A stretch of 64,000 nt of DNA, taken from Lingula anatina (Eukaryota > Animalia > Brachiopoda). The DNA lies in the NCBI GenBank assembly GCA_051362555.1, contig CM120646.1, positions 124,001 through 188,000 of the forward strand, in the 5' to 3' direction. Position numbers and translations under genes: made by a program. Shown here one piece after another: positions 1-64,000 of the stretch; position 1 is the stretch's first letter, and each line of letters starts with the position of its first letter. The notes beneath the pieces are model-generated. The model worked only from the letters and a program-made list of their open reading frames with translations. It did no database searches and was not told the origin of the DNA.

Positions 1-1335
1 GCTTAATGTAACTACATTACGTAGGCTCTTGGTAGAGTAGACTGCTCTAGCCTTCCATGAAAATTGATCTTCCCACTGCTACAGGCAGATTTCATATCTA
101 AGTGCTTTGAGATAAAGCCATCATGTCAAATTAATAATACAAAGAGTTGATTTGCCTTGATATTTCTGTCTCTGATACACCTTCACCTCCTGTATTGTGA
201 TATATGAGATCATACTCACTTAATTACTTTGTATTGTGATATATGAGATCATACTTAATTACTTTGTATTATGAAGTGATATACCTACAAAATAACACAT
301 TCCTCTAGTTTTTTTATCAGCTTTCATTACAGGTCTACCTTTAGAAAAACATCCCACTTGTAAACTTATATACAGTATCAAGGGGATCATGTAATATTAT
401 ACAAATAGTTCGTGTCTACTGTAGTTTAAAGCAAAATGTTGGACACAGTCAACATTCTTGGCCTTTAGTTAATGTATGAATGTCAGCAGAGTATCCATAT
501 GTCTGTATCACTGTAAATTCTGGCTCTAATGCACCACTATAACTAATTATCAAAACAACAGGTCTCAATGTTAGTCTACTAGCATATAATGCACACTCAA
601 TTTAAGGCAAATTAATGTTCAAATCCGTTTCATAATTCACTTCCAATGTGGACTCTTGAGTGCAGAGCTCATGATTGGAGAGGCCCCACTGTATCCCAGC
701 TTTTCCACTGCATCCACTGTTATTATTATTATTATTATGACTATGTTAGACAAGAAATTATAAGAGCTGATGACTACATCTCTCTCAGTAATATTTAAAT
801 GAAAACAATCTTATCACTCTAACTGTTATACAATGCACTCATGATATCTCAGTAATACTAAAGCTAAACCTGCATTAATTAACATGTTTCAATAAATCAC
901 ACATTTGTATACTGTATATGTTTGTCCTTTCATATCTTTGCCATTAGAAACGAGACCATACTCAGCAAGGCTTTGACTATCAACATTTCACAGGTACTCA
1001 AGTACAGAACCTTGAAATGCTGACCAGCGACTGGTTTCTCTGAGGGATTCTGTAAGCTTAGCAACCAGACCACACTATTTGTAAACAGAAGCTTAAAGCA
1101 GTGAATACAACCACTGATAACATGAAGGCCTTCTCTGTAGGGCTCTTCACAAAGGCACTTTTCAAGAGTTTTATCAATAGATCTCATTACACCGAGCACA
1201 TTAATCATCCTTCAATTCACTCAATCCCTTACACACTGTCAGTGAGATTGTGTTAGTGGAGACAGATATCACATTTTGTTGCTGTTCTTTACTTTCATTT
1301 TATACCAGGCACTATTGCCCTAGAAGGTCTTATAC

Positions 1336-1429
1336 CTGGTTTAACATTTTCTTCTAGTTCCTGGTGCACCTGAAGGTCTTAAATATCCGCGTGCAAATAA
1401 TAAACAAGTTCAAATTAGAAGTGCTAGAT
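1336..1429 (-). other. Candidate exon of an unidentified divergent (minus-strand) gene; ends in ATG TTA AAC CAG (MLNQ) before a GT donor
   Basis: Minus strand reads ttttgtccctttAG|atctag...aaaATGTTAAACCAG|GTataag. An upstream donor (cagaaggag|GTgagg, ~2276) lies next to the promoter. No homology recognisable from 4 codons. Confidence 0.3.
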
Positions 1430-2279
1430 CTAAAGGGACAAAATGCATATTTAAACACATAGGTTTTTACTTAAAACTAACTTAAAAGTACATGTACATA
1501 ACAACATCTTGTTAACTTACATGTACCTGAGGCCAAGTAAAACATTTTGAAAAATTTTAAAAGATAAATGCCAAGAATTAATATCTAATGTATCATGAAT
1601 GAAACCCTCCTTGCCACCAGTTGACCATAATATGACACAAACTTGGGATATTCATTCAGAGATGGGAAATATGACTACAGGAAATGTTCAAATCAATGTA
1701 TACTGAATACCATTATGGGTCAATGTTTTCTTAGATTGTTAAACAGTTGTGCCAGAAAAGGAGGATTAAAGATCCAACAGACAGTCGGCTTAAAATCGGT
1801 ACATGATCACCTATAGCCTCTACATATATTCCTCAATACAAATTTGAACACGCGCCAAACCCTCCCCCCCCCCCCCCCAACACACACACACACACATGCA
1901 CACACACACACACACACAACAGCCGGTGTTCCAGACAATTGTATGACAAAACTAAAATGGGTTTCTAAAACGAAAGAGGCCACATTTAAAGTAGATCTAA
2001 AGCTAAGTAGAACTAGATTCATTTGGGAGATGATTGCTTATATTAGTAAAGATACACTGTCACTAAAAATGAACAGTTCAGAATTATGAAACATCTCCAA
2101 CAAGTTGAACAACACGAAAAAAAACTGTGAAAAGCGCTCATGGAGGCCGAAACGAAATATCAGCGTGAGGGTCGACCAGTAAACACACTTTTTTACATTT
2201 CCAAAGTGTTTCTTTTGCCGTCACCCCATTGCCAACAATTTATTACGAGCAAATTCAACTCCAACAACAACCTCACCTC

Positions 2280-2410
2280 CTTCTGTTTTGACGTCTACGC
2301 GTGAAATGAACAACACGCAACTTCTCTGCGCACAGCGGTGCATTGTGGGAATTTAAAGGTCACCGGAAGTTAGGATCACAAGCAGGTAGTTGTCAATATT
2401 TTATTGGTAA
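2280..2410. promoter_or_regulatory. Probable bidirectional promoter (TBC1D5 and a divergent gene)
   Basis: Locally CpG-rich. Contains a ZNF143/Staf-like site (TTCCCACAATGCAC on minus strand, 2338-2351), ETS/GABP CCGGAAGT (2363-2370) and CRE-like TGACGTC (~2289). Splice donors point outward on both strands (~2276 minus; ~2386/2407 plus). Confidence 0.55.
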
Positions 2411-4729
2411 TTTTCCCAGTTTAACAGCTGATGGTTGTGTTAAATCTTAGTTTAATTATGCATGTAAACGCGCGAGTCTTATTAAATATATCGTGCTTAA
2501 AAGTTTGCTGCCGTATTCAGAAGACATTCTTAAGGTGTATGTAGTCCTGCCGAGGCCGGTTTTAATGAAACAGTGAAAGTCGAATCTAAACATTGAGTCA
2601 TGTGATTTGTATAACAAACCTTGAGTTTACCACAGTGACCCTTGGTTAATTTTTTTACTATCTGGAAATAGTCTGCTTTAACATTCTGTAGTTTTTTTAA
2701 TGATATAAAAGTACGTGTTTGAAAATCGTGTTTGCTATTCATTTGTTTGTGAATGCCTCATTTAAGTTTAAGTATTTTCATAATATTACCTATTTTTATA
2801 TAATATAAATTATTTTAATTATTATTTATATAATCTGTATTTATGAATATCAGTTTAATTGGGGTTCAGACAATGTGAATAGGATTTGTTTTGTAAACTA
2901 TATAGTAGAAATGATTGATGAAGAAACAGTTCAGTCGTACAGAAAATAAACAATTTGTTTAGAAATGTAAAAGACTAGAGCATTTTAGTCAGAAGTGAGC
3001 ATTGTTAAATTATGATAAAGCAAAACCTTTGCAAGATACTGTCCTTTAATGAGATAGCTGCTATTGCCAGGTGTGATGTTATTTTTACTGTCAGGTGATA
3101 CTGTTATGTTTTCTGATGAAATATTTGTTATTGATCATGAGACAGCTGAAATAATACACCCCCTCTTTTTGTTATGCTGGTGGTTTCCCAGACCTTCAAT
3201 TATATAAGTGCTTTAATCATTTTTAATAAAATACACATGGCAAGATAGATTTTGAATGAAAAATTATTTTAAATTATGAGCAGTGTAGCTTAGTTAATTC
3301 CAATTTGGCAAAGGAAAATATAAAATATTTTTCTCTCTTTTGCCAAATTTCTTATTGGTAAAATTCTACTTTTTTGTATGAATAATATTATCCAAAATTA
3401 ATTTGGCTGATAGAAATTTAATACTAAGTAGATTCAAAAGTGTCAGTATGCAAAGAAATCACTGTTATGAAATATAAAAAGAATGAAAAATTGTTACTTC
3501 TAATTTTGTTATTGTGTTATTCATAAACCATTGAAAGCTTTTGTTAAGGAATGAGCCAAGTATTTTATTCATGAAAATAAAGCCATTGCAGAAAAGATAA
3601 AGACACCAGAAAATGTGACTGTTCAGTACTAAAGGCATTGTTTACAGATGACGTGTGTATTGGAGAGTTAAGTAAGCTTTTATTCACATCACTTTATATG
3701 CATATTGATTACATATTGATCTCTGTCATGCTCTGGGCCTCAATGTGGTGTAGACACTGTATACTAATAATATGGGATATAATTGAAGCCAAAAAGGAAG
3801 GGAGATTGTCTGGTAGATTTTGGAAATTTATTTTTTGGCAGAAAAATTAAAAATTTGTCAAAAACAAAAAGTTTTCCAAACCTATTTCATCATAATTACC
3901 TCATGTAGAAAGTCTTACAGCACACAACATATTTCAATCACAGTGGTGGCAGGCTGGACAATATAGGGATAAGATTAGCTTTCTTTGGTGATGTAATCAT
4001 GACCAGACAGCCTGCTAAGACAGAGTGAACTGAGTTATGCAAATCCAATGTGACTGGAAATACGGGACATTGAATGATCTCACTTGTCCATGATGGCTGA
4101 TGCTATGCCAGGACATAGAACAGCCTGTCACTAGTATCAGTGAGATCAACTAGTGACCTGGAAGTGGTAGATAATGAAAGCCATGTGGTGTAATGTTTCA
4201 CCAGAGACAGCATATCCTACACTATAGCACAGTGGCTGCTATAGTAAGCCTTACTCCAACACGTGAAAGTTTTGCTTGCTTAGAGCTAAATTAATGTCTA
4301 ATGCCCTTGTCAGTTTATCAGAGAATATTTTCAAAGAAATAATTAGGTTATTGGTCCCAACATTGCAGTGAATACATGTGCTTGTGTAAAACTGAAGTTG
4401 TTAAGGTAGTCACAGTACTAGTGTCATGAGTGATGAATGCTAGTGCAAGGGGGTTTGATACATTTTAAAGGCCTATATTCAGTAAAATACCTTTCCCTTA
4501 TTTCTTATAAGTAAAATACTTATATTTAAGGTATACTGAATGAGTCCTTAATTGTTTGAACATTTTCCAAAATCATATTTTCTGTGTCTATATTAACATA
4601 TATATCCTGCTAAGCCCTTTATCAATGTTTTCAAATTTTGACCTTAAAAGCTATAAAATCTCTAAAATATAAGTATCTGACAATGTTAGTTCCTTCTTAA
4701 TATAAATGAAGACGCTGTTCTAAATGACT

Positions 4730-4898
4730 CAGGCCAAGACTTTCAAAAGGGAAGATCTTTCTTAGAGAGAGTGGACCATTTATAACGAAATCTTTCTGTA
4801 CCTAGATAAGTTTTACCCAGGATGGACTTTTTCTTGGAAAAAAGGATGATTCTTTCAACCTCCCCCCCCCCCCCCCCCCCCCCTTGGCCATGGGCCTG
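4730..4898. mobile_element. Short MITE, CAGGCC...GGCCTG termini, 5-bp TSD TGACT
   Basis: tgact|CAGGCC ... GGGCCTG|tgact read directly. Confidence 0.6.
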
Positions 4899-5913
4899 TG
4901 ACTGGTCAGTAATTAAGAACTAAACCATGAAATTAAATCTTAAGTGGTAAAATAAAAAGCAAACCTTTCATGGAAAGTTCCATGGCACTAGATTGTAGTA
5001 CTTGTTGTTATTATTTAACAGGTATTAGAACAGTACTGACAACTGTTCAGGTGAGGGAGGTCTGTTTGAATTCAATATTAGTTTTTTCCCCCCCAAAATG
5101 TTGCTGTTACTTTATCAGAACAGATTAGAAAATTTGCACTCATGTTTTTTTTTAATGCAATATCATTATCTGGTAACAATACAATGTGTAATTTCAGATT
5201 ATCAAATTGGATAAGAAAAAAATCCCTAACATACTGAACCAGCTAATGGATAAGTCAACTAGTGTACTAGTCTATATAGTTATTAATATTGTAAGTGTGG
5301 AGAAAAAGGGGATTAAAAAATTACCCACTAAACATGGAGCATTTGTTACCACCCTGTATATATAAACTACAGTACAGTGTTGCTTTGGTTAATGATTTTG
5401 TAATTTTCATGCTCTATTTCAGTGTTGCTAACTGTCAGCTCCAGTGACAGTACCGTGAGTGTCTGGCACTGTGCAGAAGTAATAGTCAACGGTATTGGAC
5501 AGTGTGCAGGAGCAATTACCATAGGAAGAATGTGGCCAGACCAGTGAATGAGTCACAGTATTGATGGTGGAATTGATGTCTGAGCAAGCTTGTTGCTGTT
5601 GGCTGGAAAGTAAAGCAACCAGACGACAGGGATAGTTTACAAAATGGGTAGGTAACACCAAGTAGACATTGGTTTGATGACCAAGCCAAACTAATGTTAC
5701 CTGTTTTCTTATTTATTTGTTTGTTTATTTGTGTGATTATTTCAAGACAGCAAGCAGATAAAATGCAGCTCTATTGAACCAGCAATACAGGATACGGTAT
5801 GATAAGTACATTCTTCTGATGGAAGAGAGAAAAATGGTTTTGATGGAAAGATCAATACATAGAGAACCACCAGCAGTAAGATTTAATAATAATGGAATTA
5901 TTACACACTCAAT

Positions 5914-6230
5914 GGGAGCATTCACATCGAGAAGAGCCGATGTCTAGTAAGGCCGAGACCTAAATATGACGGACCTACATTAAAGGGAAACCCCTTAATC
6001 CATTAATAGTCTCTCCGCCTCTCACACGCCTCCCCACATGTCGTCCCTGCAGGTGCACGGTACCTAATTAAATCTCAGCTCAATTCAACCAGTCGAGGAA
6101 CAACGGGTGGGGAGCCGTGTGAGAGGGAGAGAGACCACTACAGGATTAAAAAGTCTTCCTTTCATGTAGGTCCACCATATTTAGGTCGCGCCCTTATTAG
6201 ACCCTGGCTCTTCTTGATGTGAATGCTCCC
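5914..6230. mobile_element. MITE with long TIRs (GGGAGCATTCACATC...), 3-bp TSD AAT; PIF/Harbinger-like
   Basis: 5914 gggagcattcacatcgagaagagcc is the inverse of ggctcttcttgatgtgaatgctccc ending 6230. Imperfect symmetry continues inward and aat flanks both ends. Confidence 0.7.
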
Positions 6231-6471
6231 AATGTCCCTAGCCCTGCCTGGCCTTGGATCTGTAGATCTGTGTGTGACACAGGCAGGTGCTGGAGCCGTG
6301 GGGAATAGATGACTTTTCATTATTAGGATCAAATTAGTCTAGAACACAGCCTAGATTTAAATGTTGCCTTTTTATTTCAGAAACAAGAATGGTTTTTTAC
6401 TCTATATAGTGTGTTGTAAGGACAATAATATTATGTCAGCATCTAATTGCTGTTATTAATACAAAGTTTAT

Positions 6472-7311
6472 GCCAGTGGCAACTACAGAATAAGTATATC
6501 TGTGTATTTGATACCTATTCCATCCAGTGGTAACTACAGAATAAGTTTATCTTTGTATTTGATACCTATTCCAGGCAGTGGCAACTACAGAATAAGTTTA
6601 TCTTTGTATTTGATACCTATTCCAGCCAGTGGCAACTACAGAATAAGTTTATCTTTGTATTTGATACCTATTCCAGCCAGTGGCAACTACAGAATAAGTT
6701 TATCTTTGTATTTGATACCTATTCCAGCCAGTGGCAACTACAGAATAAGTTTATCTTTGTATTTGATACCTATTCCTGCCAGTGGCAACTACAGAATAAG
6801 TTTATCTTTGTATTTGATACCTATTCCAGCCAGTGGCAACTACAGAATAAGTTTATCTTTGTATTTGATACCTATTCCAGCCAGTGGCAACTACAGAATA
6901 AGTTTATCTTTGTATTTGATACCTATTCCAGCCAGTGGCAACTACAGAATAAGTTTATCTTTGTATTTGATACCTATTCCAGCCAGTGGCAACTACAGAA
7001 TAAGTTTATCTTTGTATTTGATACCTATTCCAGCCAGTGGCAACTACAGAATAAGTTTATCTGTTTATTTGATACCTATTCCAGCCAGTGGCAACTACAG
7101 AATAAGTTTATCTGTGTATTTGATACCTATTCCAGCCAGTGGCAACTACAGAATAAGTTTATCTGTTTATTTGATACCTATTCCAGCCAGTGGCAACTAC
7201 AGAATAAGTTTATCTTTGTATTTGATACCTATTCCAGCCAGTGGCAACTACAGAATAAGTTTATCTGTGTATTTGATACCTATTTCCAGCCAGTGGTAAC
7301 TACAGAATAAG
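6472..7311 (+). repeat. 51-bp minisatellite, ~16.5 copies, each containing the 3' splice site of the first coding TBC1D5 exon
   Basis: Unit ...tttgtatttgatacctattccAG|ccagtggcaactacagaataag. The last copy (tatttccag, exon start 7290) runs into unique exon sequence. Confidence 0.9.
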
Positions 7312-7366
7312 ACAGAAAGAGAAAACCAAGGCCGGGTCTGAGGTGTTTCCAACCAAGGAGGATATC

Positions 7367-10300
7367 ATGTCCACTTTGGAGCAGTTTGGAGAAAAGAATA
7401 ACTCAGGTAAATCAAGCATTTTGACATTATTGATATTATATTATGTATAGATTACTATTGGTTGTTGAACCAGATGATTGCTATTAGAAAAGTTGAGGTA
7501 GACCAGCTTTCACTCCAAACTTCTATCTGTGAACCATTCTTTCCAGTAACACTGAGCTGATAACAACATATACACAAGTGTCCTTCCATTTATTTTGAAG
7601 ATGTCTTCTGACTGACTTAGTCTATTCAAACAAACATATGAAATGAAGTTAATAAAATCAATTCTCTTCATAGATGATAATTATTTAGCACAAGCTAAAA
7701 ATAGTCTTTATACTATAAGGTTTTAATATGAAGAGTATTTTCAGCTTGTGCTAAATAATTACCATCTATGATCCAAATACCAACCTTAGGAACATTTTTG
7801 CTCATTAATTCTGTTGTATTGTTCACATTTAGCTTACTTAATGAGAACCTCCATATAGACAGCTCTATAACAGTATTTGTGTCATTATTAACTTCCACTT
7901 CATCCTATATCTCAGAGTGTGCCCCGCCCACTGATAGCACCCCCAGTACCCCAGGGAGACTAGACTACAGCGGCTATGAGCAGATAGACACACCCAATAC
8001 TGGCTCTAGTATTACTAATTCCTACTGGTAAGCTATAGTCCTAAACCAGCTATGAACAGATAGGCACACCCAATACCGGCTCTAGTATCACTAATTCCTA
8101 CTGGTAAGTATAGCCCTAAACCAGCTATGAACAGATAGACACAACCAATACTGGCTCTAGTATTACTAATTCCTACTGGTAGGTATAGCCCTAAACCAGC
8201 TATGAACAGATAGACACACCCAATACCGGCTCTAGTATCACTAATTCCTACTGGTAAGTATAGTCCTAAACCAGCTATGAACAGATAGACATACCAAATA
8301 CCGGCTCTAGTATCACTAATTCCTACTGGTAGGTATAGCCCTAAACCAGCTATGAACAGATAGACACACCCAATACCGGCTCTAGTATCACTAATTCCTA
8401 CTGGTAAGTATAGTCCTAAACCAGCTATGAACAGATAGACACACCCAATACCGGCTCTAGTATCACTAATTCCTACTGGTAGGTATAGCCCTAAACCAGC
8501 TATGAACAGATAGACACACCCAATACTGGCTCTAGTATCACTAATTCCTACTGGTAGGTATAGCCCTAAACCAGCTATGAACAGATAGACACAACCAATA
8601 CTGGCTCTAGTATCACTAATTCCTACTGGTAGGTATAGCCCTTAACCAGCTATGAACAGATAGACACACCTAATACTGGCTCTAGTATCACTAATTCCTA
8701 CTGGTAGGTATAGCCCTAAACCAGAAGCCTGCTAGTCTGTGGAAATACCATTTGCTTGACCAGAATAAATACTGACACTGAGAAGTTTTCTACACATTAA
8801 TAGAATCCATCTGTAATCATAATGTAGGTAGCATTGACAGAGTTATTATCTAAAATTAGGTCACCTTGACCCATATTTCATGTAGAAGTAGGTCATACTG
8901 ACCCAAATGACCCAATGTTTATTTGACCCTGTTGACCCATTTATGCTTTGTTTCCAGTTCTGAGTGGGAGAGGCTATTTGAACGTCCAGATTACATGAAG
9001 ATAGTCAGGCGGCTGGGCGTGGAGGGGCACCTGAGGAGTACACGATTCAGGAGTGTCATTTGGAAGGTATATGCAGCCCCCCCTCCCCCCCCCCCCCCGA
9101 CACGTAGTCTTCCCTCAAACTCTTCCTTCCCCAAAATGAAAGTAAAAGAGACTGAAAATATTTAATGCAGAACTTGCTTTTGATTTTTGACAAATATTTT
9201 GTTTAGACAACAAATTTTTTGTTGTATATAAATATTATTCTCAACAGTGTAATTCATATTATGTTTGCACAAGGAAATGTCCTTGATAGTGCATCAATTT
9301 TTAGAAGAACTGGTACGTGACAGAGGTGAATATTATACATCTTAACATAATGAAAATTTTGCATTACATTTCATTGTATCCATGTCTCACCTTGTAGCTG
9401 TACCTGGAGGTACTTCCAGAAGACCAGGATCAGTGGATAGAGAAGACAAGACAGAAGAGACAGGAGTATGAGGACCTTAAAGACAAGGTGAGATGGGAGA
9501 ATTTAAAGATTAGGGTGTATAAAATCATATCATAAATCTGTCGTCTGAAACAGACTCCTGTAGAAAAGCTATAGTTCATTTTGTTATATTTACAAACATT
9601 TATCTAAAATTATTTACTAGAATACAAATGCTTTATGATAAATTACCCATTAGACATCTCTGATCAGAATATCTTGTGTTCATGTTTCATAAGTTGATCA
9701 CCAACCCGCGGCAAGGTCAAGCAGAGGACCTGAGTGTGAACAACCCACTGTCACAGGCTGAGGAGGTATGTAGGTTCAAGGTCGTAGGTCTTAGTCACTG
9801 TGACCTGAGTGTGAACAACCCGCTGTCACAGGCTGAGGAGGTATGTAGGTTCAAGGTCCTAGGTCTTAGTCACTGTGACCTGAGTGTGAACAACCCACTG
9901 TCACAGGCTGAGGAGGTACAGGCCTAACCAACTACCAGAATCGGCACCTAAGGATCCTGAATAAACCGGTATATCGGACCACACTACCCGTTTTCAAGGT
10001 GTGAGTCAGATCGCATTTCGGAGTATCATACCCCAGAACAAATTTTGTAGGACGACTGCGGGCTCATCCACGCTCGGCTGAACAACGTACCTTAAACTGT
10101 ACTCTTACTTTGGAGTACTCTATTTCATTGTCTCTATGGGGGTATATGGGGACTTTACGACATTCGGTTTGAATGTTTTAACCACTTTTGATAGGGCTTT
10201 TTTGCATTGTATTAGATTAATGTGGCAGTCTAAGGTTCATCTAGGTGGCTTTCAAATTTATGCACCCGGTTTTAAAATCATATAGCGATTAAATACGACA

Positions 10301-13300
10301 ATCGTTTACTATCCAATCAAGGTGACAGCCGAGCGTAGGCTCATCCTGTCGGTGTTCTGACTGATACTCCGAAATGCGATCTGACACACACCTTGAAAAC
10401 GGGTAGTGTGGTCCGATATACCGGTTAATTCATGATCCTTAGGTGCCGAGTCTGGTAGTTGGTTAGGCCTGAGGTATGTAGGTTCAAGGTCGTAGGTCTT
10501 AGTCACTGTGACTTGAGTGTGAACAACCCGCTGTCACAGGCTGAGGAGGTATGTAGGTTCAAGGTCCTAGGTCTTAGTCACTGTGACCTGAGTGTGAACA
10601 ACCCACTGTCACAGGCTGAGGAGGTATGTAGGTTCAAGGTCCTAGGTCTTAGTCACTGTGACCTGAGTGTGAACAACCCACTGTCACAGGCTGAGGAGGT
10701 ATGTAGGTTCAAGGTCCTAGGTCTTAGTCACTGTGACCTGAGTGTGAACAACCCACTGTCACAGGTAGAGGAGGTATGTAGGTTCAAGGTCGTAGGTCTT
10801 AGTCACTGTGACCTGAGTGTGAACAACCCACTGTCACAGGTAGAGGAGGTATGTAGGTTCAAGGTCCTTGGTCTTAGTCACTGTGACCTGAGTTTGAACA
10901 ACCCACTGTCACAGGCTGAGGAGGTATGTAGGTTCAAGGTCCTAGGTCGTAAGCACTTGGATGTTAAAAGCCAGCTTAGTGTAACAGGTCTAATATGGAA
11001 AGTGTGTTTTCAGATTATTAAAGAGGTATAATATTGAAGTCTCATAAAAAATCAGCATAGAAACTGTTTCAGTACAATTGTTGTTAACAAAAGTGTTAAA
11101 AAAAGATTTAAATTTTTAAAACGTCTTGGTAAGATAACTTTATTTAATGATTGAAGGATGAAATGAGATTTGTTTTTACATTGCAGAGTCCATGGAACCA
11201 ATTTTTTCTGGACAACGAACTGAGACTGACGATCAAACAAGATGTTATTAGAACGTAAGTTGTATTTCTGGATTATGGAAGGAATGTATATCTTTTATTG
11301 GACGTAACTTTTGTGTAAAATTTCTTGACTTTTTATCAGTGATGTTTTTTTTTTCATTGGGGTTTATTTTGGGTTGATAGGATGTGCCTGCAAAATGATT
11401 TCTCAGAGATTTTAATGCATTCATTTTAGGACACAGCAGTCGTGTATTGCCAGTTGGTGGCCATATTGTGGTCTGAAAGACATTCTCTCTTAATTTAAGT
11501 AATAGCTGCAGTATGGGATTCCCCAGCAAGGAGCATTTCTATTTAACTGATGTCTGGATTATCTTATCATTGCAGCTACCCAAGAATAGAATTTTTCCAC
11601 TCCAACAAAGTCAGGAACATGATGGTGGACGGGTTGTTTATATATGCCAAGATCAAGCCAGATGTGTCTTATAGACAGGTTATTCTCTATTGTCATGTGT
11701 ATTAGTCCTCTGGCTGTACAGACTGAACTAGTCCAGCTTCTCAACAACCTTCTTGAAACAACAGTCTATTTGGTGAACAGTAATGTCTCTGGTTCATGCT
11801 AGCAGTTCATAAGCTCACTGCACTTCTGGGATTTCAAATTTAATTTACCAGTTTGTTTAGTCTTATTTTGTCCGTGTCTAAGCATTCCTTTGAGAAGCTG
11901 GGTTATTTCAGGTTTGACAGATGTCGTTATTGTTAGATGCTGCTGTCACTTGGCAGATATCTCTCAGTTTCTACTTCATTCAGCATGATGCATGTTAGAG
12001 ATATGTTGTAATGTGCCATATTATTATAATATCTTCTCCCTCTCTGTTTTTATTAGATCTGATTTCGTTTCAGACTCAAGTTGTTGGTATTAATTTTATG
12101 ATTTATTTTTTCAGTTCCACTTGGGACTATCCTTTCGAAGTGCTTTCTGTTATGTGTTCAAGTCTTTGTGTATATGTTATAGAACCCTTAGTTTGTTGCA
12201 TGTCTTCATTACTGTATGGATAGGCTCTTGACAAGTGTTTGTGGTAGTCTTTGTCCACCAGTGTAGTACAGTGTAGCTTCCAGCAGTGAAGGGGAGGTTT
12301 AAATAGATGATTCCATTCTAAAACTATGTAATAATTGTAACATTCTAAAACATAGAACATTATATGCATTTTTATTTGAATTATTGATCTATCATTTGTT
12401 TTAGAACCCCATGTGTGTCTGTGTATAATTTTATTCTTGTGTTTCATAGATGTATGCTTTAACTTCACCTGTCACTTTGTATGAAAAGAGGACCTAAATT
12501 CATCAAAATTTTGCACTGCAGTTTATTTCAGTTGTTTCATTGGATTTCCTTTCTCCCTTATTTATATTATACAAGGTCCATTCACACTAGGTCACTTAAG
12601 ACCGAGTCTTAGAATAACTTGCCCAGTCTACTAGTAACTGAGTGAGTTGTCTTTGTACCTCAATGTGGATAACAGGGAGAGCCCACTCTACCTCTGACAT
12701 GAAGACCCTGGGTTGCTCAAGCCAGTTGTCTGATGTAACATAGTTACATTACCAATCCATATTTGGCCTTGTCTGAATGGACCTGTAGATTCATTTGTTG
12801 TTGTTGTCTGCAGTGGTATTTTCATTATTTTAGTTTTCCTGAGCTGGAATTTTTCCAGCATGACAAGCACGGTGTTCAACCTATGATGGTCAAGATTTTG
12901 TTTTGTTTTGCCCGTGCCACAGACTCTAAATACAAGCAGGTTTGTGTTTCAGTTCTATTGGATAACAACAGTAAGTCAGTAACTTGCAATTAAAGTGAGC
13001 CCTTAGGTAAGCACAATAGGTCATTATAGACAATTGGCCCTCATTTGTTAAACTTTCATTTTACCATTTTAAGCTCTAAAATTTCCAATGAATTCTGTGT
13101 AAGAAATGACTTTTGGAAGCTGTGCCTGTAGCAGTGGGTGGGATGTCATGCCATTTTATCTGAGACTGGGTTCCCTTATCTAGATCAATCTAATGGGATC
13201 GATTCATCTCCAAGGGTTTTCTTGCTAAATTGCTTTTAGCTTAAGCGGCTTAGATGTCTGGCATGCCTACAGAAGCTGGTAAATGATAATTAATCCCCCC

Positions 13301-16300
13301 CCCCCCCCCCCCCCGCAGCTTCAGTAGACGTGACAGACATCTAAGCTGCTTAAGTTGATCGCAATTTATCTAGAATCTCCAGTTAGTAGGATAGGGTCCA
13401 GGTATGGTCCCTTAATCTGGACTTAAAGCAATTGAGCGGTGATAGTTGCCTACATTGATTTTTATCTCCATCTGTAAGATCTATATTTATCATGGGTGGT
13501 TATTGTGTTACGTTATAGAAATAAGGAGGATTTCATGAGAGCAGAAAGAAATTTTGAAGACAGCATAAAAGTCAGGCTCTTAACTAGTCTGTGATTTCCT
13601 CTTTGTTCTAGTTTCATACAAACTGTGTTAGAGCAGCACTTGTGCTTAGTTTCTATGTAAAAACCTGACCAGTGCCATTTTGTCTCTACTTTATACTGAA
13701 ATAAAGTGTGTGTCTTAAATATTTTAAAATGATAGTTATCATAATGATATTTGCTTAAAATCTAAAAAAAAAAAGAAACCTTCAGTATCAAAACATAGGA
13801 TTTATATGGAAACAAAATGGCACTGATTTTCTTCATGTTGTGTCCCTGTCTGCTTGCTTTCATCAGCTTTCCTTATTATCTTGATTTGTATTTACTTTAT
13901 TTATTATCAACATCTAGATATTTAACTATTATAACTATTGTTAATAGCATTTACAAGTTATCCACATAATTAAGAAGCATCAAACATGACAGAATATAGG
14001 GTTTAGATTTTCAGAGGACACCTCAGAATCTTATAGTTTTCACATTCTCTGGGACTTTATACATAGAATGTCAAAAGATGATACTTTGGTTATAATTACT
14101 GCTTAGAGGAGCATTTATAAATTTTGACAAACAGTTGGGAGACAAATATGAACACAACTTATTTTTGCCTAATTAATCATGAACTATCTGAACTGTTGAA
14201 ATTTAACAGAAGGAAAAAATAGACAGTCATGGTTAGTTTGCCTCCCATGTTCATACAAGGCATCTCAACAATCCAGCCACTTATCTGTGAATGTTATTTC
14301 AGGGAATGCATGAACTTTTGGCACCTCTGATATTTGTGCTCCACTGCGATCACCAGGCTTTCCTTCACGCCACTGAGATGGAATCAGTAGAGTAAGTAGA
14401 CACTAGTATTATCAAACAAATAGAGCTCAGTACTTCCTTCATGTCAGGGAGATGGAATCAGTAGAGTAAGTAGACACTAGTATTATCAAACATATAGAGC
14501 TCAGCAATTTCTTCATGTCACCAAGATGGAATCAGTAGAGTAAGTAGACATTATTATCAAACAAATAGAGCTCAGCACTTTCTTCATGTCACCAAGATGG
14601 AATCAGTAGAGTAAGTAGACACTAGTATTATCAAACAAATAGAGCTCAGTGCTTCCTTCATGTCAGGGAGATGATGTCAATAGAGTAAGTAGACACTAGT
14701 ATTATCAAACAAATAGAGCTCAGTACTTCCTTCATGTCAGGGAGATGAAGTCAGTAGAGTAAGTAGACACAAGGATTAAACAAGCAAACAGAGAATAGTT
14801 CCCAGTGAGAGTAAATAAGACCTCTTGAAGAATGGTAAGCCTGTAATTGGACAGTTCCAGTGCCCTGTTCTGTACAGTATGTGTGTGTGTGTATTTAATG
14901 GTGCTATGACCATTCACTATTGTGGTTGATTTGGCATGATTTCTGATATTTTAGCCAGTTTTTAAGATTTTAATTTATGAGATATTTTCAGAACCAACTC
15001 TTTTTAATTTTAAAAAATGGTTATGATTATTTTATGTAATTGTTTTGCAACTATCTTTTTATTGCAGTCAGTTTCCTGATGATCAAAGGTTTGAGATTTT
15101 TTTTTTTTATTCTGTTAAATGACCACATCAGCACCCGCATCTCCTCATTGCCTGTATACTAACAGCAGTTAACATGTCCCCTTGAAGATTTTTTTTAAAC
15201 ATTTCTCTTTCAACAGAATTAAGTTTGCCATGTGTTGTGCTGCAATGCTTATTCTGTACTAACCATTTCTTAGTTTTCATTAAGAAGAAGACTTGATATT
15301 ATTTATAATACCTCGATTATAATTAATCATTGAAGCCTTGGGTTGAATTTTGATTAATTGCTTTTTGCCCTGAAATTTGTTTTTGTTGTTCTCTTCTACT
15401 AACCAGTTTCTTTGTTTTCTTAAGTGGATATTGTTTATGAACTATTTCAACATTAATATCTAATATCCCACTCCTGTCGTTTCAGTCCACACTGTAACAT
15501 TATAGCAATCGCTCCTGGTCTTAATAAGCCTTTATCAGTTCATCACCTTTTTTACTTTGTTATAAAAAATGCTAGCACAGAGGAAAAATGGAATGAATTT
15601 ATATGTATAATTTATCCCTGAATTTTGCATATTCATCTATATGTTAAAGTACATCAGTCAAGTGACATGGTTAATCTAGTTCACATCTTAGAGTGGCTTG
15701 CTATACTGACCACCTGTGCATAATGGTTTCAGGGGCATGCAGGCTTGTATTGCTGCATGCTGCCATCTATAATATTGTCACTAAAAAAAAGGCCTGCTCA
15801 GACTAGAACTTTTACGATGACAATAATATCTATGAGCCTTTCCGCTTGGCCTCAGAATTTGCTTATCTGAGTCATTTTGGTTAACTAATTAACAGAAGTT
15901 TGCCTGTTTTTCACAGTCTCAATTCAGTCTTGTCTGAACAGAACAAAAGAGCAGTGTAAAACATTGTCATGTAATGTGTTACCATGGTGCAGTATGGCAC
16001 AGGACTCACAGCCATGTTCATGGAATATCTCATCTCACTACTAAAGTTTCAGAAAGAAATTTAAACTACACTTTATAATAACATTTGGCCATAATTTAAC
16101 ATAAACAAAATCTACTTTCTCTTTCAGAGACATAGTGAAAGAGTTACTCGACCCACGCTACATTGAACATGATGCATAGTAAGTAAATATAAATATATGT
16201 AAACCTCCCTAGCTCTGTATTTTACCTTTAAGTTATGTCTGTTGTAATACTGATATGCTGGAAAGAGCCTACAGATCTGACTATATATGTATATATATAT

Positions 16301-18504
16301 GAATTGAAATTGTGCCTTTGAAATTCTTTCATGAACATTGTTATCTTGTAAAAATCAAAGTCTTGTGAAAAGGTTATTTTTATAAAGTTTTTGTTTATGG
16401 AAGTGTCTTTTATTTATTTATAAATTGTCTTCCAGCACAATGTTCTGTCAGATTATGGAGACTGTGGAACCATGGTATATTTATTTATTTATTTGTATAT
16501 TATTTATTCATTTATTTATTTATTTATTTATCTTCCAGCACAATGTTCTGTCAGATAATGGAGTATTCATTCATTTATTTATTTATCTTCTAGCACAATG
16601 TTCTGTCAGATAATGGAGACTGTGGAACCATGGTATATTTCCAAAGAAATTTACCCAAACAAGGTATAAAAACATTTTCCTGCTTTTATATGCAAAGTAG
16701 GCTTGCTTTAGTCTGGTTAAAGTAGGCTCAAATCCTTATGAACTTCTCCTTAACCTCATCCTGGTGTGACATTTTAACCGAATGCTCAACTGATCTTTAT
16801 ACAATGAACAAAAATGTGAGATATGTTACTGTTTTAAACCATTTTTATGGGTTTAGTTAACTATTTTGGTCTGGGCAAATAACATAAATAATAGATTTTG
16901 GCTAAAAATGGATAATTAGGTGAAAAAGGCATTTCATCGTGGGATGAGGCTTGAATACGATATATCGCAGATACTTTTCAGTTAGGTAAGTTTAATAAAC
17001 ATTACCAAATACTTCATTCTTTTTCAAAACCTATAATTTCCTTGTTCTTCACATTTTGGCAAATCACAAAAAGACCCCTGAAAATGAACTCAACTCACTT
17101 TTAAACCATTCTTTGGGGAAATATGATTTTATCATTTTTTTCTGACTTGAAAAATTTGGAATAATAACCATATCACATCTTAATTCATTCCCAGAAGCAA
17201 GGAATCATTCATGCCCAGCCATTTGTGAAGCTACAGGATCTGCCGTCTAACGTCATCGTGAATAAACTGATCCGTATCCAGGACTACATCCTGAAGAAGT
17301 ATGACATTGAGTTGCACATGCATCTGGAGAGACTGGAGATTGCGCCGCAGATCTACGGAATGTAAGTGAGAGAGAGAGAGAGAGAGAGAGGGGTAAGGGA
17401 AGAGAGAGAGGGGGATAGAGATATCATCACAGTTCAATAGAATTTATTTAAATGATATAACCTTTTGTTTTCAGACGCTGGGTTCGACTTTTATTTGGCA
17501 GGGAGTTCCCGATGCAGGATCTGCTGGTATTATGGGATGCAATATTTGCTGATGGGATCTCCTTTGACCTGGTGGACTATGTGTTTGTGTCCATGTTACT
17601 GTACATCAGAGACTTGTGTGAGTACATATTTGGTTGCTGACCTATTCTTCAGAATGCACATGAAAAAAGCAAGCTGTTTAAACAGAAGTCCTCCTTCATG
17701 GTATATACTGTTTTTATGTTTTTAATGGAAGCTAATGTGTGTTCATTTTTAATTCCACAAGTTGAGAACCTTATTTTCAGATCATTGTAGTTTACATCAG
17801 TAAGATTTCTCTCTTTATATTCTTTGTAGTGTTAACAGGAGACTATGTAACCTGCCTGACCAGTCTAATGTTATATTTCTCTCTTTATATTGTATAGTGT
17901 TAACAGGAGACTATGTAACCTGCCTGACCAGTCTAATGTTATATTTCTCTCTTTATATTGTATAGTGTTAACAGGAGACTATGTAACCTGCCTGACCAGT
18001 CTAATGTTATATTTCTCTCTTTATATTGTATAGTGTTAACAGGAGACTATGTAACCTGCCTGACCAGTCTAATGTTATATTTCTCTCTTTATATTGTATA
18101 GTGTTAACAGGAGACTATGTAACCTGCCTGACCAGTCTAATGTTATATTTCTCTCTTTATATTGTATAGTGTTAACAGGAGACTATGTAACCTGCCTGAC
18201 CAGTCTAATGTTATATTTCTCTCTTTATATTGTATAGTGTTAACAGGAGACTATGTAACCTGCCTGACCAGTCTAATGAAGTACCCACCTGTAGGTGACA
18301 TCAACTACATGATAGAAAAGGCTTTGTACCTGAGGGAACCAAATGTAAGTGTGAGGGGGCGGCGGGGGGGGGGGGGGGGATATCTATCTGTTTTCACTGC
18401 TGCTTTTCTCCCTGTCTACATATCTTTGTGTATCCAATCTGCCCATATGTGTCTTAACATCTTTGAAAATTTATATGCGTGCTGAAACATTGACAAATTG
18501 AATT

Positions 18505-18572
<68 letters not shown>

Positions 18573-21516
18573 TTAAATTCAAATTAATTCCACCACCTTG
18601 TCATCATTTGTTGTTATTGTCTACATACAGGACAGACCTAAACCTCCAAACTACACATACCAAATACCCAATGCAGCCAAGAAGAGGAGAGATCAAAACA
18701 AAAGTAAGTGTACGAAATTCAGATTAAAGCATTTCTCTTTAAAAGATTTAAGCTACATTGTTTAGTATACATGCATGTTATAATTTTATTAAATAATGTG
18801 TAAATAAAAACTGTTGTCTATTATTCCTTTTCACATAGGCAATATTTGAAAGATGCATTGAGATCTTTAAAAAAAATTAGAAGAGATGAGAAAAACTTGG
18901 CGTCAGTAACATATTTTGCTATCAGCATTCAAGCAAACAGTGAAAGTTCTATAGTAAAATAAAGCTTTACATTTGTCTGATATTTTAGTAACAGCCAGTA
19001 ATTTAGCTGAGAAGATTAAGTCGAGCTTTAACGCTTCAAGTTTTGCTACGCTGACTAGACGAGGAGGAAGCAATCGACCACAGACTATTTCAACGAATCA
19101 AAAGATCTCCAAGTCATCTAGTGAACCAATGAACCTTGTGACAGACAAATCACCAGGTATAGATGGCAGCTGTTGCTTGTCATGGATTGACACTAGATGG
19201 CAGCATTGTATTATATTATATTATAGGTGGAACCACTGTTCCCAGTAGCTGCCATATCATACCCAGATCCATTTCTAATCTAGCATACATTATGAATTAA
19301 ATATTTGCACTTAAAAGCATTTTCTTAATAGCTAACATTTATAACCATAACACTTAAAAATTGATATTTCTTCATGAACAATTAAGTATTATGAACATTG
19401 AACCAATAAGATTTGCAATAAGTGTAACAGTTGTGGTTTGTTTGTGACAGCCATATTGACATTGTATAAATCACACCACTACAGATCAACCTGATAAACA
19501 CGTCTCCCCTTTCCTCACAGATAAAGAGAAGGCTCCCAGTGTACCGGGCAGTAAGAAGACAGGCTCCACTGCCAGTCTATCCAAGATAGAACAGATGACC
19601 ACTGGCCTGGACTCTACCAGTGTGGACAACACCCCCTCAGAGAGTAGCAGTAACAGCATGGCACGACTGGAGACAACGTCCAGCGCTGGTCAGCTGCCCA
19701 GTGGAGCAGTTAGTGGGGGAAGAGTGGAGCAGTTTGAGGCAGTCAACAGCAAGGGTCAGCCTATCAGACCACCGGGTACCCCTCCAACCAGACATAAGGG
19801 GAAGAAGTTTGCACCATCTGTAATGGTACGTTACAGCACAGGGCAAGAAGGGGGGGGGGGGGATAATCATACTAGCCTAACTTTCTATTTCATCAGAATG
19901 ATTATTGTATGACGAAATCAGTTGTGAATTAATTGTGCAAAGAAGTAGTGAGGTATTAATAAGAAAAATGAAACTTTTCAAAAAATCACTGAGGTTTTCA
20001 GTTTATTTAGTTAACTTGCTGTCTATATATCTCTGTCCTAGGAGTCTGAGCTGAGTCATAAACTGGCGTATGCCCAGGGCCAAGTCAATGATATGGAAGC
20101 TATGGCAAGATACTGTGCCAGTAAGATGGATATACACATAGGTAAGTGATGTATACATATGGAAGTCAGACACTGTGCCAGTAAGATGGATATACACATA
20201 GGTAAGTGATGTATACATATGGAAGTCAGATACTGTGCCAGTAAGATGGATATACACATAGGTAAGTGATGTATACATATGGAAGTCAGACACTGTGCCA
20301 GTAAGATGGATATACACATAGGTAAGTGATGTATACATATGGAAGTCAGATACTGTGCCAGTAAGATGGATATACACATAGGTAAGTGATGTATACATAT
20401 GGAAGTCAGATACTGTGCCAGTAAGATGGATATACACATAGGTAAGTGATGTATACATATGGAAGTCAGATACTGTGCCAGTAAGATGGATATACACATA
20501 GGTAAGTGATGTATACATATGGAAGTCAGATACTGTGCCAGTAAGATGGATATACACATAGGTAGGGAGTCCTTGATGTTTATGTTTAGTTTGTTTTATA
20601 TGTGTGTGTGCGTGTGTGTATGTGTGTGTCTTGATGAGTGAAGAAGTCTGTTGATTACCTAATCCAATGTTTTAGTCATATTTTGATCTTTTATACAGTT
20701 TTATTGATGGGGGACATGTTCTATCTTACAGAAAAGCTTCAGTCAGAGCTGCTACATCAGAACGTGGAGAATGAAGATGAAATACTCCTGTCTTTAGCTG
20801 GACTAAAGCAGGTACCTGACATCCTCATGATGGTTTAGTGTTTGTCTTAGGTGCACTCTTTTCTCAGGTGCACTGCATTTAATTGGTAACTCCAGACTGT
20901 TATAATTAATTGGTAACTCCCCACTCTTTTATCAGTCATTAAATTGGTAACTCCTGACTGAAATATCAAATAGTTTATAGTAACATTCACTGTGATGTCT
21001 TGTTTGAAGGTGCGTGACATTCTGAAGGGAACTCTCAAATTCCAAAGAGGTCTGGAGTCAGAAGAGTTTTCTATTAGAGAAAACCATTACCAAGAGGTAC
21101 ATCAGCAAGCTGAGTCATCATTGGACAGAAAGAAGTCAGATGACCAATTTTCAACATCTTCATCCAATCAAAATGGGACATTCAATATGCCTGCTGTACA
21201 GCAATTGTATGCTGGCAGCAGTGAGGATGGTTTTAGTGACAGTCCTTCCCCAGTTTTGGAGAACAAAACATTCTTGAGTGATAACCCTACTAACACACAT
21301 GGGCGATATGTTATTGAACCTTCCCCAAATTTTAGAGCTGACATTGTTATGGCTGGAAGTCCACAAACTAAGAAACGCTACAGTCACGATTTTAGCCGGC
21401 GCAGACACGGCAGCGGGAGAAGAAGCCACTCTGACTCAGAAGACGCTGCTGGTTTATTAGAAAGCTCAATGGAAGTACACAATCCTACTGGGAAGCTGAG
21501 TTTTGATTGGTCCTGA
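7367..21516 (+). CDS. TBC1D5: TBC1 domain family member 5 (Rab7 GAP, retromer-associated), multi-exon
   Basis: Exons: 7367-7406, 7916-8027, 8958-9066, 9398-9487, 9694-9765, 11187-11254, [11576-11678 or 12834-12939], 14303-14391, (15068-15088 optional), 16128-16178, 16594-16663, 17195-17361, 17475-17617, 18238-18344, 18631-18703, 18989-19156, 19521-19825, 20042-20141, 20732-20811, 21010-21516. All are GT-AG and phase-consistent, ~817 aa. Motifs match TBC1D5: EWERLF, LRSTRFRSVIWK, NNPLSQ, IKQDVIRT (Arg finger), YKQGMHELLAPLIFVLHCDHQAFLHA, PQIYGIRWVRLLFGREF, LAGLKQVRDILKGTLKF. The start codon is inferred. Confidence 0.93.
7969..8724 (+). repeat. 75-bp minisatellite, 10 copies of exon 3' end plus 5' splice site
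   Basis: tcctactg|GTaag/GTagg donors at 8028, 8104, 8179, 8254, 8329, 8404, 8479, 8554, 8629, 8704. Confidence 0.9.
9727..10948 (+). repeat. 75-bp minisatellite, ~9 copies of exon 3' end (DLSVNNPLSQAEE) plus donor, interrupted by a MITE
   Basis: gaggag|GTatgt donors at 9766, 9841, 9916/10474 (split by the MITE), 10549, 10624, 10699, 10774, 10849, 10924. Confidence 0.9.
9919..10471. mobile_element. ~550-bp MITE with ~110-bp TIRs and 5-bp TSD AGGTA
   Basis: CAGGCCTAACCAACTACCAG ... CTGGTAGTTGGTTAGGCCTG, with aggta at 9914-9918 and 10472-10476. Close second copy at 31509-32059. Confidence 0.9.
11576..11678 (+). CDS. TBC1D5: TBC1D5 Gln-finger exon, variant A (YPRIEFFHSNKVRNMMVDGLFIYAKIKPDVSYRQ)
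   Basis: cattgcAG|c...tatagacag|GTtatt; 103 nt, phase 2 to 0, open frame, ends in YxQ. Confidence 0.75.
12834..12939 (+). CDS. TBC1D5: TBC1D5 Gln-finger exon, variant B (FPELEFFQHDKHGVQPMMVKILFCFARATDSKYKQ)
   Basis: attttAG|t...tacaagcag|GTttgt; 106 nt, phase 2 to 0, open frame, ends in YxQ. Confidence 0.8.
13165..13402. mobile_element. Palindromic MITE-like element; related copy at ~51180-51370 and a more distant one at ~37722-37932
   Basis: gctaaattgc...ttaagcggcttagatgtctg is mirrored by cagacatctaagctgcttaag...gcaattta. The same arms recur at 51200-51360. Confidence 0.6.
14358..14770 (+). repeat. ~74-bp minisatellite, 6 copies of exon 3' end plus donor
   Basis: (g)taga|GTaagt donors at 14392, 14466, 14540, 14611, 14685, 14759. 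Confidence 0.85.
15068..15088 (+). CDS. TBC1D5: Candidate 21-nt frame-preserving TBC1D5 microexon (DQFPDDQR when spliced)
   Basis: ctatctttttattgcAG|tcagtttcctgatgatcaaag|GTttga; phase 2 to 2 matches the flanking exons, no stop. Confidence 0.45.
16426..16640 (+). repeat. Triplicated 3' splice site plus exon start separated by (ATTT)n
   Basis: AG|cacaatgttctgtcagat at 16436, 16539, 16594; only the last continues as the full exon. Confidence 0.8.
17805..18278 (+). repeat. 68-bp minisatellite, 7 copies of polypyrimidine tract, acceptor and exon start
   Basis: tAG|tgttaacaggagac acceptors ending at 17829, 17897, 17965, 18033, 18101, 18169, 18237. Confidence 0.9.
18508..18571. repeat. (CT)n microsatellite
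   Basis: Direct reading. Confidence 0.9.
20108..20564 (+). repeat. 60-bp minisatellite, 8 copies of exon 3' end plus donor
   Basis: cacatag|GTaagt every 60 bp from 20142 to 20502; the last copy is GTaggg at 20562. Confidence 0.9.
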
Positions 21517-22527
21517 GAAATATTTAAAAAAAAAAAAAGTTTTATTGTGTTGGGGTCACAATATTTCTTTAATGTGTCATTGTACTAGTACATGTTAGCA
21601 CTATTTCATGTCTGAGAGAATGAGCATTAAATAATTGTGGTTAGTTTCTTTGATTTCTATTTTCCTTACAAATTGCCAAGAAGTTAAAACCAATGAAATG
21701 TCTGTTAGAGCTTCCATTTTTACTTCATTGAAGAGGATAAATACAGGTATATTAAGATATTTATGTTGTCTGAATTATGCCAGTATTGTATGATAATCTT
21801 TGTGGTATCAGTGGATAGAAGATGAACCCAAAGACAAACTTCTAGTTGTCAGTGCTACTGCAATAACTTCATTTCTGGAAAAAAGGTGCTATTGCTTACA
21901 CTGAATTTAGGGAAAAGTGCAACTTAACATTTTCAAATAATATTGTTTTAATTACACTAAAGTGTACCATTGTCATACTTAATTTCCAAGTAAGAGAAGG
22001 AATGAAGTGAAGAGAAAAATGAGATGACAAGGAAGTGTTCACCACACTGGTCAAGATAAGTGAGTTAGAGTTTCTGAGCCGTGACCTGTGTGTATTTAGA
22101 CACAACCTTCACTTTTGAAAGAAGTTACATGCCATTTCAGATGGTAAACTGGCATTATGAATATTGGTAAGTCATATGCTAGAATTGGGTCATATGACAT
22201 ATGTATTAAAGAAGTAATAAATGCAATCATTCACAGTATATCTTCATGAACTGATCACTGTATAGTTGTCAACATAGCAGTCCACATTCCAGTGTTAAGT
22301 CTTTTGTATTTCATATGTAGGTAAAGTAGGCTTGGTTTCCCCACTAGCTCCCCCTAGCAGCTTTGATAGGCTCCAGTAATGCAAATGATGCCAAAGATTG
22401 GGATTCTACAAATGGATGGATATAATAAAGATTGTTAAAAGTCTCTACCCATTTGCAATTATAGGTTTATTTTTAAATCATATTTGTTCAGTGCTCAACA
22501 AAGTTCATGAAAGTAATGAAGTTCCAA

Positions 22528-22571
<44 letters not shown>
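22528..22571. repeat. (TTA)n microsatellite
   Basis: Direct reading; explains the poly-Leu ORF. Confidence 0.9.
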
Positions 22572-22573
<2 letters not shown>

Positions 22574-24690
22574 ATACAGATTAAAATGTCAAATCCAGGA
22601 CAGTGTATTGAAGGCAAATGCAGTGTACTTCAATTTAGAGAGAACCAAATCTGTAAAAGCACTGTAAGTGATCATTGAAAATAACACATTGTACATGGGG
22701 ATGTGATCTACATCAAGTAGGATGAAGTCAGAATGCAGGAGCAATTTTCTAAACTTTTAGGGTAACGTGAGTGTAGAACTGTGCAATTCATAACTTCTGT
22801 GAAAATTTTCATATAAACTGATTCTTGTATTTCAAATGTTTTTCGTTTAATTTCCTTCAAGTGTTGTGATGCTTTATAAACTTTTAAGATCATTTGAAAT
22901 GTTAATTGTATTTTATTGTAATTAGAATATTTTGAATGTTGTAATAGTGACATTATGTTCAGATCATTGGTTACATAGAGACTAAATCTTCTCTCACTGG
23001 AGGTTATGTCATGGATTCTGGGTAGAAAGGTTTAGGAGACCATTTTAAAGTGGCCAACAGTGGTGGGGTCTTTTTAATTTCAGTGAGTGTCACAATGCTG
23101 ATTTTCAACAGTTGCTGTGATTGCTAAACCCCTCATTTCAGTCCACTGAGCTATGCTGCTCACTAAGTCCAAACATGATGTGAGACAAGATAATGTAAAA
23201 ATCATGCTGAAGATTAACTTTACTTACGTTTACAGTTAACACTCTTATGATTGTTCCTTAAAATTATCACCATTTCTCATTTAAGATTAATGATATTACT
23301 ATATCAAGTCTAGTTTGTTCATAGAGTGGAGTTCTGTAGAGACAAGAGTTCTTTGGGATTATGACACTAAATGCAGTAAGCTACAAACCAAATGTGCAAT
23401 TTTTGTTTTCTGTATAAAACACTTTAAACAAATTAAAGGAGGAAATTTGCAAGTATTAATTTCTTGAAATTTCATACAGTATTACTCTGATGAGCATGTG
23501 TCAGTTTCATTGTGTTTATTCTGGAAATATAATGGCTGGAAATATTGAAATATAATGGCTACACTGTGTGCAGAAATATACTGCAGACCATATGAAATCA
23601 CATTTCTTCACATTTAATGGATACACTGGAAAAGAAAAATACAGATTTGGAAATGTGTAATGGTAACATTATCATAATAATTGCACAAATACTGAACTAA
23701 AAACTTTGCAGTCTAAGTTCTTAATTCTCCCCTTCTCTCTCCAAGGTGTGACAAAGATGTTCACACACTGATCTTCTACCCTTACAGCATAAAGTACAGC
23801 TCTTCAGGGTGGTGTAAAATATTTGTTACAATATTTAAAATTCAACTGATATAAATAAAATTCCACTAAATAATATTGCCTTAAATATAAAACAATATTC
23901 AAACAACCATTCATAATTACACATAAAGACATTGAATATTTCTTTGGTAACTACATTTGTCCAGCAATCCTGGTATGGCTCAACACATGGAATGATAGAC
24001 AATAAAACACTTAAAACTCTAGTCAATGCATTGCATATATTTGTTTAGAGGCATACCAGGCAAAAATTGTGGGGTGTTAAAATAATTTTTTTTTTGTTTG
24101 TTTGTTATTTATGGACATCATTATTATTAGTTGCAGTTCATAAACTTTATAATGATTATATTCTTAAAAGAGGGAAAGCATTAAGTTGACATCATAGACC
24201 ACAACGTGAGATTAAAGTTCAATTTTAATTTGCCATGACAAATATCAAACTATGCCTAGTAAATACACATAGGATGGTGTTCTGAATGACTAAGGTGCTG
24301 TGTTTGACAAATGAGGATTAAGAAAATTGAAATGAAATGCTAGAAAGTAAGATGGGATGTTTCATCCCCATAAATTTGCCTCTTACACCTTGCCTGGTCT
24401 CTTTAAATGCCTTGGTTCCTAGCAACCCAATTAAAGACGATAGTTTAAAACTGAGATATAAAACTTCAGAATATGATCACTGAGCTGAAGAAATAATGAA
24501 AATATCTCAGTGTCCTGAGCTACCTAATATTCCACACTTTTCCACACGTTTATAATTGAATCTTTTACACTACAGAATGTTACCACTTTGTTCCACTTCT
24601 TATGATCATATTATGCCCATTCATGTTTTATAATTCAGCAAGTTCTGTTGTCCTATCTTGCAAATTAATGCCACCTATGGAGTATTTCCA

Positions 24691-27600
24691 TCACAGTTCT
24701 GTATGTAATCCACGGCTTTGGTTCTCCTCGTCATACTTCACCACCCACTTGGACGGCTGTTCACACGTCAGCTGACCATCTGGGCAAAACCTGCGATATG
24801 TCACGTCCTGGGAAAACCCAAGAATCTCGCGCTCCTCTTGGATACGGAATGAGAAAGTGGACACATAGGAGCCAATGAAAACCCTGCAATGAACAAGCAG
24901 ATTCCACACTTTTCTAAAATATGTTGATGGAATGGCATAACCAGTCAAAAACAAAAGGCTAAGATTTACTATGATTAGAATATGTAGTAATATTTTAAAA
25001 AGTGAACCATAACTTCAGAGAATTTTTATTAAATAGCTTGTATACCACTGTGCAAAAACATGTAAAGATTCCATCACAGCTGATTGATTATAGGATTCCT
25101 GGCCAAATATGTAAAATTTTCTACATCACTATCAATGCATTACGACACTTACCTTGCGTGTGCACATATCCACTGATCTATAATAGCAATACCGCCATCT
25201 TTAAAGGACTCCAGCACCTCTTTGGTAGGAGTATATTTGACTACTTTGTAGCCCTGTAGGTACCCCTTCAACTCCTCAAACTCTGCAAATTAAAAAAAAA
25301 AAAAACATAAACGTAGTGCAACTCATTACCTCCTCAGACAAGTTTAATACATGAACCATGGAGTCCTTGTAATGACCAGACAAAATTTTCTGAACTTAGA
25401 CTTGTGAAGATTCTTTTGTCTATAGCTATTTTTTTTTTTTTTTTTTAGTTTGATCTTACCATCCAATATTTCATCTGCTTGCAGTCAGATTTCATCAGGG
25501 AATGAGGTTGTGACAGGTATGACAACCTGTCACCCCCTCTGGTGTGCTATTTGGTCAGATCCCCCCAACTCCTAGTTTCTCACGTATAGTGTAGAACAGT
25601 TTCATTAGCTATGTTATTATAATAGACTTGTGAAGATTCTTTTGTCTATAGCTATTTTTTTTTTAGCACATATATTTTAGTGGCACATTTCAGCACTAGG
25701 GAAGATGACATTGAATTTCAAGTTTAGCTGTGACAAAGTTAACAGTGTCTAGGTACATATATAAATGGTTCCACAACATTATTTGGTACTTCTTTGGCAT
25801 CACTTAGTGTACAATGGGGCTACTTTACTCTAAAAAACACAAAAAAGGAGCCTCACAAGACAATAACTTTAGATCTTCACCAAAATTCAAAAGAAGTATT
25901 TCTGATAGTACCGGTACTACACAACCATTTTATGACAGACATGATTCAACATTTGAAGAAGAAAGTCTGACAAAGGTAGACACTGAAATCCTCATTTTTA
26001 AGGATGAACATGATGTTCCAAGTAGAAGAGGCCTAACTGACAAAAATATTCCGGAAAAAGTTGTTCACAGAAGCCAAGAAAGCATTTCCAGGTCTTTGTC
26101 TTGGCCATCCATTGCACAAATCATAAATGGACCAGAAGTTCAATTTACCAACCAAGATGACTGCAGCACAACAACATGGAGTAGACTGCGTCTGTCTGAA
26201 CCACTAGACAACAGCAGCAGATCAGGCAGCTATGCTAGTACAGCAAGTCAGACGTTTTTAAGTTTTCCACCTCTAGAAAATGTCAGAGTCAGCAGAGCAT
26301 ACAGCGACATTGGGCTTCTGATACACCAGACATCCTTGGATGAGGAACAAAACTTCCCAATATTTGCAACTAGAGGTAAGTTTCTTTTAATCATTTGGAA
26401 ATAAAAATATGTACACTTCTTTTAATTTTTAAAAATGATTCTATCAGCCATTTTTAAAAGCAATGACTTATAAATCCTCTTCTCCAAAGCAAGGATATAT
26501 GTACTAAATTAATGATAATTGTATAAATGCAAATCATAATTGCATATGTTGTTATAGATGAAGTATTTCATATTCCATACTTATTCTTTAACAATACCCA
26601 GATATGAAAAAAAAAAAAATGAAGTCATAAAAATTGAAACAGTACTGTAGTTGCTACAGAAGGAAACTTTTTTTCATGGCTGTTATATTAACTGAATACT
26701 TTTCATTAATTGTTTTCCCAGATAATGAGAGGCAGGAACCTTGTGTGACCCACAACTACATCACCGTGATAAACCATTCTGGATCCCAGACCAGTTTCCA
26801 AGTAGGAGATGGTGGCAACACAGTGTATTTTGGCAGGAATGAAACTATAAATGAACTGTTATAAAAGCAAACATGAAGCTTATTAGTGTGGTGGAAAAGA
26901 GGGATTCACGTGCAAACAATTGTAGCGGTGCAATTTCTCCGCAATCCAGAATAATGACGCTGTGATTTCTTTTTCATAAATTTAATAAGATAATGAAATA
27001 TTTACGCTACTAAGTGCACCAGCTGCTAATCGTCTGCTGCGCCGCCATGCTCCTTTTTCCGCTGACGCTACCCCGGTTAATGCACACCGGCACTATATTT
27101 ACCCCGTTACATGATGTATCATACCTAAATTTTCTTAACCCTTGATGTCTAAATTTTTTTATTCTTAGGTGTTCCCAGAGCAAAAAATGCCCCATGGGGA
27201 TTAAATTTAATGATATATAACACCCTGTGGCTCAAATAAGTGCATTTGAAATAATAATATAACTTTGTATTTATTGGGTGTGTGTAAAAGTTGCCATCTA
27301 CTTCTAGTCTATGGCAAAAACAATCATGATGCTTATATTTTGTATTTATTGGGTGTGTGTAAAAGTTGCCATCTAGTCTATGGCAAAAACAACCATGATG
27401 CTTATATTTTGTATTTATTGGGTGTGTGTAAAAGTTGCCATCTAGTCTATGGCAAAAACAACCATGATGCATATATTTTGTATTTATTGGGTGTGTCTAA
27501 AAGTTGCCATCCAGTCTATGGCAAAAACAACCATGATGCTTATATTTTGTATTTATTGTGTGTGTGTAAAAGTTGCCATCCAGTCTATGGCAAAAACAAT

Positions 27601-30600
27601 CATGATGCTTATATTTTGTATTTATTGGGTGTGTGTAAAAGTTGCCATCTAGTCTATGGCAAAAACAACCATGATGCTTATATTTTGTATTTATTGGGTG
27701 TGTCTAAAAGTTGCCATCCAGTCTATGGCAAAAACAACCATGATGCTTATATTTTGTATTAATTGTGTGTGTGTAAAAGTTGCCATCCAGTCTATGGCAA
27801 AAACAATCATGATGCTTATATTTTGTATTTATTGGGTGTGTGTAAAAGTTGCCATCCAGTCTATGACAAAAAACAACCATGATGCTTATATTTTGTATTT
27901 ATTGGGTGTGTGTAAAAGTTGCCATCTAGTCTATGGCAAAAACAACCATGATGCTTATATTTTGTATTTATTGTGTGTGTGTAAAAGTTGCCATCCAGTC
28001 TATGGCAAAAACAAACATGATGCTTATATTTTGTATTTATTGGGTGTGTGTAAAAGTTGCCATCCAGTCTATGGCAAAAACAACCATGATCAATGCTTAT
28101 ATTTTGTATTGATTGTGTGTGTGCAAAAGTTGCCATCCAGTCTATTGCAAAAACAAACATGATGCTTATATTTTGTATTTCAACGTTGATCCAGCCACGT
28201 TGACTCAATGTTGTATTTTGGTCAATGCCACAACCTTGCAGTTATGGATTGTTATTTAAAATATTAATTATTGAAAACGTGATACTTTGTTGATCAATAC
28301 TGTAACTAAATTTATCAAAATAATAACAAAATGGTTTTAAAGTAAAAGTGACAGTTGTTTTGTGTCTTTAGTTAACTAGTGAATTTTCTTAACTTGTTAT
28401 TCAGAAATACATTCCAACTAGAGGATCAGAGAGGCGATACCGCCTCCGAATATTGTACCACCAGCTGGAGTAAGCGCATTGGTATAGGCCCCCCCCCACA
28501 AAAAAAGGGACACCACCACCAGTCTTGTGCTTGACAAGCTGTAACAAGGCAGCAAAGCTGTCAAATGTACAGACAAAAAGCAGGAAATAACTATGCACAA
28601 AATAGGCTACTGTCAATTCTGATGCAAAAGTACATTATGTTAAACTGTAAATTCAACATCAAATTTTAATTATGCTCAACAGAAAATACCAATGAAAGTA
28701 AAATGTGTAACAAGCATAAGGCTTCAGGCCCATGAGAGTTCAAGTTCACACTTTGAAAATGTATAACTTCCAGAAAAAGAAGCCAATTAGACTGCTTTTC
28801 CAACTCAGGCTGCATGCCGATTTTCGAACTTGACCTCCGTTTTAGTAAGATCGATTACTCCTGAGAGTTTCACGACAACAGGCCTATCGGTTTTCCTTGA
28901 AATGTGTTTACAGTGTTGCATATATGTTGAAAAGTGAAAGAAAAAAGCATAACTTCTACAATAATGGCCCGATCATCCTGATTTTCGAACTTGACCTGCA
29001 TTTTATGAATATTCATCAGCTCTTTAAATATAAAGCCCAAAAGTAAAACTGCCTTCCACTTATCGTGTTTACAATGAAAGTGCAAGGTGCCGGCAACGGC
29101 GATGACGGCGACGACAGACGCAGGTGATGGCAATATGTACAGACACATCTGTACATATTTACTGTACTGTTTGAGAACAGTAAGTGACATGGTTTTTCTT
29201 AAATGGTCATCATGGGAGCAGTGCCCAAAATAGGTTTTTTTCAAATTTTGACGCAATATTACATAATGTTTAACAGCATAATGACCTTCAATTTTTAAGA
29301 ATACAATATTAGTATCATGGATATTCAGAAAATGTGACTAGCAAAGGTCTTCAGGCCCATGGAACTTCAAAGTCACAACTTGAAAATGCCAAAATGTAAA
29401 CAAGACAGCACTGTTCTGAAATGTTTTTTTTCCATTTTTAACAATTTTTAACATAAAACAAAATTAACAGTTTACTGCCATTTTTATATTATCAACTAAG
29501 AAAATTGATGAGATGGGAAAAATATCAATATAACAGTGTTAAATGTCCAATTTCTTCCATTCTGAGATTCTGAACATAGTGAATGATTGAATCTGACAAA
29601 CTGCAATGATGAGTTTATTTCCATTTTTGACACTTTATTACACAATACACGATAAAAAGTTTACCATCATTTTTACAAAATCAACTAACAATGTTGTAAA
29701 GATGCAGGAAATGTCAAACAAACACTTTTACGTATCTTATTAGTTTAATAATGAGACTGTTAACATGCCTAAGAATTGAATCTGAGGAAATGTGAAAAAT
29801 ATGCTGAAAAGTGAAAAAACCAGCATAACTTCTACAATAATGGCCCGATCATGCTGATTTTCGAACTTGACCTGCATTTTATGAATATTCATCAGCTCTG
29901 TAAATATAAAGCCAAAAAGTAAAACTGCCTTCCACTTATCGTGTTTACAAGGAAAGTGCACGGCGCCGGCATCGGCGACGGCGACGACAGACGCAGGTGA
30001 TGGCAATATGTACAGACACATCTGTGTCTGTACATAAAAATGCAATCAACAAGAATTCTCAAAATATGCAAAAAAATATATAACTGAAATGGTACAATCA
30101 AAGTTCAGTTCATCGTAAGGTAGGTCAAAGGTCAATTTCAAGGTCACAGTAAATTTCCAGTTTATGACTTCCTATTTAAGTTCAATAGTAACTATGGACC
30201 TATCTCAGCCAGTTTTGGAGATAAAAGGGAACCAAAATTTGTAAAGTTCAATTCATGATGAAAAGGTCAATTTCAAGGTCACACTTAGATTGCCAGTATA
30301 AGACTTCCTATTCAAATTCAACAGTAACTATGGGCATATCTTTGCCAGTTTTGGAGATAAAAGGGAACCAAAATTTGCAAAGTTCAGTTCATGATGAAAA
30401 ATAGGTCAAAGGTCAATTTTAAGGTCACAGTAAATTGCCAGTATATGACTTCCTATTCAAGTTCAATAGTAACTATGAACCTATCTGTGCTAGATTTGGA
30501 GATAAAAGGGAACAAAATTTGTAAAGTTCAATTCATGATGAAAAGTAGGTCAAAGGTCAATTTTAAGGTCACAGTAAACTGCCTCTAATGACTACATATT

Positions 30601-30775
30601 CAAGTTAAAAAAATCCCAATATTTGAAAAATGTTGACAGTGCATAAAATAATATTACATAATGTTTAAAGACATAAAAGCCTATGCAACTGCTTATGTGG
30701 AAATACAGAAAATCTGAAGAGCTTCAGGTGGATGGGAGTTGAAAATGCCAGTGTTTAGAAAAAAAAACACAACAA

Positions 30776-30810
<35 letters not shown>

Positions 30811-32642
30811 CCAATAAAGCTGCCATTCAAACTTTAAATCTTGCTGTATTAACATGATATGAATAACCCAATGTGTTTGAGGATAATAAGGCACTGTTAT
30901 TCATCTATAGCATTAATGTTAGCATTACACATTTTTTTTTTCTTTTGTAAACTTATTTGTTATATTAAACAACATTTACCTGCATAATTATCACCAATTC
31001 CTAATTATGTGACACAGTTAAGAGAGCTTAACCTATAGGACTTGAATGGGAAATCTCAACGTGTGTTTTATGTAATCTTATTTAATGGGCACTTGAAAAT
31101 TAATTAGGCAAGTGATTTTATATCTCTGAATTTAGCTAGCGATTATCCCAAGGGACAATTACCACCATCCATAAACAGTAGCCCCATATAGCACTCTATA
31201 GAGCTGCATTGCTTCCAAAACAGAAAACAATCACACTGATATCCAACACAAGCTACACTTCAGTCCTATGAAACTTTTTAGTAAGTTAGAATATCATAAG
31301 TAAAATGGTCCCGGCAGCGATGTCCAAAACAGGTTTTTTTCATCTTTTATGCAATTTAACATAATGCTTAACAGCACAATGGCCATCAATTTTTAATAAT
31401 AAAGTAAATGTACCATAGATATTCAAAAAATATGACAAGCAATGGTATTCAAGCCAATGGAAGTTCAAAGACTAAGTCACACCTTGAAAATGTCCATATG
31501 TGAAAATTCAGGCCTACCCAACTACCAGACTCGGCACCTAAGGATCCTGAATTAACCGGTATATGGGACCACAATACCCATTTTCAAGGTGTGTGTCAGA
31601 TAGCATTTCGGAGTATCATATCCCAGAACAAATTTTGTAGCATGACTGCGGGCTCATCCACGCTCGGCTGAACAACCTTAAACTGTACTCTTACTTTAGA
31701 GTACTCTATTTTATTGTCTCTATGGGGATATATGGGGACTTTACGACATTCGGTTTGAATGTTTTAATCACTTTTGATAGGGCTTTTTTGCATTGTATTA
31801 GATTAATGTGGCAGTCTAAGGTTCATCTAGGTGGCTTTCAAATTTATGCACCCGGTTTTAAAATCATATAGCGATTTTACGACAATCGTTTACTATCCAA
31901 TCAAGGTGACAGTTGAGCATGCCAGGGCTCATCCTGTCGGTGTTCTGGCTGATACTCCGAAATGCGATCTGACACACGCCTTGAAAACGGGTAGTGTAGT
32001 CCGATATACCGGTTAATTCAGGATCCTTAGGTGCCGAGTCTGGTAGTTGGGTAGGCCTGAAATTCTAATTGTAACAAAAAACTATATAATTTCCAAGAAA
32101 GTTAACCGATATAACAAGATTTCCAAATGAAGCTATAATTTAGTCCTATGCTACATTTCTGTAAGTTTGAGAAGAGTAAGTGACTTGGTTTTCCTTTAAT
32201 GGTCACTATGGAGGCATTGTCTAAAATGGGGTTGTCTTCAATTTTGATGCAATATTACATAATGCTTAACAGCATAATGACCATCAATTTTTAATAAGAA
32301 AATAAAAGTATCATGGATATTCAGAAAATTTGACATGGAAAGGTCTTCAGGGCCATGGAAGTTCAGAGTCACAACTTCAAAATGCCAAAATGTACACAAG
32401 AGATAACTGTACTGAAATGAATTTCCTTTCCACTTTCAACACCTTTTTTTACATATATAAAAATAATCAATTTACTGTCGTTTTTAAATGATCAACTAAG
32501 AAAGTTAACGCTTGTGGTACAATAAACTGAATTGCTTGCAAGGTCAGCTAACACTAGGATGAATAAGTTGCTGTAAATATGATGGAGTAAACAGTTCTTG
32601 GTAACCTGTTATAGATAGACAGGTTGAGGTGACTGTGACCTT

Positions 32643-32675
<33 letters not shown>

Positions 32676-35600
32676 TAGAAAGGATCTATATATATTAATC
32701 TAAACCTTGGAAATTTTAACTTGAAGGCCATACATTTATACCCTACATATATTTAGCCATCAAACATGTCCTACTGCTAAACACATCCATGCAAATTTCC
32801 CGCTGGGTGGGGTTGATATAACATAGTTTTCTGATGTTGATACGTTGTTATCTGAGGTTGACACAACTTTCAAATCCAACGTTTATTCAATGTCTTTTCA
32901 ACGTTATGGTTCAACGTTGTTTCAACATTAAAACAACATAATTTGCCCGCTGGGTATTTTGTATTTATTGGGTGTGTGTAAAAGTTGCCATCCAGTCTAT
33001 GGCAAAAACAACCATGATGTTTTAATTTAGTATTTATTTGGTGTGTGTAAAAGTTGCCATCCAGTCTATTACACAAACAACCATGAGTGAAGTATCCAAC
33101 AATGTGACATAAAATTCTTAATAAAATTGACCATATTGAATTGATTTGGAATTTTTGTTTGCATGTTTGCATTATTTGGTCATATCTTTTTGCTAATTAC
33201 AAGTTTTTAGTATAAGACACAGTGTTAAAATGTTGATGCTGCAATTAGGGTTATCTTGAGCCCTCTTCTCCTTATGAAAGTACATTTGGGACCACTGGGT
33301 CCCCTCAAAACAACTCATTATCAATGAAAAATGTACTCAGTTTATCAATTAATTCATTTATTAAAAATTATAATATAATCTCTTGCTTCAAATGATTCTC
33401 ATATGTCAGAAAGGGACGCTGATGATGGTGATAAACATCCCAAAGGACATACCTATTAAAGATAATGAATCTGGAAACAAGAAACTAGTGGCATTTCTCA
33501 AAAACCAATTCTGACACTCAGAAACCAGAAGTTGGTTTTTTCAAACTTGTGAACTCCTGAAGATTTAATTTCGCATATAAGTCTGATTAAACATAGTTTC
33601 AATCAGGGTTTTTCCTAGGATTTGGGGTACAGTGTCTACTAATTGTAAATCTGCCATTAATAACAGATTCACATGAAGTCCAACCAAAGCTACAAAAAAA
33701 AAAAATCTGAGAGTGAGGTGGGAAGGGGGTACTTTTTAATTTATTTTATTAAAATATTCAAAATTTATTACTGAATAAAATTCAATAAAAATTGATAGAA
33801 TATTCATTGTATTATACTTAAGTTATATTTATGTTAACAATTTAACTTCTTTTGGTGTTATTATGTGACCGTTTGATTTTTTTAAATATATGAATTAAAT
33901 AAAATCAGTTTTAAAAAATCCCCTTTTTATTTAAATTCTCATAAATTAGTTATTACTAATTTCTCCCTTACATCAATATCACACTGGTATATGACAGCAC
34001 TGTTAATTTATCAAATTCCAGCACAAAATTTTGAACTATAAATAACATAGGTGTTGCTAGAGTCATTTAAAAAATGAAACATCTTACAAAATTTCAGATT
34101 ATATTTTGGCAAATAAACAACATTTCAACATGATCTTCAGTCCCAAAGATTTCACTTTCTAACTTCGAATGGTTGTGAGTACATAGCCTACAAGGTATTT
34201 GATTGACAGGCAGTATGTTGCCTTAACAACGAACTAGATATATCCAGTTCATCTGGTTCAATCTAGCTATTGTACCCATACCAGTAGTTGTGTAGTTTCT
34301 ATTTAAGGAATGGTCTTTACTACTAGAGCATGTATATTTTTAACCAAATAAATATTCAGTTGTCAACCTGTTATGTGAACAAATTCTGTCTTGTGAAGTT
34401 TTGGAAGGTGCTAACTTTCATAATTTGGCGGTAAGTTTGCTCAGACATCGTTTTGGGACTACATGTGTTTTGTGCCAAATGTAGGCCACTCTTTTCAATG
34501 CCGTGTAGGAAGAGACGAAAAGACATTTTGTATGCAACAAAAAATATTTCTTTTTCAAGATTTTTGTTCCAAAGTTCTCATAAAAGATGACCTGTCCGTC
34601 GGACAGCCAACCCTGCAAATTCACCTGTCCGAACTGAATTTTTACCTGTCCCGGACAGGCGGACAGGTGCTAATGTCGAGCCCTGCTTCAACAATGAAGT
34701 CATGGGTTTAACACATGGGTACATGCAGTCTATCCTTACAGTGCACTAAAACAGGTCAGTCAGTATCAATGGCACACAGGAAGCGTCCACTGTGGAAACC
34801 AGGCTGGGCAATATGGTCTCTCTGGGCCACGCAGAGAGGGCAAAACAGTTGCACATCAGTATTTACAGCGCACATACCAAAACTATACGAAGTTCACAAA
34901 CGCGCAAAATTGCTTTCTGGTTGAAATTCATGCATCCCAAAAAACTCCAGAACCACAGATTTTAAGCTAATTTGAAGTTTATGAGCCATTCAAAATTCAC
35001 AGTAATCAGTGGAATGTATGATTTTAATAAATACAAAATAAAACCTTACTGTTTTATCTATTTATATACAAATATGACCTTGGCGTGCTTCTTTTATCTT
35101 TGATCAAATATTAGCCTCCTCCCATAAATACCAGAAAGTATGATGCTGGGAAATAACCTTGATGCTTACAGGGTGTCCCACTAGTGCACTGTTAATGTAA
35201 CCCAAGAGTGTGAATTTCATATAGAAGTTAGCAAATCTACTGCTACAAATAACATGTCACTTGCTTTACTGACAAAGACATTATTGCCCTTTATAGAATA
35301 TGTTCCAAATATACTGTTTTGCTGAAGATACATGTACATGAATTCTACAGATGAAGATGTCGATGATTTTGATTCACTCTTCCTTTGGTATAGCTCTGAT
35401 TTCTTGAGTGATTGCTGCTTTTAGCTCTGGAATGGTGTGGGGGTTGTCCCTGTAGACTCCCTCCTACAGAAACCCCAAAATATAGAAATCTGGGGGATTA
35501 AGATGACCACTCAGGTTTGCATTTGTGGCCAATTTGTTGGTTGGGAAACTTGTGCCCCTGCTGAACACCGTTTGCACATCTTACACGGCTCATGAGCCCA

Positions 35601-38600
35601 AGTCTATGCCAGAATTTGTACAGACCCTCCAAATAGAGTTCCTTTGGGGGTATCTGAAAGATCAAGTCTACAGAAACAACCCCAACACCATCCCAGAATA
35701 ATAAAAATAAAATTAATGGCGTCCATGTTCTTGGGCTACATTTATACTTGGACACCCTGTAAAGAAGGTCTTAATCAAAGATAAAATATTTTTATAGTAA
35801 GTAGGTTAAAATGATGAGCTAGTGAACAGTGCCTTATTATGAAGATAAACGGTGGTGAGAGCACTTAGTTGGTGGCACTCAAGGTGAAACTTCCCTGTTT
35901 CACACATGGATAACTACTGAACTTTTTTATATAAGCAACAGGTATTCTAGCATCAATGAACTAGCCATGGGGTTGGGTTTCTCCAAAATATCTTCCAGTA
36001 AAACATACCACATGTCTTCAGCAAGTTTCACAAGTTACCAGAAATACAATAGTGCAAGAGCTACAATGTATAAGAAACATAGTACACCACTGAAAGCATT
36101 TGGCAAAGACAGTCAACCACAGGAAGACACAGAACTACTCACCAACGAAGATGATGTCTCCAACAGAAGATACCTAACAGGCAAAAACAACCAAAGAAAG
36201 GCCAAAATCAGTAGATACCTAGATAAGGGCGGAATTGCCAGATATTTGAGTTGTCCGAACATCGCAACAAGTCCGTCTTCTAACAAAAACGAACCAGGAT
36301 TTGCCATGCAAGGTGACTTCACTAGACCATCACTGCAGTCTTCTTTTACTTGCAGCCCATCAGATCTTAAAGGTGCCAAATCATGCTTGTTGAAGCAAGG
36401 TAAGCTTCTTTTAATCGATTAATAATAACACAAAAAAAGAACACTTCCTCAGTTACATTTTATCATCCATTTTAATAAACAATGACTACCTCAATGAAAG
36501 CAAGCAGACAAAATTAATGCTTATTGCATAAGTACATCTATAATTGCTTTCAAAATTATAGGTCCTTATAGATGATGTGTTGGTTATTCTTCTCCCCTTT
36601 GAAAACATTTGATACTCCACACCTAATCTTTAACAAAACCTAGTTAAGGGAAATAAAAGATAACAGAATACAGAAAAAATGCAGTTGTATACTAAAACAA
36701 TTGAAACAATAGTTGCTACAGAATGTAACTCTTATAATTTTATTGAATACTTCTTGATTGTTTTTCCAGATAATACCAGCAAAAAGGAGGGTAATGTGAT
36801 CAATGTGTACCATTATTACAATATCCTACCTGGATCCCATGTCAATCTCCAAGTAGGAAATGGAAACAGTATCAATTTGAACAAGGATGAAACTACAGAT
36901 GAACAAACCTAGCCGAGGATACATACATATCATTTAACAGACTGTAAAAGAATATCAAGTACAGGGGCGGATCCAGAGATATTTTCTGACAGTCTTCCAA
37001 ATTATTTTTGTTAATCCATCCTCCATTTTTGACCGTCTTCCGACAGAAAATATTAGATACCCGTCAATGTAAACTTTAAAATCTGACCGTCTTCCGGAAG
37101 ACCCAGAAGACGGCCTAAATCCGCCCCTGAAGTACTGTACTATACTGCACTAGTAGCTGGGGTAGCACTTGCAATTTTTTTTTTGCTAAGCCAAATCACC
37201 ACATTTTTGTCAATTTCTTATCAAAATGGTTAGAATTTGGCTAAAACAAGTCAAATCAGGCCCTTTTTCTTTAGCCAATTTAAGTCAGTTTTAGCATTTG
37301 GCTAAATTGGCGAGTGTTAGCGCTACCCCAGAGTAGAGTGATGGGCTGGTCCCTCACCAGAGTGAGATGAAATGAGCTGTCATTTCATTTATTAACACAA
37401 AATGATCATGGACATCTGACATACTTACTGATGGCAAAGAGGCTCCATTTTCATCTCCGTCTGTCTATCAATTTGTTTTTTCATTTGTCATCAGACTAAA
37501 TCAAAAAGTTTTGGATGGATCTGATAAAATATTCAGGATAGGTTATCATTGGCTAACTTGCACCACATTCACAACCAGAGTTGACCAGTGGACTGAATAT
37601 GGCCGATGCACTTGAAAGCTTGCCATGTAATCACCATGGGAAATCTATTCAGTGTACATTAGTGGATTATGCGACAAGCTTTCAAGGCAGACCACCATAT
37701 CTGATCCACAGATCTGTTACACCCCATTTCCATAGATTAGATCGAGCTACTTTAGATCGACCTAACTCCCTGGGGTTCACGCTAAATAGCTGTCAGCCGG
37801 GCGGACACGAAAGTTAATTACCCCCTTACAGCTTGTAGTAGGCGGGACGGACATTTAAGTCGGATTATCTGAAAGTAATCTAGTGAGACTCCCTGCGGGG
37901 ATAGATCGATCTAAAATCTATGGGAATAGAGCCTTAGTCCATGGATAACCTTCTTCTGAATGCACCCTTAAAAAGTGATTAGGATTTGGCGGTGACCTTT
38001 CATCCACATCATCTGGACCTAAGAACCTTTAAACGTTTCTTCACGCTAGCAAGATACACAAGGCCAATGACTTTGACCTTGTGCAATGTCCTCTCAATTC
38101 CACAATTTATCTTAGGATCTTTGGCATTGGTCTGTGCTCTTTAAGTACTTTTCTAGTTTACAAACTCATAATGACAAGATTTTATGTAATACTCATGTGC
38201 CTGACACTTGTTCTTTGCAGAGAATTGGGTGGATTTTTGTATTCATGTGATTAGAAATACAAATTCTGGACCTTCCTGTTGTGAAGCTTAAACTTATGGA
38301 AGCCCTCCCCCCCCCCCAAAAAAAAAAAAAAAAAAAAAAACATCTGATCCATGTACTCATACAAGATATGTTAAGATATGATACCACAACTAAATGTTAA
38401 CTTATGACGGCCCTGTGTTAAGTCTACTATAACCTTCTATGCACATATTCTACATATATCCACATACATAAGGCACTCTGCACAGGATATCATATACCCA
38501 ATTCAATGAATTTTCCTGATAATAAAAAAGCAATACTCTTCCTGACCAAGCATTGCTCAGCCAGTCCAATGTTTTATTCCATTAACATTAAGGAACCCAT

Positions 38601-41600
38601 ATAGTTCTAAATTACTGGTCAGTTATTAAGAATCACAGCTTCCTCCCTTGACTGAGCATGGTGTAGTTTTGATTTCATAACACAAGAAAATGGTTCAGAT
38701 TTTACGGGATTTAGCATCTTTAAGGTTTGAATTAGGAGATGTAAGAAGCTCCTCAGAAAATGAATATGACTGGAGAATTTCCAAATGCATGTAGAGTACT
38801 TTTAAGAAGAGATCATTATGATAGGTAATGTAATCTAAGCGCAATTTTTAATGTCCCATTCACGCCACATATCTATTTGTATGATATGCAGTTAACTGTT
38901 TGTTTGATTACGCTATCCCTACATTGTGTTCCCCAACTTCTCATATAAGTCATTCATACAAATGTACAGAGCAACTTTTACACCATTCAACTGACTAAGT
39001 TTATTGAATAACAAAAGTATTGCATGTTTCTGGGAAAAGAAAAATATTGTATTAATTGGTCTTTCTCTCATGAAATGTATGCTCAAAACTGAATGGAAAG
39101 ACTACTGTGTTTTGAGAATCAGTTTAATTTAAAAGATGTTGCAATTATTTCTTGATGTTGTATTAAGAACATGTAGAAAATAAAGGGAACTCTACCAAAG
39201 AGTTATAATTACCACCAAATACGGGCAAATATTACAGTGGGCAATGAAAAAATGTAACTAGCAGACCCATGGGAATTCAAAGTTACATCTGGCATAGGCC
39301 ATCTTCAAGATAAAAAATAATTAGGCAAGTTTTCAAACTCCAACAGCATTACTGTATTTTAGTCCTAAAATAATTCTTGCAAGACGATGAAAATGGCACT
39401 GACAGACACAAGTGTTGGCTATGTATTGAGACACTATGTATCTGTCATAAGGAGAGTGGGGAAAACCTCACATCATTAAAACCATAATGGCTGTTCCTTC
39501 CTGTGCCAGAGATATCATTCAGGTTAATGCCAAACCCAAACTTCATTTAAACAAGAGAGACCTTTTCTTATGATTATTCCTATGGTGACAGGTTAAGTAA
39601 ATAAAACAGTAGAAGTATTCCAGACACGATAGGAACAACAGATTCCTCTTGACCTGACAGATAAGAAGATTGGCTGCAATCTAACCAGACATCTAAGCTA
39701 AAAAATATATCTAGACACTTTACAACAAAGCAGCAAAGTTGCCCAATGTACAAACATGAAGCAGAAGCTAATGACAGCGCACAAAAAAAGGATTTTTGTC
39801 AATTTTGATGCAATATGTGTCTGTATATAATAATGTGTCAAGCAGTTCAAACAAGATTAATAATTAATTACAAAGAAACATCATTTTGGTTAATTTGATT
39901 AAAACTCAGCAATAAAAAACCTTTGTAAAAATATGAATTGTTCAAGTCATTGTTAAACATCCATCTTACTGGAAGTATATTGCATTTTGCCCATTAATTA
40001 CCCAGTGCCACTCAAGATAAGCCACAATCAATGCTTAACATATGTTTCGAACAAGTTTTTTCCTCCTTTTAAAATATTATTTTACTGTGTGTAAACTTTG
40101 ATTACCTGATATTCAAATATACAACTTCATAATTTCCATGTACTTAATCCCCCCCTCCCCCCAACAACCCTCTCCATGACAGGCTTCACTATATATATAT
40201 ATATATATATATGTCATATTGTTCACAAAAGCAGATAAATTTATAATTTGACATGTGATGTTAAAATCAAACAAACACACAATTTATCTTTTAGAAATTG
40301 AGAAACTGGTCTGATCTGGTCTGATCTGTTCCTGGCATTCCTACTGCAAAAAACATGCTTATGAAGAGGGTCCCATTGTGGGGAGTGTCACAGGAATGGG
40401 GTTGTTCAAGGAACATGCTAAATAATATCAGTGTTTCATGTATCTTGGTAAATAAAAAGGGGCTTTCACAAGTAATAAAAATACCCTACAAGAACCTCTA
40501 TGAAGCTCTGTCTTTCACTGCCATATATGTAACTGTACGCTCCTAAAAGCTGATAGGGATGATGTCATTTTTATTGTTGACAAATCAGTTTTCCATGTTG
40601 GTGAACAAGTCACTTGTTCGTCAGATTTTGATATTTGGTATGTAGACAAAAACATGAATCATTTCACGTAAACAAGCCTATGGCCAGCAACTTCAAAGGG
40701 AGTTGTGTGGTATAAAAAAAGTGGAGCTTAAACCTAAGTGTACCAAACCCTTTCCCCTTCAAATTTCCCCCCCCCCTCCCCCCAAGCTATGGGCCTGATG
40801 GATCTTTCAGCAGCAGCCAGTCTGCTAAATTAGCAAAAACTGCACGTCTACACTGAGGCATAACTTTATCGGTATACTAAAATTCACAACCTCGTTAAGC
40901 ATACCTTTTTTTTTTCAAGGTTCTCTTTCATGTCAATTTGTGAATTATCATATATTATTAATTATTTTGATAATTAACTTCATTATTGTTGTCATTGTGG
41001 AGGATAATTTTCTATAATAAAAAGTAATATTCCTAGATTTTGTTGATGTTATTTCTAATCTTGCACTATAAGGATATAAAAAATGAGATTTTAGTAAACA
41101 GTTTTCACAAGGTAAAGGATATTAGATGGTCATTTAATAAACAGGTGCTAAAAATATTTAATTTTCCAAAAGTTTCTCACCTTCTTTTGGAGCATCTGTG
41201 GCCACAAAGACAGCCTTCAGTTTGTGTTTCTCCAGCCCAGACTTTATCTGTTCTGCTGCATACAACAGACTGGGGACTTCTTCTTTGTGGGCATACAGGT
41301 AATCTCTCCGCCTCAGGTGAATACTCAGGTATGGCCCTCCCAGCGCGTCACCATGCTTTCTCTGGAACAAACACAGAGACGATATTAAAAAAAAAACAAA
41401 AAAAAAACAATAAGATGGTAATGAAGGGAAACTGATATTCTTAAAGGGATAATAACTCTTCGTTTCGGCCAAAAAATGAATTTTCCTAGAGTAAACATCA
41501 ATTTTCCCACACTTACAAATGGTTAATGAATCCATTTTTACATTCAAAGTTAGTCCCTGGTTTTTTCTAAAAAGTTTGTTTTTTTGTCAAAATCACTTAA

Positions 41601-44600
41601 GAGATTTTAACAGAGTATAGCCATCAATGGAGGTCACGTGGTCTAAAGACAAGCTCAGATATCAGAATAATAGCTATAACTGCCATTTTTGTGGTAAAAC
41701 AGAATATATTATATTTCTATGAGTTATTCACAATGTTTTTATTGTGAAATAAAGATCTCATACAAAGAGTTATTATCCCTTTAAATGATTTTTGGTACTA
41801 AAATAATTATATATGTCTTGGTTAAATAAATTCTTAATGTATCTTATCTTATCTTAGCAAGTGACCCACCCAAAGTCTGTCCCAATTCCAGGCATTTATT
41901 CCTAGAGTTATCATATTATAACATGACATCTTTTACATATTATAACCATACAGGTACTGTGAATAATGCCCCATCTTCCATGTGCAAGTTTTAGTATCCA
42001 CATTTCTCACTAGTGGAGCCACCTTACAGTAATATAGCAATATGTGACACTTCCAAAGTCTCTCCCCATTCAGGGCATTCATTCATTCTTCATACCATCA
42101 CATGATTATATGATGTATTTCATTACTATCATAACACATTATAACTATGATTCAGTAAATCATCTTGGTCAAATATACATTGATATCCACAACACACTAT
42201 ACAAGAAGGTTGAACTCCCAAGACTGGAAGTATGTTGAGTATATATTGATAATTCTGCCATATTTTCTCTTTCACACACAGTACACATTTATATGTGCAC
42301 CCAGTTACTACACATCTTGGCTTTCTTTGTCACAAATGTCCACATGAAACATAGTGCTGAGATTACTCATGGCCCGGATGTGTGTGCATTGAAAGCTTCA
42401 TTAAATTGGGACATAAGCGTACTGTGTGTAAAAGAGACAGAACACCAAAATCATCAATCTACTCAACATACCTTGTTCTTAGGAGTTCGGCCCCTTGTTA
42501 AAACTATACAGATACCCTCATCTTGGTCCAGTCCTCCAGCAGGACTGTCCTGTCCTTCTCGTCCGTAGAGTCCAGCTCCTGTTCTCGGAACTTGTCAGCT
42601 ATATCACGCAACTGTTTGGAAAACCTCATACTGCGACGAGCCTAAAACATGAAAACATGTCACTTAAGTTTTAAAAAATCAGGATTGAAAAGCTATATAA
42701 ATACTTTGGTTGCTTTTGTTATTTAAAAAGCACCTTTCCATATGACATTTCTTAATTTCCTTAAAAGAGAATTATTCTAAAAAGTATTCATATAAACAGA
42801 TGTTGTTTTCATATTATTTGTCCAAAATGTGCAAAGAATGTTTTTTTTTTACTTAAAACTATTTCAGAAGACATCATAAGTGCTGTCAGAGATTTGTGCT
42901 TACATTCATATGAAGTTGGTTAAGCAAAGGTATACATTAAAAGATTTGTGCTACATATTTCAGTAAAAAAAGTTCCAAATATAATATACTCTAAAGCTAA
43001 AAATAGAAGCTTAGAAGTGCAGTGCCAAACAATGGTAAGAAGGCCAACAGTTGACCCCCTCCCTTTAGACATGTTAAATATCCCCACTGTAAGCCACTCA
43101 TTCAAATAGCAGTGCAAGACAAATACCTTAAAGTCAGCTTTTAGTAGTTGGCTATCAAAGTTAGCAGCATCAACAAAGTCCAAAAACCCCAGTAGTGTTG
43201 TGCAACAGGCCCCAGGGTAAATTAGCCCTGGTTCACTAAAATAGGACTACTGTGCCTTTCTCTCAAAGAGTAAGAAATGGTTGATATTCTACGATAGATA
43301 TTTGCTATATTTCAATGGACTACTTCAGATTTTCCCAGAAACAACGTAGACACATATTTATTTCATTACATTAGACCATCTATCAACTAATGCTTTCCTG
43401 TGAGGCTGCCCCCCCCCCCCCCCCACCCCCGCCACCTAGGTCAACTTACTGTCCACCACTCAATACTCCACTCACTATAAGCACCATGGATTAACTCCTC
43501 TGCCCGGTCAAGCATAACTGACCTGCACCCAAAGTGAAAGTGAAAGTGAAACCCAAAAATGAAAGTGTCTCAAATGAAAAAAAAACATATAAATATATGA
43601 GGAAGATAAGAACAAAATATGCTGGGCTTCTGCTAGTGCAATATTTTTTTTTTCAAACAAATAATTAATCTTTGCCATAATTATTATATATAATTATTAT
43701 AATTATTATTTCATCAGGTTCCTCTTCATCCAATAATAGTTGTTTTGTCTGAAATATTTAACTTTAACATAAAAATTAATTTTCACTATACTAGAAAAGA
43801 CCCAGCAATTTAAATCATGCTTGAAATAAAACAAAAGAAATAAAGATGGTTTTAAAAACTTATTAATTGGGTAATTTGGCACATTTTGCACTAAGATATT
43901 GTTTGGGTGGGTGCAGATGTTAGCATGCTGTAAGTCTGTCTAAGCAGTCAGTACAAGCTTTTACATTAGGATCAGGTTATCATGCAGCACTAGTGTATGA
44001 AACAAGAACACATACCAGGTCTATAAACCATTAGTATTTGTCAGTACTTGAAGAACCCAGATGTAGCCAACACTAGACAGTGCTGAATCAGTCTTCCCTT
44101 TACAACAATATTTTGCATAAACATTTTGAGAAGCCAAAAATTAAAGGTGCCTTGACACAAACAATTTCTTTGAAAATTGGTAAAAACCTACCTAGCACAA
44201 GATATTTCTTATGAACCCCCCCCCCCTTCCTTTTCCTGCCTTTCTCAACTGATCAAAGTTTTAGATGGATTATGGAGAAAAGAGGGCTGGGGAGGGGGGG
44301 TCAGAAGGAAAGTAACCAAAAACTAGACTCACATTCCAGAACCAAGGGCTCCACCTGTCCCACTGGCCGTGAATGATTGTTTGTGCCATAGGAAACATCA
44401 CAGACCTTCGTAAGAACCAACATCAAAACAGAAGATATAAAATAACACAATACAGTAACAGATATATACTTGTGATAAATAAATATGATGCACCCTGCCC
44501 CAAAGAACTTTTAAAAAATGGAATACAACTTTCACATCCAAATATTTCCATCATAAACATATTGTATAATAATTGCTTGTGTTAATAAAGCAATATTTCA

Positions 44601-45772
44601 AGGTAAATCCTTGACTGATAATAGTTTTGCAAAGCTGACCCCAGTTCTCCAGGCATATATCTTATCTCATATCATATCAAACAAGTGGCATGTGGCAACT
44701 GCTAATTGTGTTAGATGTGACAGACACTGATTTTGTTAGATGTGACAGATACTGATTGTGTTACGTGTGGCAGACACTGGTTGTGTTAGATGTGACAGAA
44801 GCATTGTCACCATATAAAGGCCTAAGAAAAGATGGGATTTCAAGCCAGACATCTTTTTATCTTTGTAAATCTATCCTATTCTCACACACTAGAGGAGCAC
44901 GCACAACCAAGCTGAGATGCTAGATGAGATGTTAGAAATAACTGTCCACATTCTCCAGGTAATACTGGCAACTGTGAGTACAGTGAGAAAGTTAGAAGAC
45001 AGTCTGTTAGGTGTGCTGGAGAAGACAGTGTGTTAGGTGTGCTGGAGAAGACAGTGTGTTAGGTGTGCTCAACCAGGAAACAGTGATTTGGTGTGTACAG
45101 ACACAGACTTAACTTTACAAAGATGACCAATTTGACATCATCAACTAAGAGTTAAAGTGTCTAAGGCACAACATTGGAGTTATTGTTATCTGCCCCCTCC
45201 CCCCCCCATATCTCAGTAAGATTCTGAGTGAATACCCTCAGCTATGACCACAGTGTACTGCAGTGTACGAGCAGGCAGCTGTAATACTCTGGTTTCATAC
45301 TGGCCATGCACTTTGTACTTTCACAAAACAAATAAAAACTATTAGCCAATCAATTTTTAGCAAAACAAAGTCAAAATGACAGAACTATAAAAATATCCCA
45401 ATTTCAAAAGCCCAAGAACTTTATGTTCAGCATTTGTCTACAATGCCCCCAGTGTGCCTAGACAAGGACAGGGTGGACCGACATGGCAAGACAAACTGTT
45501 GTGCTAGTAACACTTACATCCCAATACCATTTGTTAGCAAAGAAGTCATGTTGTAAGTGTTCTGCCCTAAGCAAGCAGACAGACCTAAGATAGAAGATGT
45601 CAGGTGTTAGTCCAGGTAACAAGTAACAGGTAACATGGATGATGTATGCTGTGTGTGGACCGATTATTACAGGAACATATCAGAATATGTTTGTCATTAA
45701 ACGTCAAAACTATGTACATGGCAAACAGGGTTACAGAAAATAGAAAGTAAAGCACAAGCACAACCACCATCT

Positions 45773-45811
<39 letters not shown>

Positions 45812-47946
45812 TCTTTTTTTTTCTTTTTTTTGCAAAATCTCAATATTTTTTTATAAAATGGAAGAATTTTTTTCATTCCAACAAGCCATAATAAATTTCA
45901 AGAGACGTATATCTGTGCTAGCAACAGCCCAGTTTTAGATAAAAAAATGTGAAACTTATCAACACAGACTACATTACTAGAATAATGGACAACTTCATCA
46001 ATTCCAAAGAATAAAATATAACTAAAAATTGAGACAAGATTACATATAAGCAAAGTTTCAGTTTCAGCAAAGCTTTAACTCTAACCTAATGTCCCAAACA
46101 TCCAAAACATTCATCTGACAAAAATCCAGTTCACTGACCTTGCTGTGATGTTGTGCATCAGAAACGGTTTCATGGAGCTGGCCTGAGCCTGCACTGACAA
46201 ACACTGGAGTTTTTTGGCCTTGGTCTCCTCATATCCCCAGAACCAGCCTCTCCAGGCACCTTCTTCATCCTGATGTAAATACATACATGTATAACAGTTA
46301 GTATATATCAGTGATAATCTCAGTGCAATGAAATGTGCCTTCACAGACTAACATTTCAGCTTTCACGTCCTTGTTAACCTAGAAACTGCATCTTCAACAT
46401 AAAAGATCAATAGCTTTATATTAATTACACAAGGGAAATTATTGGCCCAAGGTTCTTTTAATCATTAATTGCGGCAAATGTAAGTTTATGCTGAGTGGCT
46501 AACATAAATGAAATGATAAGTTAACCATAATCCTCAAAGGATAGTAAAAATATATTACTTTGAAATATACATTAGTGAGAAATAGAGTTACAACTGCAAA
46601 TTACTGGCTACACATTATTTACAAATTTTTTTTAAGTCAAATCTTTCATTAATTAACATTTTCTTTAACCACAATTATTTATTCTACAACCATTGCAGGA
46701 GCTTAAAATGTTAGTTATAGTATATATAAACCATGTACCAATTAAGTGTCTTTAGCCAAAATTATTTATTCTACAACCATTGCAAAAGTTTGAAATGTTT
46801 GATAGGAACCATGTCTTCAGTGCAAACCTTATGATAATAGTTCTGGTCCAGGCAGTCACGGATGTCCATTCTTTCTTCCCACTTTCCATCTTTCCATCCC
46901 TCCTTGTATCTCTGCAGGTAATACACCTCCTCAATAACAGCTCCTCCAGACACTGAAAAAATTAGACATGGTTTGTTTAACACTGATCACAACTACAAAC
47001 CCTGATAGGGTAAATGTTTTCAACCACATATATTCTTCTTTTACTACAGATAATTCTACTTTAAAATAGCTGAGTATTTTTATTTTTACTTTGCCAATTC
47101 AGCATTGAAAGTTTAAAATTTGCTTAAAAAAAAAGTTTAGTTTAGTTTTGAGGCTAAGAACATCATCCCTGCCAAATTTATCCCAGAATATGTCAAAAAC
47201 TTTCTGGTCAAATACTAAAATGCAGCACTCTACTTTTAATAAAATCCTTATACTCCATCACGGGGACGTGTCTCCCGAGGCTCTCCAGGTCAAAGAAGGT
47301 CCCCCAGGGCACCTTGATCTGATCAATGTTAGACTTCCAATGATAGAGCCTCCCCCAGGGGGGAAGTACCAGGGTCCACGGCTCATCTTCATTGAGGAAT
47401 TTAACAAGGTTTGCCACACGAATATACACATCTCGACGCAGATTAAATCCCTCTCCTGGGTTAACATCGTACAGGAGAAACCTAGAAACAATACAAACAA
47501 GACGAATATTGAAAAATCTAAAACCATCAGTTCAAATGTATCACACAAAAGATGTTTTAATGTAACAAGTCTTTCTCTTACCCAGAAACAATGTCATCGG
47601 ATGACATGTTCAACTGATATTTTAAATAATTTCTTAAATTCAAATACTTATGTATTCCCTAAACTTTTACTTAAAATGGCTTTATTATTTAAGAGTTATA
47701 GGTATCATAGCTAATATTTTGAATTAATTAACTACAAGCACAATGTTAGTGTGCCAGCGTCAAGCGGCTCACACCCCCAGATCTTCATTACCTCATTGGC
47801 TTAGCAGAACCAAAAGCAGTTGTATCTTTGCCATCTGCACTATATACAATTCCATCGGCGTCTTCGCGTTGTAACGAGGTCCTTGTCACACATAAACAGA
47901 CAAAAAGTCCTAAGACCCGTTTTAAAGCTGCCACGTCCACCGCCAT
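24691..47946 (-). CDS. POFUT2: GDP-fucose protein O-fucosyltransferase 2, multi-exon
   Basis: Exons (minus): 47946-47792, 47481-47234, 46952-46828, 46269-46139, [45584-45518 or 44405-44333 or 43522-43450], 42641-42516, 41361-41181, 25282-25153, 24883-24691. Phase-consistent, ~451-453 aa. Has a signal-peptide-like N-terminus, [24 protein letters not shown] (catalytic Glu motif), [59 protein letters not shown] and [16 protein letters not shown]. Confidence 0.95.
25814..26864 (+). CDS. Nested two-exon gene A (~234 aa): N-myristoylation motif, Ser-rich low-complexity body, C-terminal RHIM-like motif
   Basis: Exon 1 25814-26375 (|GTaagt), exon 2 26722-26864 (tttcccAG|), phase 1 consistent. TATATAAA at ~25758. 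Motifs MGLLYSK, RSLSWP and [25 protein letters not shown]. Paralogue at 35967. Confidence 0.75.
27265..28180. repeat. 69-bp minisatellite, ~13 copies; ~2 more units at 32955-33087
   Basis: Unit tgtatttattgggtgtgtgtaaaagttgccatc(t/c)agtctatggcaaaaacaaccatgatgcttatattt. Confidence 0.9.
28542..30040 (+). mobile_element. ~1.5-kb composite interspersed repeat (Helentron/HINE- or 'pearl'-like); inverted copy at ~54645-56293
   Basis: Starts AACAAGGCAGCAAAGCTGTC and ends with a GACGGC-like microsatellite plus the hairpin TATGTACAGACACATCTGTGTCTGTACATA and an A-run. The reverse complement matches 54645-56293. Class assignment is inferred from structure. Confidence 0.65.
30100..30606. repeat. ~146-bp tandem repeat, ~3.5 copies
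   Basis: aaggtcaattt(c/t)aaggtcaca recurs at ~30128, 30263, 30409, 30554. Confidence 0.75.
31509..32059. mobile_element. Second copy of the ~550-bp MITE; 5-bp TSD AAATT
   Basis: aaatt|CAGGCCTACCCAACTACC ... GTAGTTGGGTAGGCCTG|aaatt; interior closely matches 9919-10471. Confidence 0.9.
35169..35759. mobile_element. Tc1/mariner-superfamily relic with TA TSD and transposase fragments on both strands
   Basis: ta|CAGGGTGTCC ... GGACACCCTG|ta. Plus strand ~35639-35698 encodes [20 protein letters not shown]. Minus strand ~35500-35385 encodes LNPPDFY and, after a frameshift, [24 protein letters not shown], typical of the region after the SPDLNP motif. Confidence 0.75.
35967..36912 (+). CDS. Nested two-exon gene B (~191 aa), paralogue of gene A
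   Basis: Exon 1 35967-36399 (|GTaagc), exon 2 36770-36912 (tttttccAG|), phase 1. Exon 2 CDS is 143 nt as in gene A and the intron ends are homologous. TATATAAG at ~35928. Motifs MGLGFSK, RYLSCP and [28 protein letters not shown]. Confidence 0.75.
36962..37129. mobile_element. MITE CAGGGGCGGA...TCCGCCCCTG, 5-bp TSD AAGTA; decayed copy at ~51643-51811
   Basis: Termini and TSD read directly. Confidence 0.75.
37157..37331. mobile_element. MITE CTGGGGTAGC...GCTACCCCAG, 5-bp TSD AGTAG
   Basis: Termini and TSD read directly. Confidence 0.7.
43450..43522 (-). CDS. POFUT2: POFUT2 exon 5 variant C ([24 protein letters not shown])
   Basis: ttttcactttcactttgggtgcAG|g...tggaca|GTaagt; 73 nt, phase 2 to 0. 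Confidence 0.85.
44333..44405 (-). CDS. POFUT2: POFUT2 exon 5 variant B ([24 protein letters not shown])
   Basis: ggttcttacgaAG|g...tggaat|GTgagt; 73 nt, phase 2 to 0. Confidence 0.7.
45518..45584 (-). CDS. POFUT2: POFUT2 exon 5 variant A ([22 protein letters not shown])
   Basis: catcttctatcttAG|g...tgggat|GTaagt; 67 nt, phase 2 to 0. Confidence 0.8.
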
Positions 47947-48300
47947 GTTGATAATCATCACAGGGTCCTGTTCACCGAGTTCAGGGAATATTGATTAGAT
48001 CATCTGTCACAGAGAAATAATTACCTTTTGTTGTTGAATTATTAATAACCCTCATATAACTTTACATTAAACTAATATGTGCATACCATTCCTATACCGC
48101 ACGATATCTTGTCGTAAAAAAATATACCTGTGTTATTTACTATCACAACGTAATTCTTTTGTGCTGGGAGATCAGAAAGTCTGCGTGTGGTAATTAACAT
48201 GGCAAGAGCTGTGAGGACGTAGTCAATGGAATCTAGGAGCGTTCTCTGCTGTTTCATACGTACTCGTGTGATTCACATGTGTATGGTAAGTAAGAAAGCT
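47947..48300. promoter_or_regulatory. POFUT2 promoter region, possibly shared with a divergent plus-strand gene
   Basis: CpG-richer region with a YY1-like CGCCATGTTG over the POFUT2 start. Strong plus-strand donor tgtatg|GTAAGT at 48286. Confidence 0.4.
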
Positions 48301-51300
48301 CCCTTAATATGATTTTACTGAGGCGGGTATTGTACTCCGTCCCCAGACAAAGGAAATCTACTTCGATTTGAAAGGAAGGAAGTTCTTTCGTTCTGCAACT
48401 AAATAGTGACTTCTTCGATCTTACTTTTAGTTTCAGAAAAAAACGATCAGCTGAGCGACAGATGATGACTAAATATTGATTCCAGAAACACTGCGCACAA
48501 AGAAGCATGGATAGGTGAGCTAATAGCTTTATGTGGAGTCTCGGGGGATGCTGATCATAGTGCTCTATATATTTGGTGGGGAAAGTACAGGGAGGGTTGG
48601 CAAAGACTTGGGCTGTTTGGGTGGAGGTGTGTGTGGAGGGGGGGGATAATTGCTGTGAAAATGAAAAACATAGTAAATGATAACCAAACGTTGAACATCG
48701 TTTCTGAGCAGACAAATGAAAATATTAATGCCTACGTGAAATGGTTGAAAAAAGATATCTAGTTAAGAGTCCCATTTTTTATGCAGTTCAGGTTTCTGAT
48801 TCATTAGGTCTGTGATACATATAAGCATAGAACTGTACACAAAGGCTGTCAACCACTGTAAATACACTATATCTTTGTAAGCATTGCTGCATGTATTCCT
48901 ATGTTTGTGTACATTGTATTTGGGAGCTGTTGGAATGGGATAAGGAACAAGATACTGGTAGATTTTTAGCTTAAGTTAAATGTTTTGTTATTAGTTTTGA
49001 CTTATGTTTATTGTTTTCCTGGCTGTATATACTAGTATAGATACTAACAAAAGTATCATGTCCCATATTGTTTACATTGGCCATAGATACACATTGAATC
49101 ATCTTGAACTCATTGTTAGAACACTGATATCATAGCACAATACTCTACACTAAGTACATGAAGTTTGGTTTATATTCAGGAATACGGTACTCATAACTCT
49201 GATATTCACTGTAGCAGTATATTTAACTGTCAACTGGCTTCCGCTTTGGTTCAATAGGTCTCCTAATAAACCTTGACTGTGATTAGATCATTTCCAGCAG
49301 CCCAATTTAAAAGCCTGGAAATTAATAAAAGTGCTCCAGTGCCCAATTACTCCTGTTTAGACAAGACCAGTATGGATTGGAGAGGGGTCTAAACTGTGGT
49401 CTTCAGACTACCATTGTCTTAGGACAGATGCCTGTGGTTTAGTGAGGCCTCTTTGTGCTTGGGATGGGGTTGAATAAAAACATCCTTTTATGTCCCAGAC
49501 CTTTTAATAATTGGTATGTTAACTTAATATTGCTCTCCGATAACATGTTTATATATTATAAGCAGTATATTTGTATTGATCTGAGTCCTAAGATATATCT
49601 ATAACTAACTCCTTACAGATCCTGTAATCAGATAGTTTTTTACTCTGATCAGGACCAGCCTCTTAGTGTGGTGTGGTCTACTCCTGGTAACTTCAGAGAC
49701 AGCCTAGTGTTTTATGCAGGATAAGATTACTGTGCTGTGGCCCACATGCCCAGGCCATCTGAAATGACTTCCACACCTGTTTCTCATCTATTATAAACTG
49801 CAAGTGCAATGGTTATGATATGTATAAGAAATGGCGAAGGGAAATGTTTGCATTGTTTTAAATCAGATTTCAGGCAAAGTGTCACAATGTGAAAAGACAA
49901 GTGTAATGTAAATTAATTTGAAGTTATCTGAATGACATGGGGTATCTTGTCCTCAACATAAGAACGGCCCATTATGCTTCAGGTAGTAGGATTGTGCAAT
50001 TAATCTGAATGTCGCACAACTGAAGTAAGTCACATTTTCAGTCCAAAGTAGTCTCAGTGTGAGCAGATAAAAAGCTGGAGTTGGTTTGGTCAAACTTTAT
50101 ACCCAGGCTCATGTTGTGATATATCTGGTGATGGATACTGTAAAGACATAGATCACATAACATCAGTCTAAAGCCACTTCACATATTGAAATAGGTGTTT
50201 ATGGACTGTTTTCATCATGGACTAGGTGTGTGTGTATATTTAGACTGTTGTAATCAGGGTAACATTTTAGTTCTCAGCCTGTGATGTGCTAACCTGGCTA
50301 TTATAATGGGAAGGGGGGCTTAGTGTTTGTTATTAAAACAGAAATTATTATATAATAAAAATTAAACAGTCCAACACAGTTGCATCTGCCTGTCTACCCA
50401 GGTGACCTGCTGCTTGGCTGGCGCCTTTGGTAATATAGAGACAGTGCACTGTACTCCCTGGCTGTGGACTAAAGACCTCCTTGTTGAACATGTCTGGACC
50501 TAGTGAGACTAGAAAGCTACCCCCTGCTGTTGTTTTTTCCTAAGAATATCTCTCCAACTTCTGACCTTTGTGAATTATTCCAGCTATGAAGAAGACCCCT
50601 CCCTCTTGGTGAGTCTACTACACAAATCACACAGTTGCCAGCATTTGGGAGTTGAAATATGAGACAGGGCTGAAAATGTGTAAAAACAACACCGAGCTGG
50701 GGAGGGGGAGGGGCTAGAAGTGTTCATCTAGGGATTGCGGTTTTGTAGGAATATGTTATATTTTCTGAAATTTTTGATGGTGGCAGTGTACTCAGAAACC
50801 AGTGTGAAATAGAGGTGCTTTGGCTCTAGAAAAAGCAAGCTAACTTGATAACCAAGTGAATAAAACATCTAAGGAAAAATCGGGGACTTGGTTAATATTA
50901 GCTGCAAGGTTCATTTAGAGTATTTTTAGTATACACTAGTATAGATTTGGCCATTTTGATTGAACATTCTTGGTAATATGTTCTTGATAGGGTCCAATAT
51001 ATAGTCCTAGTCATCAACCCAGAAAAGATACTGTAAATACTGAGAAAGTGACCACGTTTACAATCATAATTGCCTGGTCAGCAGAAGTCCATGGAATCAG
51101 CAGACCTTATGTGGTCACAGTTTGTGGCTGATGGGGATTGCTCTCTATGGGACCATTCCCAGACCCTATGGTACTAACTGTGGATCGATCTATCTCCAAG
51201 GGGATTCTCGCTAAATTGCAATCAACTTAAGCAGCTTAAGTAGATGTCTGTCATGCCTACTGTAGATGCTAGGGTGTAATTAATTATTGTGTAAATAGCA

Positions 51301-51479
51301 GCTTCAGTAGACATCTAAGCTGCTTAAGCTGAAAGCAATTTAGCGAAAATCCCTCGGAGATAGAAAGATAGAAAAAGGTTGGTACCTGACCATTTTATAA
51401 ACAGACCTAACACCTATAAGTTTCACAATCTTTTTGCTTCCAAGAATATCAATATATTGAAAAACCTGTGTATATTCAT

Positions 51480-52318
51480 AAACAAGGCAGCAAAGCTGTC
51501 AAATGTACAGACAAAAAACAGAAAATAATGATGCAAAATAGGTCATTTTGTCAATTTTGATGCAATAATAAATAATGCTTATAATAGCACTGTTAGTCAA
51601 CACTGAATTTTAATCATACACAACAGGTAACATGGTCAATAACAGGAGTGGACCCAGAGATATTTTCTGACAGTATTCCAAAGTATCTTTGTTGATCCAT
51701 CCTCCATTTTGATGGTCTTCCAACAGAAAAAAAATAAATATCGGTCAATATAAACTTAAAAACCCGACCGTCTTCCGAAAGACCCAGAAGATGGTCTCAA
51801 TCCATCCCTTCAATAAGATTACACTTTCAGGACCATGAGAGTTCAAATTCACATGATGAAAGTCCCAATATTTGAAAAATGATGACAGTGCATAAAATAA
51901 TATTTCATAATGTTTAAAGACATAAAAACCAATACAACTGCTTATGTGGAAATACAGAAAATGTGCAGAGCCTCTGGCAGATGGGAGTTAAAAGTCACAA
52001 ATTCCAGTGTTTGAGAAAAAATTAAAAAGGAAAACATAAAAAAACTAGAAAAGCACTCTGAGAGCGCAGACCTCTGCCAAGGCAGCAATTTTTGATAATT
52101 ATTGATTATTGATAGATTACTGACCCGAACCACCACCAAAAACTAATCATTGTCCTCCTTGACCCACTCCTGACAGTTCCTGAAAATTTCATCAAAGCCG
52201 TTCCATAACTTTTTGAGTTATGTTGATGGCAGACAAACAGGGGTGAAAACATAACCTCCTTGGCAGAGGTAAATATAATTCCAATGAAGCTGCTATTCAA
52301 ACTTTTAATCTTTGAGTT

Positions 52319-52379
<61 letters not shown>

Positions 52380-55300
52380 TTATTTGCAATATAAAACAAA
52401 ATTTACCTGCATAATTATCACTGCTTCCTTATTATTAATCTAGCAGAGAGCTTAACCATTGGGAGTTTACAGGGAAATATCAACAAGTGTGCTTTATGGC
52501 CTATTAATTAGGCAAATGACTTTATAACATTATAACTTAGCCTAGTGATACCCAAGGGAAATTTACAGACTGACCCTCTCAAAGGTCTTCAGGCCCATAA
52601 GTCACACCTTAAGAAAAGCAGAAAACAATAATGCACAAAATAGGAGACTATCAATTCTGATACAATAATACATTATGTTTAACTGCACAGTCAACATCAA
52701 ATTTTAATTATGCACAACAGGTAACACCGACGAAAGTAAAAGCATAAGGCTTCGGGCCCATCAGAGTTCAAGTTTATACTTAGAAAGTGCCAGAATGCAT
52801 AAATTTAATAAAAATGATAATCTAATAGAGCTGGTTTTCTAATATGAGCTGTATGTCAATACTAAGAATCATTCTTGTAAGACTAGTTGAAAAAATAGAA
52901 AGTAACAGTTTTCTTTCTATAACATTAATGGGGGCAGTGCACAAAGTAGGTTTTTTGTCAATTTTGATGCAACATTACATAATGATTAACTGTATAAATA
53001 CTACCATGTTTTAAATATCTACTATTAAAAACATGGACATTAAAAAAATGTGATTACCACTGGGCTTCATGCCCAAGGGAGCTCTAAGTCCCACATTGAA
53101 AATTCCAGTATGTGAAAGATAAATATTTTCACAAAAAAACTCTATAACTTCCAGAAAATTAACTAATGAGACAGATTGAAGCCGTATTTCAGTCCTATGT
53201 TTCTTTCCTTTAAGTGTAAAAAGAGCAAGTGACATGGTTTTCCTTTCATAGTCACTACAGAGGCAGTGCCCAAAATAGGTTTTTTTTCAATTTTGATGCA
53301 ATATTACACAATGCTTAACAGCATAATAACCATCAGTTTTTTAATGATAAAATAAAACTATCATGGATATTCACAAAATGTGTCTAGCCCATAGAGTTCA
53401 GACACACTTTCAAAAATCCCAAAATCTAAACAAGAAAAACTAAATTTAAAAGAGTTTATTTCCATTTTCAATACCTTTTTTTTACATAAAAAAATAATCC
53501 ATTTACTGTCATTTTTATATGATCAATTAAAATATGTTGTCAAAGGAAAAATATCAATAGAACAAATTTAAATGTCCAACTTGCTCCATTCTGAGATTCT
53601 TAACTTAGTGAATGATTGAATCTGACGAACTGCATATATGAGTTCCTTTCCATTTTTGATACTTTATTACACAATGCACAATAAAAGGTGTACTGTCATT
53701 TTTATATAATCAACTAACAATATTTTTAAGAAGCAGAAAATGTCAAAACAACACTTTTACATATCTAATTTGTTCCATAATGAGACTGTTAACATGCCTA
53801 AGAATTAAATCTGAAGAAAAACCACTTATATACAAAAAGGCTAATAACTTCATCAAAACTTAACTGATCAAGCTTACTTTCAAACTTGATCTGTATATTA
53901 GTCAGACTGATCACTCCTGTAAGTTTCAAGACAAAAGGCTGATTGGTTTTCCTTAAAATGCGTTATCAGTGTTGCATATATGCTGAATAATGGAAAAAAA
54001 CAGCATAACTTCAAATTTGTAAAAATAGTCCAATCAAGCCAATTTTCGAACTTGACCTGCGTATTATGAATATTCATCAGTTCTGTAAGTTTCAAGCCAA
54101 AAGGTAAAATGGTTTTCCACTTATCGTGTTATCGGTGCCGCATATATGCTGAAAAAAGTGAAAAAACAGCATAAATTCCCTAAAAGTGACCCGATCATGC
54201 TGATTTTCGAACTTGACCTGCGTATTATGAATATTCATCAGTACTGTAAGTTTCAAGCCAAAAGGTAAAATGGTTTTCCACTTATCGTGTTATCGGTGCT
54301 GCACATATGCTGAAAAAAGTGAAAAAACAGCATAAATTCCCTAAAAGTGACCCGATCATGCTGATTTTCGAACTTGACCTGCATATTATGAATATTCATC
54401 AGTTCTGTAAGTTTCAAGCTAAAAGGTAAAACGGTTTTTCACTTATCGTGTTATCGGTGAAAGTGCACGACGGCGACGACGACAGACGCAGGTGACGGCT
54501 ATATGTACAGACACATCTGTGTCTGTACATAATAATAATAAGTAACACAGTTTTCTTTTCATAATGTTTGCAGTAGCAGTGCAAAAAGATTTTTGTCAAT
54601 TTTGATGTAACATTACATAATAAATTATATAATAATTATCACCAATTTTTATGTACAGACACAGATGTGTCTGTACATATTGCCATCACCTGCGTCTGTC
54701 GTCGCCGATGGCGATGGCGATGGCGATGGCGATGCCGATGCCGATGCCGATGCCGGCGCCGTGCACTTTCCTTGTAAACACGATAAGTGGAGGGCAGTTT
54801 TACTTTTTGGCTTTATATTTACAGAGCTGATGAATATTCATAAAACGCAGGTCAAGTTCGAAAATCAGTATGATCGGGCCATTATTGTAGAAGTTATGCT
54901 GTTTTTTCACTTTTCAGCATATTTTTCACATTTCCTCAGATTCAATTCTTAGGCATGTTAACAGTCTCATTATTAAACTAATAAGATACATAAAAGTGTT
55001 TGTTTGACATTTCCTGCATCTTTACAACATTGTTAGTTGATTTTGTAAAAAAGATGGTAAACTTGTTATCATGTATTGTGTAATTAAGTTTCAAAAATAG
55101 AAAAAAACTCATATCATTGCAGTTTGTCAGATTCAATCATTCACTATGTTCAGAATCTCAGAATGGAAGAAATTGGACATTTAACACTGCTCTGTTGATA
55201 TTTTTCCCATCTCATCAATTTTCTTAGTTGATCATATAAAAATGGCAGTAAACTGTTAATTTTGTTTTATGTTAAAAATTGTTAAAAATGGAAAAAAAAA

Positions 55301-58274
55301 CATTTCAGAACAGTGCTGTCTTGTTTACATTTTGGCATTTTCAAGTTGTGACTTTGAAGTTCCATGGGCCTGAAGACCTTTGCTAGTCACATTTTCTGAA
55401 CATCCATGATACTAATATTTTATTATTAAAAATTGATGGTCATTAAGATAAGAGTTTATTCAGCCATTAATATATAAATATAAAATTCATATAAAACGGA
55501 AATTGGACTGCTATTCGGGTTACAAATTATAAATAAATAAATTATAAATTCCATTTTTGTTGTTAAAATTATGCTGTTAAACATTATGTAATATTGCATC
55601 AAAATTTGAAAAAAACCTATTTTGGGCACTGTTCCCATGATGACCATTTAAGAAAAACCATGTCAATTACTGTTCTTAAACAGTACAGTAAATATATATA
55701 GATGTGTCTGTACATATTGACATCACCTGTGTCTGTCGTCGCCGTCATCGCCGTCGCCGTGCACTTTCATTGTAAGCACGATAAGTGGAAGGCAGTTTTA
55801 CTTTTGGGCTTTATATTTACAGAGCTGATGAATATTCATAAAACACAGGTCAAGTTCAAAAATCAGCATGATCGGGCCTTTATTGTAGAAGTTATGCTTT
55901 TTTTTTTCACTTTTCAGCATATATGTAAACATATTTCAAGAAAAACCGATAGGCTTGTTGTCATGAAACTCACAGGAGTAATTGATCTTACTAAAACGCA
56001 AGTCAAGTTCGAAATCGGCATGCAGCCTGAGTTGGAAAAGCAGTCTAATTGGCTTCTTTTTCTGGAAGTTATACATGTTCAAAGTGTGAACTTGAACTCC
56101 CATGGGCCTGAAGCCTTATGCTTGTTACACATTTTACTTACATTGGTATTACCTGTTGAGCATAATTAAAATTTGATGTTAAATTTGCAGTTTAACATAA
56201 TGTACTTTTGCATCAGAATTGACATTAGCCTATTTTGTGCATAGTTATTTCCTGCTTTTTGTCTGTACATTTGACAGCTTTGCTTCCTTGTTTATTATTG
56301 ACTATAAATAGCATGGGCATTTAGAAAATTTGATTACTATTCGGCTTCATGTCCATGGGAGCTCCGAGTCCCACAATGAATATGCCAACACGATAATAAT
56401 GAATTTTTCACTAAAATGTATAACTTCCAGAAAAAGAAGCCAATTAGACTGCTTTTCTAACTCAGGCTGCATTTAAGTCCTGTGTTTCTTTTTTGAAAGT
56501 TTGACAGTCATAAGTAACACGGTTTTCCCATAATGGTCATCATGGCAGCAGCACCAAAAATTGTGTTTTCTTCTATTTTGATGCAACATTACATAATGCT
56601 TAACAGCATAATGACCATCAATTTTTAATAATAATATATACGTATCATGGATTTTCAGAAAATGTGACTAGCATGGGTCTTCAAGCCCGTGGAGGTTCTA
56701 AGTCACACCTTGAAAATGCCAATATGTGAAAAATTAAATTTTCACAAAAAACTGTTTAACTGCCAGAAAAATTTACCAAACAGACTACATTTCCTACTGA
56801 AGCTGTATTTTAGTCCCATGTTTCTTTCCTGTAAGTTTGAGAACAGTAAGTGACATGATTTTCCTTAAGTGCTCATCATGGGAGCAGTGCCCAAAATAGG
56901 GGTTTCTTCAAATTTTAATGTAACATTACATAATGTTTAACAGCATAATGACCATCAATTTTTAATAATAGAATATTAGTAACATGGACATTCAGAAAAT
57001 GTGACAAGCAAAGGTCTTCAGGATCATTGAACTTCAAAGTCACACCTTGAAAATGCCAATATGTAAAAAATTAAATTTTCACAAAAAACTGTTTAACTGC
57101 CAGAAAATATTACCAAACAGACTGCATTGCCTACTGAAGCTGTATTTTAGTCCCATGTTTCTTTCCTGTAAGTTTGAGAACAGTAAGTGACATGATTTTC
57201 CTTAAATGGTCATCATGGGAGCAGTGCCCAAAATAGGGGTTTCTTCAAATTTTGATGCAATATTACATAATGTTTAACAGCATAATGACCATCAATTTTT
57301 AATAATAAAATATTAGTATCATGGATATTCAGAAAATGTGACTAGCAAAGGTCTTCAGGCCCATGGAACTTCAAAGTCACATCTTGAAAATGCCAAAATG
57401 TAAACAAGACAGCACTTTTCTGAAATGGGTTTATTTCCATTTTTAACACTTTTTTAACATAAAACAAAATTAACAGTTTACTGCCATTTTTATATGACCA
57501 ACTAAGAAAATTGATGAGATGGGAAAAATATCAATAGAACAGTATTAAATGTCCAATTTCCTCCATTCTGAGATTCTGAACATAGTGGATGATTGAATCT
57601 GACAAACTGCAATGATATGTGTTTATTTCCATTTTTGACACTTCATTACACAATACAAGATAACAAGTTTACCATCATTTTTATATAATCAACTAACAAT
57701 GTTGTAAAGATGCAGGAAATGTCAAAAAAACACTTTTACATATCTTATTAGTTCAATAATGAGACTATTAACATGCCTAAGAATTGAATCAGAGAAAATG
57801 TGAAAAAAAAGCATAACTTCCCTAAAAATGACCCAATCATGCTGATTTTCGAACTTGACCTGCGTATTATAAATATTCATCAGTTCTGTAAGTTTCAAAC
57901 CAAAAGGTAAAACGGATTTCCACTTATCATGTTTACGGTGTTGCATATATGCTGAAAAAAGTGAAAAAAAAAGCAAAACTTCCCTAAAAATGACCTGATC
58001 ATGCTGATTTTCGAACTTGACCTGCGTATTATACAAATTCATCAGTTCTGTAAGTTTCAAACCAAAAGGTAAAACGGTTTTCCACTTATCGTGTTTACGG
58101 TGTTGCATATATGCTGAAAAAAGTGAAAAAACAGCATAACTTCCCTAAAAATGGCCCGATCATGCTGATTTTCGAACTTGACCTGAATATTATGAATATT
58201 CATCAGTTCTGTAAGTTTCAAGTCAAAACGTAAAACCGTTTTCCACTTATCGTGTTTACGGTAAAAGTGCACGC

Positions 58275-58305
<31 letters not shown>

Positions 58306-58362
58306 GACGACAGACGCAGGTGATGGCTATATGTACAGACACATCTGTGTCTGTACATAAAA
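51480..58362. mobile_element. ~7-kb cluster of nested, direct and inverted copies of the composite HINE-like repeat
   Basis: Terminal hairpin at ~54502-54531, 54650-54679 and 58330-58359; GCCGAT/ACGGCA-type microsatellites; internal ~180-bp and ~350-bp tandem cores; homology to 28542-32500. Confidence 0.7.
52043..52274 (+). mobile_element. Short HINE-like element with subterminal inverted repeats, inserted in an A-run
   Basis: AACTAG...CCTCTGCCAAGG ... CCTTGGCAGAGGTAAA. The homologous empty site (A-run followed by ttccaataaagctg) is at ~30770-30840. Confidence 0.7.
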
Positions 58363-59334
58363 ATAATCAATGAGAGAGTGAAGCCTCAGGGTTAAATGAT
58401 ACTGTTATATGTTCTCAATGTGAAAATGAGAGAAATAAAAATAAATGAGAAATGAGGAGATGGATCGATCCTGTTATACAATCTAGGTATGGTAACCCAA
58501 TATATCTTTATTCAGTTTAGACCAAAACTTGTGATAGTTGAAAACAAATTCCTCACATTTTTAACAAAAATGTTGCTAAGTGTTTTATGGTTAGATGTGA
58601 AGAAATCATATAAGCAATCTTAGCCATGTATCCAATAAACAAAGACAGGTTTCTTTCTAGAGTAGCTGAATGGCGTCTTTTAAATTGAACACGTTCTCAT
58701 GTTTCTTTTCAATAAGCCTCTTGGATTTTTTCAGTTGCGTCTGTAGTATACGTTAATAAACTTTTATTAGCAGTGTTTTTCAAGCATGGAAAATGCAGCT
58801 AACAGTGATTTATTTAAATTATTTTAAGTGATTTTGTTCTTAACACTGGGAAGTCATTGGGCATGAAGGCTGCTGAAATATGCTTACTAGCACTCTCATA
58901 GGTACCTTCTATTGATGTTAGCAAACATTTTTAGAAGATCAATAAATTCATTGAAAGACTTCCTTTTAATTTACCCCAGTTGTAAAGAAATAAAGTATTT
59001 TTATTGAAAAATATTGATGTAAACAGTTGTTTTAAAATGTCCTTTGTGTTGTTTTCTAAGATGTAACAAGATGAGCAAAATGCATAATAGACCAACAAGT
59101 TGGATGCATTTGGTTCTTTTGAAGAGAATGATGGTTAAAAGAAAATCCATGCATTAAAAAAGAGCTTCATGCATAAAAAGATATATCGTTGTTAGCTGTT
59201 TGGGTGAGCAAATTGACAATTACAGGCTTAGAGGAAATTGCTGTAAAGGGAAGTGTAAAAATGAGGTGAAGTGAATTTATTTGTAGGCCATGTAGCTGTA
59301 ATCCTGTTCTACGTGGTGTTCACAAAAATATCCC

Positions 59335-59484
59335 CAGTCCTGATTTTGGAAGCAGGTGTTTGATTACAACCCCCCCCCCCCCCCCAATGTAACTATTAGC
59401 CTACCAGTTGTGTGATAAGTACCTACTAGTAATTAGAGGGGGGCGGGTTGCAATCAAGTCCCTACTTCCCGAAGATAGGACTGA
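59335..59484. mobile_element. Short imperfect palindromic MITE-like element
   Basis: cagtcctgattttggaagcagg...ttgattacaacccc is mirrored by gggttgcaatcaag...cctacttcccgaagataggactg. Confidence 0.5.
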
Positions 59485-59675
59485 AACATTTATGCCAAAA
59501 TTGATCTGAATGCAGCTGTTGAACAGACATTAACAGCTGACAAGTTTTTCTGCATCCTGAGATTATGACTGTTATTATCAGTGTACAGCTAGTACTGTAG
59601 AGCCGTATGTGGATATGTACAGTGATATAGTATCCACAGCTGGTTCATTGACTCCGGAGATCATTCAGGAAATCT

Positions 59676-59718
<43 letters not shown>

Positions 59719-59781
59719 CATATCATTATTAATGCAAGCACTGGTGCATGGGTTCAGAATGGAGCCAAGCCACAAGTACAT

Positions 59782-60350
59782 TATCAGTAATTTATAATAT
59801 GTTAATATAGTAGAAGTAGATGATAGTTCAGATAATTCACTTCATAAGTCTCTCACCATCAAACCATAATATAGATATAATATCAGTAATTAATAAAATG
59901 ATAATATAGTAGAAGTAGATGATAGTTCAGATACTTCACTTCATAAGTCTCTCACCATCAAACCATAATATAGATATAATATCAGTAATTAATAAAATGA
60001 TAATATAGTAGAAGTAGATGATAGTTCAGATAATTCACTTCATAAGTCTCTCACCATCAAACCATAATATAGATATAATATCAGTAATTAATAATATGAT
60101 AATATAGTAGAAGTAGATGATAGTTCAGATAATTCACTTCATAAGTCTCTCACCATCAAACCATAATATAGATATAATATCAGTAATTAATAATATGATA
60201 ATATAGTTGAAGTAGATGATAGTACAGATAATTCACTTCATAAGTCTCTCACCATCAAACCATAATATAGATATAATATCAGTAATTAATAATATGGTAA
60301 TATAGTAGAAGTAGATGATAGTTCAGATACTTCACTTCATTAGTCTCTCA
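59782..60350. repeat. 99-bp minisatellite, ~5.7 copies
   Basis: tcagtaa recurs at 59784, 59883, 59982, 60081, 60180, 60279. Confidence 0.9.
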
Positions 60351-63300
60351 ACCTCAGTAAGAGTTTTTGCAGCCATGATGTAAGCAGCTCTTAGCTTCAT
60401 ACATAGCATAAAACCCAGTCATAAACCTCTGCTTAATTACCATGAAATGAGTTTGTCTAGAATTCTGAATTAATTATAACACAGCTATATATATATATAG
60501 AACCTCTGGCGATGGATGGATGTTTTCTTCTTTAGTTGTGCATTTTTCAGTACTAGTACATTGTTGTGGCTAAAAAGTCAACATTCTATAAATATTTTAG
60601 TCATTGAATGACTTAATTTTCCCCATTTCATTATACCTATTGAAGGCACCTTTTAAAGTGTTAATATGTATTGCAATTACCAGAGTCAAATGTATGGTCA
60701 TAATAAGGTTGGCAGTTCAGTAATTACGTCTCTGAATCATCAGCAGTTATTTGTGTTTCTTCACCACATTAACAAGGCTATCTTCCCTCTTCATATTTCT
60801 TTACAATGTAGACATTTTTTTTTTTTTTGCAAAAAAATAGAAAAGACCTTAGGCTTCCTGTGCATTCTGTTTAATTAATAAAAAAAGATAAGCAATTGCC
60901 AAATATGTGTACATGGTAATTCAGTGGTCTACTCTAATATATTAATAAATATTATTTTAAGAAACCTCAGGCTGTTATTTACCCGAGTCTATAAATGCCC
61001 CCCCCTCTCAGTTCAGTTCATATCTCCTATTATCTGTAGTCCCCCTCCCCTCCCCCCCCCCCCCCCACCCTCCCCCCCCCCCCCCCCCCACCCCAGTTCA
61101 GTTCATATCTCCTGTTATCTGGAGTTGGCAATCTAATGTCAAGTGTATGTTCAAACTGTCATAAAACATGGCCAAGATGAAAGCAGCCACCATGTCAACA
61201 GTCTTAACTATAAAACAGGAACATGACTGATCCCTTGGTGTAATCACACTCCAGTATATGACAGGTAGCTCATGTTGGGTCCAGTTCACATCAGAACTAA
61301 CTTAGGCTAGACATAGACTCTGTGGCATCATCAGACTACCTGGTCACATCAGGTGAGGTTTGACAGTCAGAAGAGGGATGGGGAATACCTGTGTGATCTA
61401 GATGCTTGATGACATCATTTAGTTTTACCCTGATCTAAGTTATTCATGATGTGAACCTGACCAGGTCCTCGCCCTCCCCAGGCCTGTGCTGTGTTGTATT
61501 CAGTACAGATGCCTATCTCCCAGTGTGTGTCACCAGTTGCGTGCGACACGGTGCTCTCCTGCTCCACCGTCCATCTTTAACACTGACCTGAGGGCAGTGG
61601 CACACAGCACTGACCATCTTGGTCATCTTACTGACCCATGTAATGGACACACTAACAGTGGGCTGTGACCAGTAATGTCCAGGTGTGTCCTGTTGTTTGA
61701 CCATTGGGCAGCCAAAACTTGCAGCATATGCCACTTAGCAAAGAGGTACAGTATGGGGTGAGGGGGGAGGGGGGGGGGGGAGGTAAACTAGAAGAAAGGG
61801 GGTATGTATTTGGCTAAGGTAAAGACCTGTATAACAGACAACCCCCCTCTAGAGTACAGTGATATTATCTCATCTTCTCACCTGTGCACGGGTTCATGAT
61901 AATTTGTGTATTTTCTTTCACATTATTAAAATATATTATTCTGCATTGTTGATTTTAGGATTCAATTAAAAAAAAACTCAAAAATGTCCTTTAGGGGTAG
62001 GTGTCATAGTTGTCATAAAGTGTCAATCTGTTGTCCTCTAATCACATCCCTGGTACTAGAGTAGACTGTATATAGAGGGATCATTCCAGCCCTGAACTTG
62101 TGTGGAACTTAATTAACTGTGTATCAAGTATTGGCCTGGTAACAGTAGCAGTAGCATACAATAGAAATTGAGCCATCAACTGGCCTACAGGTAAACAGTG
62201 ACCTTAATATCATTACTCTTCATTCTCCCCTCTGGGTGAAATCAGTATTGTATTCTAATCTTGGCTGTGTTCACATCAAGACTAACTTAGACTGGGTGGT
62301 GACTTATTGACATCACCAGGTGACAAGACTTGCTGTGTTATCTGGTCGTAATCTGGCCTTTGCAGTGTTATACTCACGTGCGTGTTTGTCAGGGCATATA
62401 CACACTTGTACGTATACGCACACATATACACACTTGTATGGAACTTATGCATGTGGGAGTATGCACACACATTCATAAATATAAGCATCTGAAAATTTGA
62501 GAAAGTTCTCTTAGTTACTAGTGAAAACAAAGCATATTTCAGAGGTGCACTTTATTAAATAAATCAAGGTTAAGCTGATGTATTGCCATCAGATTTAGGT
62601 TGAGATCCGTTTCCTTCCTGCTCTGAGGGGCGGATACAGATCCTCAAGTGGAAGACTGATAACCTGGTAGGACTTAAGTTGAACAAATTATAACCATATT
62701 TTCTCTGAGAACCTGTTGTGTTTTCCTGTGGTTTTTGTTCCATTTTATGTGTATTCCCCAGCTTGGCATGGGAGTACATTATAGTATACTTGGTTATTTC
62801 TTATCAAAGCACTGGATCAATGGGTGACTTGATTTAGGCTCTATTGTTTTCATATACACCACATGTGAACAGTCCTATATATATATATAGATATACAGCA
62901 GTGTCATACCAGCACATGCAGGTTAGCTGGTGCCGTGGACTGCCCTTGATTGCACTCTACTCTACCCTGGAGGGAGACAAGCTGGTGTTTAATTATCAGG
63001 TCCTCTGAACCCTTTTGACCTGGTGATAGGAGTCAGCAGAAAGAAAGTGGATTGCTGAACAACAGACAGAAACAGCAACTTAGTAATTTCTTCTTTTGTG
63101 TGTTTTCACTGTTAATGCATTTGATATTTTATGCATGTTTTTTTTTTGTTTGTTTGTTTGTTTGTTTTGTTTTCTTTTTTGTTGAACCCAGTATATGCTT
63201 GATAATATCACTTTATGTATGAATTCTATAATTTTAAGTTGTAGTTTCTATAGGTGTATGAGAGCCATTCCATTACTTAGTGCATGTGTTGTATTTACTC

Positions 63301-64000
63301 TAATATTTTCTCTATCAACTTACTATAATCATTTTAATGATGCAAGCTTAATTTTAATTTCATTTGCTAATCTGCTAATGCATGACATACATGTGTGCTA
63401 TTATTTGTGCATGATATTTCACTTTATTTACGTAGATCTTCGTACGTGCGCAGAAGTTTGCCATGGAAACCTTTGTCAAGGCGTTTGTTAAAGAATAGGT
63501 AAATTAACACATAGATAGATAGTGCATCCACACTGGCCTAACCAGGATTGTAAATTGGTCTAACTTGTGTCATCAGATGACTAGGTTTCAGAAGACTGGA
63601 GTGGATTTGAAATATGTGCCCAGCTTTGTGAAGCATTAACTTGTTCACAGCTTTTTGCCTAAGCTTTGTTTGCAATCTCTCTGCTGGTTACTAAAACTCT
63701 GATGGCACAAGTTCTGACAGTGGTTCAGTCGTGACCAGTCCTGTGTGTTTACACAAAAGAGATATTCCAGGTAGTCAGACTCTGACTGCCAAACAAGACC
63801 TCAGCAAGTCTTGAAGGAAGAAGATGACTATGTACATTAGTCCACTATAACGCCAGTTAGACTGTGTGGTCGGTCTGGTATATCTCTTCAGTGAACACAC
63901 CTTTGCTTGCTCATCTACTTCAGATATAAGGTGGAGGGGATATTGATTGCAACAAATCTTGGTTGGCACACAGCATGTGGCCCAGCAATAAACAATGGTC

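Follow-up and report, generated by a model that had tools for sequence, protein, structure and literature searches.

Why should seven minisatellites in a single gene all sit on exon/intron junctions, and what becomes of the protein? The gene is TBC1D5, a trafficking gene, of the brachiopod Lingula anatina, and the window, meaning the whole stretch of DNA analysed, is 64,000 nucleotides long. As the preliminary description had claimed, and as TRF and manual dissection agree, the gene carries seven mutually unrelated minisatellites, each lying over one splice junction and each made of 3 to 17 head-to-tail copies. Their unit consensus sequences differ, and each unit consists of part of an exon plus the neighbouring part of the intron with its splice site. 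The features are as follows.

5644..21516, forward strand: coding region of TBC1D5; start codon ATG at 5644, split by the first coding intron; product of 851 or 852 aa, depending on the exon chosen
6472..7311, forward strand: A1, acceptor array of 51-bp units preceding exon 7290-7406; 17 copies of the exon part, the real one among them (TRF, dissection)
7973..8724, forward strand: A2, donor array of 75-bp units following exon 7916-8027; 10 copies (TRF, dissection)
9727..10948, forward strand: A3, donor array of 75-bp units following exon 9694-9765; 9 copies (TRF, dissection, RNA and DNA reads)
9919..10471, no strand: MITE-like palindromic insertion of 553 bp inside the third A3 donor, with a 5-bp target duplication
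14360..14793, forward strand: A4, donor array of 74-bp units following exon 14303-14391; 6 copies (TRF, dissection, reads)
about 16375..16640, forward strand: A5, irregular TATT-rich acceptor duplication with 103- and 55-bp units preceding exon 16594-16663; 3 copies (dissection, reads)
17805..18278, forward strand: A6, acceptor array of 68-bp units preceding exon 18238-18344; 7 copies (TRF, dissection, reads)
20108..20564, forward strand: A7, donor array of 60-bp units following exon 20042-20141; 8 copies (TRF, dissection)

The exon parts of the extra copies (the decoys) share 83-100% identity with the real exon next to them, and 50 of the 53 decoys keep their splice dinucleotide (GT in 29/29 donors, AG in 21/24 acceptors), so the earlier figure of about 50 additional near-identical splice sites holds. 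All three losses are in A1, where AG is kept in 13 of 16 decoys; its first copy lost the acceptor by deletion, and its real site has one T extra. Use of a decoy is predicted to give a premature stop in every case tested except two: each of the 9 decoy donors of A2 leads to a stop and each of the 7 in A7 to an immediate one, and among the 8 of A3, use of 9840 or 9915 would produce an in-frame, stop-free insert. The two 75-bp blocks at 9727 and 10471 are one array, A3, interrupted by the MITE, a second copy of which lies at 31509-32059 (94% identity). A4 (5 decoy donors) is the most diverged array, with 89% matches, A5 has decoy acceptors at 16436 and 16539, and the exon part of all 6 decoys of A6 equals the real exon exactly.

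Is the protein touched? The gene model that takes the real exon as the first copy of each donor array and the last of each acceptor array equals L. anatina XP_013395365.1 at 845 of 851 residues (6 differ), within a RefSeq cluster of four TBC1D5 isoforms of 844-852 aa, which bears out the claim that the protein is left intact. PDB sequence searches with single TBC1D5 exons gave no match, or TBC1D15/17 only. The strict polarity that had been singled out is real in this model but is no separate finding, because head-to-tail copying of any piece that spans one splice site puts the full exon first at a donor and last at an acceptor. As a sign of selection, polarity is ruled out by this geometry.

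Our overall reading, which we consider probable, is that these are seven separate mirage minisatellites, born by local duplication and tolerated through splicing at the real sites, with sequence apparently passing between array and exon. Each array likely arose when 50-100 bp spanning one splice site were duplicated locally in tandem, and its growth was likely due to ordinary minisatellite turnover. The arrays are likely tolerated because splicing takes the site beside the full exon. An exon-proximal site wins by position, through exon definition or through oriented scanning as in human F7.

Are the arrays isolated from the exon that they copy? Internal units are 96-100% alike, and outer intron edges only 48-95%. 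Compared with the real exon part, the array majority has 8 differences in 202 positions, and compared with the outer intron edge 38 in 158. Some of this contrast stems from ascertainment, because sequence match defined the unit borders and part of the 'intron' piece of A7 is diverged exon; the contrast persists without A7 (8/168 vs 23/129, p=4e-4) and with the A6 filler also dropped (p=0.004), and runs in the reverse direction in A2. Decoy differences from the exon are synonymous in 14 of 26 distinct cases, against 23% expected (p=6e-4; A1 left out), and in 11 of 23 (p=0.007) once three lying in a codon with a second change are removed. Three of the eight variants listed from RNA reads in these exon parts are found in decoys of the window (9747G in 2/8, 14374C in 2/5 and 16612T in 1/1); the remaining five all lie in A6 and have no counterpart among the window's decoys, and the decoys of A6 are the same as the exon of the window itself despite four synonymous variants segregating there in other animals. 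In A2, nine of nine decoys read AGC where the window exon reads GGC, and RefSeq has Ser. A gradient of similarity toward the real exon was looked for and is absent. Taken together, these patterns suggest that sequence still passes between array and live exon. Yet the synonymous skew and most of the shared alleles are also expected if the real exon changed after the array was born, and later exchange is needed only for the mixed sites, A3 9747 and A2 copy 3. On our reading arrays and working exon would still swap sequence, on one allele or across alleles.

How strong is the junction bias? At default TRF settings every longer tandem array in TBC1D5 is at a junction, as had been stated; lenient settings add nine non-junction repeats, all weak (66-82% match, 2-3.5 copies), as well as one weak repeat that covers the acceptor at 12833. 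In a null model the seven unit lengths were placed at random in the collapsed gene, at intronic or single-junction positions only. Once exon-internal positions are removed in this way, 16-23% of placements span a junction, and the probability that seven of seven do so is 1.3e-5, or 0.007 for seven of 13 at the same rate, both values being post hoc for a window chosen for its striking look. Within TBC1D5 the junction bias is strong (one gene, post hoc p about 1e-5). It had been proposed that selection merely retains arrays of this kind, but purging of exonic ones is insufficient as an explanation, because the bias beats a null that already lacks exon-internal units.

The contrast drawn with the gene POFUT2 stands as a count, none of its 16 junctions being duplicated, and does not reach significance against 7 of 41 in TBC1D5 (Fisher p=0.085). 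The ungapped junction scan behind these numbers caught five of the seven arrays, A1 and A2 (1-nt insertion at the real site) being added from the dissection. One candidate exon of POFUT2, 44333-44414, was discarded because the reading frame closes in its absence. POFUT2 is equally a housekeeping gene, and its clean junctions are an observation that tells against our best explanation of the bias.

That explanation begins with polymorphism. In a polymorphic genome homologues would match in exons and differ in introns, and the introns here do vary between animals, with indels and long loose ends. An exchange begun in the exon would fail at the exon edge, leaving that edge duplicated. Such a homology edge between alleles is the likeliest cause of the junction bias that we can offer, though as a tentative proposal that could well be wrong. 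More speculative still is its extension: in polymorphic marine invertebrates exon edges might serve as minisatellite birthplaces because they are borders of allele homology, and the arrays, in two-way exchange with the exon, might store alleles and feed changes into coding sequence. Mirages, if this is true, would amount to a general mutational signature driven by heterozygosity and reaching beyond amphioxus. No relevant literature was found on a genome-wide junction bias of minisatellites or on an allele-exchange model.

Could transcription itself break the DNA? Germ-line damage coupled to transcription or splicing (pausing, R-loops, co-transcriptional assembly of the spliceosome) would break the DNA at splice sites, and repair would turn the breaks into tandem duplications. 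The seven of seven strong arrays that span a splice site fit this, as do the involvement of both donors (four) and acceptors (three), the two unit lengths at the single A5 acceptor, which may be two events, and founding joints with only short matches, about 1-5 nt by eye. Coupled damage does not itself predict decoy alleles in the exons of other animals, and it leaves the untouched POFUT2 junctions unaccounted for; we regard it as unlikely, if the best of the alternatives to the homology edge. Somewhat less likely again is that there is no bias at all, with random duplications, purging of exon-internal ones, and a gene that is an extreme draw from very many windows. The choice of the window after the fact favours such a draw, and so do the weak lenient-TRF repeats, the lack of significance against POFUT2, and six other minisatellites in the window (191, 27264, 32956, 44705, 44994 and 59782), each over 1 kb away from the nearest junction of TBC1D5 or POFUT2. 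The placement null speaks against it, and so does an equal pattern in several amphioxus genes, as far as the accessible text of PMC3087553 and PMC3902484 describes it.

Are the decoys ever used? Reads of RNA runs X12, X13 and X16, which bear the same species label, were placed on 14700-17900 and 10800-14440, stretches with array edges; joints with fewer than three reads are unlisted, read counts are small, and copy numbers may differ in the animals that gave the RNA. At A3, 13+15 reads are informative on the 5' side and all have the real upstream exon. At A4, 19+28 reads exit at the real donor 14391, and 22+7 go from the real exon into 15068, the start of a further exon.

15068..15088, forward strand: alternative micro-exon of 21 nt, joined to the real A4 donor; seen as loose ends in RNA and present in 2/4 RefSeq isoforms

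At A5, 19 reads link 16178 to 16594 and no listed joint leads to a decoy, a null that is weaker for decoy 16539 because the simple repeat 16472-16540 was skipped. At A6, 55+12 reads run on as the real exon; in run X12, seven reads (four starts) cross from unit to unit, against 55 real ones. These crossing reads exceed the intron background of their own stretch (P(>=4)=0.006) and not that of X12 in 10800-14440 (P=0.35), and decoy use at A6 may be leaky, up to roughly a tenth. Among the joints listed for the two stretches none is spliced at a decoy, and in those covering A3-A6 none makes a repeat unit a new exon or a new intron. The RNA check that had been called for returns mostly real sites at A3-A6. 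NMD had been held necessary for correct splicing; the two A3 decoys that would escape it, 9840 and 9915, argue otherwise, as all 13+15 reads there show the real exon, and NMD is a back-up at most.

That the decoys are functional, tuning the TBC1D5 level by unproductive splicing and NMD or supplying new exon material, is very improbable. The intact dinucleotides, the predicted stops and the seven A6 reads (one run) would suit such a role, but intact sites are already expected because the units are highly identical, no decoy-spliced joint is listed, and none of the four RefSeq isoforms is long enough for a unit insert. The arrays had also been proposed as raw material for the duplicated exons of TBC1D5, which are two.

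11576..11678, forward strand: exon A, 103 nt, mutually exclusive; in RefSeq isoforms X2 and X4
12834..12939, forward strand: exon B, 106 nt, mutually exclusive; the form found spliced in RNA runs X12, X13 and X16 (28 and 23 joint reads)

The frame stays open with either exon alone, and both or neither give stops. The two are paralogous, have equal phase and form a tandem mutually exclusive pair, both forms being in RefSeq and B alone in the RNA runs; for A no spliced joint is listed in X12, X13 or X16. Their duplication is ancient, because both exon types occur in the TBC1D5 proteins of a nemertean, a gastropod and an oyster; it is a whole-exon event older than the arrays, none of which consists of whole-exon copies, and the raw-material proposal falls. 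A search for literature on mutually exclusive exons in TBC1D5 returned nothing relevant.

Are the arrays in the DNA at all? Their depth as collapsed units was taken from contigs of two short-read runs, X2 and X3, either of which may be the assembly's own source. The A6 unit has a depth of 552.9 against 93.7-100.7 in X2, the A3 unit 765.4 against about 90 in X3, and the bin where A4 ends 292.6 against 100.7 in X2. The ratios of about 6 (A6) and 8 (A3) come near the 7 and 9 copies in the window, depth giving no exact copy number; X12 reads from the array body appear to have a sequence other than that of the A6 unit in the window. Within these three arrays the check for an artefact leaves A3 and A6 well backed and A4 partly. 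An assembly artefact, through reads that were collapsed or expanded or through scaffolding guided by RNA, is scarcely credible given unit depths of 6-8 times single copy in two runs, mutations that are private to single copies or shared among them, and the MITE that sits with its target duplication inside one copy, even if the reads covered A3, the A4 end and A6 and the runs may include the assembly's source.

What can such arrays teach? They appear harmless here, and their value is as a test bed for the preference of minisatellites for exon edges, in a brachiopod for which DNA and RNA reads of several animals are public, which makes genome-wide and allele-level tests easy. A6, where acceptors of identical local sequence compete and the last is used, is a natural experiment on positional choice in an invertebrate, and A3, with decoy donors to which NMD is blind, is another on splice-site choice by position. 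Mirage arrays can also mislead gene annotation and short-read mapping.

How do they compare with known systems? Mirage minisatellites were reportedly first met in amphioxus Adh3 by Canestro and co-workers in 2002. The accessible text of later papers describes them in the amphioxus globins BflGb6 and BflGb9, by a mechanism called unclear, and cites somatic length instability for the Adh3 mirage (PMC3087553); it adds PGBD5 and troponin C (PMC3902484), and mirages have already been put forward as a source of new introns or exons. In human F7, according to the sections available, the first unit of a 37-bp VNTR in intron 7 covers the exon-intron boundary, and experiment showed that the most upstream donor wins over identical downstream pseudo-donors, functional yet silent, even over those that give no stop (Borensztajn et al. 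2006, PMC1557585); as described there it is a single donor array in one gene, unlike Lingula, and neither an acceptor array nor a bias towards junctions is claimed. Genes in human segmental duplications likewise have boundary minisatellites as internal tandem repeats, variable in copy number, which in the available account can yield novel introns as well as alternative transcripts (De Grassi and Ciccarelli 2009, PMC2812944), none of which was seen in Lingula TBC1D5. Search listings, with subscription journals mostly outside their coverage and supplements not included, turned up no published report of mirages in a brachiopod. The TBC1D5 arrays belong to the known mirage class, and the structure itself has already been published from amphioxus, where the descriptions available share tandem copies of exon-intron boundaries at donors and acceptors, mostly intact GT/AG, normal splicing, several arrays per gene, and homogenised interiors with diverged edges. 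What sets Lingula apart is its place in the Lophotrochozoa, the 7 of 41 junctions of one gene, up to 17 copies, and a synonymous skew and allele sharing with the live exon that those amphioxus descriptions do not contain.

The TBC1D5 gene occupies the array-bearing region on the plus strand, and its exon model, whose ATG lies at 5644 and whose stop lies at 21516, encodes 851 aa. Searched singly, two of eight exons weakly matched Pfam RabGAP-TBC, and a single-exon homologue search returned 27 proteins, the best being the 100% identical TBC1D5-like isoform X2 of Lingula anatina (XP_013395365.1). The complete model differs from this protein at six positions, which suggests that the window is brachiopod DNA of a haplotype other than RefSeq's. 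The preliminary description had placed minisatellites over several splice junctions of the gene; TRF confirmed these places, and dissection resolved seven arrays, each adding copied splice sites (decoys) to the real one:

A1, acceptor array, 51 bp unit (TRF and dissection)
A2, donor array, 75 bp unit (TRF and dissection)
A3, donor array, 75 bp unit (TRF and dissection)
A4, donor array, 74 bp unit (TRF and dissection)
A5, acceptor array, 103 and 55 bp units (dissection)
A6, acceptor array, 68 bp unit (TRF and dissection)
A7, donor array, 60 bp unit (TRF and dissection)
9919-10471 and 31509-32059, palindromic MITE family, 551-553 bp, copies 94% identical, 5-bp target duplications

The blocks at 9727 and 10471 form the single array A3, interrupted by the 553-bp palindromic element at 9919-10471, which was inserted within a decoy donor. 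This MITE family may be hAT5-like, and its terminal inverted repeats are long (96% over 100 nt). Are the arrays real? In short-read contigs, unit depth is ~6x single copy at A6 (DNA run X2) and ~8x at A3 (DNA run X3), so these two are no assembly errors; the check covers the A3-A6 stretches, with A1, A2 and A7 outside. A short repeat of very high copy lies at 13200-13380, with X3 depth >100,000 and transcribed reads from both strands; relatives were seen by eye near 37720 and 51190. GT is intact in 29/29 decoy donors and AG in 21/24 decoy acceptors. The two most upstream A1 copies, at 6473 and 6524, lack an acceptor, one by deletion and one by AG to AT, cases too few to call selection against distal decoys. 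The strict polarity of the arrays, offered earlier as a finding, is uninformative: when an exon end plus intron start is copied head to tail, the full exon necessarily stands at the front of the array, and in the mirror arrangement at its end.

Which splice sites are used? Between ~6 and 25% of five RNA runs were compared with two stretches containing array edges (14700-17900 and 10800-14440), from animals whose copy numbers may be unlike the window's. At A4, 19+28 reads connect the real donor 14391 to a micro-exon of 21 nt at 15068, where 22+7 reads arrive from the real A4 exon; this micro-exon (15068-15088), detected via RNA loose ends, is alternatively included. At A5, 16178 is joined to the last acceptor, 16594, in 19 reads, and no joints to decoy acceptors were among those listed (a simple repeat beside one decoy was skipped). 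The real upstream exon of A3 is present in 13+15 reads, and two reads of run X12 within the array body run through the donor. At A6, 55+12 reads run on as the real exon, and seven X12 reads (four starts) pass from unit to unit; with about six copies collapsed, the latter exceed the local intron background and fall within the X12 background of the other stretch, so leaky splicing to decoys may occur, at a level of up to roughly a tenth. Of the decoys tested, only the first two of A3 are in frame without a stop, and each of the others leads to a premature stop; all 16 A1 decoys shift the frame, four of 13 intact acceptors having been tested with the true start. Exon definition plus NMD had been proposed as the safeguard. 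Splicing at the real A3 donor despite stop-free decoys argues for choice by position, with NMD probably at most a back-up.

The duplicated exons at 11576-11678 and 12834-12939, for which such arrays had been suggested as raw material, are mutually exclusive by reading frame, encode part of the TBC catalytic domain and are ancient. RefSeq isoforms include both; in RNA runs X12, X13 and X16 only 12834-12939 was seen spliced. Both types occur in TBC1D5 proteins of Lineus (a nemertean), gastropods and oyster, so the duplication is older than these lineages and independent of the present arrays. A literature search gave no relevant paper on mutually exclusive TBC1D5 exons.

What do the units tell about array history? 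Internal units are 96-100% identical, outer intron edges down to 48-95%, and no similarity gradient toward the real exon was found across units. With A1 left out, 14/26 differences between decoys and real exon are synonymous (23% expected), or 11/23 (p=0.007) after removing three in multiply changed codons. Array majorities mismatch the real exon part at 8/202 positions and the outer intron edge at 38/158, a contrast inflated by the manner of setting unit borders, weakened to p=0.004 without A7 and A6 filler, and reversed in A2. At A2, 9/9 decoys carry AGC, the window exon GGC, and RefSeq Ser (codon inferred from protein). RNA variants in exon parts recur in window decoys in 3/8 cases; the other five are all in A6, whose decoys are fully identical to the window's own exon, with four synonymous sites there variable in other animals. 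Much of this fits simple exon change after array founding. A6 and the sites where decoys differ among themselves (A3 9747, A2 copy 3) point to possible ongoing exchange between arrays and exon.

Why should the arrays sit on junctions? With arrays collapsed and placements restricted to intronic or single-junction positions, each unit has a 16-23% chance of spanning a junction, giving P=1.3e-5 for 7/7 arrays and P=0.007 for 7/13, values for a single gene, selected for its odd look. Under this null the excess persists, so purging of exon-internal repeats does not explain it. Lenient TRF finds nine further weak non-junction repeats in TBC1D5, and six other minisatellites in the window each lie >1 kb from the nearest mapped junction. 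POFUT2 junctions are array-free as described (0/16), but the contrast with TBC1D5 (7/41) reaches only p=0.085. One 69-bp unit occurs in 13 copies and, 4.8 kb off, in two more (27264-28180 and 32956-33086; no mapped junction); a two-copy duplication with 87-bp spacing (46662-46804) ends ~25 nt from POFUT2 donor 46828 without spanning it. An AT-rich array (59782-60350, 99-bp unit, 5.7 copies), which may lie at a junction, sits downstream of a third transcript-like region, which starts on the plus strand at ~48200, head to head with POFUT2. The 16-kb last-but-one POFUT2 intron holds related plus-strand, two-exon-like ORF segments (25940-26870 and 36000-36915; open frames of ~145 and ~133 aa, followed by a short second piece; ~60% DNA identity over 554 columns).

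The arrays arose locally, the protein is intact and real sites are used at A3-A6. Founding would have been by tandem duplication, at joints that by eye have only short matches, followed by growth and homogenisation via slippage, unequal exchange or conversion, with the arrays probably near neutral. Most speculatively, exons could act as islands of identity between polymorphic homologues, with exchanges breaking off at their edges and so producing the junction bias; this is proposed because introns show indels and long loose ends between animals in RNA and DNA read comparison. Transcription-coupled damage is a rival source of the bias, and chance another, against the P values of the restricted null.

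The TBC1D5 arrays are real, and their structure is already known as the mirage. A 2002 Adh3 paper reportedly describes one in amphioxus. Literature searches, judged from listings, gave no report of brachiopod mirages, and the origin of junction-spanning arrays is a testable question. Amphioxus mirages have the same structure (PMC3087553, PMC3902484) and share the pattern of alike interiors and drifted edges (PMC3087553); human parallels are the F7 VNTR (PMC1557585), where positional donor choice was shown by experiment, and cases in PMC2812944.

What the first reader, a model, noticed from the sequence alone, without database searches (positions are those of the whole stretch)
11576..12939. 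Duplicated, frame-exclusive exon carrying the catalytic glutamine finger of TBC1D5
Seen: right after the Arg-finger exon (IKQDVIRT) come two homologous open exons, YPRIEFF...VSYRQ (103 nt) and FPELEFF...SKYKQ (106 nt). Both are phase 2 to 0 and join GMHELL; including both shifts the frame. Knowledge: TBC GAPs use the IxxDxxR and YxQ dual-finger mechanism, and TBC1D5 acts on Rab7 with retromer. Inference: swapping the helix between the two fingers could tune Rab specificity or catalytic rate. It is notable that both neighbouring genes show duplicated exons in or near the active site.
Basis: partly seen in the sequence, partly recalled or inferred. Interest (0 to 1): 0.75.

Follow-up and report, generated by a model that had tools for sequence, protein, structure and literature searches.

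The report
Swappable catalytic exon in Rab7 off-switch
The TBC1D5 gene of the lamp shell Lingula, whose human counterpart switches off the endosome-sorting protein Rab7, carries two interchangeable versions of the exon between its two catalytic residues; both are spliced, the same pair is annotated in snails, clams, octopuses, a chiton and a ribbon worm, and the rarer, more conserved version likely makes a retuned form of the enzyme (untested).

Summary
Confirmed. The window holds Lingula anatina TBC1D5. Exons A (11576-11678) and B (12834-12939) are homologous, phase 2-to-0; including both or neither gives an early stop. In 7 RNA runs, upstream-to-B joints were in all 7 (66 reads), upstream-to-A in 2 (10 reads); no A-to-B joint was listed. 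The A-to-downstream joint was not seen directly, and three runs show A unspliced. Both forms are annotated in 23 species (21 molluscs, a nemertean, Lingula); A exons form one clade (100/100) and are more conserved than B (80% vs 50%). Only one form appeared in arthropod, deuterostome and annelid models read. Both keep the Gln finger. A swaps a Glu that is invariant in 23/23 B and 11/11 outgroups for Arg/Lys, four residues after the Arg finger. Best reading: B is the everyday Rab7-GAP form, A a minor, regulated, retuned form; function untested. It is an ancient homologous mutually exclusive exon pair, a known kind, already implicit in RefSeq models; my paper searches found no description. The scan noted similar pairs in other genes, not in TBC1D5.

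The parts
7289..21513 (+). TBC1D5 coding span (approximate), Lingula anatina; Pfam RabGAP-TBC residues 109-404
   Evidence: tblastn of P0001/P0050 on the window; names; Pfam E 5.7e-25
9691..9765 (+). Constitutive exon ending in the Ins1 stretch (VPS29-binding loop in human TBC1D5); outside the swapped part
   Evidence: profile match to PDB 5gtu_B, the TBC1D5 peptide, E 2.2e-8; PMC5105194 passages
11187..11254 (+). Constitutive upstream exon with the IxxDxxR motif; Arg-finger codon (R190) at 11250-11252; strong donor GTAAGT; phase 2
   Evidence: all 76 listed joints start at 11254
11576..11678 (+). Exon A (minor, derived, conserved): 103 nt, residues 192-225; Tyr192, Arg194 (codon 11583-11585), Gln finger codon 11676-11678; donor GTTATT
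   Evidence: upstream joint in 10 reads of runs X7, X8; orthologues in 23 species
11679..12833 (+). Intron between A and B (1155 nt); two TGCATG elements at 11989 and 12197 (weak hint of Rbfox-type control, motif recalled); partly covered by unspliced reads in X1-X3
12834..12939 (+). Exon B (major, outgroup-like, fast-evolving): 106 nt, residues 192-226; Phe192, Glu194 (codon 12841-12843), Gln finger codon 12937-12939; donor GTTTGT
   Evidence: upstream joint in 66 reads of 7 runs; downstream joint or matching loose ends in 6 of 7 runs
14303..14391 (+). Constitutive downstream exon (starts with the Gly-Met-His-Glu stretch after the Gln finger), phase 0

Best explanation
An old tandem duplication gave TBC1D5 two alternative exons for the 34-35 residues between the Arg and Gln fingers; transcripts splice in A or B, and the rarer A form likely makes a still-active but retuned Rab7 GAP (rate or regulation, untested). 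SHOWN: exon anatomy and frames; splicing into both exons; B major in all runs; A sample-restricted; single origin of A; stronger constraint on A; both fingers kept. INFERRED: double inclusion or double skipping is removed by nonsense-mediated decay (early stops with many junctions downstream); A is switched on in a particular tissue or stage, over two weak donors; the substrate is Rab7 with retromer, by orthology (Ins1 loop kept); the Tyr/Arg-Lys loop just after the Arg finger plus a repacked helix shifts the catalytic geometry or electrostatics. The splicing anatomy alone I put at about 0.93; the confidence below is for the whole statement including the retuned-GAP step.
For: Frames and stops. 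Joints 11254-to-B: 10, 15, 17, 6, 7, 8, 3 reads in X1, X2, X3, X4, X7, X8, X9; 11254-to-A: 4 (X7) and 6 (X8) reads, each from 2 starts; study P3 10:18 vs studies P1+P2 0:48, Fisher p 1.4e-5 by reads, 0.0075 by starts. In X8, 8 reads cover 11630 but only 1 covers 11684, so most stop or are clipped at A's donor. All 3 listed RNA variants in exon A are synonymous; 2 of 6 in B change the residue (small numbers). 23 species with both forms: A is 34 aa in 23/23, B 34-37 aa; mean identity between genera 80% vs 50%, A higher in 248 of 249 pairs (not independent). A one clade, 100/100, 15 rows, stem 0.56; still one side of a branch (SH-aLRT 94) with 10 unnamed rows added. 19 of 19 unnamed genomic fragments have A flanked by S/R and V, as AG|N and GT ends would give; order A-then-B in P0088 (Elysia crispata) and P0279. 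A joined on both sides in RefSeq models and in an 818-aa protein on a 3,702-nt Logan contig, P0016. Column 3: Glu in 23/23 B and 11/11 outgroups, Arg/Lys in 23/23 named A and 18/19 unnamed A; mean net charge +1.1 vs -1.3; polar-column entropy 0.54 (A), 1.67 (B), 1.34 (outgroups). Arg-to-Gln spacing 35 in A, as in Gyp1 R343/Q378 (PMC5902221) and human TBC1D5 R169/Q204 (PMC7539009). In human pairs, ligand-binding residues are mostly kept and isoforms fine-tune (PMC9741552 passages).
Against: The A-to-14303 joint was not listed in the 4 runs laid over it and no loose end behind 11678 was shown (one row hidden). In X1, X2 and X3 the reads on A are unspliced at one or both edges (10 of 10 X1 reads at 11687 run into the intron). 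The only spliced A reads come from one study whose animals differ from the window, so population, tissue and stage are confounded. No activity data. No structure shows that column 3 or the helix touches the Rab: my model is poor (mean pLDDT 49; 60-83 over the exon) and the primary complex papers were not held. 21 of 23 paired species are molluscs; across a more diverse A set identity is 67%, and the Ser-Asn-Gln patch is mainly molluscan. The unchanging polar residues lie largely on a helix that may face away from the Rab.
Confidence: 0.5

Rival explanations
1. Same splicing, but exon A supplies a new docking surface (a partner protein or a dimer contact) on the outer face of the inter-finger helix; catalysis on Rab7 is little changed.
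For: Positions fixed in A but free in B and outgroups are mostly polar (Arg15 23/23, Asn16 22/23, Asp20 20/23, Lys27 23/23), the pattern of a conserved surface. In TBC1D17 the helices next to IxxDxxR and YxQ form a dimer interface (PMC13090580 passage).
Against: No partner identified; known retromer contacts (Ins1, Ins2) lie outside the exon; some of these positions vary in unnamed A exons.
Confidence: 0.2
2. Exon A changes substrate: the A form is a GAP for a Rab other than Rab7, as the coq-2 exon switch changes substrate.
For: Charge reversal of an otherwise invariant Glu four residues after the Arg finger; long stem then slow change in the tree; coq-2 precedent in molluscs and annelids (PMC7434440 passages).
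Against: The Arg-finger helix, the YxQ motif and the whole C-terminal subdomain are shared by both forms; many TBC GAPs are promiscuous (PMC5902221), and domains outside the TBC domain contribute to Rab binding (PMC13090580).
Confidence: 0.13
3. The two proteins are functionally equivalent; the pair is kept only because each exon is recognised in different cell types (split of splicing control).
For: Both keep all catalytic residues and the hydrophobic core; several molluscs and all annelids read show only B models.
Against: Does not explain class-wide fixed differences (3 disjoint columns) or A being more constrained than B and than single-exon outgroups.
Confidence: 0.08
4. Exon A is mainly an unproductive or truncating exon: it is spliced in, its weak donor is read through to a stop at 11703-11705, lowering TBC1D5.
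For: Unspliced reads across A's donor in X1 (10) and X2 (2); A-to-downstream joint not seen; a Pecten model also runs through A's donor (P0233).
Against: Protein-level constraint up to the last codon, fixed 34-aa length, GT right after the Gln codon in 19/19 fragments, A joined on both sides in 66 of 278 proteins held, synonymous-only variants; X8 reads mostly end at the donor.
Confidence: 0.06
5. Assembly artefact or dead duplicate, like the minisatellite copies of exon edges elsewhere in this gene.
For: The gene has several tandem repeats that copy exon ends.
Against: A and B are only about 42% identical, each has orthologues in other phyla, both are spliced; no tandem repeat was found in 11000-14300.
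Confidence: 0.01

Closest known systems
Homologous mutually exclusive exons / tandem duplicated exon substitutions (PMC5740500, PMC8373072, PMC9741552)
   Same: Adjacent homologous exons of similar length and equal phase, length not divisible by three, one common and one regulated exon, ancient, catalytic residue kept in both.
   Different: No TBC1D or RABGAP gene name among the curated human events (0 hits in the PMC8373072 supplement); no TBC1D5 in the 10 readable PMC5740500 supplements, only a 63-nt TBC1D19 candidate. Here the pair seems lophotrochozoan and lies between the two catalytic fingers.
coq-2 exons 6a/6e (PMC7434440)
   Same: Exclusive homologous exons at an enzyme core, one ancestral-like and one distinct, present in molluscs and annelids.
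   Different: There the switch of substrate is shown by experiment and tied to anaerobic metabolism; here nothing is assayed and the enzyme is a Rab GAP.
RAB6A / RAB6A' internal exon pair (listed in the PMC8373072 supplement)
   Same: Duplicated-exon swap in the Rab switching machinery.
   Different: It is in the GTPase, vertebrate, with few differences (recalled); here it is in the GAP with about 58% of residues different.
TBC1D5 of human and RBG-3 of C. elegans (PMC5105194, PMC7539009)
   Same: TBC domain, IxxDxxR and YxQ fingers 35-36 residues apart, Ins1 loop.
   Different: Outgroup models read here have a single B-like segment; no alternative catalytic-core exon turned up in the searches.

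Membership tests
Homologous mutually exclusive exons | Adjacent exons homologous, similar length, same phases | tested here: met
   103/106 nt, phase 2-to-0, 15/36 identical, E 2e-7
Homologous mutually exclusive exons | No exon-joining reads, or joining shifts the frame (R1 in PMC5740500) | tested here: met
   A+B gives a stop at B's third codon; no A-to-B joint listed in 7 runs (listing needs 3 reads from 2 starts)
Homologous mutually exclusive exons | Junction reads from B that bridge A (upstream to B) | tested here: met
   66 reads, 7 of 7 runs
Homologous mutually exclusive exons | Junction reads from A that bridge B (A to downstream) | tested here: inconclusive
   Not listed in Lingula reads; upstream-to-A seen in 10 reads; joined form present in RefSeq models and a Logan contig protein of another animal
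Homologous mutually exclusive exons | Both exons conserved in relatives, same order and edges | tested here: met
   23 species at protein level; order in P0088, P0279; edges inferred from flanking residues in 19/19 fragments; no relative's DNA was read
Homologous mutually exclusive exons | Tissue- or stage-regulated choice | tested here: inconclusive
   A spliced in 2 of 7 runs, both of one study; tissues are coded and unknown
Steric or U12-type exclusion | Branch point within about 50 nt of the upstream donor, or mixed U2/U12 sites | tested here: not met
   Intron 1155 nt; AG dinucleotides 22, 47 and 92 nt before B's edge, so no long AG-free zone; all sites GT-AG and unlike the recalled U12 donor
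TBC1D5 (dual-finger TBC Rab GAP) | TBC domain with IxxDxxR and YxQ | tested here: met
   Pfam PF00566 for both forms; motifs in both; top fold matches Gyp1 1fkm/2g77 on a weak model
TBC1D5 (dual-finger TBC Rab GAP) | Ins1 retromer-binding insertion | tested here: met
   Profile match to 5gtu_B, E 2.2e-8
TBC1D5 (dual-finger TBC Rab GAP) | GAP activity on Rab7, raised by retromer | not testable with these tools

The most novel reading that the evidence does not exclude
A splice switch that arose in an early lophotrochozoan lets one TBC1D5 gene make two GAPs with different Rab substrates or partners: a conserved, cell-type-specific (perhaps nerve or muscle) A form whose reversed charge beside the Arg finger redirects the retromer-bound GAP away from Rab7. 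It would be a natural swap experiment for the open question of what sets TBC-Rab specificity.
Probability: 0.15. Interest if true: 0.8.

Novelty: new member of a known kind. Interest (0 to 1): 0.55.

Why it matters
How TBC GAPs choose and time their Rab substrates is poorly resolved. This locus offers two natural versions of one GAP that differ only in the segment between the catalytic fingers, both kept since molluscs, brachiopods and nemerteans parted (over 500 million years, recalled). That makes a clean, cheap test of what the segment does. It also marks a lineage-wide, likely regulated layer of endosome and retromer control in molluscs and kin that automated annotation records but the papers I could search do not describe.

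Tried and rejected
The run search listed no indexed RNA holder; 9 raw-read runs of the same species label were offered and 7 laid, X5 and X6 not. A search for shorter A-type proteins found no candidate; the 50%-representative search then found 21. Third copy of the exon: none. A Lingula counterpart of the 10-aa insert seen in octopus and pulmonate models: 5 AG..GT candidates in 11255-11575, none resembling it, no joint in reads. Competing RNA hairpins: 55 inverted pairs in 11255-14302, the best near A (11714-11744 / 11890-11920, 77%) is weakened, not kept, by read variants at 11721 and 11729; rejected as evidence. TGCATG: 2 in the A-B intron, but the motif is not enriched in the window (31 seen, 47 expected); weak hint only. 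Steric and U12 exclusion rejected. Full-length fold: low confidence, rmsd about 15 to TBC structures, used only for rough helix limits. Four structure papers were not held, so Rab contacts in the exon are unresolved. Paper searches without a description of this event: (listings seen); the human TBC1D5 skipped exon in PMC10615768 is a cassette event with no domain listed (passages). Two PMC5740500 supplements were too large to read and the PMC9741552 supplement held was short (15,271 characters, 0 hits), so a listing there, including for Drosophila, is not excluded.

Full report
1. Observation. After the exon 11187-11254, which ends in the IxxDxxR motif at phase 2, come exon A (11576-11678, 103 nt) and exon B (12834-12939, 106 nt), each with an AG acceptor and a GT donor right after a Gln codon, then exon 14303-14391. 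Either exon alone keeps the frame; both together stop at 12840-12842; neither stops at about 14328-14330. The peptides are 15/36 identical (E 2e-7). No third copy lies between 11255 and 14302 (32 candidates scored).

2. Identity. A downstream exon found 47 relatives, the best being Lingula anatina TBC1D5-like; that protein maps over 7289-21513 and carries Pfam RabGAP-TBC. Of the 4 RefSeq models in its cluster, X2 and X4 use A, X1 and X3 use B. The Ins1 loop that binds VPS29 in human TBC1D5 is present upstream (match to 5gtu_B; PMC5105194, passages).

3. RNA. Nine raw-read runs were offered; I laid 7 (6-30% of each run), X1 twice. Upstream-to-B joints: 66 reads, 7 of 7 runs. B-to-downstream: joints in 4 of 4 runs (3, 1, 9, 8 reads) and matching loose ends in X1, X2, X3 (7, 15, 18). 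Upstream-to-A: 4 reads in X7 and 6 in X8, each from only 2 starts; the tool places it one base late because those animals have a synonymous change at 11576. No A-to-B or skip-both joint was listed (threshold 3 reads from 2 starts). Against a simple picture: the A-to-downstream joint was not listed, and in X1-X3 the reads on A are unspliced at one or both edges. In X8, 8 reads cover 11630 but 1 covers 11684, which fits use of A's donor. A use differs between studies (10:18 vs 0:48; p 1.4e-5 by reads, 0.0075 by starts), but tissue, stage and population cannot be separated. Listed variants: 3 of 3 synonymous in A, 4 of 6 in B.

4. Conservation. Of 278 proteins held, 182 carry a B-type segment, 66 an A-type, 1 both, and 29 could not be classed. 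Both forms are annotated in 23 species: Lingula, the nemertean Lineus, a chiton, 3 octopuses, 9 bivalves and 8 gastropods. An Elysia crispata model and unnamed fragment P0279 hold A then B, the order seen here. Only B-like segments appeared in the arthropod, hemichordate, echinoderm, tunicate, fish and annelid models read, in the nemertean Tubulanus and in several molluscs; this is absence from models, not from genomes. A is 34 aa in 23/23, B 34-37 aa. Mean identity between genera is 80% for A and 50% for B (249 pairs, A higher in 248; pairs not independent). A exons form one side of a branch with 100/100 support and a long stem, while B mixes with outgroups (48 rows, only 34 columns). A search of 1.84 billion representatives with exon A gave 21 hits, 19 of them unnamed genomic fragments (14 distinct); all 19 are flanked by S/R and V, as conserved phase 2 and phase 0 edges would give. 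Several are 56-64% like the named A set, so further lineages carry A; I did not determine which. With 10 of them added, A stays one side of a branch (SH-aLRT 94). In a hand-picked diverse set of 13, A identity is 67%, so part of the 80% reflects mollusc sampling.

5. What differs. Both forms keep Pro2, the core Phe/Leu-Phe positions and Tyr-x-Gln. Three columns are disjoint between classes: position 1 (Tyr/His vs Phe), position 3 (Arg/Lys vs Glu) and column 16. The Glu is invariant in 23/23 B and 11/11 outgroups and lies four residues after the Arg finger. A has no Cys (23/23), B has one or two (22/23). Polar columns are far less variable in A (entropy 0.54) than in B (1.67) or outgroups (1.34). 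A weak model (mean pLDDT 49; 60-83 over the exon) puts the exon on a loop, a short helix, a long helix (201-217) and the Gln segment. The Arg-Gln spacing is 35 in A and 36 in Lingula B, against 35 in Gyp1 (PMC5902221, PMC3676764, passages) and human TBC1D5 (PMC7539009, passage). Whether these residues touch the Rab I could not establish.

6. Mechanism. Shown: one-of-two splicing anatomy, use of both acceptors, B major, A minor and under stronger constraint, fingers intact. Inferred: exclusion by frame plus nonsense-mediated decay (the common case: 60% of human clusters have lengths not divisible by three, PMC5740500 passages), with steric and U12 routes not fitting; regulated choice over two donors that depart from consensus at +3 onward, with two TGCATG elements as a weak hint; A as a retuned Rab7 GAP (0.5). 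Rivals: new partner surface (0.2; TBC1D17 dimerises through helices beside these motifs, PMC13090580 passage), changed Rab substrate (0.13), equivalent proteins (0.08), unproductive exon (0.06), artefact (0.01).

7. Known and new. It works like, and on all but one inconclusive test belongs to, the homologous mutually exclusive exons. Closest cases: coq-2 6a/6e (PMC7434440, passages) and RAB6A (row in the PMC8373072 supplement). No TBC1D or RABGAP entry is in that curated human list, and TBC1D5 is not in the 10 readable PMC5740500 supplements (two files unreadable). Five paper searches (listings only) showed no description; subscription papers are not covered. RefSeq already models both forms automatically. 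The scan's notes hold no TBC1D5 entry but two similar pairs in other genes.

8. Verdict. Real, ancient, expressed, previously unremarked as far as searched; a new member of a known kind with an open and directly testable function. Interest 0.55.

Noticed in passing
window 45518-45584 and 43450-43522, minus strand: POFUT2 (O-FucT) has a second candidate exclusive pair: homologous 67- and 73-nt exons, both length mod 3 = 1, AG/GT edges, between exons near 46130 and 42640. No RNA or orthologue test done.
   Followed up: partly
proteins P0014, P0058, P0024, P0075, P0123 (Octopus, Physella, Biomphalaria): An optional 10-residue insert sits between the Arg-finger exon and the A/B exon (with A in the Octopus and Biomphalaria models read, with A or B in Physella); looks like a 30-nt microexon or alternative edge right after the Arg finger. 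No counterpart found in Lingula.
   Followed up: partly
window 6472-7311, 7973-8724, 9727-9918, 10471-10948, 14375-14770, 17805-18278, 20108-20564: Minisatellites of 51-75 nt, several of which copy an exon edge together with its splice site, giving rows of decoy donors or acceptors in TBC1D5 introns.
   Followed up: no
window 11450-12400: Runs X1-X3 show unspliced reads concentrated on and around exon A but few in the intron after B: possibly slow or detained splicing around the minor exon.
   Followed up: partly
window 13219-13375: 60-nt inverted repeat (82%) with many partly matching reads from elsewhere: likely a small mobile element.
   Followed up: no
window 25808-26401 and 35859-36419, each followed by a short open stretch at 26631-26861 and 36664-36909: Two long open frames, each followed by a similar-looking short one, without Pfam match for the long ones; perhaps two related small genes.
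   Followed up: no
RNA runs X7-X9 on window 11050-14398: These animals differ from the window at many sites that X1-X4 share with it, suggesting a divergent population under the same species label.
   Followed up: no

What the first reader, a model, noticed from the sequence alone, without database searches (positions are those of the whole stretch)
25814..36912. Two nested antisense paralogues encoding putative myristoylated RHIM-like adaptor proteins inside POFUT2 intron 7
Seen: two TATA-preceded two-exon genes with the same intron phase, equal 143-nt second coding exons and homologous intron ends. The proteins are very divergent but keep (i) MGLxxSK, (ii) a central block [23 protein letters not shown] / [21 protein letters not shown] followed by RSLSWP / RYLSCP, and (iii) a C-terminal beta-prone stretch plus [12 protein letters not shown] / [11 protein letters not shown]. 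Knowledge: MGxxxS(K) is the N-myristoylation consensus; RxxSxP is a mode-I 14-3-3 site; (I/V)Q(I/V)GxxN is the RHIM amyloid core of RIPK1, RIPK3, TRIF and ZBP1, with cryptic versions in insect Imd and PGRP-LC. Inference: a membrane-tethered, phospho-regulated adaptor whose only recognisable module is an RHIM could nucleate or inhibit amyloid immune or cell-death signalling in an invertebrate. I cannot assign this architecture to a named family.
Basis: partly seen in the sequence, partly recalled or inferred. Interest (0 to 1): 0.85.

Follow-up and report, generated by a model that had tools for sequence, protein, structure and literature searches.

The report
Orphan gene pair with RHIM-like tail
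Two unannotated sister genes lie inside an intron of the brachiopod Lingula's POFUT2 gene and encode small proteins without a predicted fold that are predicted to be lipid-anchored and would, if their short RHIM-like tail is genuine, join or block amyloid-type immune signalling; only the motif itself supports that last step so far.

Summary
Two two-exon ORFs on the + strand (25814-26864, 234 aa; 35967-36912, 191 aa) share GT-AG phase-1 introns, 143-nt last coding exons and homologous introns. They lie antisense in intron 7 of POFUT2. That gene's exon 2 is 100% identical to the NCBI Lingula anatina protein, so the host is a brachiopod, not a mollusc.

Coding is well supported: there are no stops in frame against 2-20 in the other frames, exon indels preserve codons, and exon GC is 36-42% against 25-28% in the introns. 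Both proteins keep MGLxxSK, an R-[S/Y]-L-S-x-P site and a C-terminal Φ-Q-V-G-x-G-N segment next to their most beta-prone stretch.

The RHIM reading is not established:
- The Pfam RHIM model gives no hit.
- The strict V/I-Q-V/I-G tetrad is not met (FQVG, LQVG).
- No solved RHIM chain matches.
- No homologue exists in 1.84 billion representatives, so conservation cannot be tested beyond the two copies.
- No expression data could be obtained, and the genes are absent from the annotated Lingula proteins.

Literature does place a RHIM-bearing RIPK1 in Lingula. My verdict is that these are real, fast-evolving orphan genes and a plausible but unproven RHIM-type adaptor or decoy. Their intron is unexpectedly better conserved than their exons.

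The parts
25758..25765 (+). TATA-like box (TATATAAA) 56 nt before the gene A ATG
   Evidence: weak, because TATAWA occurs 2.6 times per kb in the window
25814..26375 (+). Gene A coding exon 1 (562 nt; aa 1-187 plus the first base of codon 188)
   Evidence: 0 stops in frame against 6-20 in the other five frames; in-frame TAG two codons before the ATG (ORF opens at 25808)
25814..25834 (+). Gene A N-terminus MGLLYSK, N-myristoylation-type pattern
   Evidence: PS00008-type pattern, recalled
25979..26047 (+). Gene A conserved central block (aa 56-78, DTE...DEHD-V...RR-LT-KN)
   Evidence: mismatch at codon position 3 (0.41) exceeds positions 1 and 2 (0.29, 0.26) here
26090..26107 (+). Gene A RSLSWP, mode-I 14-3-3-type site (aa 93-98)
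26376..26721 (+). Gene A intron (346 nt, GT-AG, phase 1, 25% GC), homologous to the gene B intron
26722..26864 (+). Gene A coding exon 2 (143 nt including TAA)
26742..26774 (+). Gene A most beta-prone 11-mer (aa 195-205)
   Evidence: Chou-Fasman values recalled
26796..26819 (+). Gene A RHIM-like segment FQVGDGGN (aa 213-220)
35928..35934 (+). TATA-like box (TATATAA) 39 nt before the gene B ATG
   Evidence: weak
35967..36399 (+). Gene B coding exon 1 (433 nt); MGLGFSK is the first Met of the open frame
36126..36188 (+). Gene B conserved central block (aa 54-74)
36240..36257 (+). Gene B RYLSCP, mode-I 14-3-3-type site (aa 92-97)
36400..36769 (+). Gene B intron (370 nt, GT-AG, phase 1, 28% GC)
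36770..36912 (+). Gene B coding exon 2 (143 nt including TAG)
36847..36867 (+). Gene B RHIM-like segment LQVGNGN (aa 171-177)
41182..41388 (-). Host gene POFUT2 coding exon 7 (aa 282-350 of P0003)
25152..25271 (-). Host gene POFUT2 coding exon 8 (aa 355-394 of P0003)

Best explanation
Two tandem two-exon paralogous genes lie antisense in intron 7 of the Lingula anatina POFUT2 gene and encode 234- and 191-residue proteins with no predicted fold; these are predicted to be N-myristoylated, would bind 14-3-3 once the serine of a conserved R-[S/Y]-L-S-x-P site is phosphorylated, and likely use their conserved C-terminal hydrophobic-Q-V-G-x-G-N segment as a RHIM-type beta-strand motif to dock onto, seed or cap assemblies of the species' RHIM-bearing RIPK1 at a membrane. 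Shown here: the gene structures, the paralogy, the coding signatures, the nesting, the presence of the three motifs in both copies, the absence of a confident fold and the absence of any detectable relative. Inferred: expression, lipidation, phosphorylation and 14-3-3 binding, and above all the RHIM-type function. I put the RHIM-type function at about 0.4 if the genes are real, and the genes being real at about 0.8. By analogy with Drosophila Pirk/Rudra, a small inhibitor with a C-terminal RHIM-like motif (PMC4262963 section 4), I lean towards a regulator or decoy rather than a signal generator. The fast divergence of everything outside the motifs would fit an immune-type arms race.
For: Coding and splicing:
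- The reading frame has 0 stops, against 2-20 in the other five frames of exon 1.
- Shuffled exon 1 stays open in 0 of 20000 (A) and 2 of 20000 (B) trials.
- Exon GC is 36-42% and intron GC 25-28%.
- GTAAG donors, pyrimidine-rich AG acceptors, the same intron phase and equal 143-nt last exons.
- 7 of 9 exon-1 gap runs are multiples of 3 (P=0.008) and the other two sum to 63; in the intron, 3 of 10 are multiples of 3.

Motifs:
- Both copies fit the N-terminal myristoylation-type pattern and R[SFYW].S.P. The latter occurs nowhere else in 127,996 six-frame residues of the window.
- The relaxed tetrad followed by N occurs 4 times in that translation. Two are these genes, which leaves a background of 2.
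- Nucleotide identity peaks coincide with the central block, the 14-3-3 site and the QVG region.
- The Q-V-G codons are identical in both copies.
- The most beta-prone 11-mers lie 7-8 residues upstream of the tetrad.

Non-globular context:
- AF2 gives mean pLDDT 46 for exon 1, with 0 of 187 residues at 70 or above, and 58 for exon 2. Both rest on two-row alignments, so this is weak evidence.

Partner and precedent, from papers:
- RIPK1-like proteins with a conserved RHIM tetrad are reported in Lingula species. L. anatina XP_013410819.1 is listed as a RIPK1 homologue (PMC12119088 passages and one row of supplementary file 4).
- The natural tetrad variant LQIG still activates NF-kB in a human RIPK3 chimera.
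- Pirk/Rudra is a small protein with a C-terminal RHIM-like motif (PMC4262963 section 4).
- The extended form hydrophobic-Q-hydrophobic-G-x-x-N-x-hydrophobic, which gene B fits exactly and gene A fits with one extra residue, is recalled from memory and comes from no call.
Against: - 0 of 4 exon peptides hit Pfam RHIM at E<=10. The only hits were unrelated families below their cut-offs.
- The strict tetrad [IV]Q[IVLC]G is absent from both proteins. An F at the first position is not among the variants tested in PMC12119088.
- A profile of the two exon-2 peptides, and each peptide alone, hit no RHIM chain in the PDB at E<=10. Only MR1 and TCR noise appeared.
- No homologue was found, so conservation of QVG rests on two related copies. 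Exhaustive HMMER over 1,835,955,588 representatives gave 2 hits at E<=0.001, and both were tandem-repeat artefacts with 12 and 9 matched stretches, which I discarded. Word searches gave 0. Metagenome and viral scans gave 0 confirmed of 120 and 119 pattern matches.
- Codon-position mismatch is flat overall (0.44, 0.435, 0.444; chi-square P=0.99). In the QVG part, position 3 changes less (0.28) than positions 1 and 2 (0.36, 0.41; n=28-29 each). Protein-level purifying selection on the tail is therefore not shown.
- The annotated NCBI Lingula proteins are in the searched database (POFUT2 was found at 100%), yet exon 1 of gene A matched nothing. The genes are therefore not annotated as proteins there.
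- Gene B has no AATAAA or ATTAAA within 1.5 kb of its stop.
Confidence: 0.33

Rival explanations
1. The genes are real and encode lipid-anchored, disordered proteins built from short linear motifs, but the C-terminal segment is not a RHIM. It would be an ordinary peptide motif or short beta-strand that binds some other partner, and the Q-V-G resemblance is chance. The protein would act as a phospho- and 14-3-3-switched membrane scaffold unrelated to amyloid signalling.
For: Every formal RHIM test failed: Pfam, PDB and the strict tetrad. The relaxed tetrad occurs 12 times, and the tetrad followed by N twice outside these genes, in 127,996 six-frame residues. A proteome would therefore hold many chance matches. 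Exon 2 shows no protein-level purifying signature. The coding evidence is the same as for the best explanation.
Against: The tetrad lies in the best-conserved part of exon 2. It is flanked by the most beta-prone stretch and by G/N residues, in a protein with no predicted fold, in a species reported to have a RHIM-bearing RIPK1. No alternative partner or family is suggested by any search.
Confidence: 0.3
2. The ORFs are not functional genes. They would be unexpressed or decaying duplicates, or young de novo ORFs, whose motifs have no role.
For: They are not among the annotated Lingula proteins and have no homologue anywhere. Mismatch is flat across codon positions. The 200-nt flanks are unalignable, so promoters are not visibly shared. 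Gene B has no canonical poly(A) signal.
Against: Two copies that have diverged to 54-58% nucleotide identity both keep open frames of 187 and 144 codons (0 and 2 of 20000 shuffles). They also keep codon-preserving indels (P=0.008), conserved splice sites, phase and last-exon length, and an exon/intron GC contrast. In the central block, position 3 changes more than positions 1 and 2.
Confidence: 0.15
3. The conserved unit is mainly a non-coding element, either a regulatory element or RNA of the POFUT2 intron or an intron-borne element of the nested genes. On this reading the coding sequence is secondary.
For: The intron is better conserved (72%, 221/308) than the exons (306/555 aligned columns; Fisher P=1.4e-06). 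It is also better conserved than fourfold sites at identical residues, of which 14 of 25 differ (P=0.006).
Against: There is no Rfam family in the window. The two introns share no convincing structure (-4.65 kcal/mol). This reading does not explain the open frames or the codon-preserving indels.
Confidence: 0.05

Closest known systems
Drosophila Pirk/Rudra/PIMS (negative regulator of the IMD pathway)
   Same: [quoted passage not shown] It acts by binding RHIM-like receptors or adaptors (PMC4262963 section 4; PMC13506858 passage).
   Different: No sequence similarity was detected in any search here. Pirk has internal 18-residue repeats. I recall no N-terminal MGxxxSK or 14-3-3 site for Pirk. 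It is an insect protein, not a brachiopod one.
RHIM of RIPK1/RIPK3 (Pfam PF12721), including Lingula anatina RIPK1 XP_013410819.1
   Same: Both have a hydrophobic-Q-V-G core followed by a G/N-rich turn, in a non-globular, beta-prone context. The same species holds a canonical RHIM protein (PMC12119088).
   Different: The first tetrad residue is F or L rather than V or I. There is no HMM match, and there is no kinase or death domain. Roughly four to five extra residues lie between the upstream N-x-x-G and the tetrad; that comparison is from recall.
TRAM/TICAM2 (vertebrate N-myristoylated sorting adaptor that recruits the RHIM protein TRIF)
   Same: It has an N-terminal MGxxxSK-type myristoylation signal on a small immune adaptor that works at membranes upstream of a RHIM protein. 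This is recalled; PMC9440496 was seen only in a search listing.
   Different: TRAM has a TIR domain and no RHIM. The proteins here have no TIR domain.
Viral RHIM decoys (e.g. cytomegalovirus vIRA/M45) and the bivalve and bivalve-iridovirus CARD+RHIM proteins
   Same: In these, a RHIM is used to sequester host RHIM proteins (PMC13506858 passage). RHIM proteins are present in lophotrochozoans and their viruses (PMC12452177 passages).
   Different: Those proteins carry other domains and are recognised by standard RHIM models. The proteins here are not.
Fungal and bacterial amyloid signalling motifs (HET-s PFD, PP, BASS)
   Same: They are short G/N/Q-containing beta motifs that work by templated assembly and are related to the RHIM at profile level (PMC4262963 section 4).
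   Different: They are attached to NLRs or HeLo-type effectors, and no such partner gene lies nearby. I could not run a profile-profile comparison because no RHIM or HET-s alignment could be obtained from a tool.

Membership tests
RHIM (Pfam PF12721; RIPK1/RIPK3/TRIF/ZBP1 type) | Match to the Pfam RHIM profile | tested here: not met
   0 of 4 exon peptides matched at E<=10. HMMER filters may drop very weak matches.
RHIM (Pfam PF12721; RIPK1/RIPK3/TRIF/ZBP1 type) | Core tetrad V/I-Q-V/I-G (definition used in PMC12119088) | tested here: not met
   the strict pattern is absent. A has FQVG and B has LQVG. The L-first variant LQIG is natural and active in a chimera. An F-first variant is not reported there.
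RHIM (Pfam PF12721; RIPK1/RIPK3/TRIF/ZBP1 type) | Sequence similarity to solved RHIM chains | tested here: not met
   no RIPK or RHIM chain at E<=10.
RHIM (Pfam PF12721; RIPK1/RIPK3/TRIF/ZBP1 type) | Tetrad conserved across homologues while the flanks vary | tested here: inconclusive
   Q-V-G is kept in 2 of 2 copies, with identical codons. No further homologue was found.
RHIM (Pfam PF12721; RIPK1/RIPK3/TRIF/ZBP1 type) | Non-globular, beta-prone sequence context | tested here: met
   Searches gave pLDDT 46 and 58 from two-row alignments. One search placed the top beta-propensity 11-mers in exon 2.
RHIM (Pfam PF12721; RIPK1/RIPK3/TRIF/ZBP1 type) | Homotypic or heterotypic amyloid assembly | not testable with these tools
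   Complex prediction never accepted the job because its queue was full. Peptide fibril assays are needed.
Cryptic RHIM of insect IMD-pathway proteins | V-x-x-G core (as written in PMC13506858) | tested here: met
   Read: VGDG in A and VGNG in B. A two-residue pattern carries almost no information.
N-myristoylated proteins (NMT substrates) | Gly-2 and an M-G-{EDRKHPFYW}-x-x-[STAGCN]-{P} start (PROSITE PS00008 type, recalled) | tested here: met
   MGLLYSK and MGLGFSK.
N-myristoylated proteins (NMT substrates) | The ATG is the true translation start | tested here: inconclusive
   In A, an in-frame stop lies two codons upstream. In B, there is no upstream in-frame Met in the open stretch. No transcript data exist, so an upstream exon is not excluded.
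N-myristoylated proteins (NMT substrates) | Lipid actually attached | not testable with these tools
   Needs myristate-analogue labelling and a G2A mutant.
14-3-3 mode-I clients | R-[S/aromatic]-x-pS-x-P (recalled consensus) | tested here: met
   RSLSWP and RYLSCP at aligned positions. These are the only 2 matches in 127,996 six-frame residues.
14-3-3 mode-I clients | Serine phosphorylated and bound by 14-3-3 | not testable with these tools
   Needs phospho-proteomics or a pull-down.

The most novel reading that the evidence does not exclude
Lingula carries a lineage-specific, rapidly diversifying pair of lipid-anchored 'RHIM-only' proteins that nucleate or cap RIPK1 amyloid signalling at membranes under a phospho/14-3-3 switch. 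They would be the first membrane-tethered RHIM regulators in any animal and the first RHIM pathway modulators in Lophotrochozoa, and current annotation misses them because they are nested antisense in an intron.
Probability: 0.2. Interest if true: 0.8.

Novelty: new variant of a known kind. Interest (0 to 1): 0.45.

Why it matters
RHIM signalling outside vertebrates and insects is barely charted. A RIPK1 with a RHIM is reported in Lingula and in bivalves, but no small regulators are known there. If these proteins are RHIM-type adaptors or decoys, three things would follow. Amyloid-based immune signalling would be shown to have lipid-anchored, phospho-regulated modulators. The Pirk-like logic of a small motif-only inhibitor would be seen to arise independently in a lophotrochozoan. 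And there would be a simple test pair (tail peptide plus Lingula RIPK1 RHIM) for how far the tetrad can drift (F or L at position 1) and still co-assemble. Even if the RHIM reading fails, the locus is a clean example of unannotated, fast-evolving orphan genes nested antisense in an intron, with an intron conserved better than its exons.

Tried and rejected
- **Expression:** The look-up of sequencing runs listed no RNA holder. This is not evidence either way.
- **Whole genome:** none is held for this window, so further paralogues outside the window could not be sought. Within the window there are only the two copies.
- **Earlier scan notes:** none for this genome or sequence.
- **Homologue searches, all blank:**
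  - Word search with exon 1 of A: 34 candidates, none at E<=1.
  - Exhaustive HMMER with the exon-1 profile: 2 hits, both tandem-repeat proteins, which I rejected as artefacts.
  - Exon-2 profile against longer proteins: 40 candidates, none at E<=10.
  - Metagenome contigs and viral contigs.
  - ESM Atlas: best score 0.80 for exon 1 and no usable hit for exon 2.
- **Complex prediction (4 copies of the exon-2 peptide):** The queue was full and nothing was folded, so homotypic assembly is untested.
- **Profile-profile comparison with a RHIM or HET-s alignment:** not possible, because no RHIM sequence could be obtained from a tool and I did not use remembered sequences.
- **Rfam and tRNA scans of the window:** nothing found.
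- **Shared intron RNA structure:** not convincing.
- **NF-kB-type sites (GGGRNNYYCC):** 6 matches at 3 palindromic sites (5985, 11515, 17501). None is near either gene, and the count is not above shuffles.
- **Bacterial promoter/terminator scan:** irrelevant to a eukaryote.
- **Nei-Gojobori dN 0.68 / dS 1.38:** not used, because large parts of exon 1 are unalignable and dS is near saturation.
- **Literature:** the listing for RHIM plus N-myristoylation (13 papers, 10 listed, titles and abstract starts only) showed no lipid-anchored RHIM-only protein. I did not read those papers. Supplementary files of PMC12119088 other than one row of file 26 were not read.

Full report
**1. The observation**

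- Gene A runs from ATG 25814. Exon 1 is 25814-26375 (562 nt). The intron 26376-26721 starts GTAAG and ends TTTCCCAG. Exon 2 is 26722-26864 (143 nt with TAA). The product is 234 aa.
- Gene B runs from ATG 35967. Exon 1 is 35967-36399 (433 nt). The intron 36400-36769 runs from GTAAG to TTTTCCAG. Exon 2 is 36770-36912 (143 nt with TAG). The product is 191 aa.
- Both introns are phase 1.
- The copies are paralogues. Exon-1 peptides give BLASTP E 7e-07 (33/107 identical) and exon-2 peptides give E 6e-05 (10/25). The introns align end to end.
- Only these two copies exist in the window.
- The TATA-like boxes are present (25758 and 35928). TATAWA occurs 165 times on the + strand, so they carry little weight.

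**2. Where it is**

Pfam O-FucT matches on the - strand flank the pair. One exon, 47211-47531, matches human POFUT2 structures (4ap5, E 4e-35). It is 100% identical to a protein that NCBI names GDP-fucose protein O-fucosyltransferase 2 isoform X2 [Lingula anatina] (P0003).

tblastn of P0003 against the window finds nine coding exons on the - strand. Genes A and B lie between exon 7 (41388-41182) and exon 8 (25271-25152), which is intron 7, and they run antisense. The animal is therefore a brachiopod.

The rest of the intron holds a 69-bp satellite, a 136-bp repeat and MITE-like elements.

**3. Are they genes?**

The evidence for coding is good.
- The reading frame of exon 1 has 0 stops, while the other five frames have 6-20 (A) and 2-11 (B).
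- Mononucleotide shuffles stay open in 0 of 20000 (A) and 2 of 20000 (B) trials.
- Exon GC is 36-42% and intron GC is 25-28%.
- In a MAFFT DNA alignment that knows nothing of the frame, the exon-1 gap runs are 12, 3, 9, 6, 9, 18, 45, 37 and 26. Seven of nine are multiples of three (P=0.008) and the last two sum to 63. The intron gap runs are 4, 9, 14, 1, 10, 28, 18, 2, 11 and 3, with three of ten being multiples of three.
- In gene A, an in-frame stop lies two codons before the ATG. In gene B, MGLGFSK holds the first Met of the open stretch.

Some evidence points the other way.
- Mismatch is the same at all three codon positions (0.44, 0.435, 0.444). Only the central block shows position 3 changing more than positions 1 and 2 (0.41 against 0.29 and 0.26).
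- The annotated Lingula proteins are in the searched database, yet exon 1 of gene A finds nothing. The pair is therefore not annotated as protein there.
- Gene B lacks a canonical poly(A) signal within 1.5 kb.

Expression could not be examined.

**4. What the proteins look like**

Neither exon peptide gives a confident fold. AF2 mean pLDDT is 46 for exon 1 and 58 for exon 2, both from two-row alignments. About two thirds of the residues are polar or disorder-promoting.

Nucleotide conservation is concentrated in four places: the start, the central block (aa 56-78 of A), the R-x-x-S-x-P site and the Q-V-G region.
- Both N-termini fit a PS00008-type myristoylation pattern.
- Both proteins have R-[S/Y]-L-S-x-P at aligned positions.
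- Both have hydrophobic-Q-V-G-[DN]-G-(G)-N, which lies 7-8 residues after their most beta-prone 11-mer. The patterns and propensity values are recalled.

In the six-frame translation of the whole window (127,996 residues), the 14-3-3-type pattern occurs only in these two genes. The relaxed tetrad followed by N occurs four times, and two of those are these genes.

**5. Is the tail a RHIM?**

Every formal membership test failed or was inconclusive.
- There was no Pfam RHIM hit for any of the four exon peptides at E<=10.
- No RHIM chain in the PDB matched the exon-2 profile or either peptide at E<=10.
- The strict tetrad V/I-Q-V/I-G is not met; the copies have FQVG and LQVG.
- There is no homologue in which to test conservation:
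  - Exhaustive HMMER over 1.84 billion representatives returned two tandem-repeat artefacts, which I discarded.
  - Word searches returned nothing.
  - Metagenome and viral scans returned nothing.
  - The Atlas returned nothing.

Four things speak for the reading.
- Passages of PMC12119088 state that RIPK1-like proteins of Lingula species keep the RHIM tetrad. Its supplementary file 4 lists L. anatina XP_013410819.1 as a RIPK1 homologue.
- The same paper states that the natural variant LQIG still activates NF-kB in a human RIPK3 chimera, whereas TQIG and VQSG do not.
- Kajava et al. (PMC4262963, section 4) describe Pirk/Rudra as a small IMD-pathway inhibitor with a C-terminal RHIM-like motif. 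They also stress that RHIM profiles lack statistical power.
- Bivalves and a bivalve iridovirus have CARD+RHIM proteins (PMC12452177 passages).

**6. Mechanism**

I commit to this reading: a membrane-tethered (predicted myristoyl), phospho/14-3-3-switchable, non-globular protein whose C-terminal segment likely engages RHIM assemblies of Lingula RIPK1, more probably as a regulator or decoy in the manner of Pirk.

What is shown is the anatomy, the paralogy, the coding signatures and the motifs. What is inferred is expression, lipidation, phosphorylation, 14-3-3 binding and RHIM-type assembly. I give the whole chain 0.33.

The main rival keeps the same proteins but treats the tail as an ordinary, non-amyloid motif (0.30). 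Non-functional ORFs get 0.15. A mainly non-coding conserved element gets 0.05.

**7. An unexplained feature**

The intron is better conserved (221/308 columns, 72%) than the exons (306/555; Fisher P=1.4e-06). It is also better conserved than fourfold sites at identical residues, of which 14 of 25 differ (P=0.006). The 200-nt flanks do not align at all.

No Rfam family and no shared structure explains this. Intron-borne regulation, local gene conversion or accelerated change in the exons all remain open.

**8. Verdict**

This is best filed as a possible new variant of RHIM-type adaptors, not as a demonstrated member. Interest is moderate. The candidate is coherent and directly testable, but it rests on one short motif in two related copies, with no expression data and no relatives.

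Noticed in passing
window 26376-26721 and 36400-36769: The intron of the two paralogues is better conserved (72% identity) than their coding exons (54-58%) and than fourfold synonymous sites (14 of 25 differ), while the flanks are unalignable. No Rfam hit or shared structure explains this.
   Followed up: partly
window 26003-26017 (A, aa 64-68) and 36144-36158 (B, aa 60-64): The conserved central block holds DEHD-V in A and NEDD-V in B. This is an acidic x-E-x-D motif before a small residue and resembles a caspase cleavage site (recalled). Cleavage there would separate the lipid anchor from the tail. This is pure speculation.
   Followed up: no
window 27264-28180 and 32956-33086: A 69-bp satellite with 13.1 copies at 94% match lies just 3' of gene A. 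A further 1.9 copies lie 5 kb downstream, in the same POFUT2 intron.
   Followed up: partly
window 36955-37128 and 51636-51809: A MITE-like element of about 170 bp with short terminal inverted repeats lies about 45 nt after the gene B stop codon. A copy with 83% identity lies 15 kb away.
   Followed up: partly
window 31504-32064: An element with 115-nt inverted arms (94% complementary, 331 nt apart), probably another MITE.
   Followed up: no
window 30127-30631: A 136-144-bp tandem repeat of about 3 copies, followed by a 50-nt A-run at 30759-30808.
   Followed up: no
window 17461-17637 (+): An ORF fragment with a weak RabGAP-TBC match (E 1e-4, below the cut-off) suggests another + strand gene upstream of POFUT2's 3' end.
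   Followed up: no
window 6460-7307, 8036-8641, 10459-11028, 20006-20671: Long open frames (190-279 aa) whose Pfam matches have no single significant stretch. They are probably repeat-derived or low-complexity ORFs rather than genes.
   Followed up: no
window 25397-25438 and 25623-25664: A 42-nt exact direct repeat upstream of gene A.
   Followed up: no

Follow-up and report, generated by a model that had tools for sequence, protein, structure and literature searches.

Does the POFUT2 gene of the brachiopod Lingula anatina choose between alternative versions of one exon, and if so, what would the choice mean for a fold-sensing fucosyltransferase of the ER? An initial annotation of the 64 kb window (the whole stretch of DNA analysed here) described exon 5 as present in three tandem versions, only one of which could be included at a time without shifting the reading frame, and proposed that they differ in acceptor preference. 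A mutually exclusive exon cluster in POFUT2 is real, and RNA reads confirm it for two of the three copies (5b and 5c). Our best explanation, which we hold with a little more confidence than doubt, is that 5b and 5c are spliced in singly, that 5a, though intact, is absent from the RNA reads, and that the swap, located by mapping at the client-binding cleft, probably tunes the preference for particular thrombospondin repeats (TSRs) rather than acting as a switch.

The POFUT2 gene and its three copies of exon 5

The gene is Lingula anatina POFUT2, as judged from peptide identity: the peptide of exon 2 matches the POFUT2 of this species with 100% identity, and the next best match is 80% identical. 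We identified nine exons on the minus strand of the window, from 47946 to 24691. Exon 1 (coding part 47792..47946) encodes a signal-peptide-like N-terminus; RefSeq places the start four codons earlier. The catalytic Glu, which aligns to E52 of C. elegans and E54 of human POFUT2, is in exon 2 (47234..47481). Exon 3 (46828..46952) is joined in RNA to exon 4 (46139..46269), which ends in phase 2, and exon 6 (42516..42641) starts in phase 0. Loose read ends out of exon 6 match exon 7 (41181..41361), which contains the phosphate-binding Arg matching human R294. A 15.9 kb intron precedes exon 8 (25153..25282). Exon 9 (coding part with stop, 24691..24883) ends in an HTEL ER-retention-like motif.

Three versions of exon 5 lie between exons 4 and 6 on the same strand. 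Exon 5a (45518..45584, 67 nt, ag/GTAAGT) encodes a 22-residue segment of what we refer to as the short class. Exon 5b (44333..44405, 73 nt, ag/GTGAGT) encodes a divergent member of a 24-residue long class, and exon 5c (43450..43522, 73 nt, ag/GTAAGT) encodes a typical one. Joined alone between exons 4 and 6, each gives a full-length open frame with one terminal stop (451 amino acids with 5a, 453 with 5b and 453 with 5c). Stops are reached when no copy, any pair or all three are joined, as the initial annotation had reasoned from the exon lengths. The exon 4–6 interval contains 68 open AG..GT segments of length 1 mod 3. Because open segments of such length are common, frame and splice sites alone are weak proof, and homology decides.

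A profile of 140 exon-5 peptides (including 5b and 5c, excluding 5a) finds exactly three copies in the 64 kb window, with scores of 27, 41 and 51 bits; the next match scores 4.7 bits. Using profiles without Lingula sequences, the better class scores 23.2 bits for 5a, 28.0 for 5b and 61.9 for 5c. The best class is short for 5a and long for 5b and 5c. The copies are homologous exons in tandem with equal phases, and the positions, phases, splice sites and peptides first described for them all hold. In 5a, both the frame and the splice sites are intact, and its splice signals (a consensus donor and branch-like motifs) are equal to any in the gene.

The enzyme itself resembles known POFUT2 (GT-B; human 4AP5/4AP6, C. 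elegans 5FOE/8AY1), with 46-57% identity, the same fold, and the catalytic Glu and Arg kept. Both residues are encoded by shared exons, outside the swapped segment; the Arg (R307) is invariant in 50 sequences. The O-FucT domain (PF10250) is recognised with 178 bits in both the 5b and the 5c isoform. Unlike Lingula, with three tandem exons of which two encode a loop longer by two residues, the human, hagfish and amphioxus proteins compared here show one version of the segment.

The window holds other features near and within this gene. On the plus strand of the 15.9 kb intron 7, opposite to POFUT2, there are Ser/Thr-rich open stretches at 25808-26401 (198 aa) and 35859-36419 (187 aa), for whose products no Pfam match was found. 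Their surroundings are diverged duplicates in collinear order (pieces 68-84% identical), and the two stretches are perhaps nested antisense genes. Intron 7 also carries copies of a ~60-base tandem repeat at 27250-28241 and 32940-33100. Open stretches at 19460-19909 and 20974-21513 on the plus strand belong to a neighbour gene converging on POFUT2, again with no Pfam match.

Splicing of the copies and the basis of exclusivity

Eight of the nine listed raw-read RNA runs were mapped, using 6-30% of each run, and a joint was listed only if at least three reads contained it. Summed over these runs, exon 4 is joined to 5c by 126 reads and to 5b by 57, and exon 6 is joined from 5c by 183 reads and from 5b by 95. 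At the same threshold, neither a 5b–5c joint nor an exon 4–6 skip is listed in the eight runs. Decay of co-inclusion and skip forms could conceal them from RNA reads. Both observed forms are already in RefSeq by automated annotation (isoform X1 contains 5c, isoform X2 contains 5b), as the initial annotation had overlooked.

No joint of 5a is listed in the eight runs (at least three reads per joint, 6-30% of each run), versus 183 exon-4 joints to 5b or 5c. Read depth over 5a is about 1 in runs X1 and X3, the same as in the adjacent intron, and zero in the six other runs. A 5a protein is also absent from the RefSeq cluster, which has two members. Thus, the junctions predicted from exon 4 and to exon 6 are found in RNA for 5b and 5c, but those of 5a are unseen; mutually exclusive use, as first proposed for all three, holds for 5b and 5c. 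We infer that 5a is used rarely or in particular tissues, or that it is being lost.

Apparent joints between 43409-43430 and 44216-44236 were dropped as poly-C mismapping. A base mismatch was found at position 43450, the final base of 5c: each of the 183 listed reads that join 5c to exon 6, in all eight runs, fits a coding-strand G where the window has A. The difference is silent. A rare allele or an assembly error is the likeliest cause, and complete editing is possible.

Exon 5c is the commoner form in six of the eight runs. The 5b share is 0.32, 0.31 and 0.26 in runs X1, X2 and X3, with 0 of 8 reads in X4 and 2 of 5 in X5. Three runs of one study give 0.87 (X7), 0.71 (X8) and 0.25 (X9), with Fisher p values of 0.001 and 0.008 for X7 and X8 versus X9, from counts that are not independent, as they include mates and double-junction reads. 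Runs X7 and X8 were mapped at stricter likeness than X9. This should lose divergent 5b reads, so the bias opposes the observed difference. The 5b/5c ratio shifts between samples, which may reflect tissue, stage or individual.

Among the listed differences between samples, 5b has four that change an amino acid and two that are silent, versus six and 26 in exons 3, 4 and 6 (p 0.03). The excess fits relaxed selection and adaptation equally well. Together with the absence of 5a from the eight runs, it would also be expected if the copies were tolerated redundancy, i.e., an easily duplicated exon of 1-mod-3 length that is policed by the frame, with interchangeable copies and with 5a and 5b drifting. 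We regard this as an unlikely explanation, though one that must be weighed. The variation of the 5b/5c ratio by sample argues against it, as does the retention by 5a of its frame, branch-like motifs and consensus donor despite its long branch (length 0.93).

How is exclusivity kept? By frame, every wrong combination of exon-5 copies would be a target for decay: combinations other than a single copy would hit a stop and be degraded, perhaps aided by pairing between an element after 5b and one after 5c. Steric exclusion was rejected for Lingula, given internal introns of 1112 and 810 nt and AG-free zones of only 44-62 nt. The candidate elements are a C/U-rich stretch directly past the 5b donor (44270..44318, minus strand), a putative selector, and a G-rich stretch directly past the 5c donor (43390..43445, minus strand), a putative downstream docking site or a plain G-run enhancer. 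In predicted duplexes between 45 pairs of intron starts, 5b–5c is the strongest (-61.9 kcal/mol) and 5a–5c the second (-45.9 kcal/mol). Equally strong pairing was found for 5b–5c in 8 of 1598 windows, 0 of 3993 random pairs and 5 of 500 shuffles, and for 5a–5c in 90 of 1598 windows, 6 of 3993 random pairs and 158 of 500 shuffles. The minus strand has 14 G-runs, and the element past 5c, which is one of them, also folds back onto the 5c acceptor. The 5b element has a predicted rival pairing with a local G-rich arm (44247-44211). Base 43450 is a predicted bulge.

The arrangement resembles the docking-site clusters outlined in PMC6071210 (14-3-3 zeta, Mhc, MRP1), in that there are three exons and the strongest predicted pairings link the intron starts of 5b and 5a to that of the last exon. 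Unlike those clusters, the Lingula pairing is based on a G-run, is predicted, and is significant for 5b only. Pairing of the elements after 5b and 5c as selector and docking site is no more than a lead from prediction.

The swap in other animals and the age of the copies

Also absent from the initial annotation is the recurrence of the swap in four other phyla. We surveyed 40 named species with at least two proteins (30 clusters were chosen, mostly isoform-named, and the result is not an unbiased rate). In 25 of them including Lingula (24 of the 39 others), proteins whose flanks match differ by a swapped exon-5 segment; these species are Lingula, 10 molluscs, eight echinoderms, two hemichordates and four corals. 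Outside Lingula these swaps rest on automated annotation, with proof from DNA at one locus. This coral-like locus (L019, 10573-10752) has two 67-nt copies of exon 5, phase 2 to 0, 46 nt apart, and the 46-nt intron looks compatible with steric exclusion. One exon of L019 holds residues 4-224, which Lingula spreads over four. No swap was annotated in the other 15 species (three amphioxus, hagfish, human, three gastropods, a nemertean, a horseshoe crab, Nematostella and four bivalves); a lack of annotation is weak evidence of absence. In each of ten annelid-like loci spanning exon 4 to exon 6, there is a single long exon.

Across the sampled proteins, the exon-5 segment has either 22 residues, the vertebrate length (97 distinct peptides), or 24 residues (43 distinct peptides). 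All 43 distinct long peptides have His-Gly at positions 12-13, Ser19 and Trp23 (His12 by construction), and the named proteins of this class are all from brachiopods, molluscs or annelids. Only the short class was found in the proteins examined from gastropods, nemerteans, amphioxus and vertebrates. Single-class lineages thus exist in both directions, so either class apparently can serve alone, as redundancy of the copies would predict. However, chiton, scallops, mussels and the Pacific oyster keep both classes, each with its own motif, and twin copies are retained across echinoderms, hemichordates and corals; both observations speak against redundancy. Four Mytilus species have three versions each, one short and two long, which is the same pattern as in Lingula.

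The split between short and long classes likely predates the divergence of brachiopods and molluscs. An exon-5 tree has 24 columns and support for 4 of 51 branches. Given this weak tree, the case for an old split rests on the motif and the two-residue insertion that are shared. Exon 5c is 83% identical to the segment of a clam. In AU tests over the 24 columns, neither a Lingula-only clade of the three copies (p 0.136) nor a clade of 5b and 5c (p 0.362) is rejected. The only trace of duplication in the introns is one 18-nt G-run match. An old duplication would have produced the short and long classes ahead of the brachiopod-mollusc split, and 5b would have arisen later from the long class as a fast-changing extra copy. 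The great age first suggested for the copies is borne out to the extent that Lingula and molluscs have both classes in common. A search centred on 5b returned two candidate proteins, too few to judge the presence of 5b-like exons elsewhere.

Echinoderm, hemichordate and coral pairs consist of two short-class members. The seven cnidarian peptides cluster together (99/92), which favours separate duplication or homogenisation in cnidarians.

Some loci carry a single form in an unusual setting. L001 (10001-11182), L002 (2750-3931) and L004 (4806-6005) are intron-free over residues ~50-444; the long segment is fixed in L004, which is clam-like, and the short segment in L001 and L002. They may have arisen as retro-copies, each fixing a single splice form. 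In the Pacific oyster, the POFUT2 gene with alternating short and long segments (P0270-P0277) is accompanied by another, divergent one with the long segment only (P0110, P0283-P0287). We also considered that one animal might encode the short and the long form in separate genes (L002 and L044, from the same assembly). This was rejected, as a tree free of exon 5 separates the two widely; they may come from different organisms.

Exon 5 at the client-binding cleft

The initial annotation placed the segment near the TSR acceptor cleft, and alignment agrees. In the crystal structure of C. elegans POFUT2 with a group 2 TSR, as described in PMC9828666, non-conserved TSR side chains contact Tyr225 and Leu221/Tyr145/Trp141, and direct contacts are few. 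C. elegans residues 211-232 map to exon 5, including Leu221 and Tyr225 (the numbering was verified on E52, R63, W141 and Y145). By this alignment, the swap is located at the client cleft. The residues at the 221 and 225 positions are Gln and Phe in 5a, Ile and Trp in 5b, and Ile and Tyr in 5c, and the two extra residues of the long class come right after these positions. Gln at the Leu221 position, as in 5a, was found in 0 of 97 short peptides. Exon 5b has lost the near-invariant Arg6 and Glu8 and, in addition to Trp at the Tyr225 position, has six residues absent from the 42 other long peptides.

Predicted models of the 5b and 5c forms have the same strand-helix-loop-helix layout over the swapped segment. 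The 5c model matches human POFUT2 (4AP5) with an rmsd of 2.0 A and a TM score of 0.95 by target length; TM scores against POFUT1 are 0.65-0.72. Mean model confidence over residues 231-240 is 79 for 5b and 84 for 5c, a small gap between models built from different alignments.

We infer that acceptor preference may differ among the isoforms. As POFUT2 grips varied clients by few direct contacts, affinity would shift when these contacts change. Changed residues at the Leu221 and Tyr225 positions, with a loop longer by two residues, would move affinity among client repeats, and this in turn would alter the efficiency of the ER folding check by tissue or stage. A stronger form of the idea is that each copy serves its own client class, such as group 1 or group 2 TSRs or, for 5b, some novel type of domain. 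The differing contact positions, and in 5b the Trp at one of them and the six unique residues, could be read in this way, and the Drosophila pgant9 gene provides a precedent in the account of PMC6115407. We nevertheless consider such a strict switch quite improbable. The single-exon enzyme is reported in PMC9828666 to handle group 1 and group 2 TSRs alike, making a strict split between the two groups doubtful, and lineages with a single class would have lost a client class. Because the single-exon enzyme binds both groups and such lineages exist, tuning is likelier than a strict switch. The account in PMC6096484 of POFUT2 recognition as mostly water-mediated and tolerant would also suit interchangeable copies.

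The swap could instead act away from the clients, by tuning stability, turnover, tolerance of temperature or salinity, or interaction with an ER partner; alternatively, 5b could be a weak form that dampens activity. Exon 5 also encodes a core strand and a helix, near-invariant Arg6 and Glu8 are altered in 5b, and the 5b model is slightly less confident over 231-240. We judge this improbable: the changes that define the classes are in and right after two mapped contact positions, and the difference between the models is subject to the limits given above. Tuning of client preference at the cleft is our preferred reading.

The closest functional precedent for splice choice in a glycosyltransferase is Drosophila pgant9 A/B. 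As presented in PMC6115407, it changes a loop at the acceptor site and thereby substrate preference. The pgant9 gene encodes a GalNAc-transferase, and its case has been demonstrated biochemically and in vivo. Lingula POFUT2, in contrast, is a fold-sensing ER fucosyltransferase whose swapped segment belongs to the catalytic domain and may affect preference. Tandem duplicated exon substitutions surveyed in PMC9741552 are also comparable, being homologous exons that are used singly and are old, often of recurrent origin; the GALNT13/Pgant5/gly-5 family is included. That survey covers human, fly and worm, unlike the present case, and the human POFUT2 proteins compared here are without such a swap. 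The terms POFUT and fucosyl have no occurrences in its main text. Term look-up found no mention of a POFUT2 exon-5 cluster in the searchable text of two reviews (PMC12717137, PMC11990869) and a Schistosoma survey (PMC3655985).

The kind of event is known, and the POFUT2 exon-5 case seems undescribed: no description was found in full-text searches of one literature library, as judged from the papers listed. Work by Loriol et al. in 2006 reportedly treats POFUT gene evolution and splice variants, mainly bovine, and could bear on novelty.

A more far-reaching and rather doubtful scenario is that a pair of exon-5 copies arose before the bilaterians (or before the coral split), that five phyla retained or regenerated it, and that chordates lost it. 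Each copy would favour its own set of TSR proteins, and 5b of Lingula would provide a fast-evolving third cleft for lineage-specific clients. If this were true, early animals would have chosen clients by splicing, and the single broad POFUT2 of textbooks would be a reduced state.

POFUT2 has been described as a single enzyme of broad scope, checking dozens of dissimilar TSRs by few direct contacts and much water. Here an exon of a housekeeping ER enzyme has been duplicated and kept, once or repeatedly; such events cluster in channel and muscle genes. The exon-5 copies, retained in five phyla, are natural variants of a contact segment, with the rest of the enzyme unchanged. Comparison of the variants on a panel of TSRs would test the role of the loop in client preference and may offer a route to retuning POFUT2.
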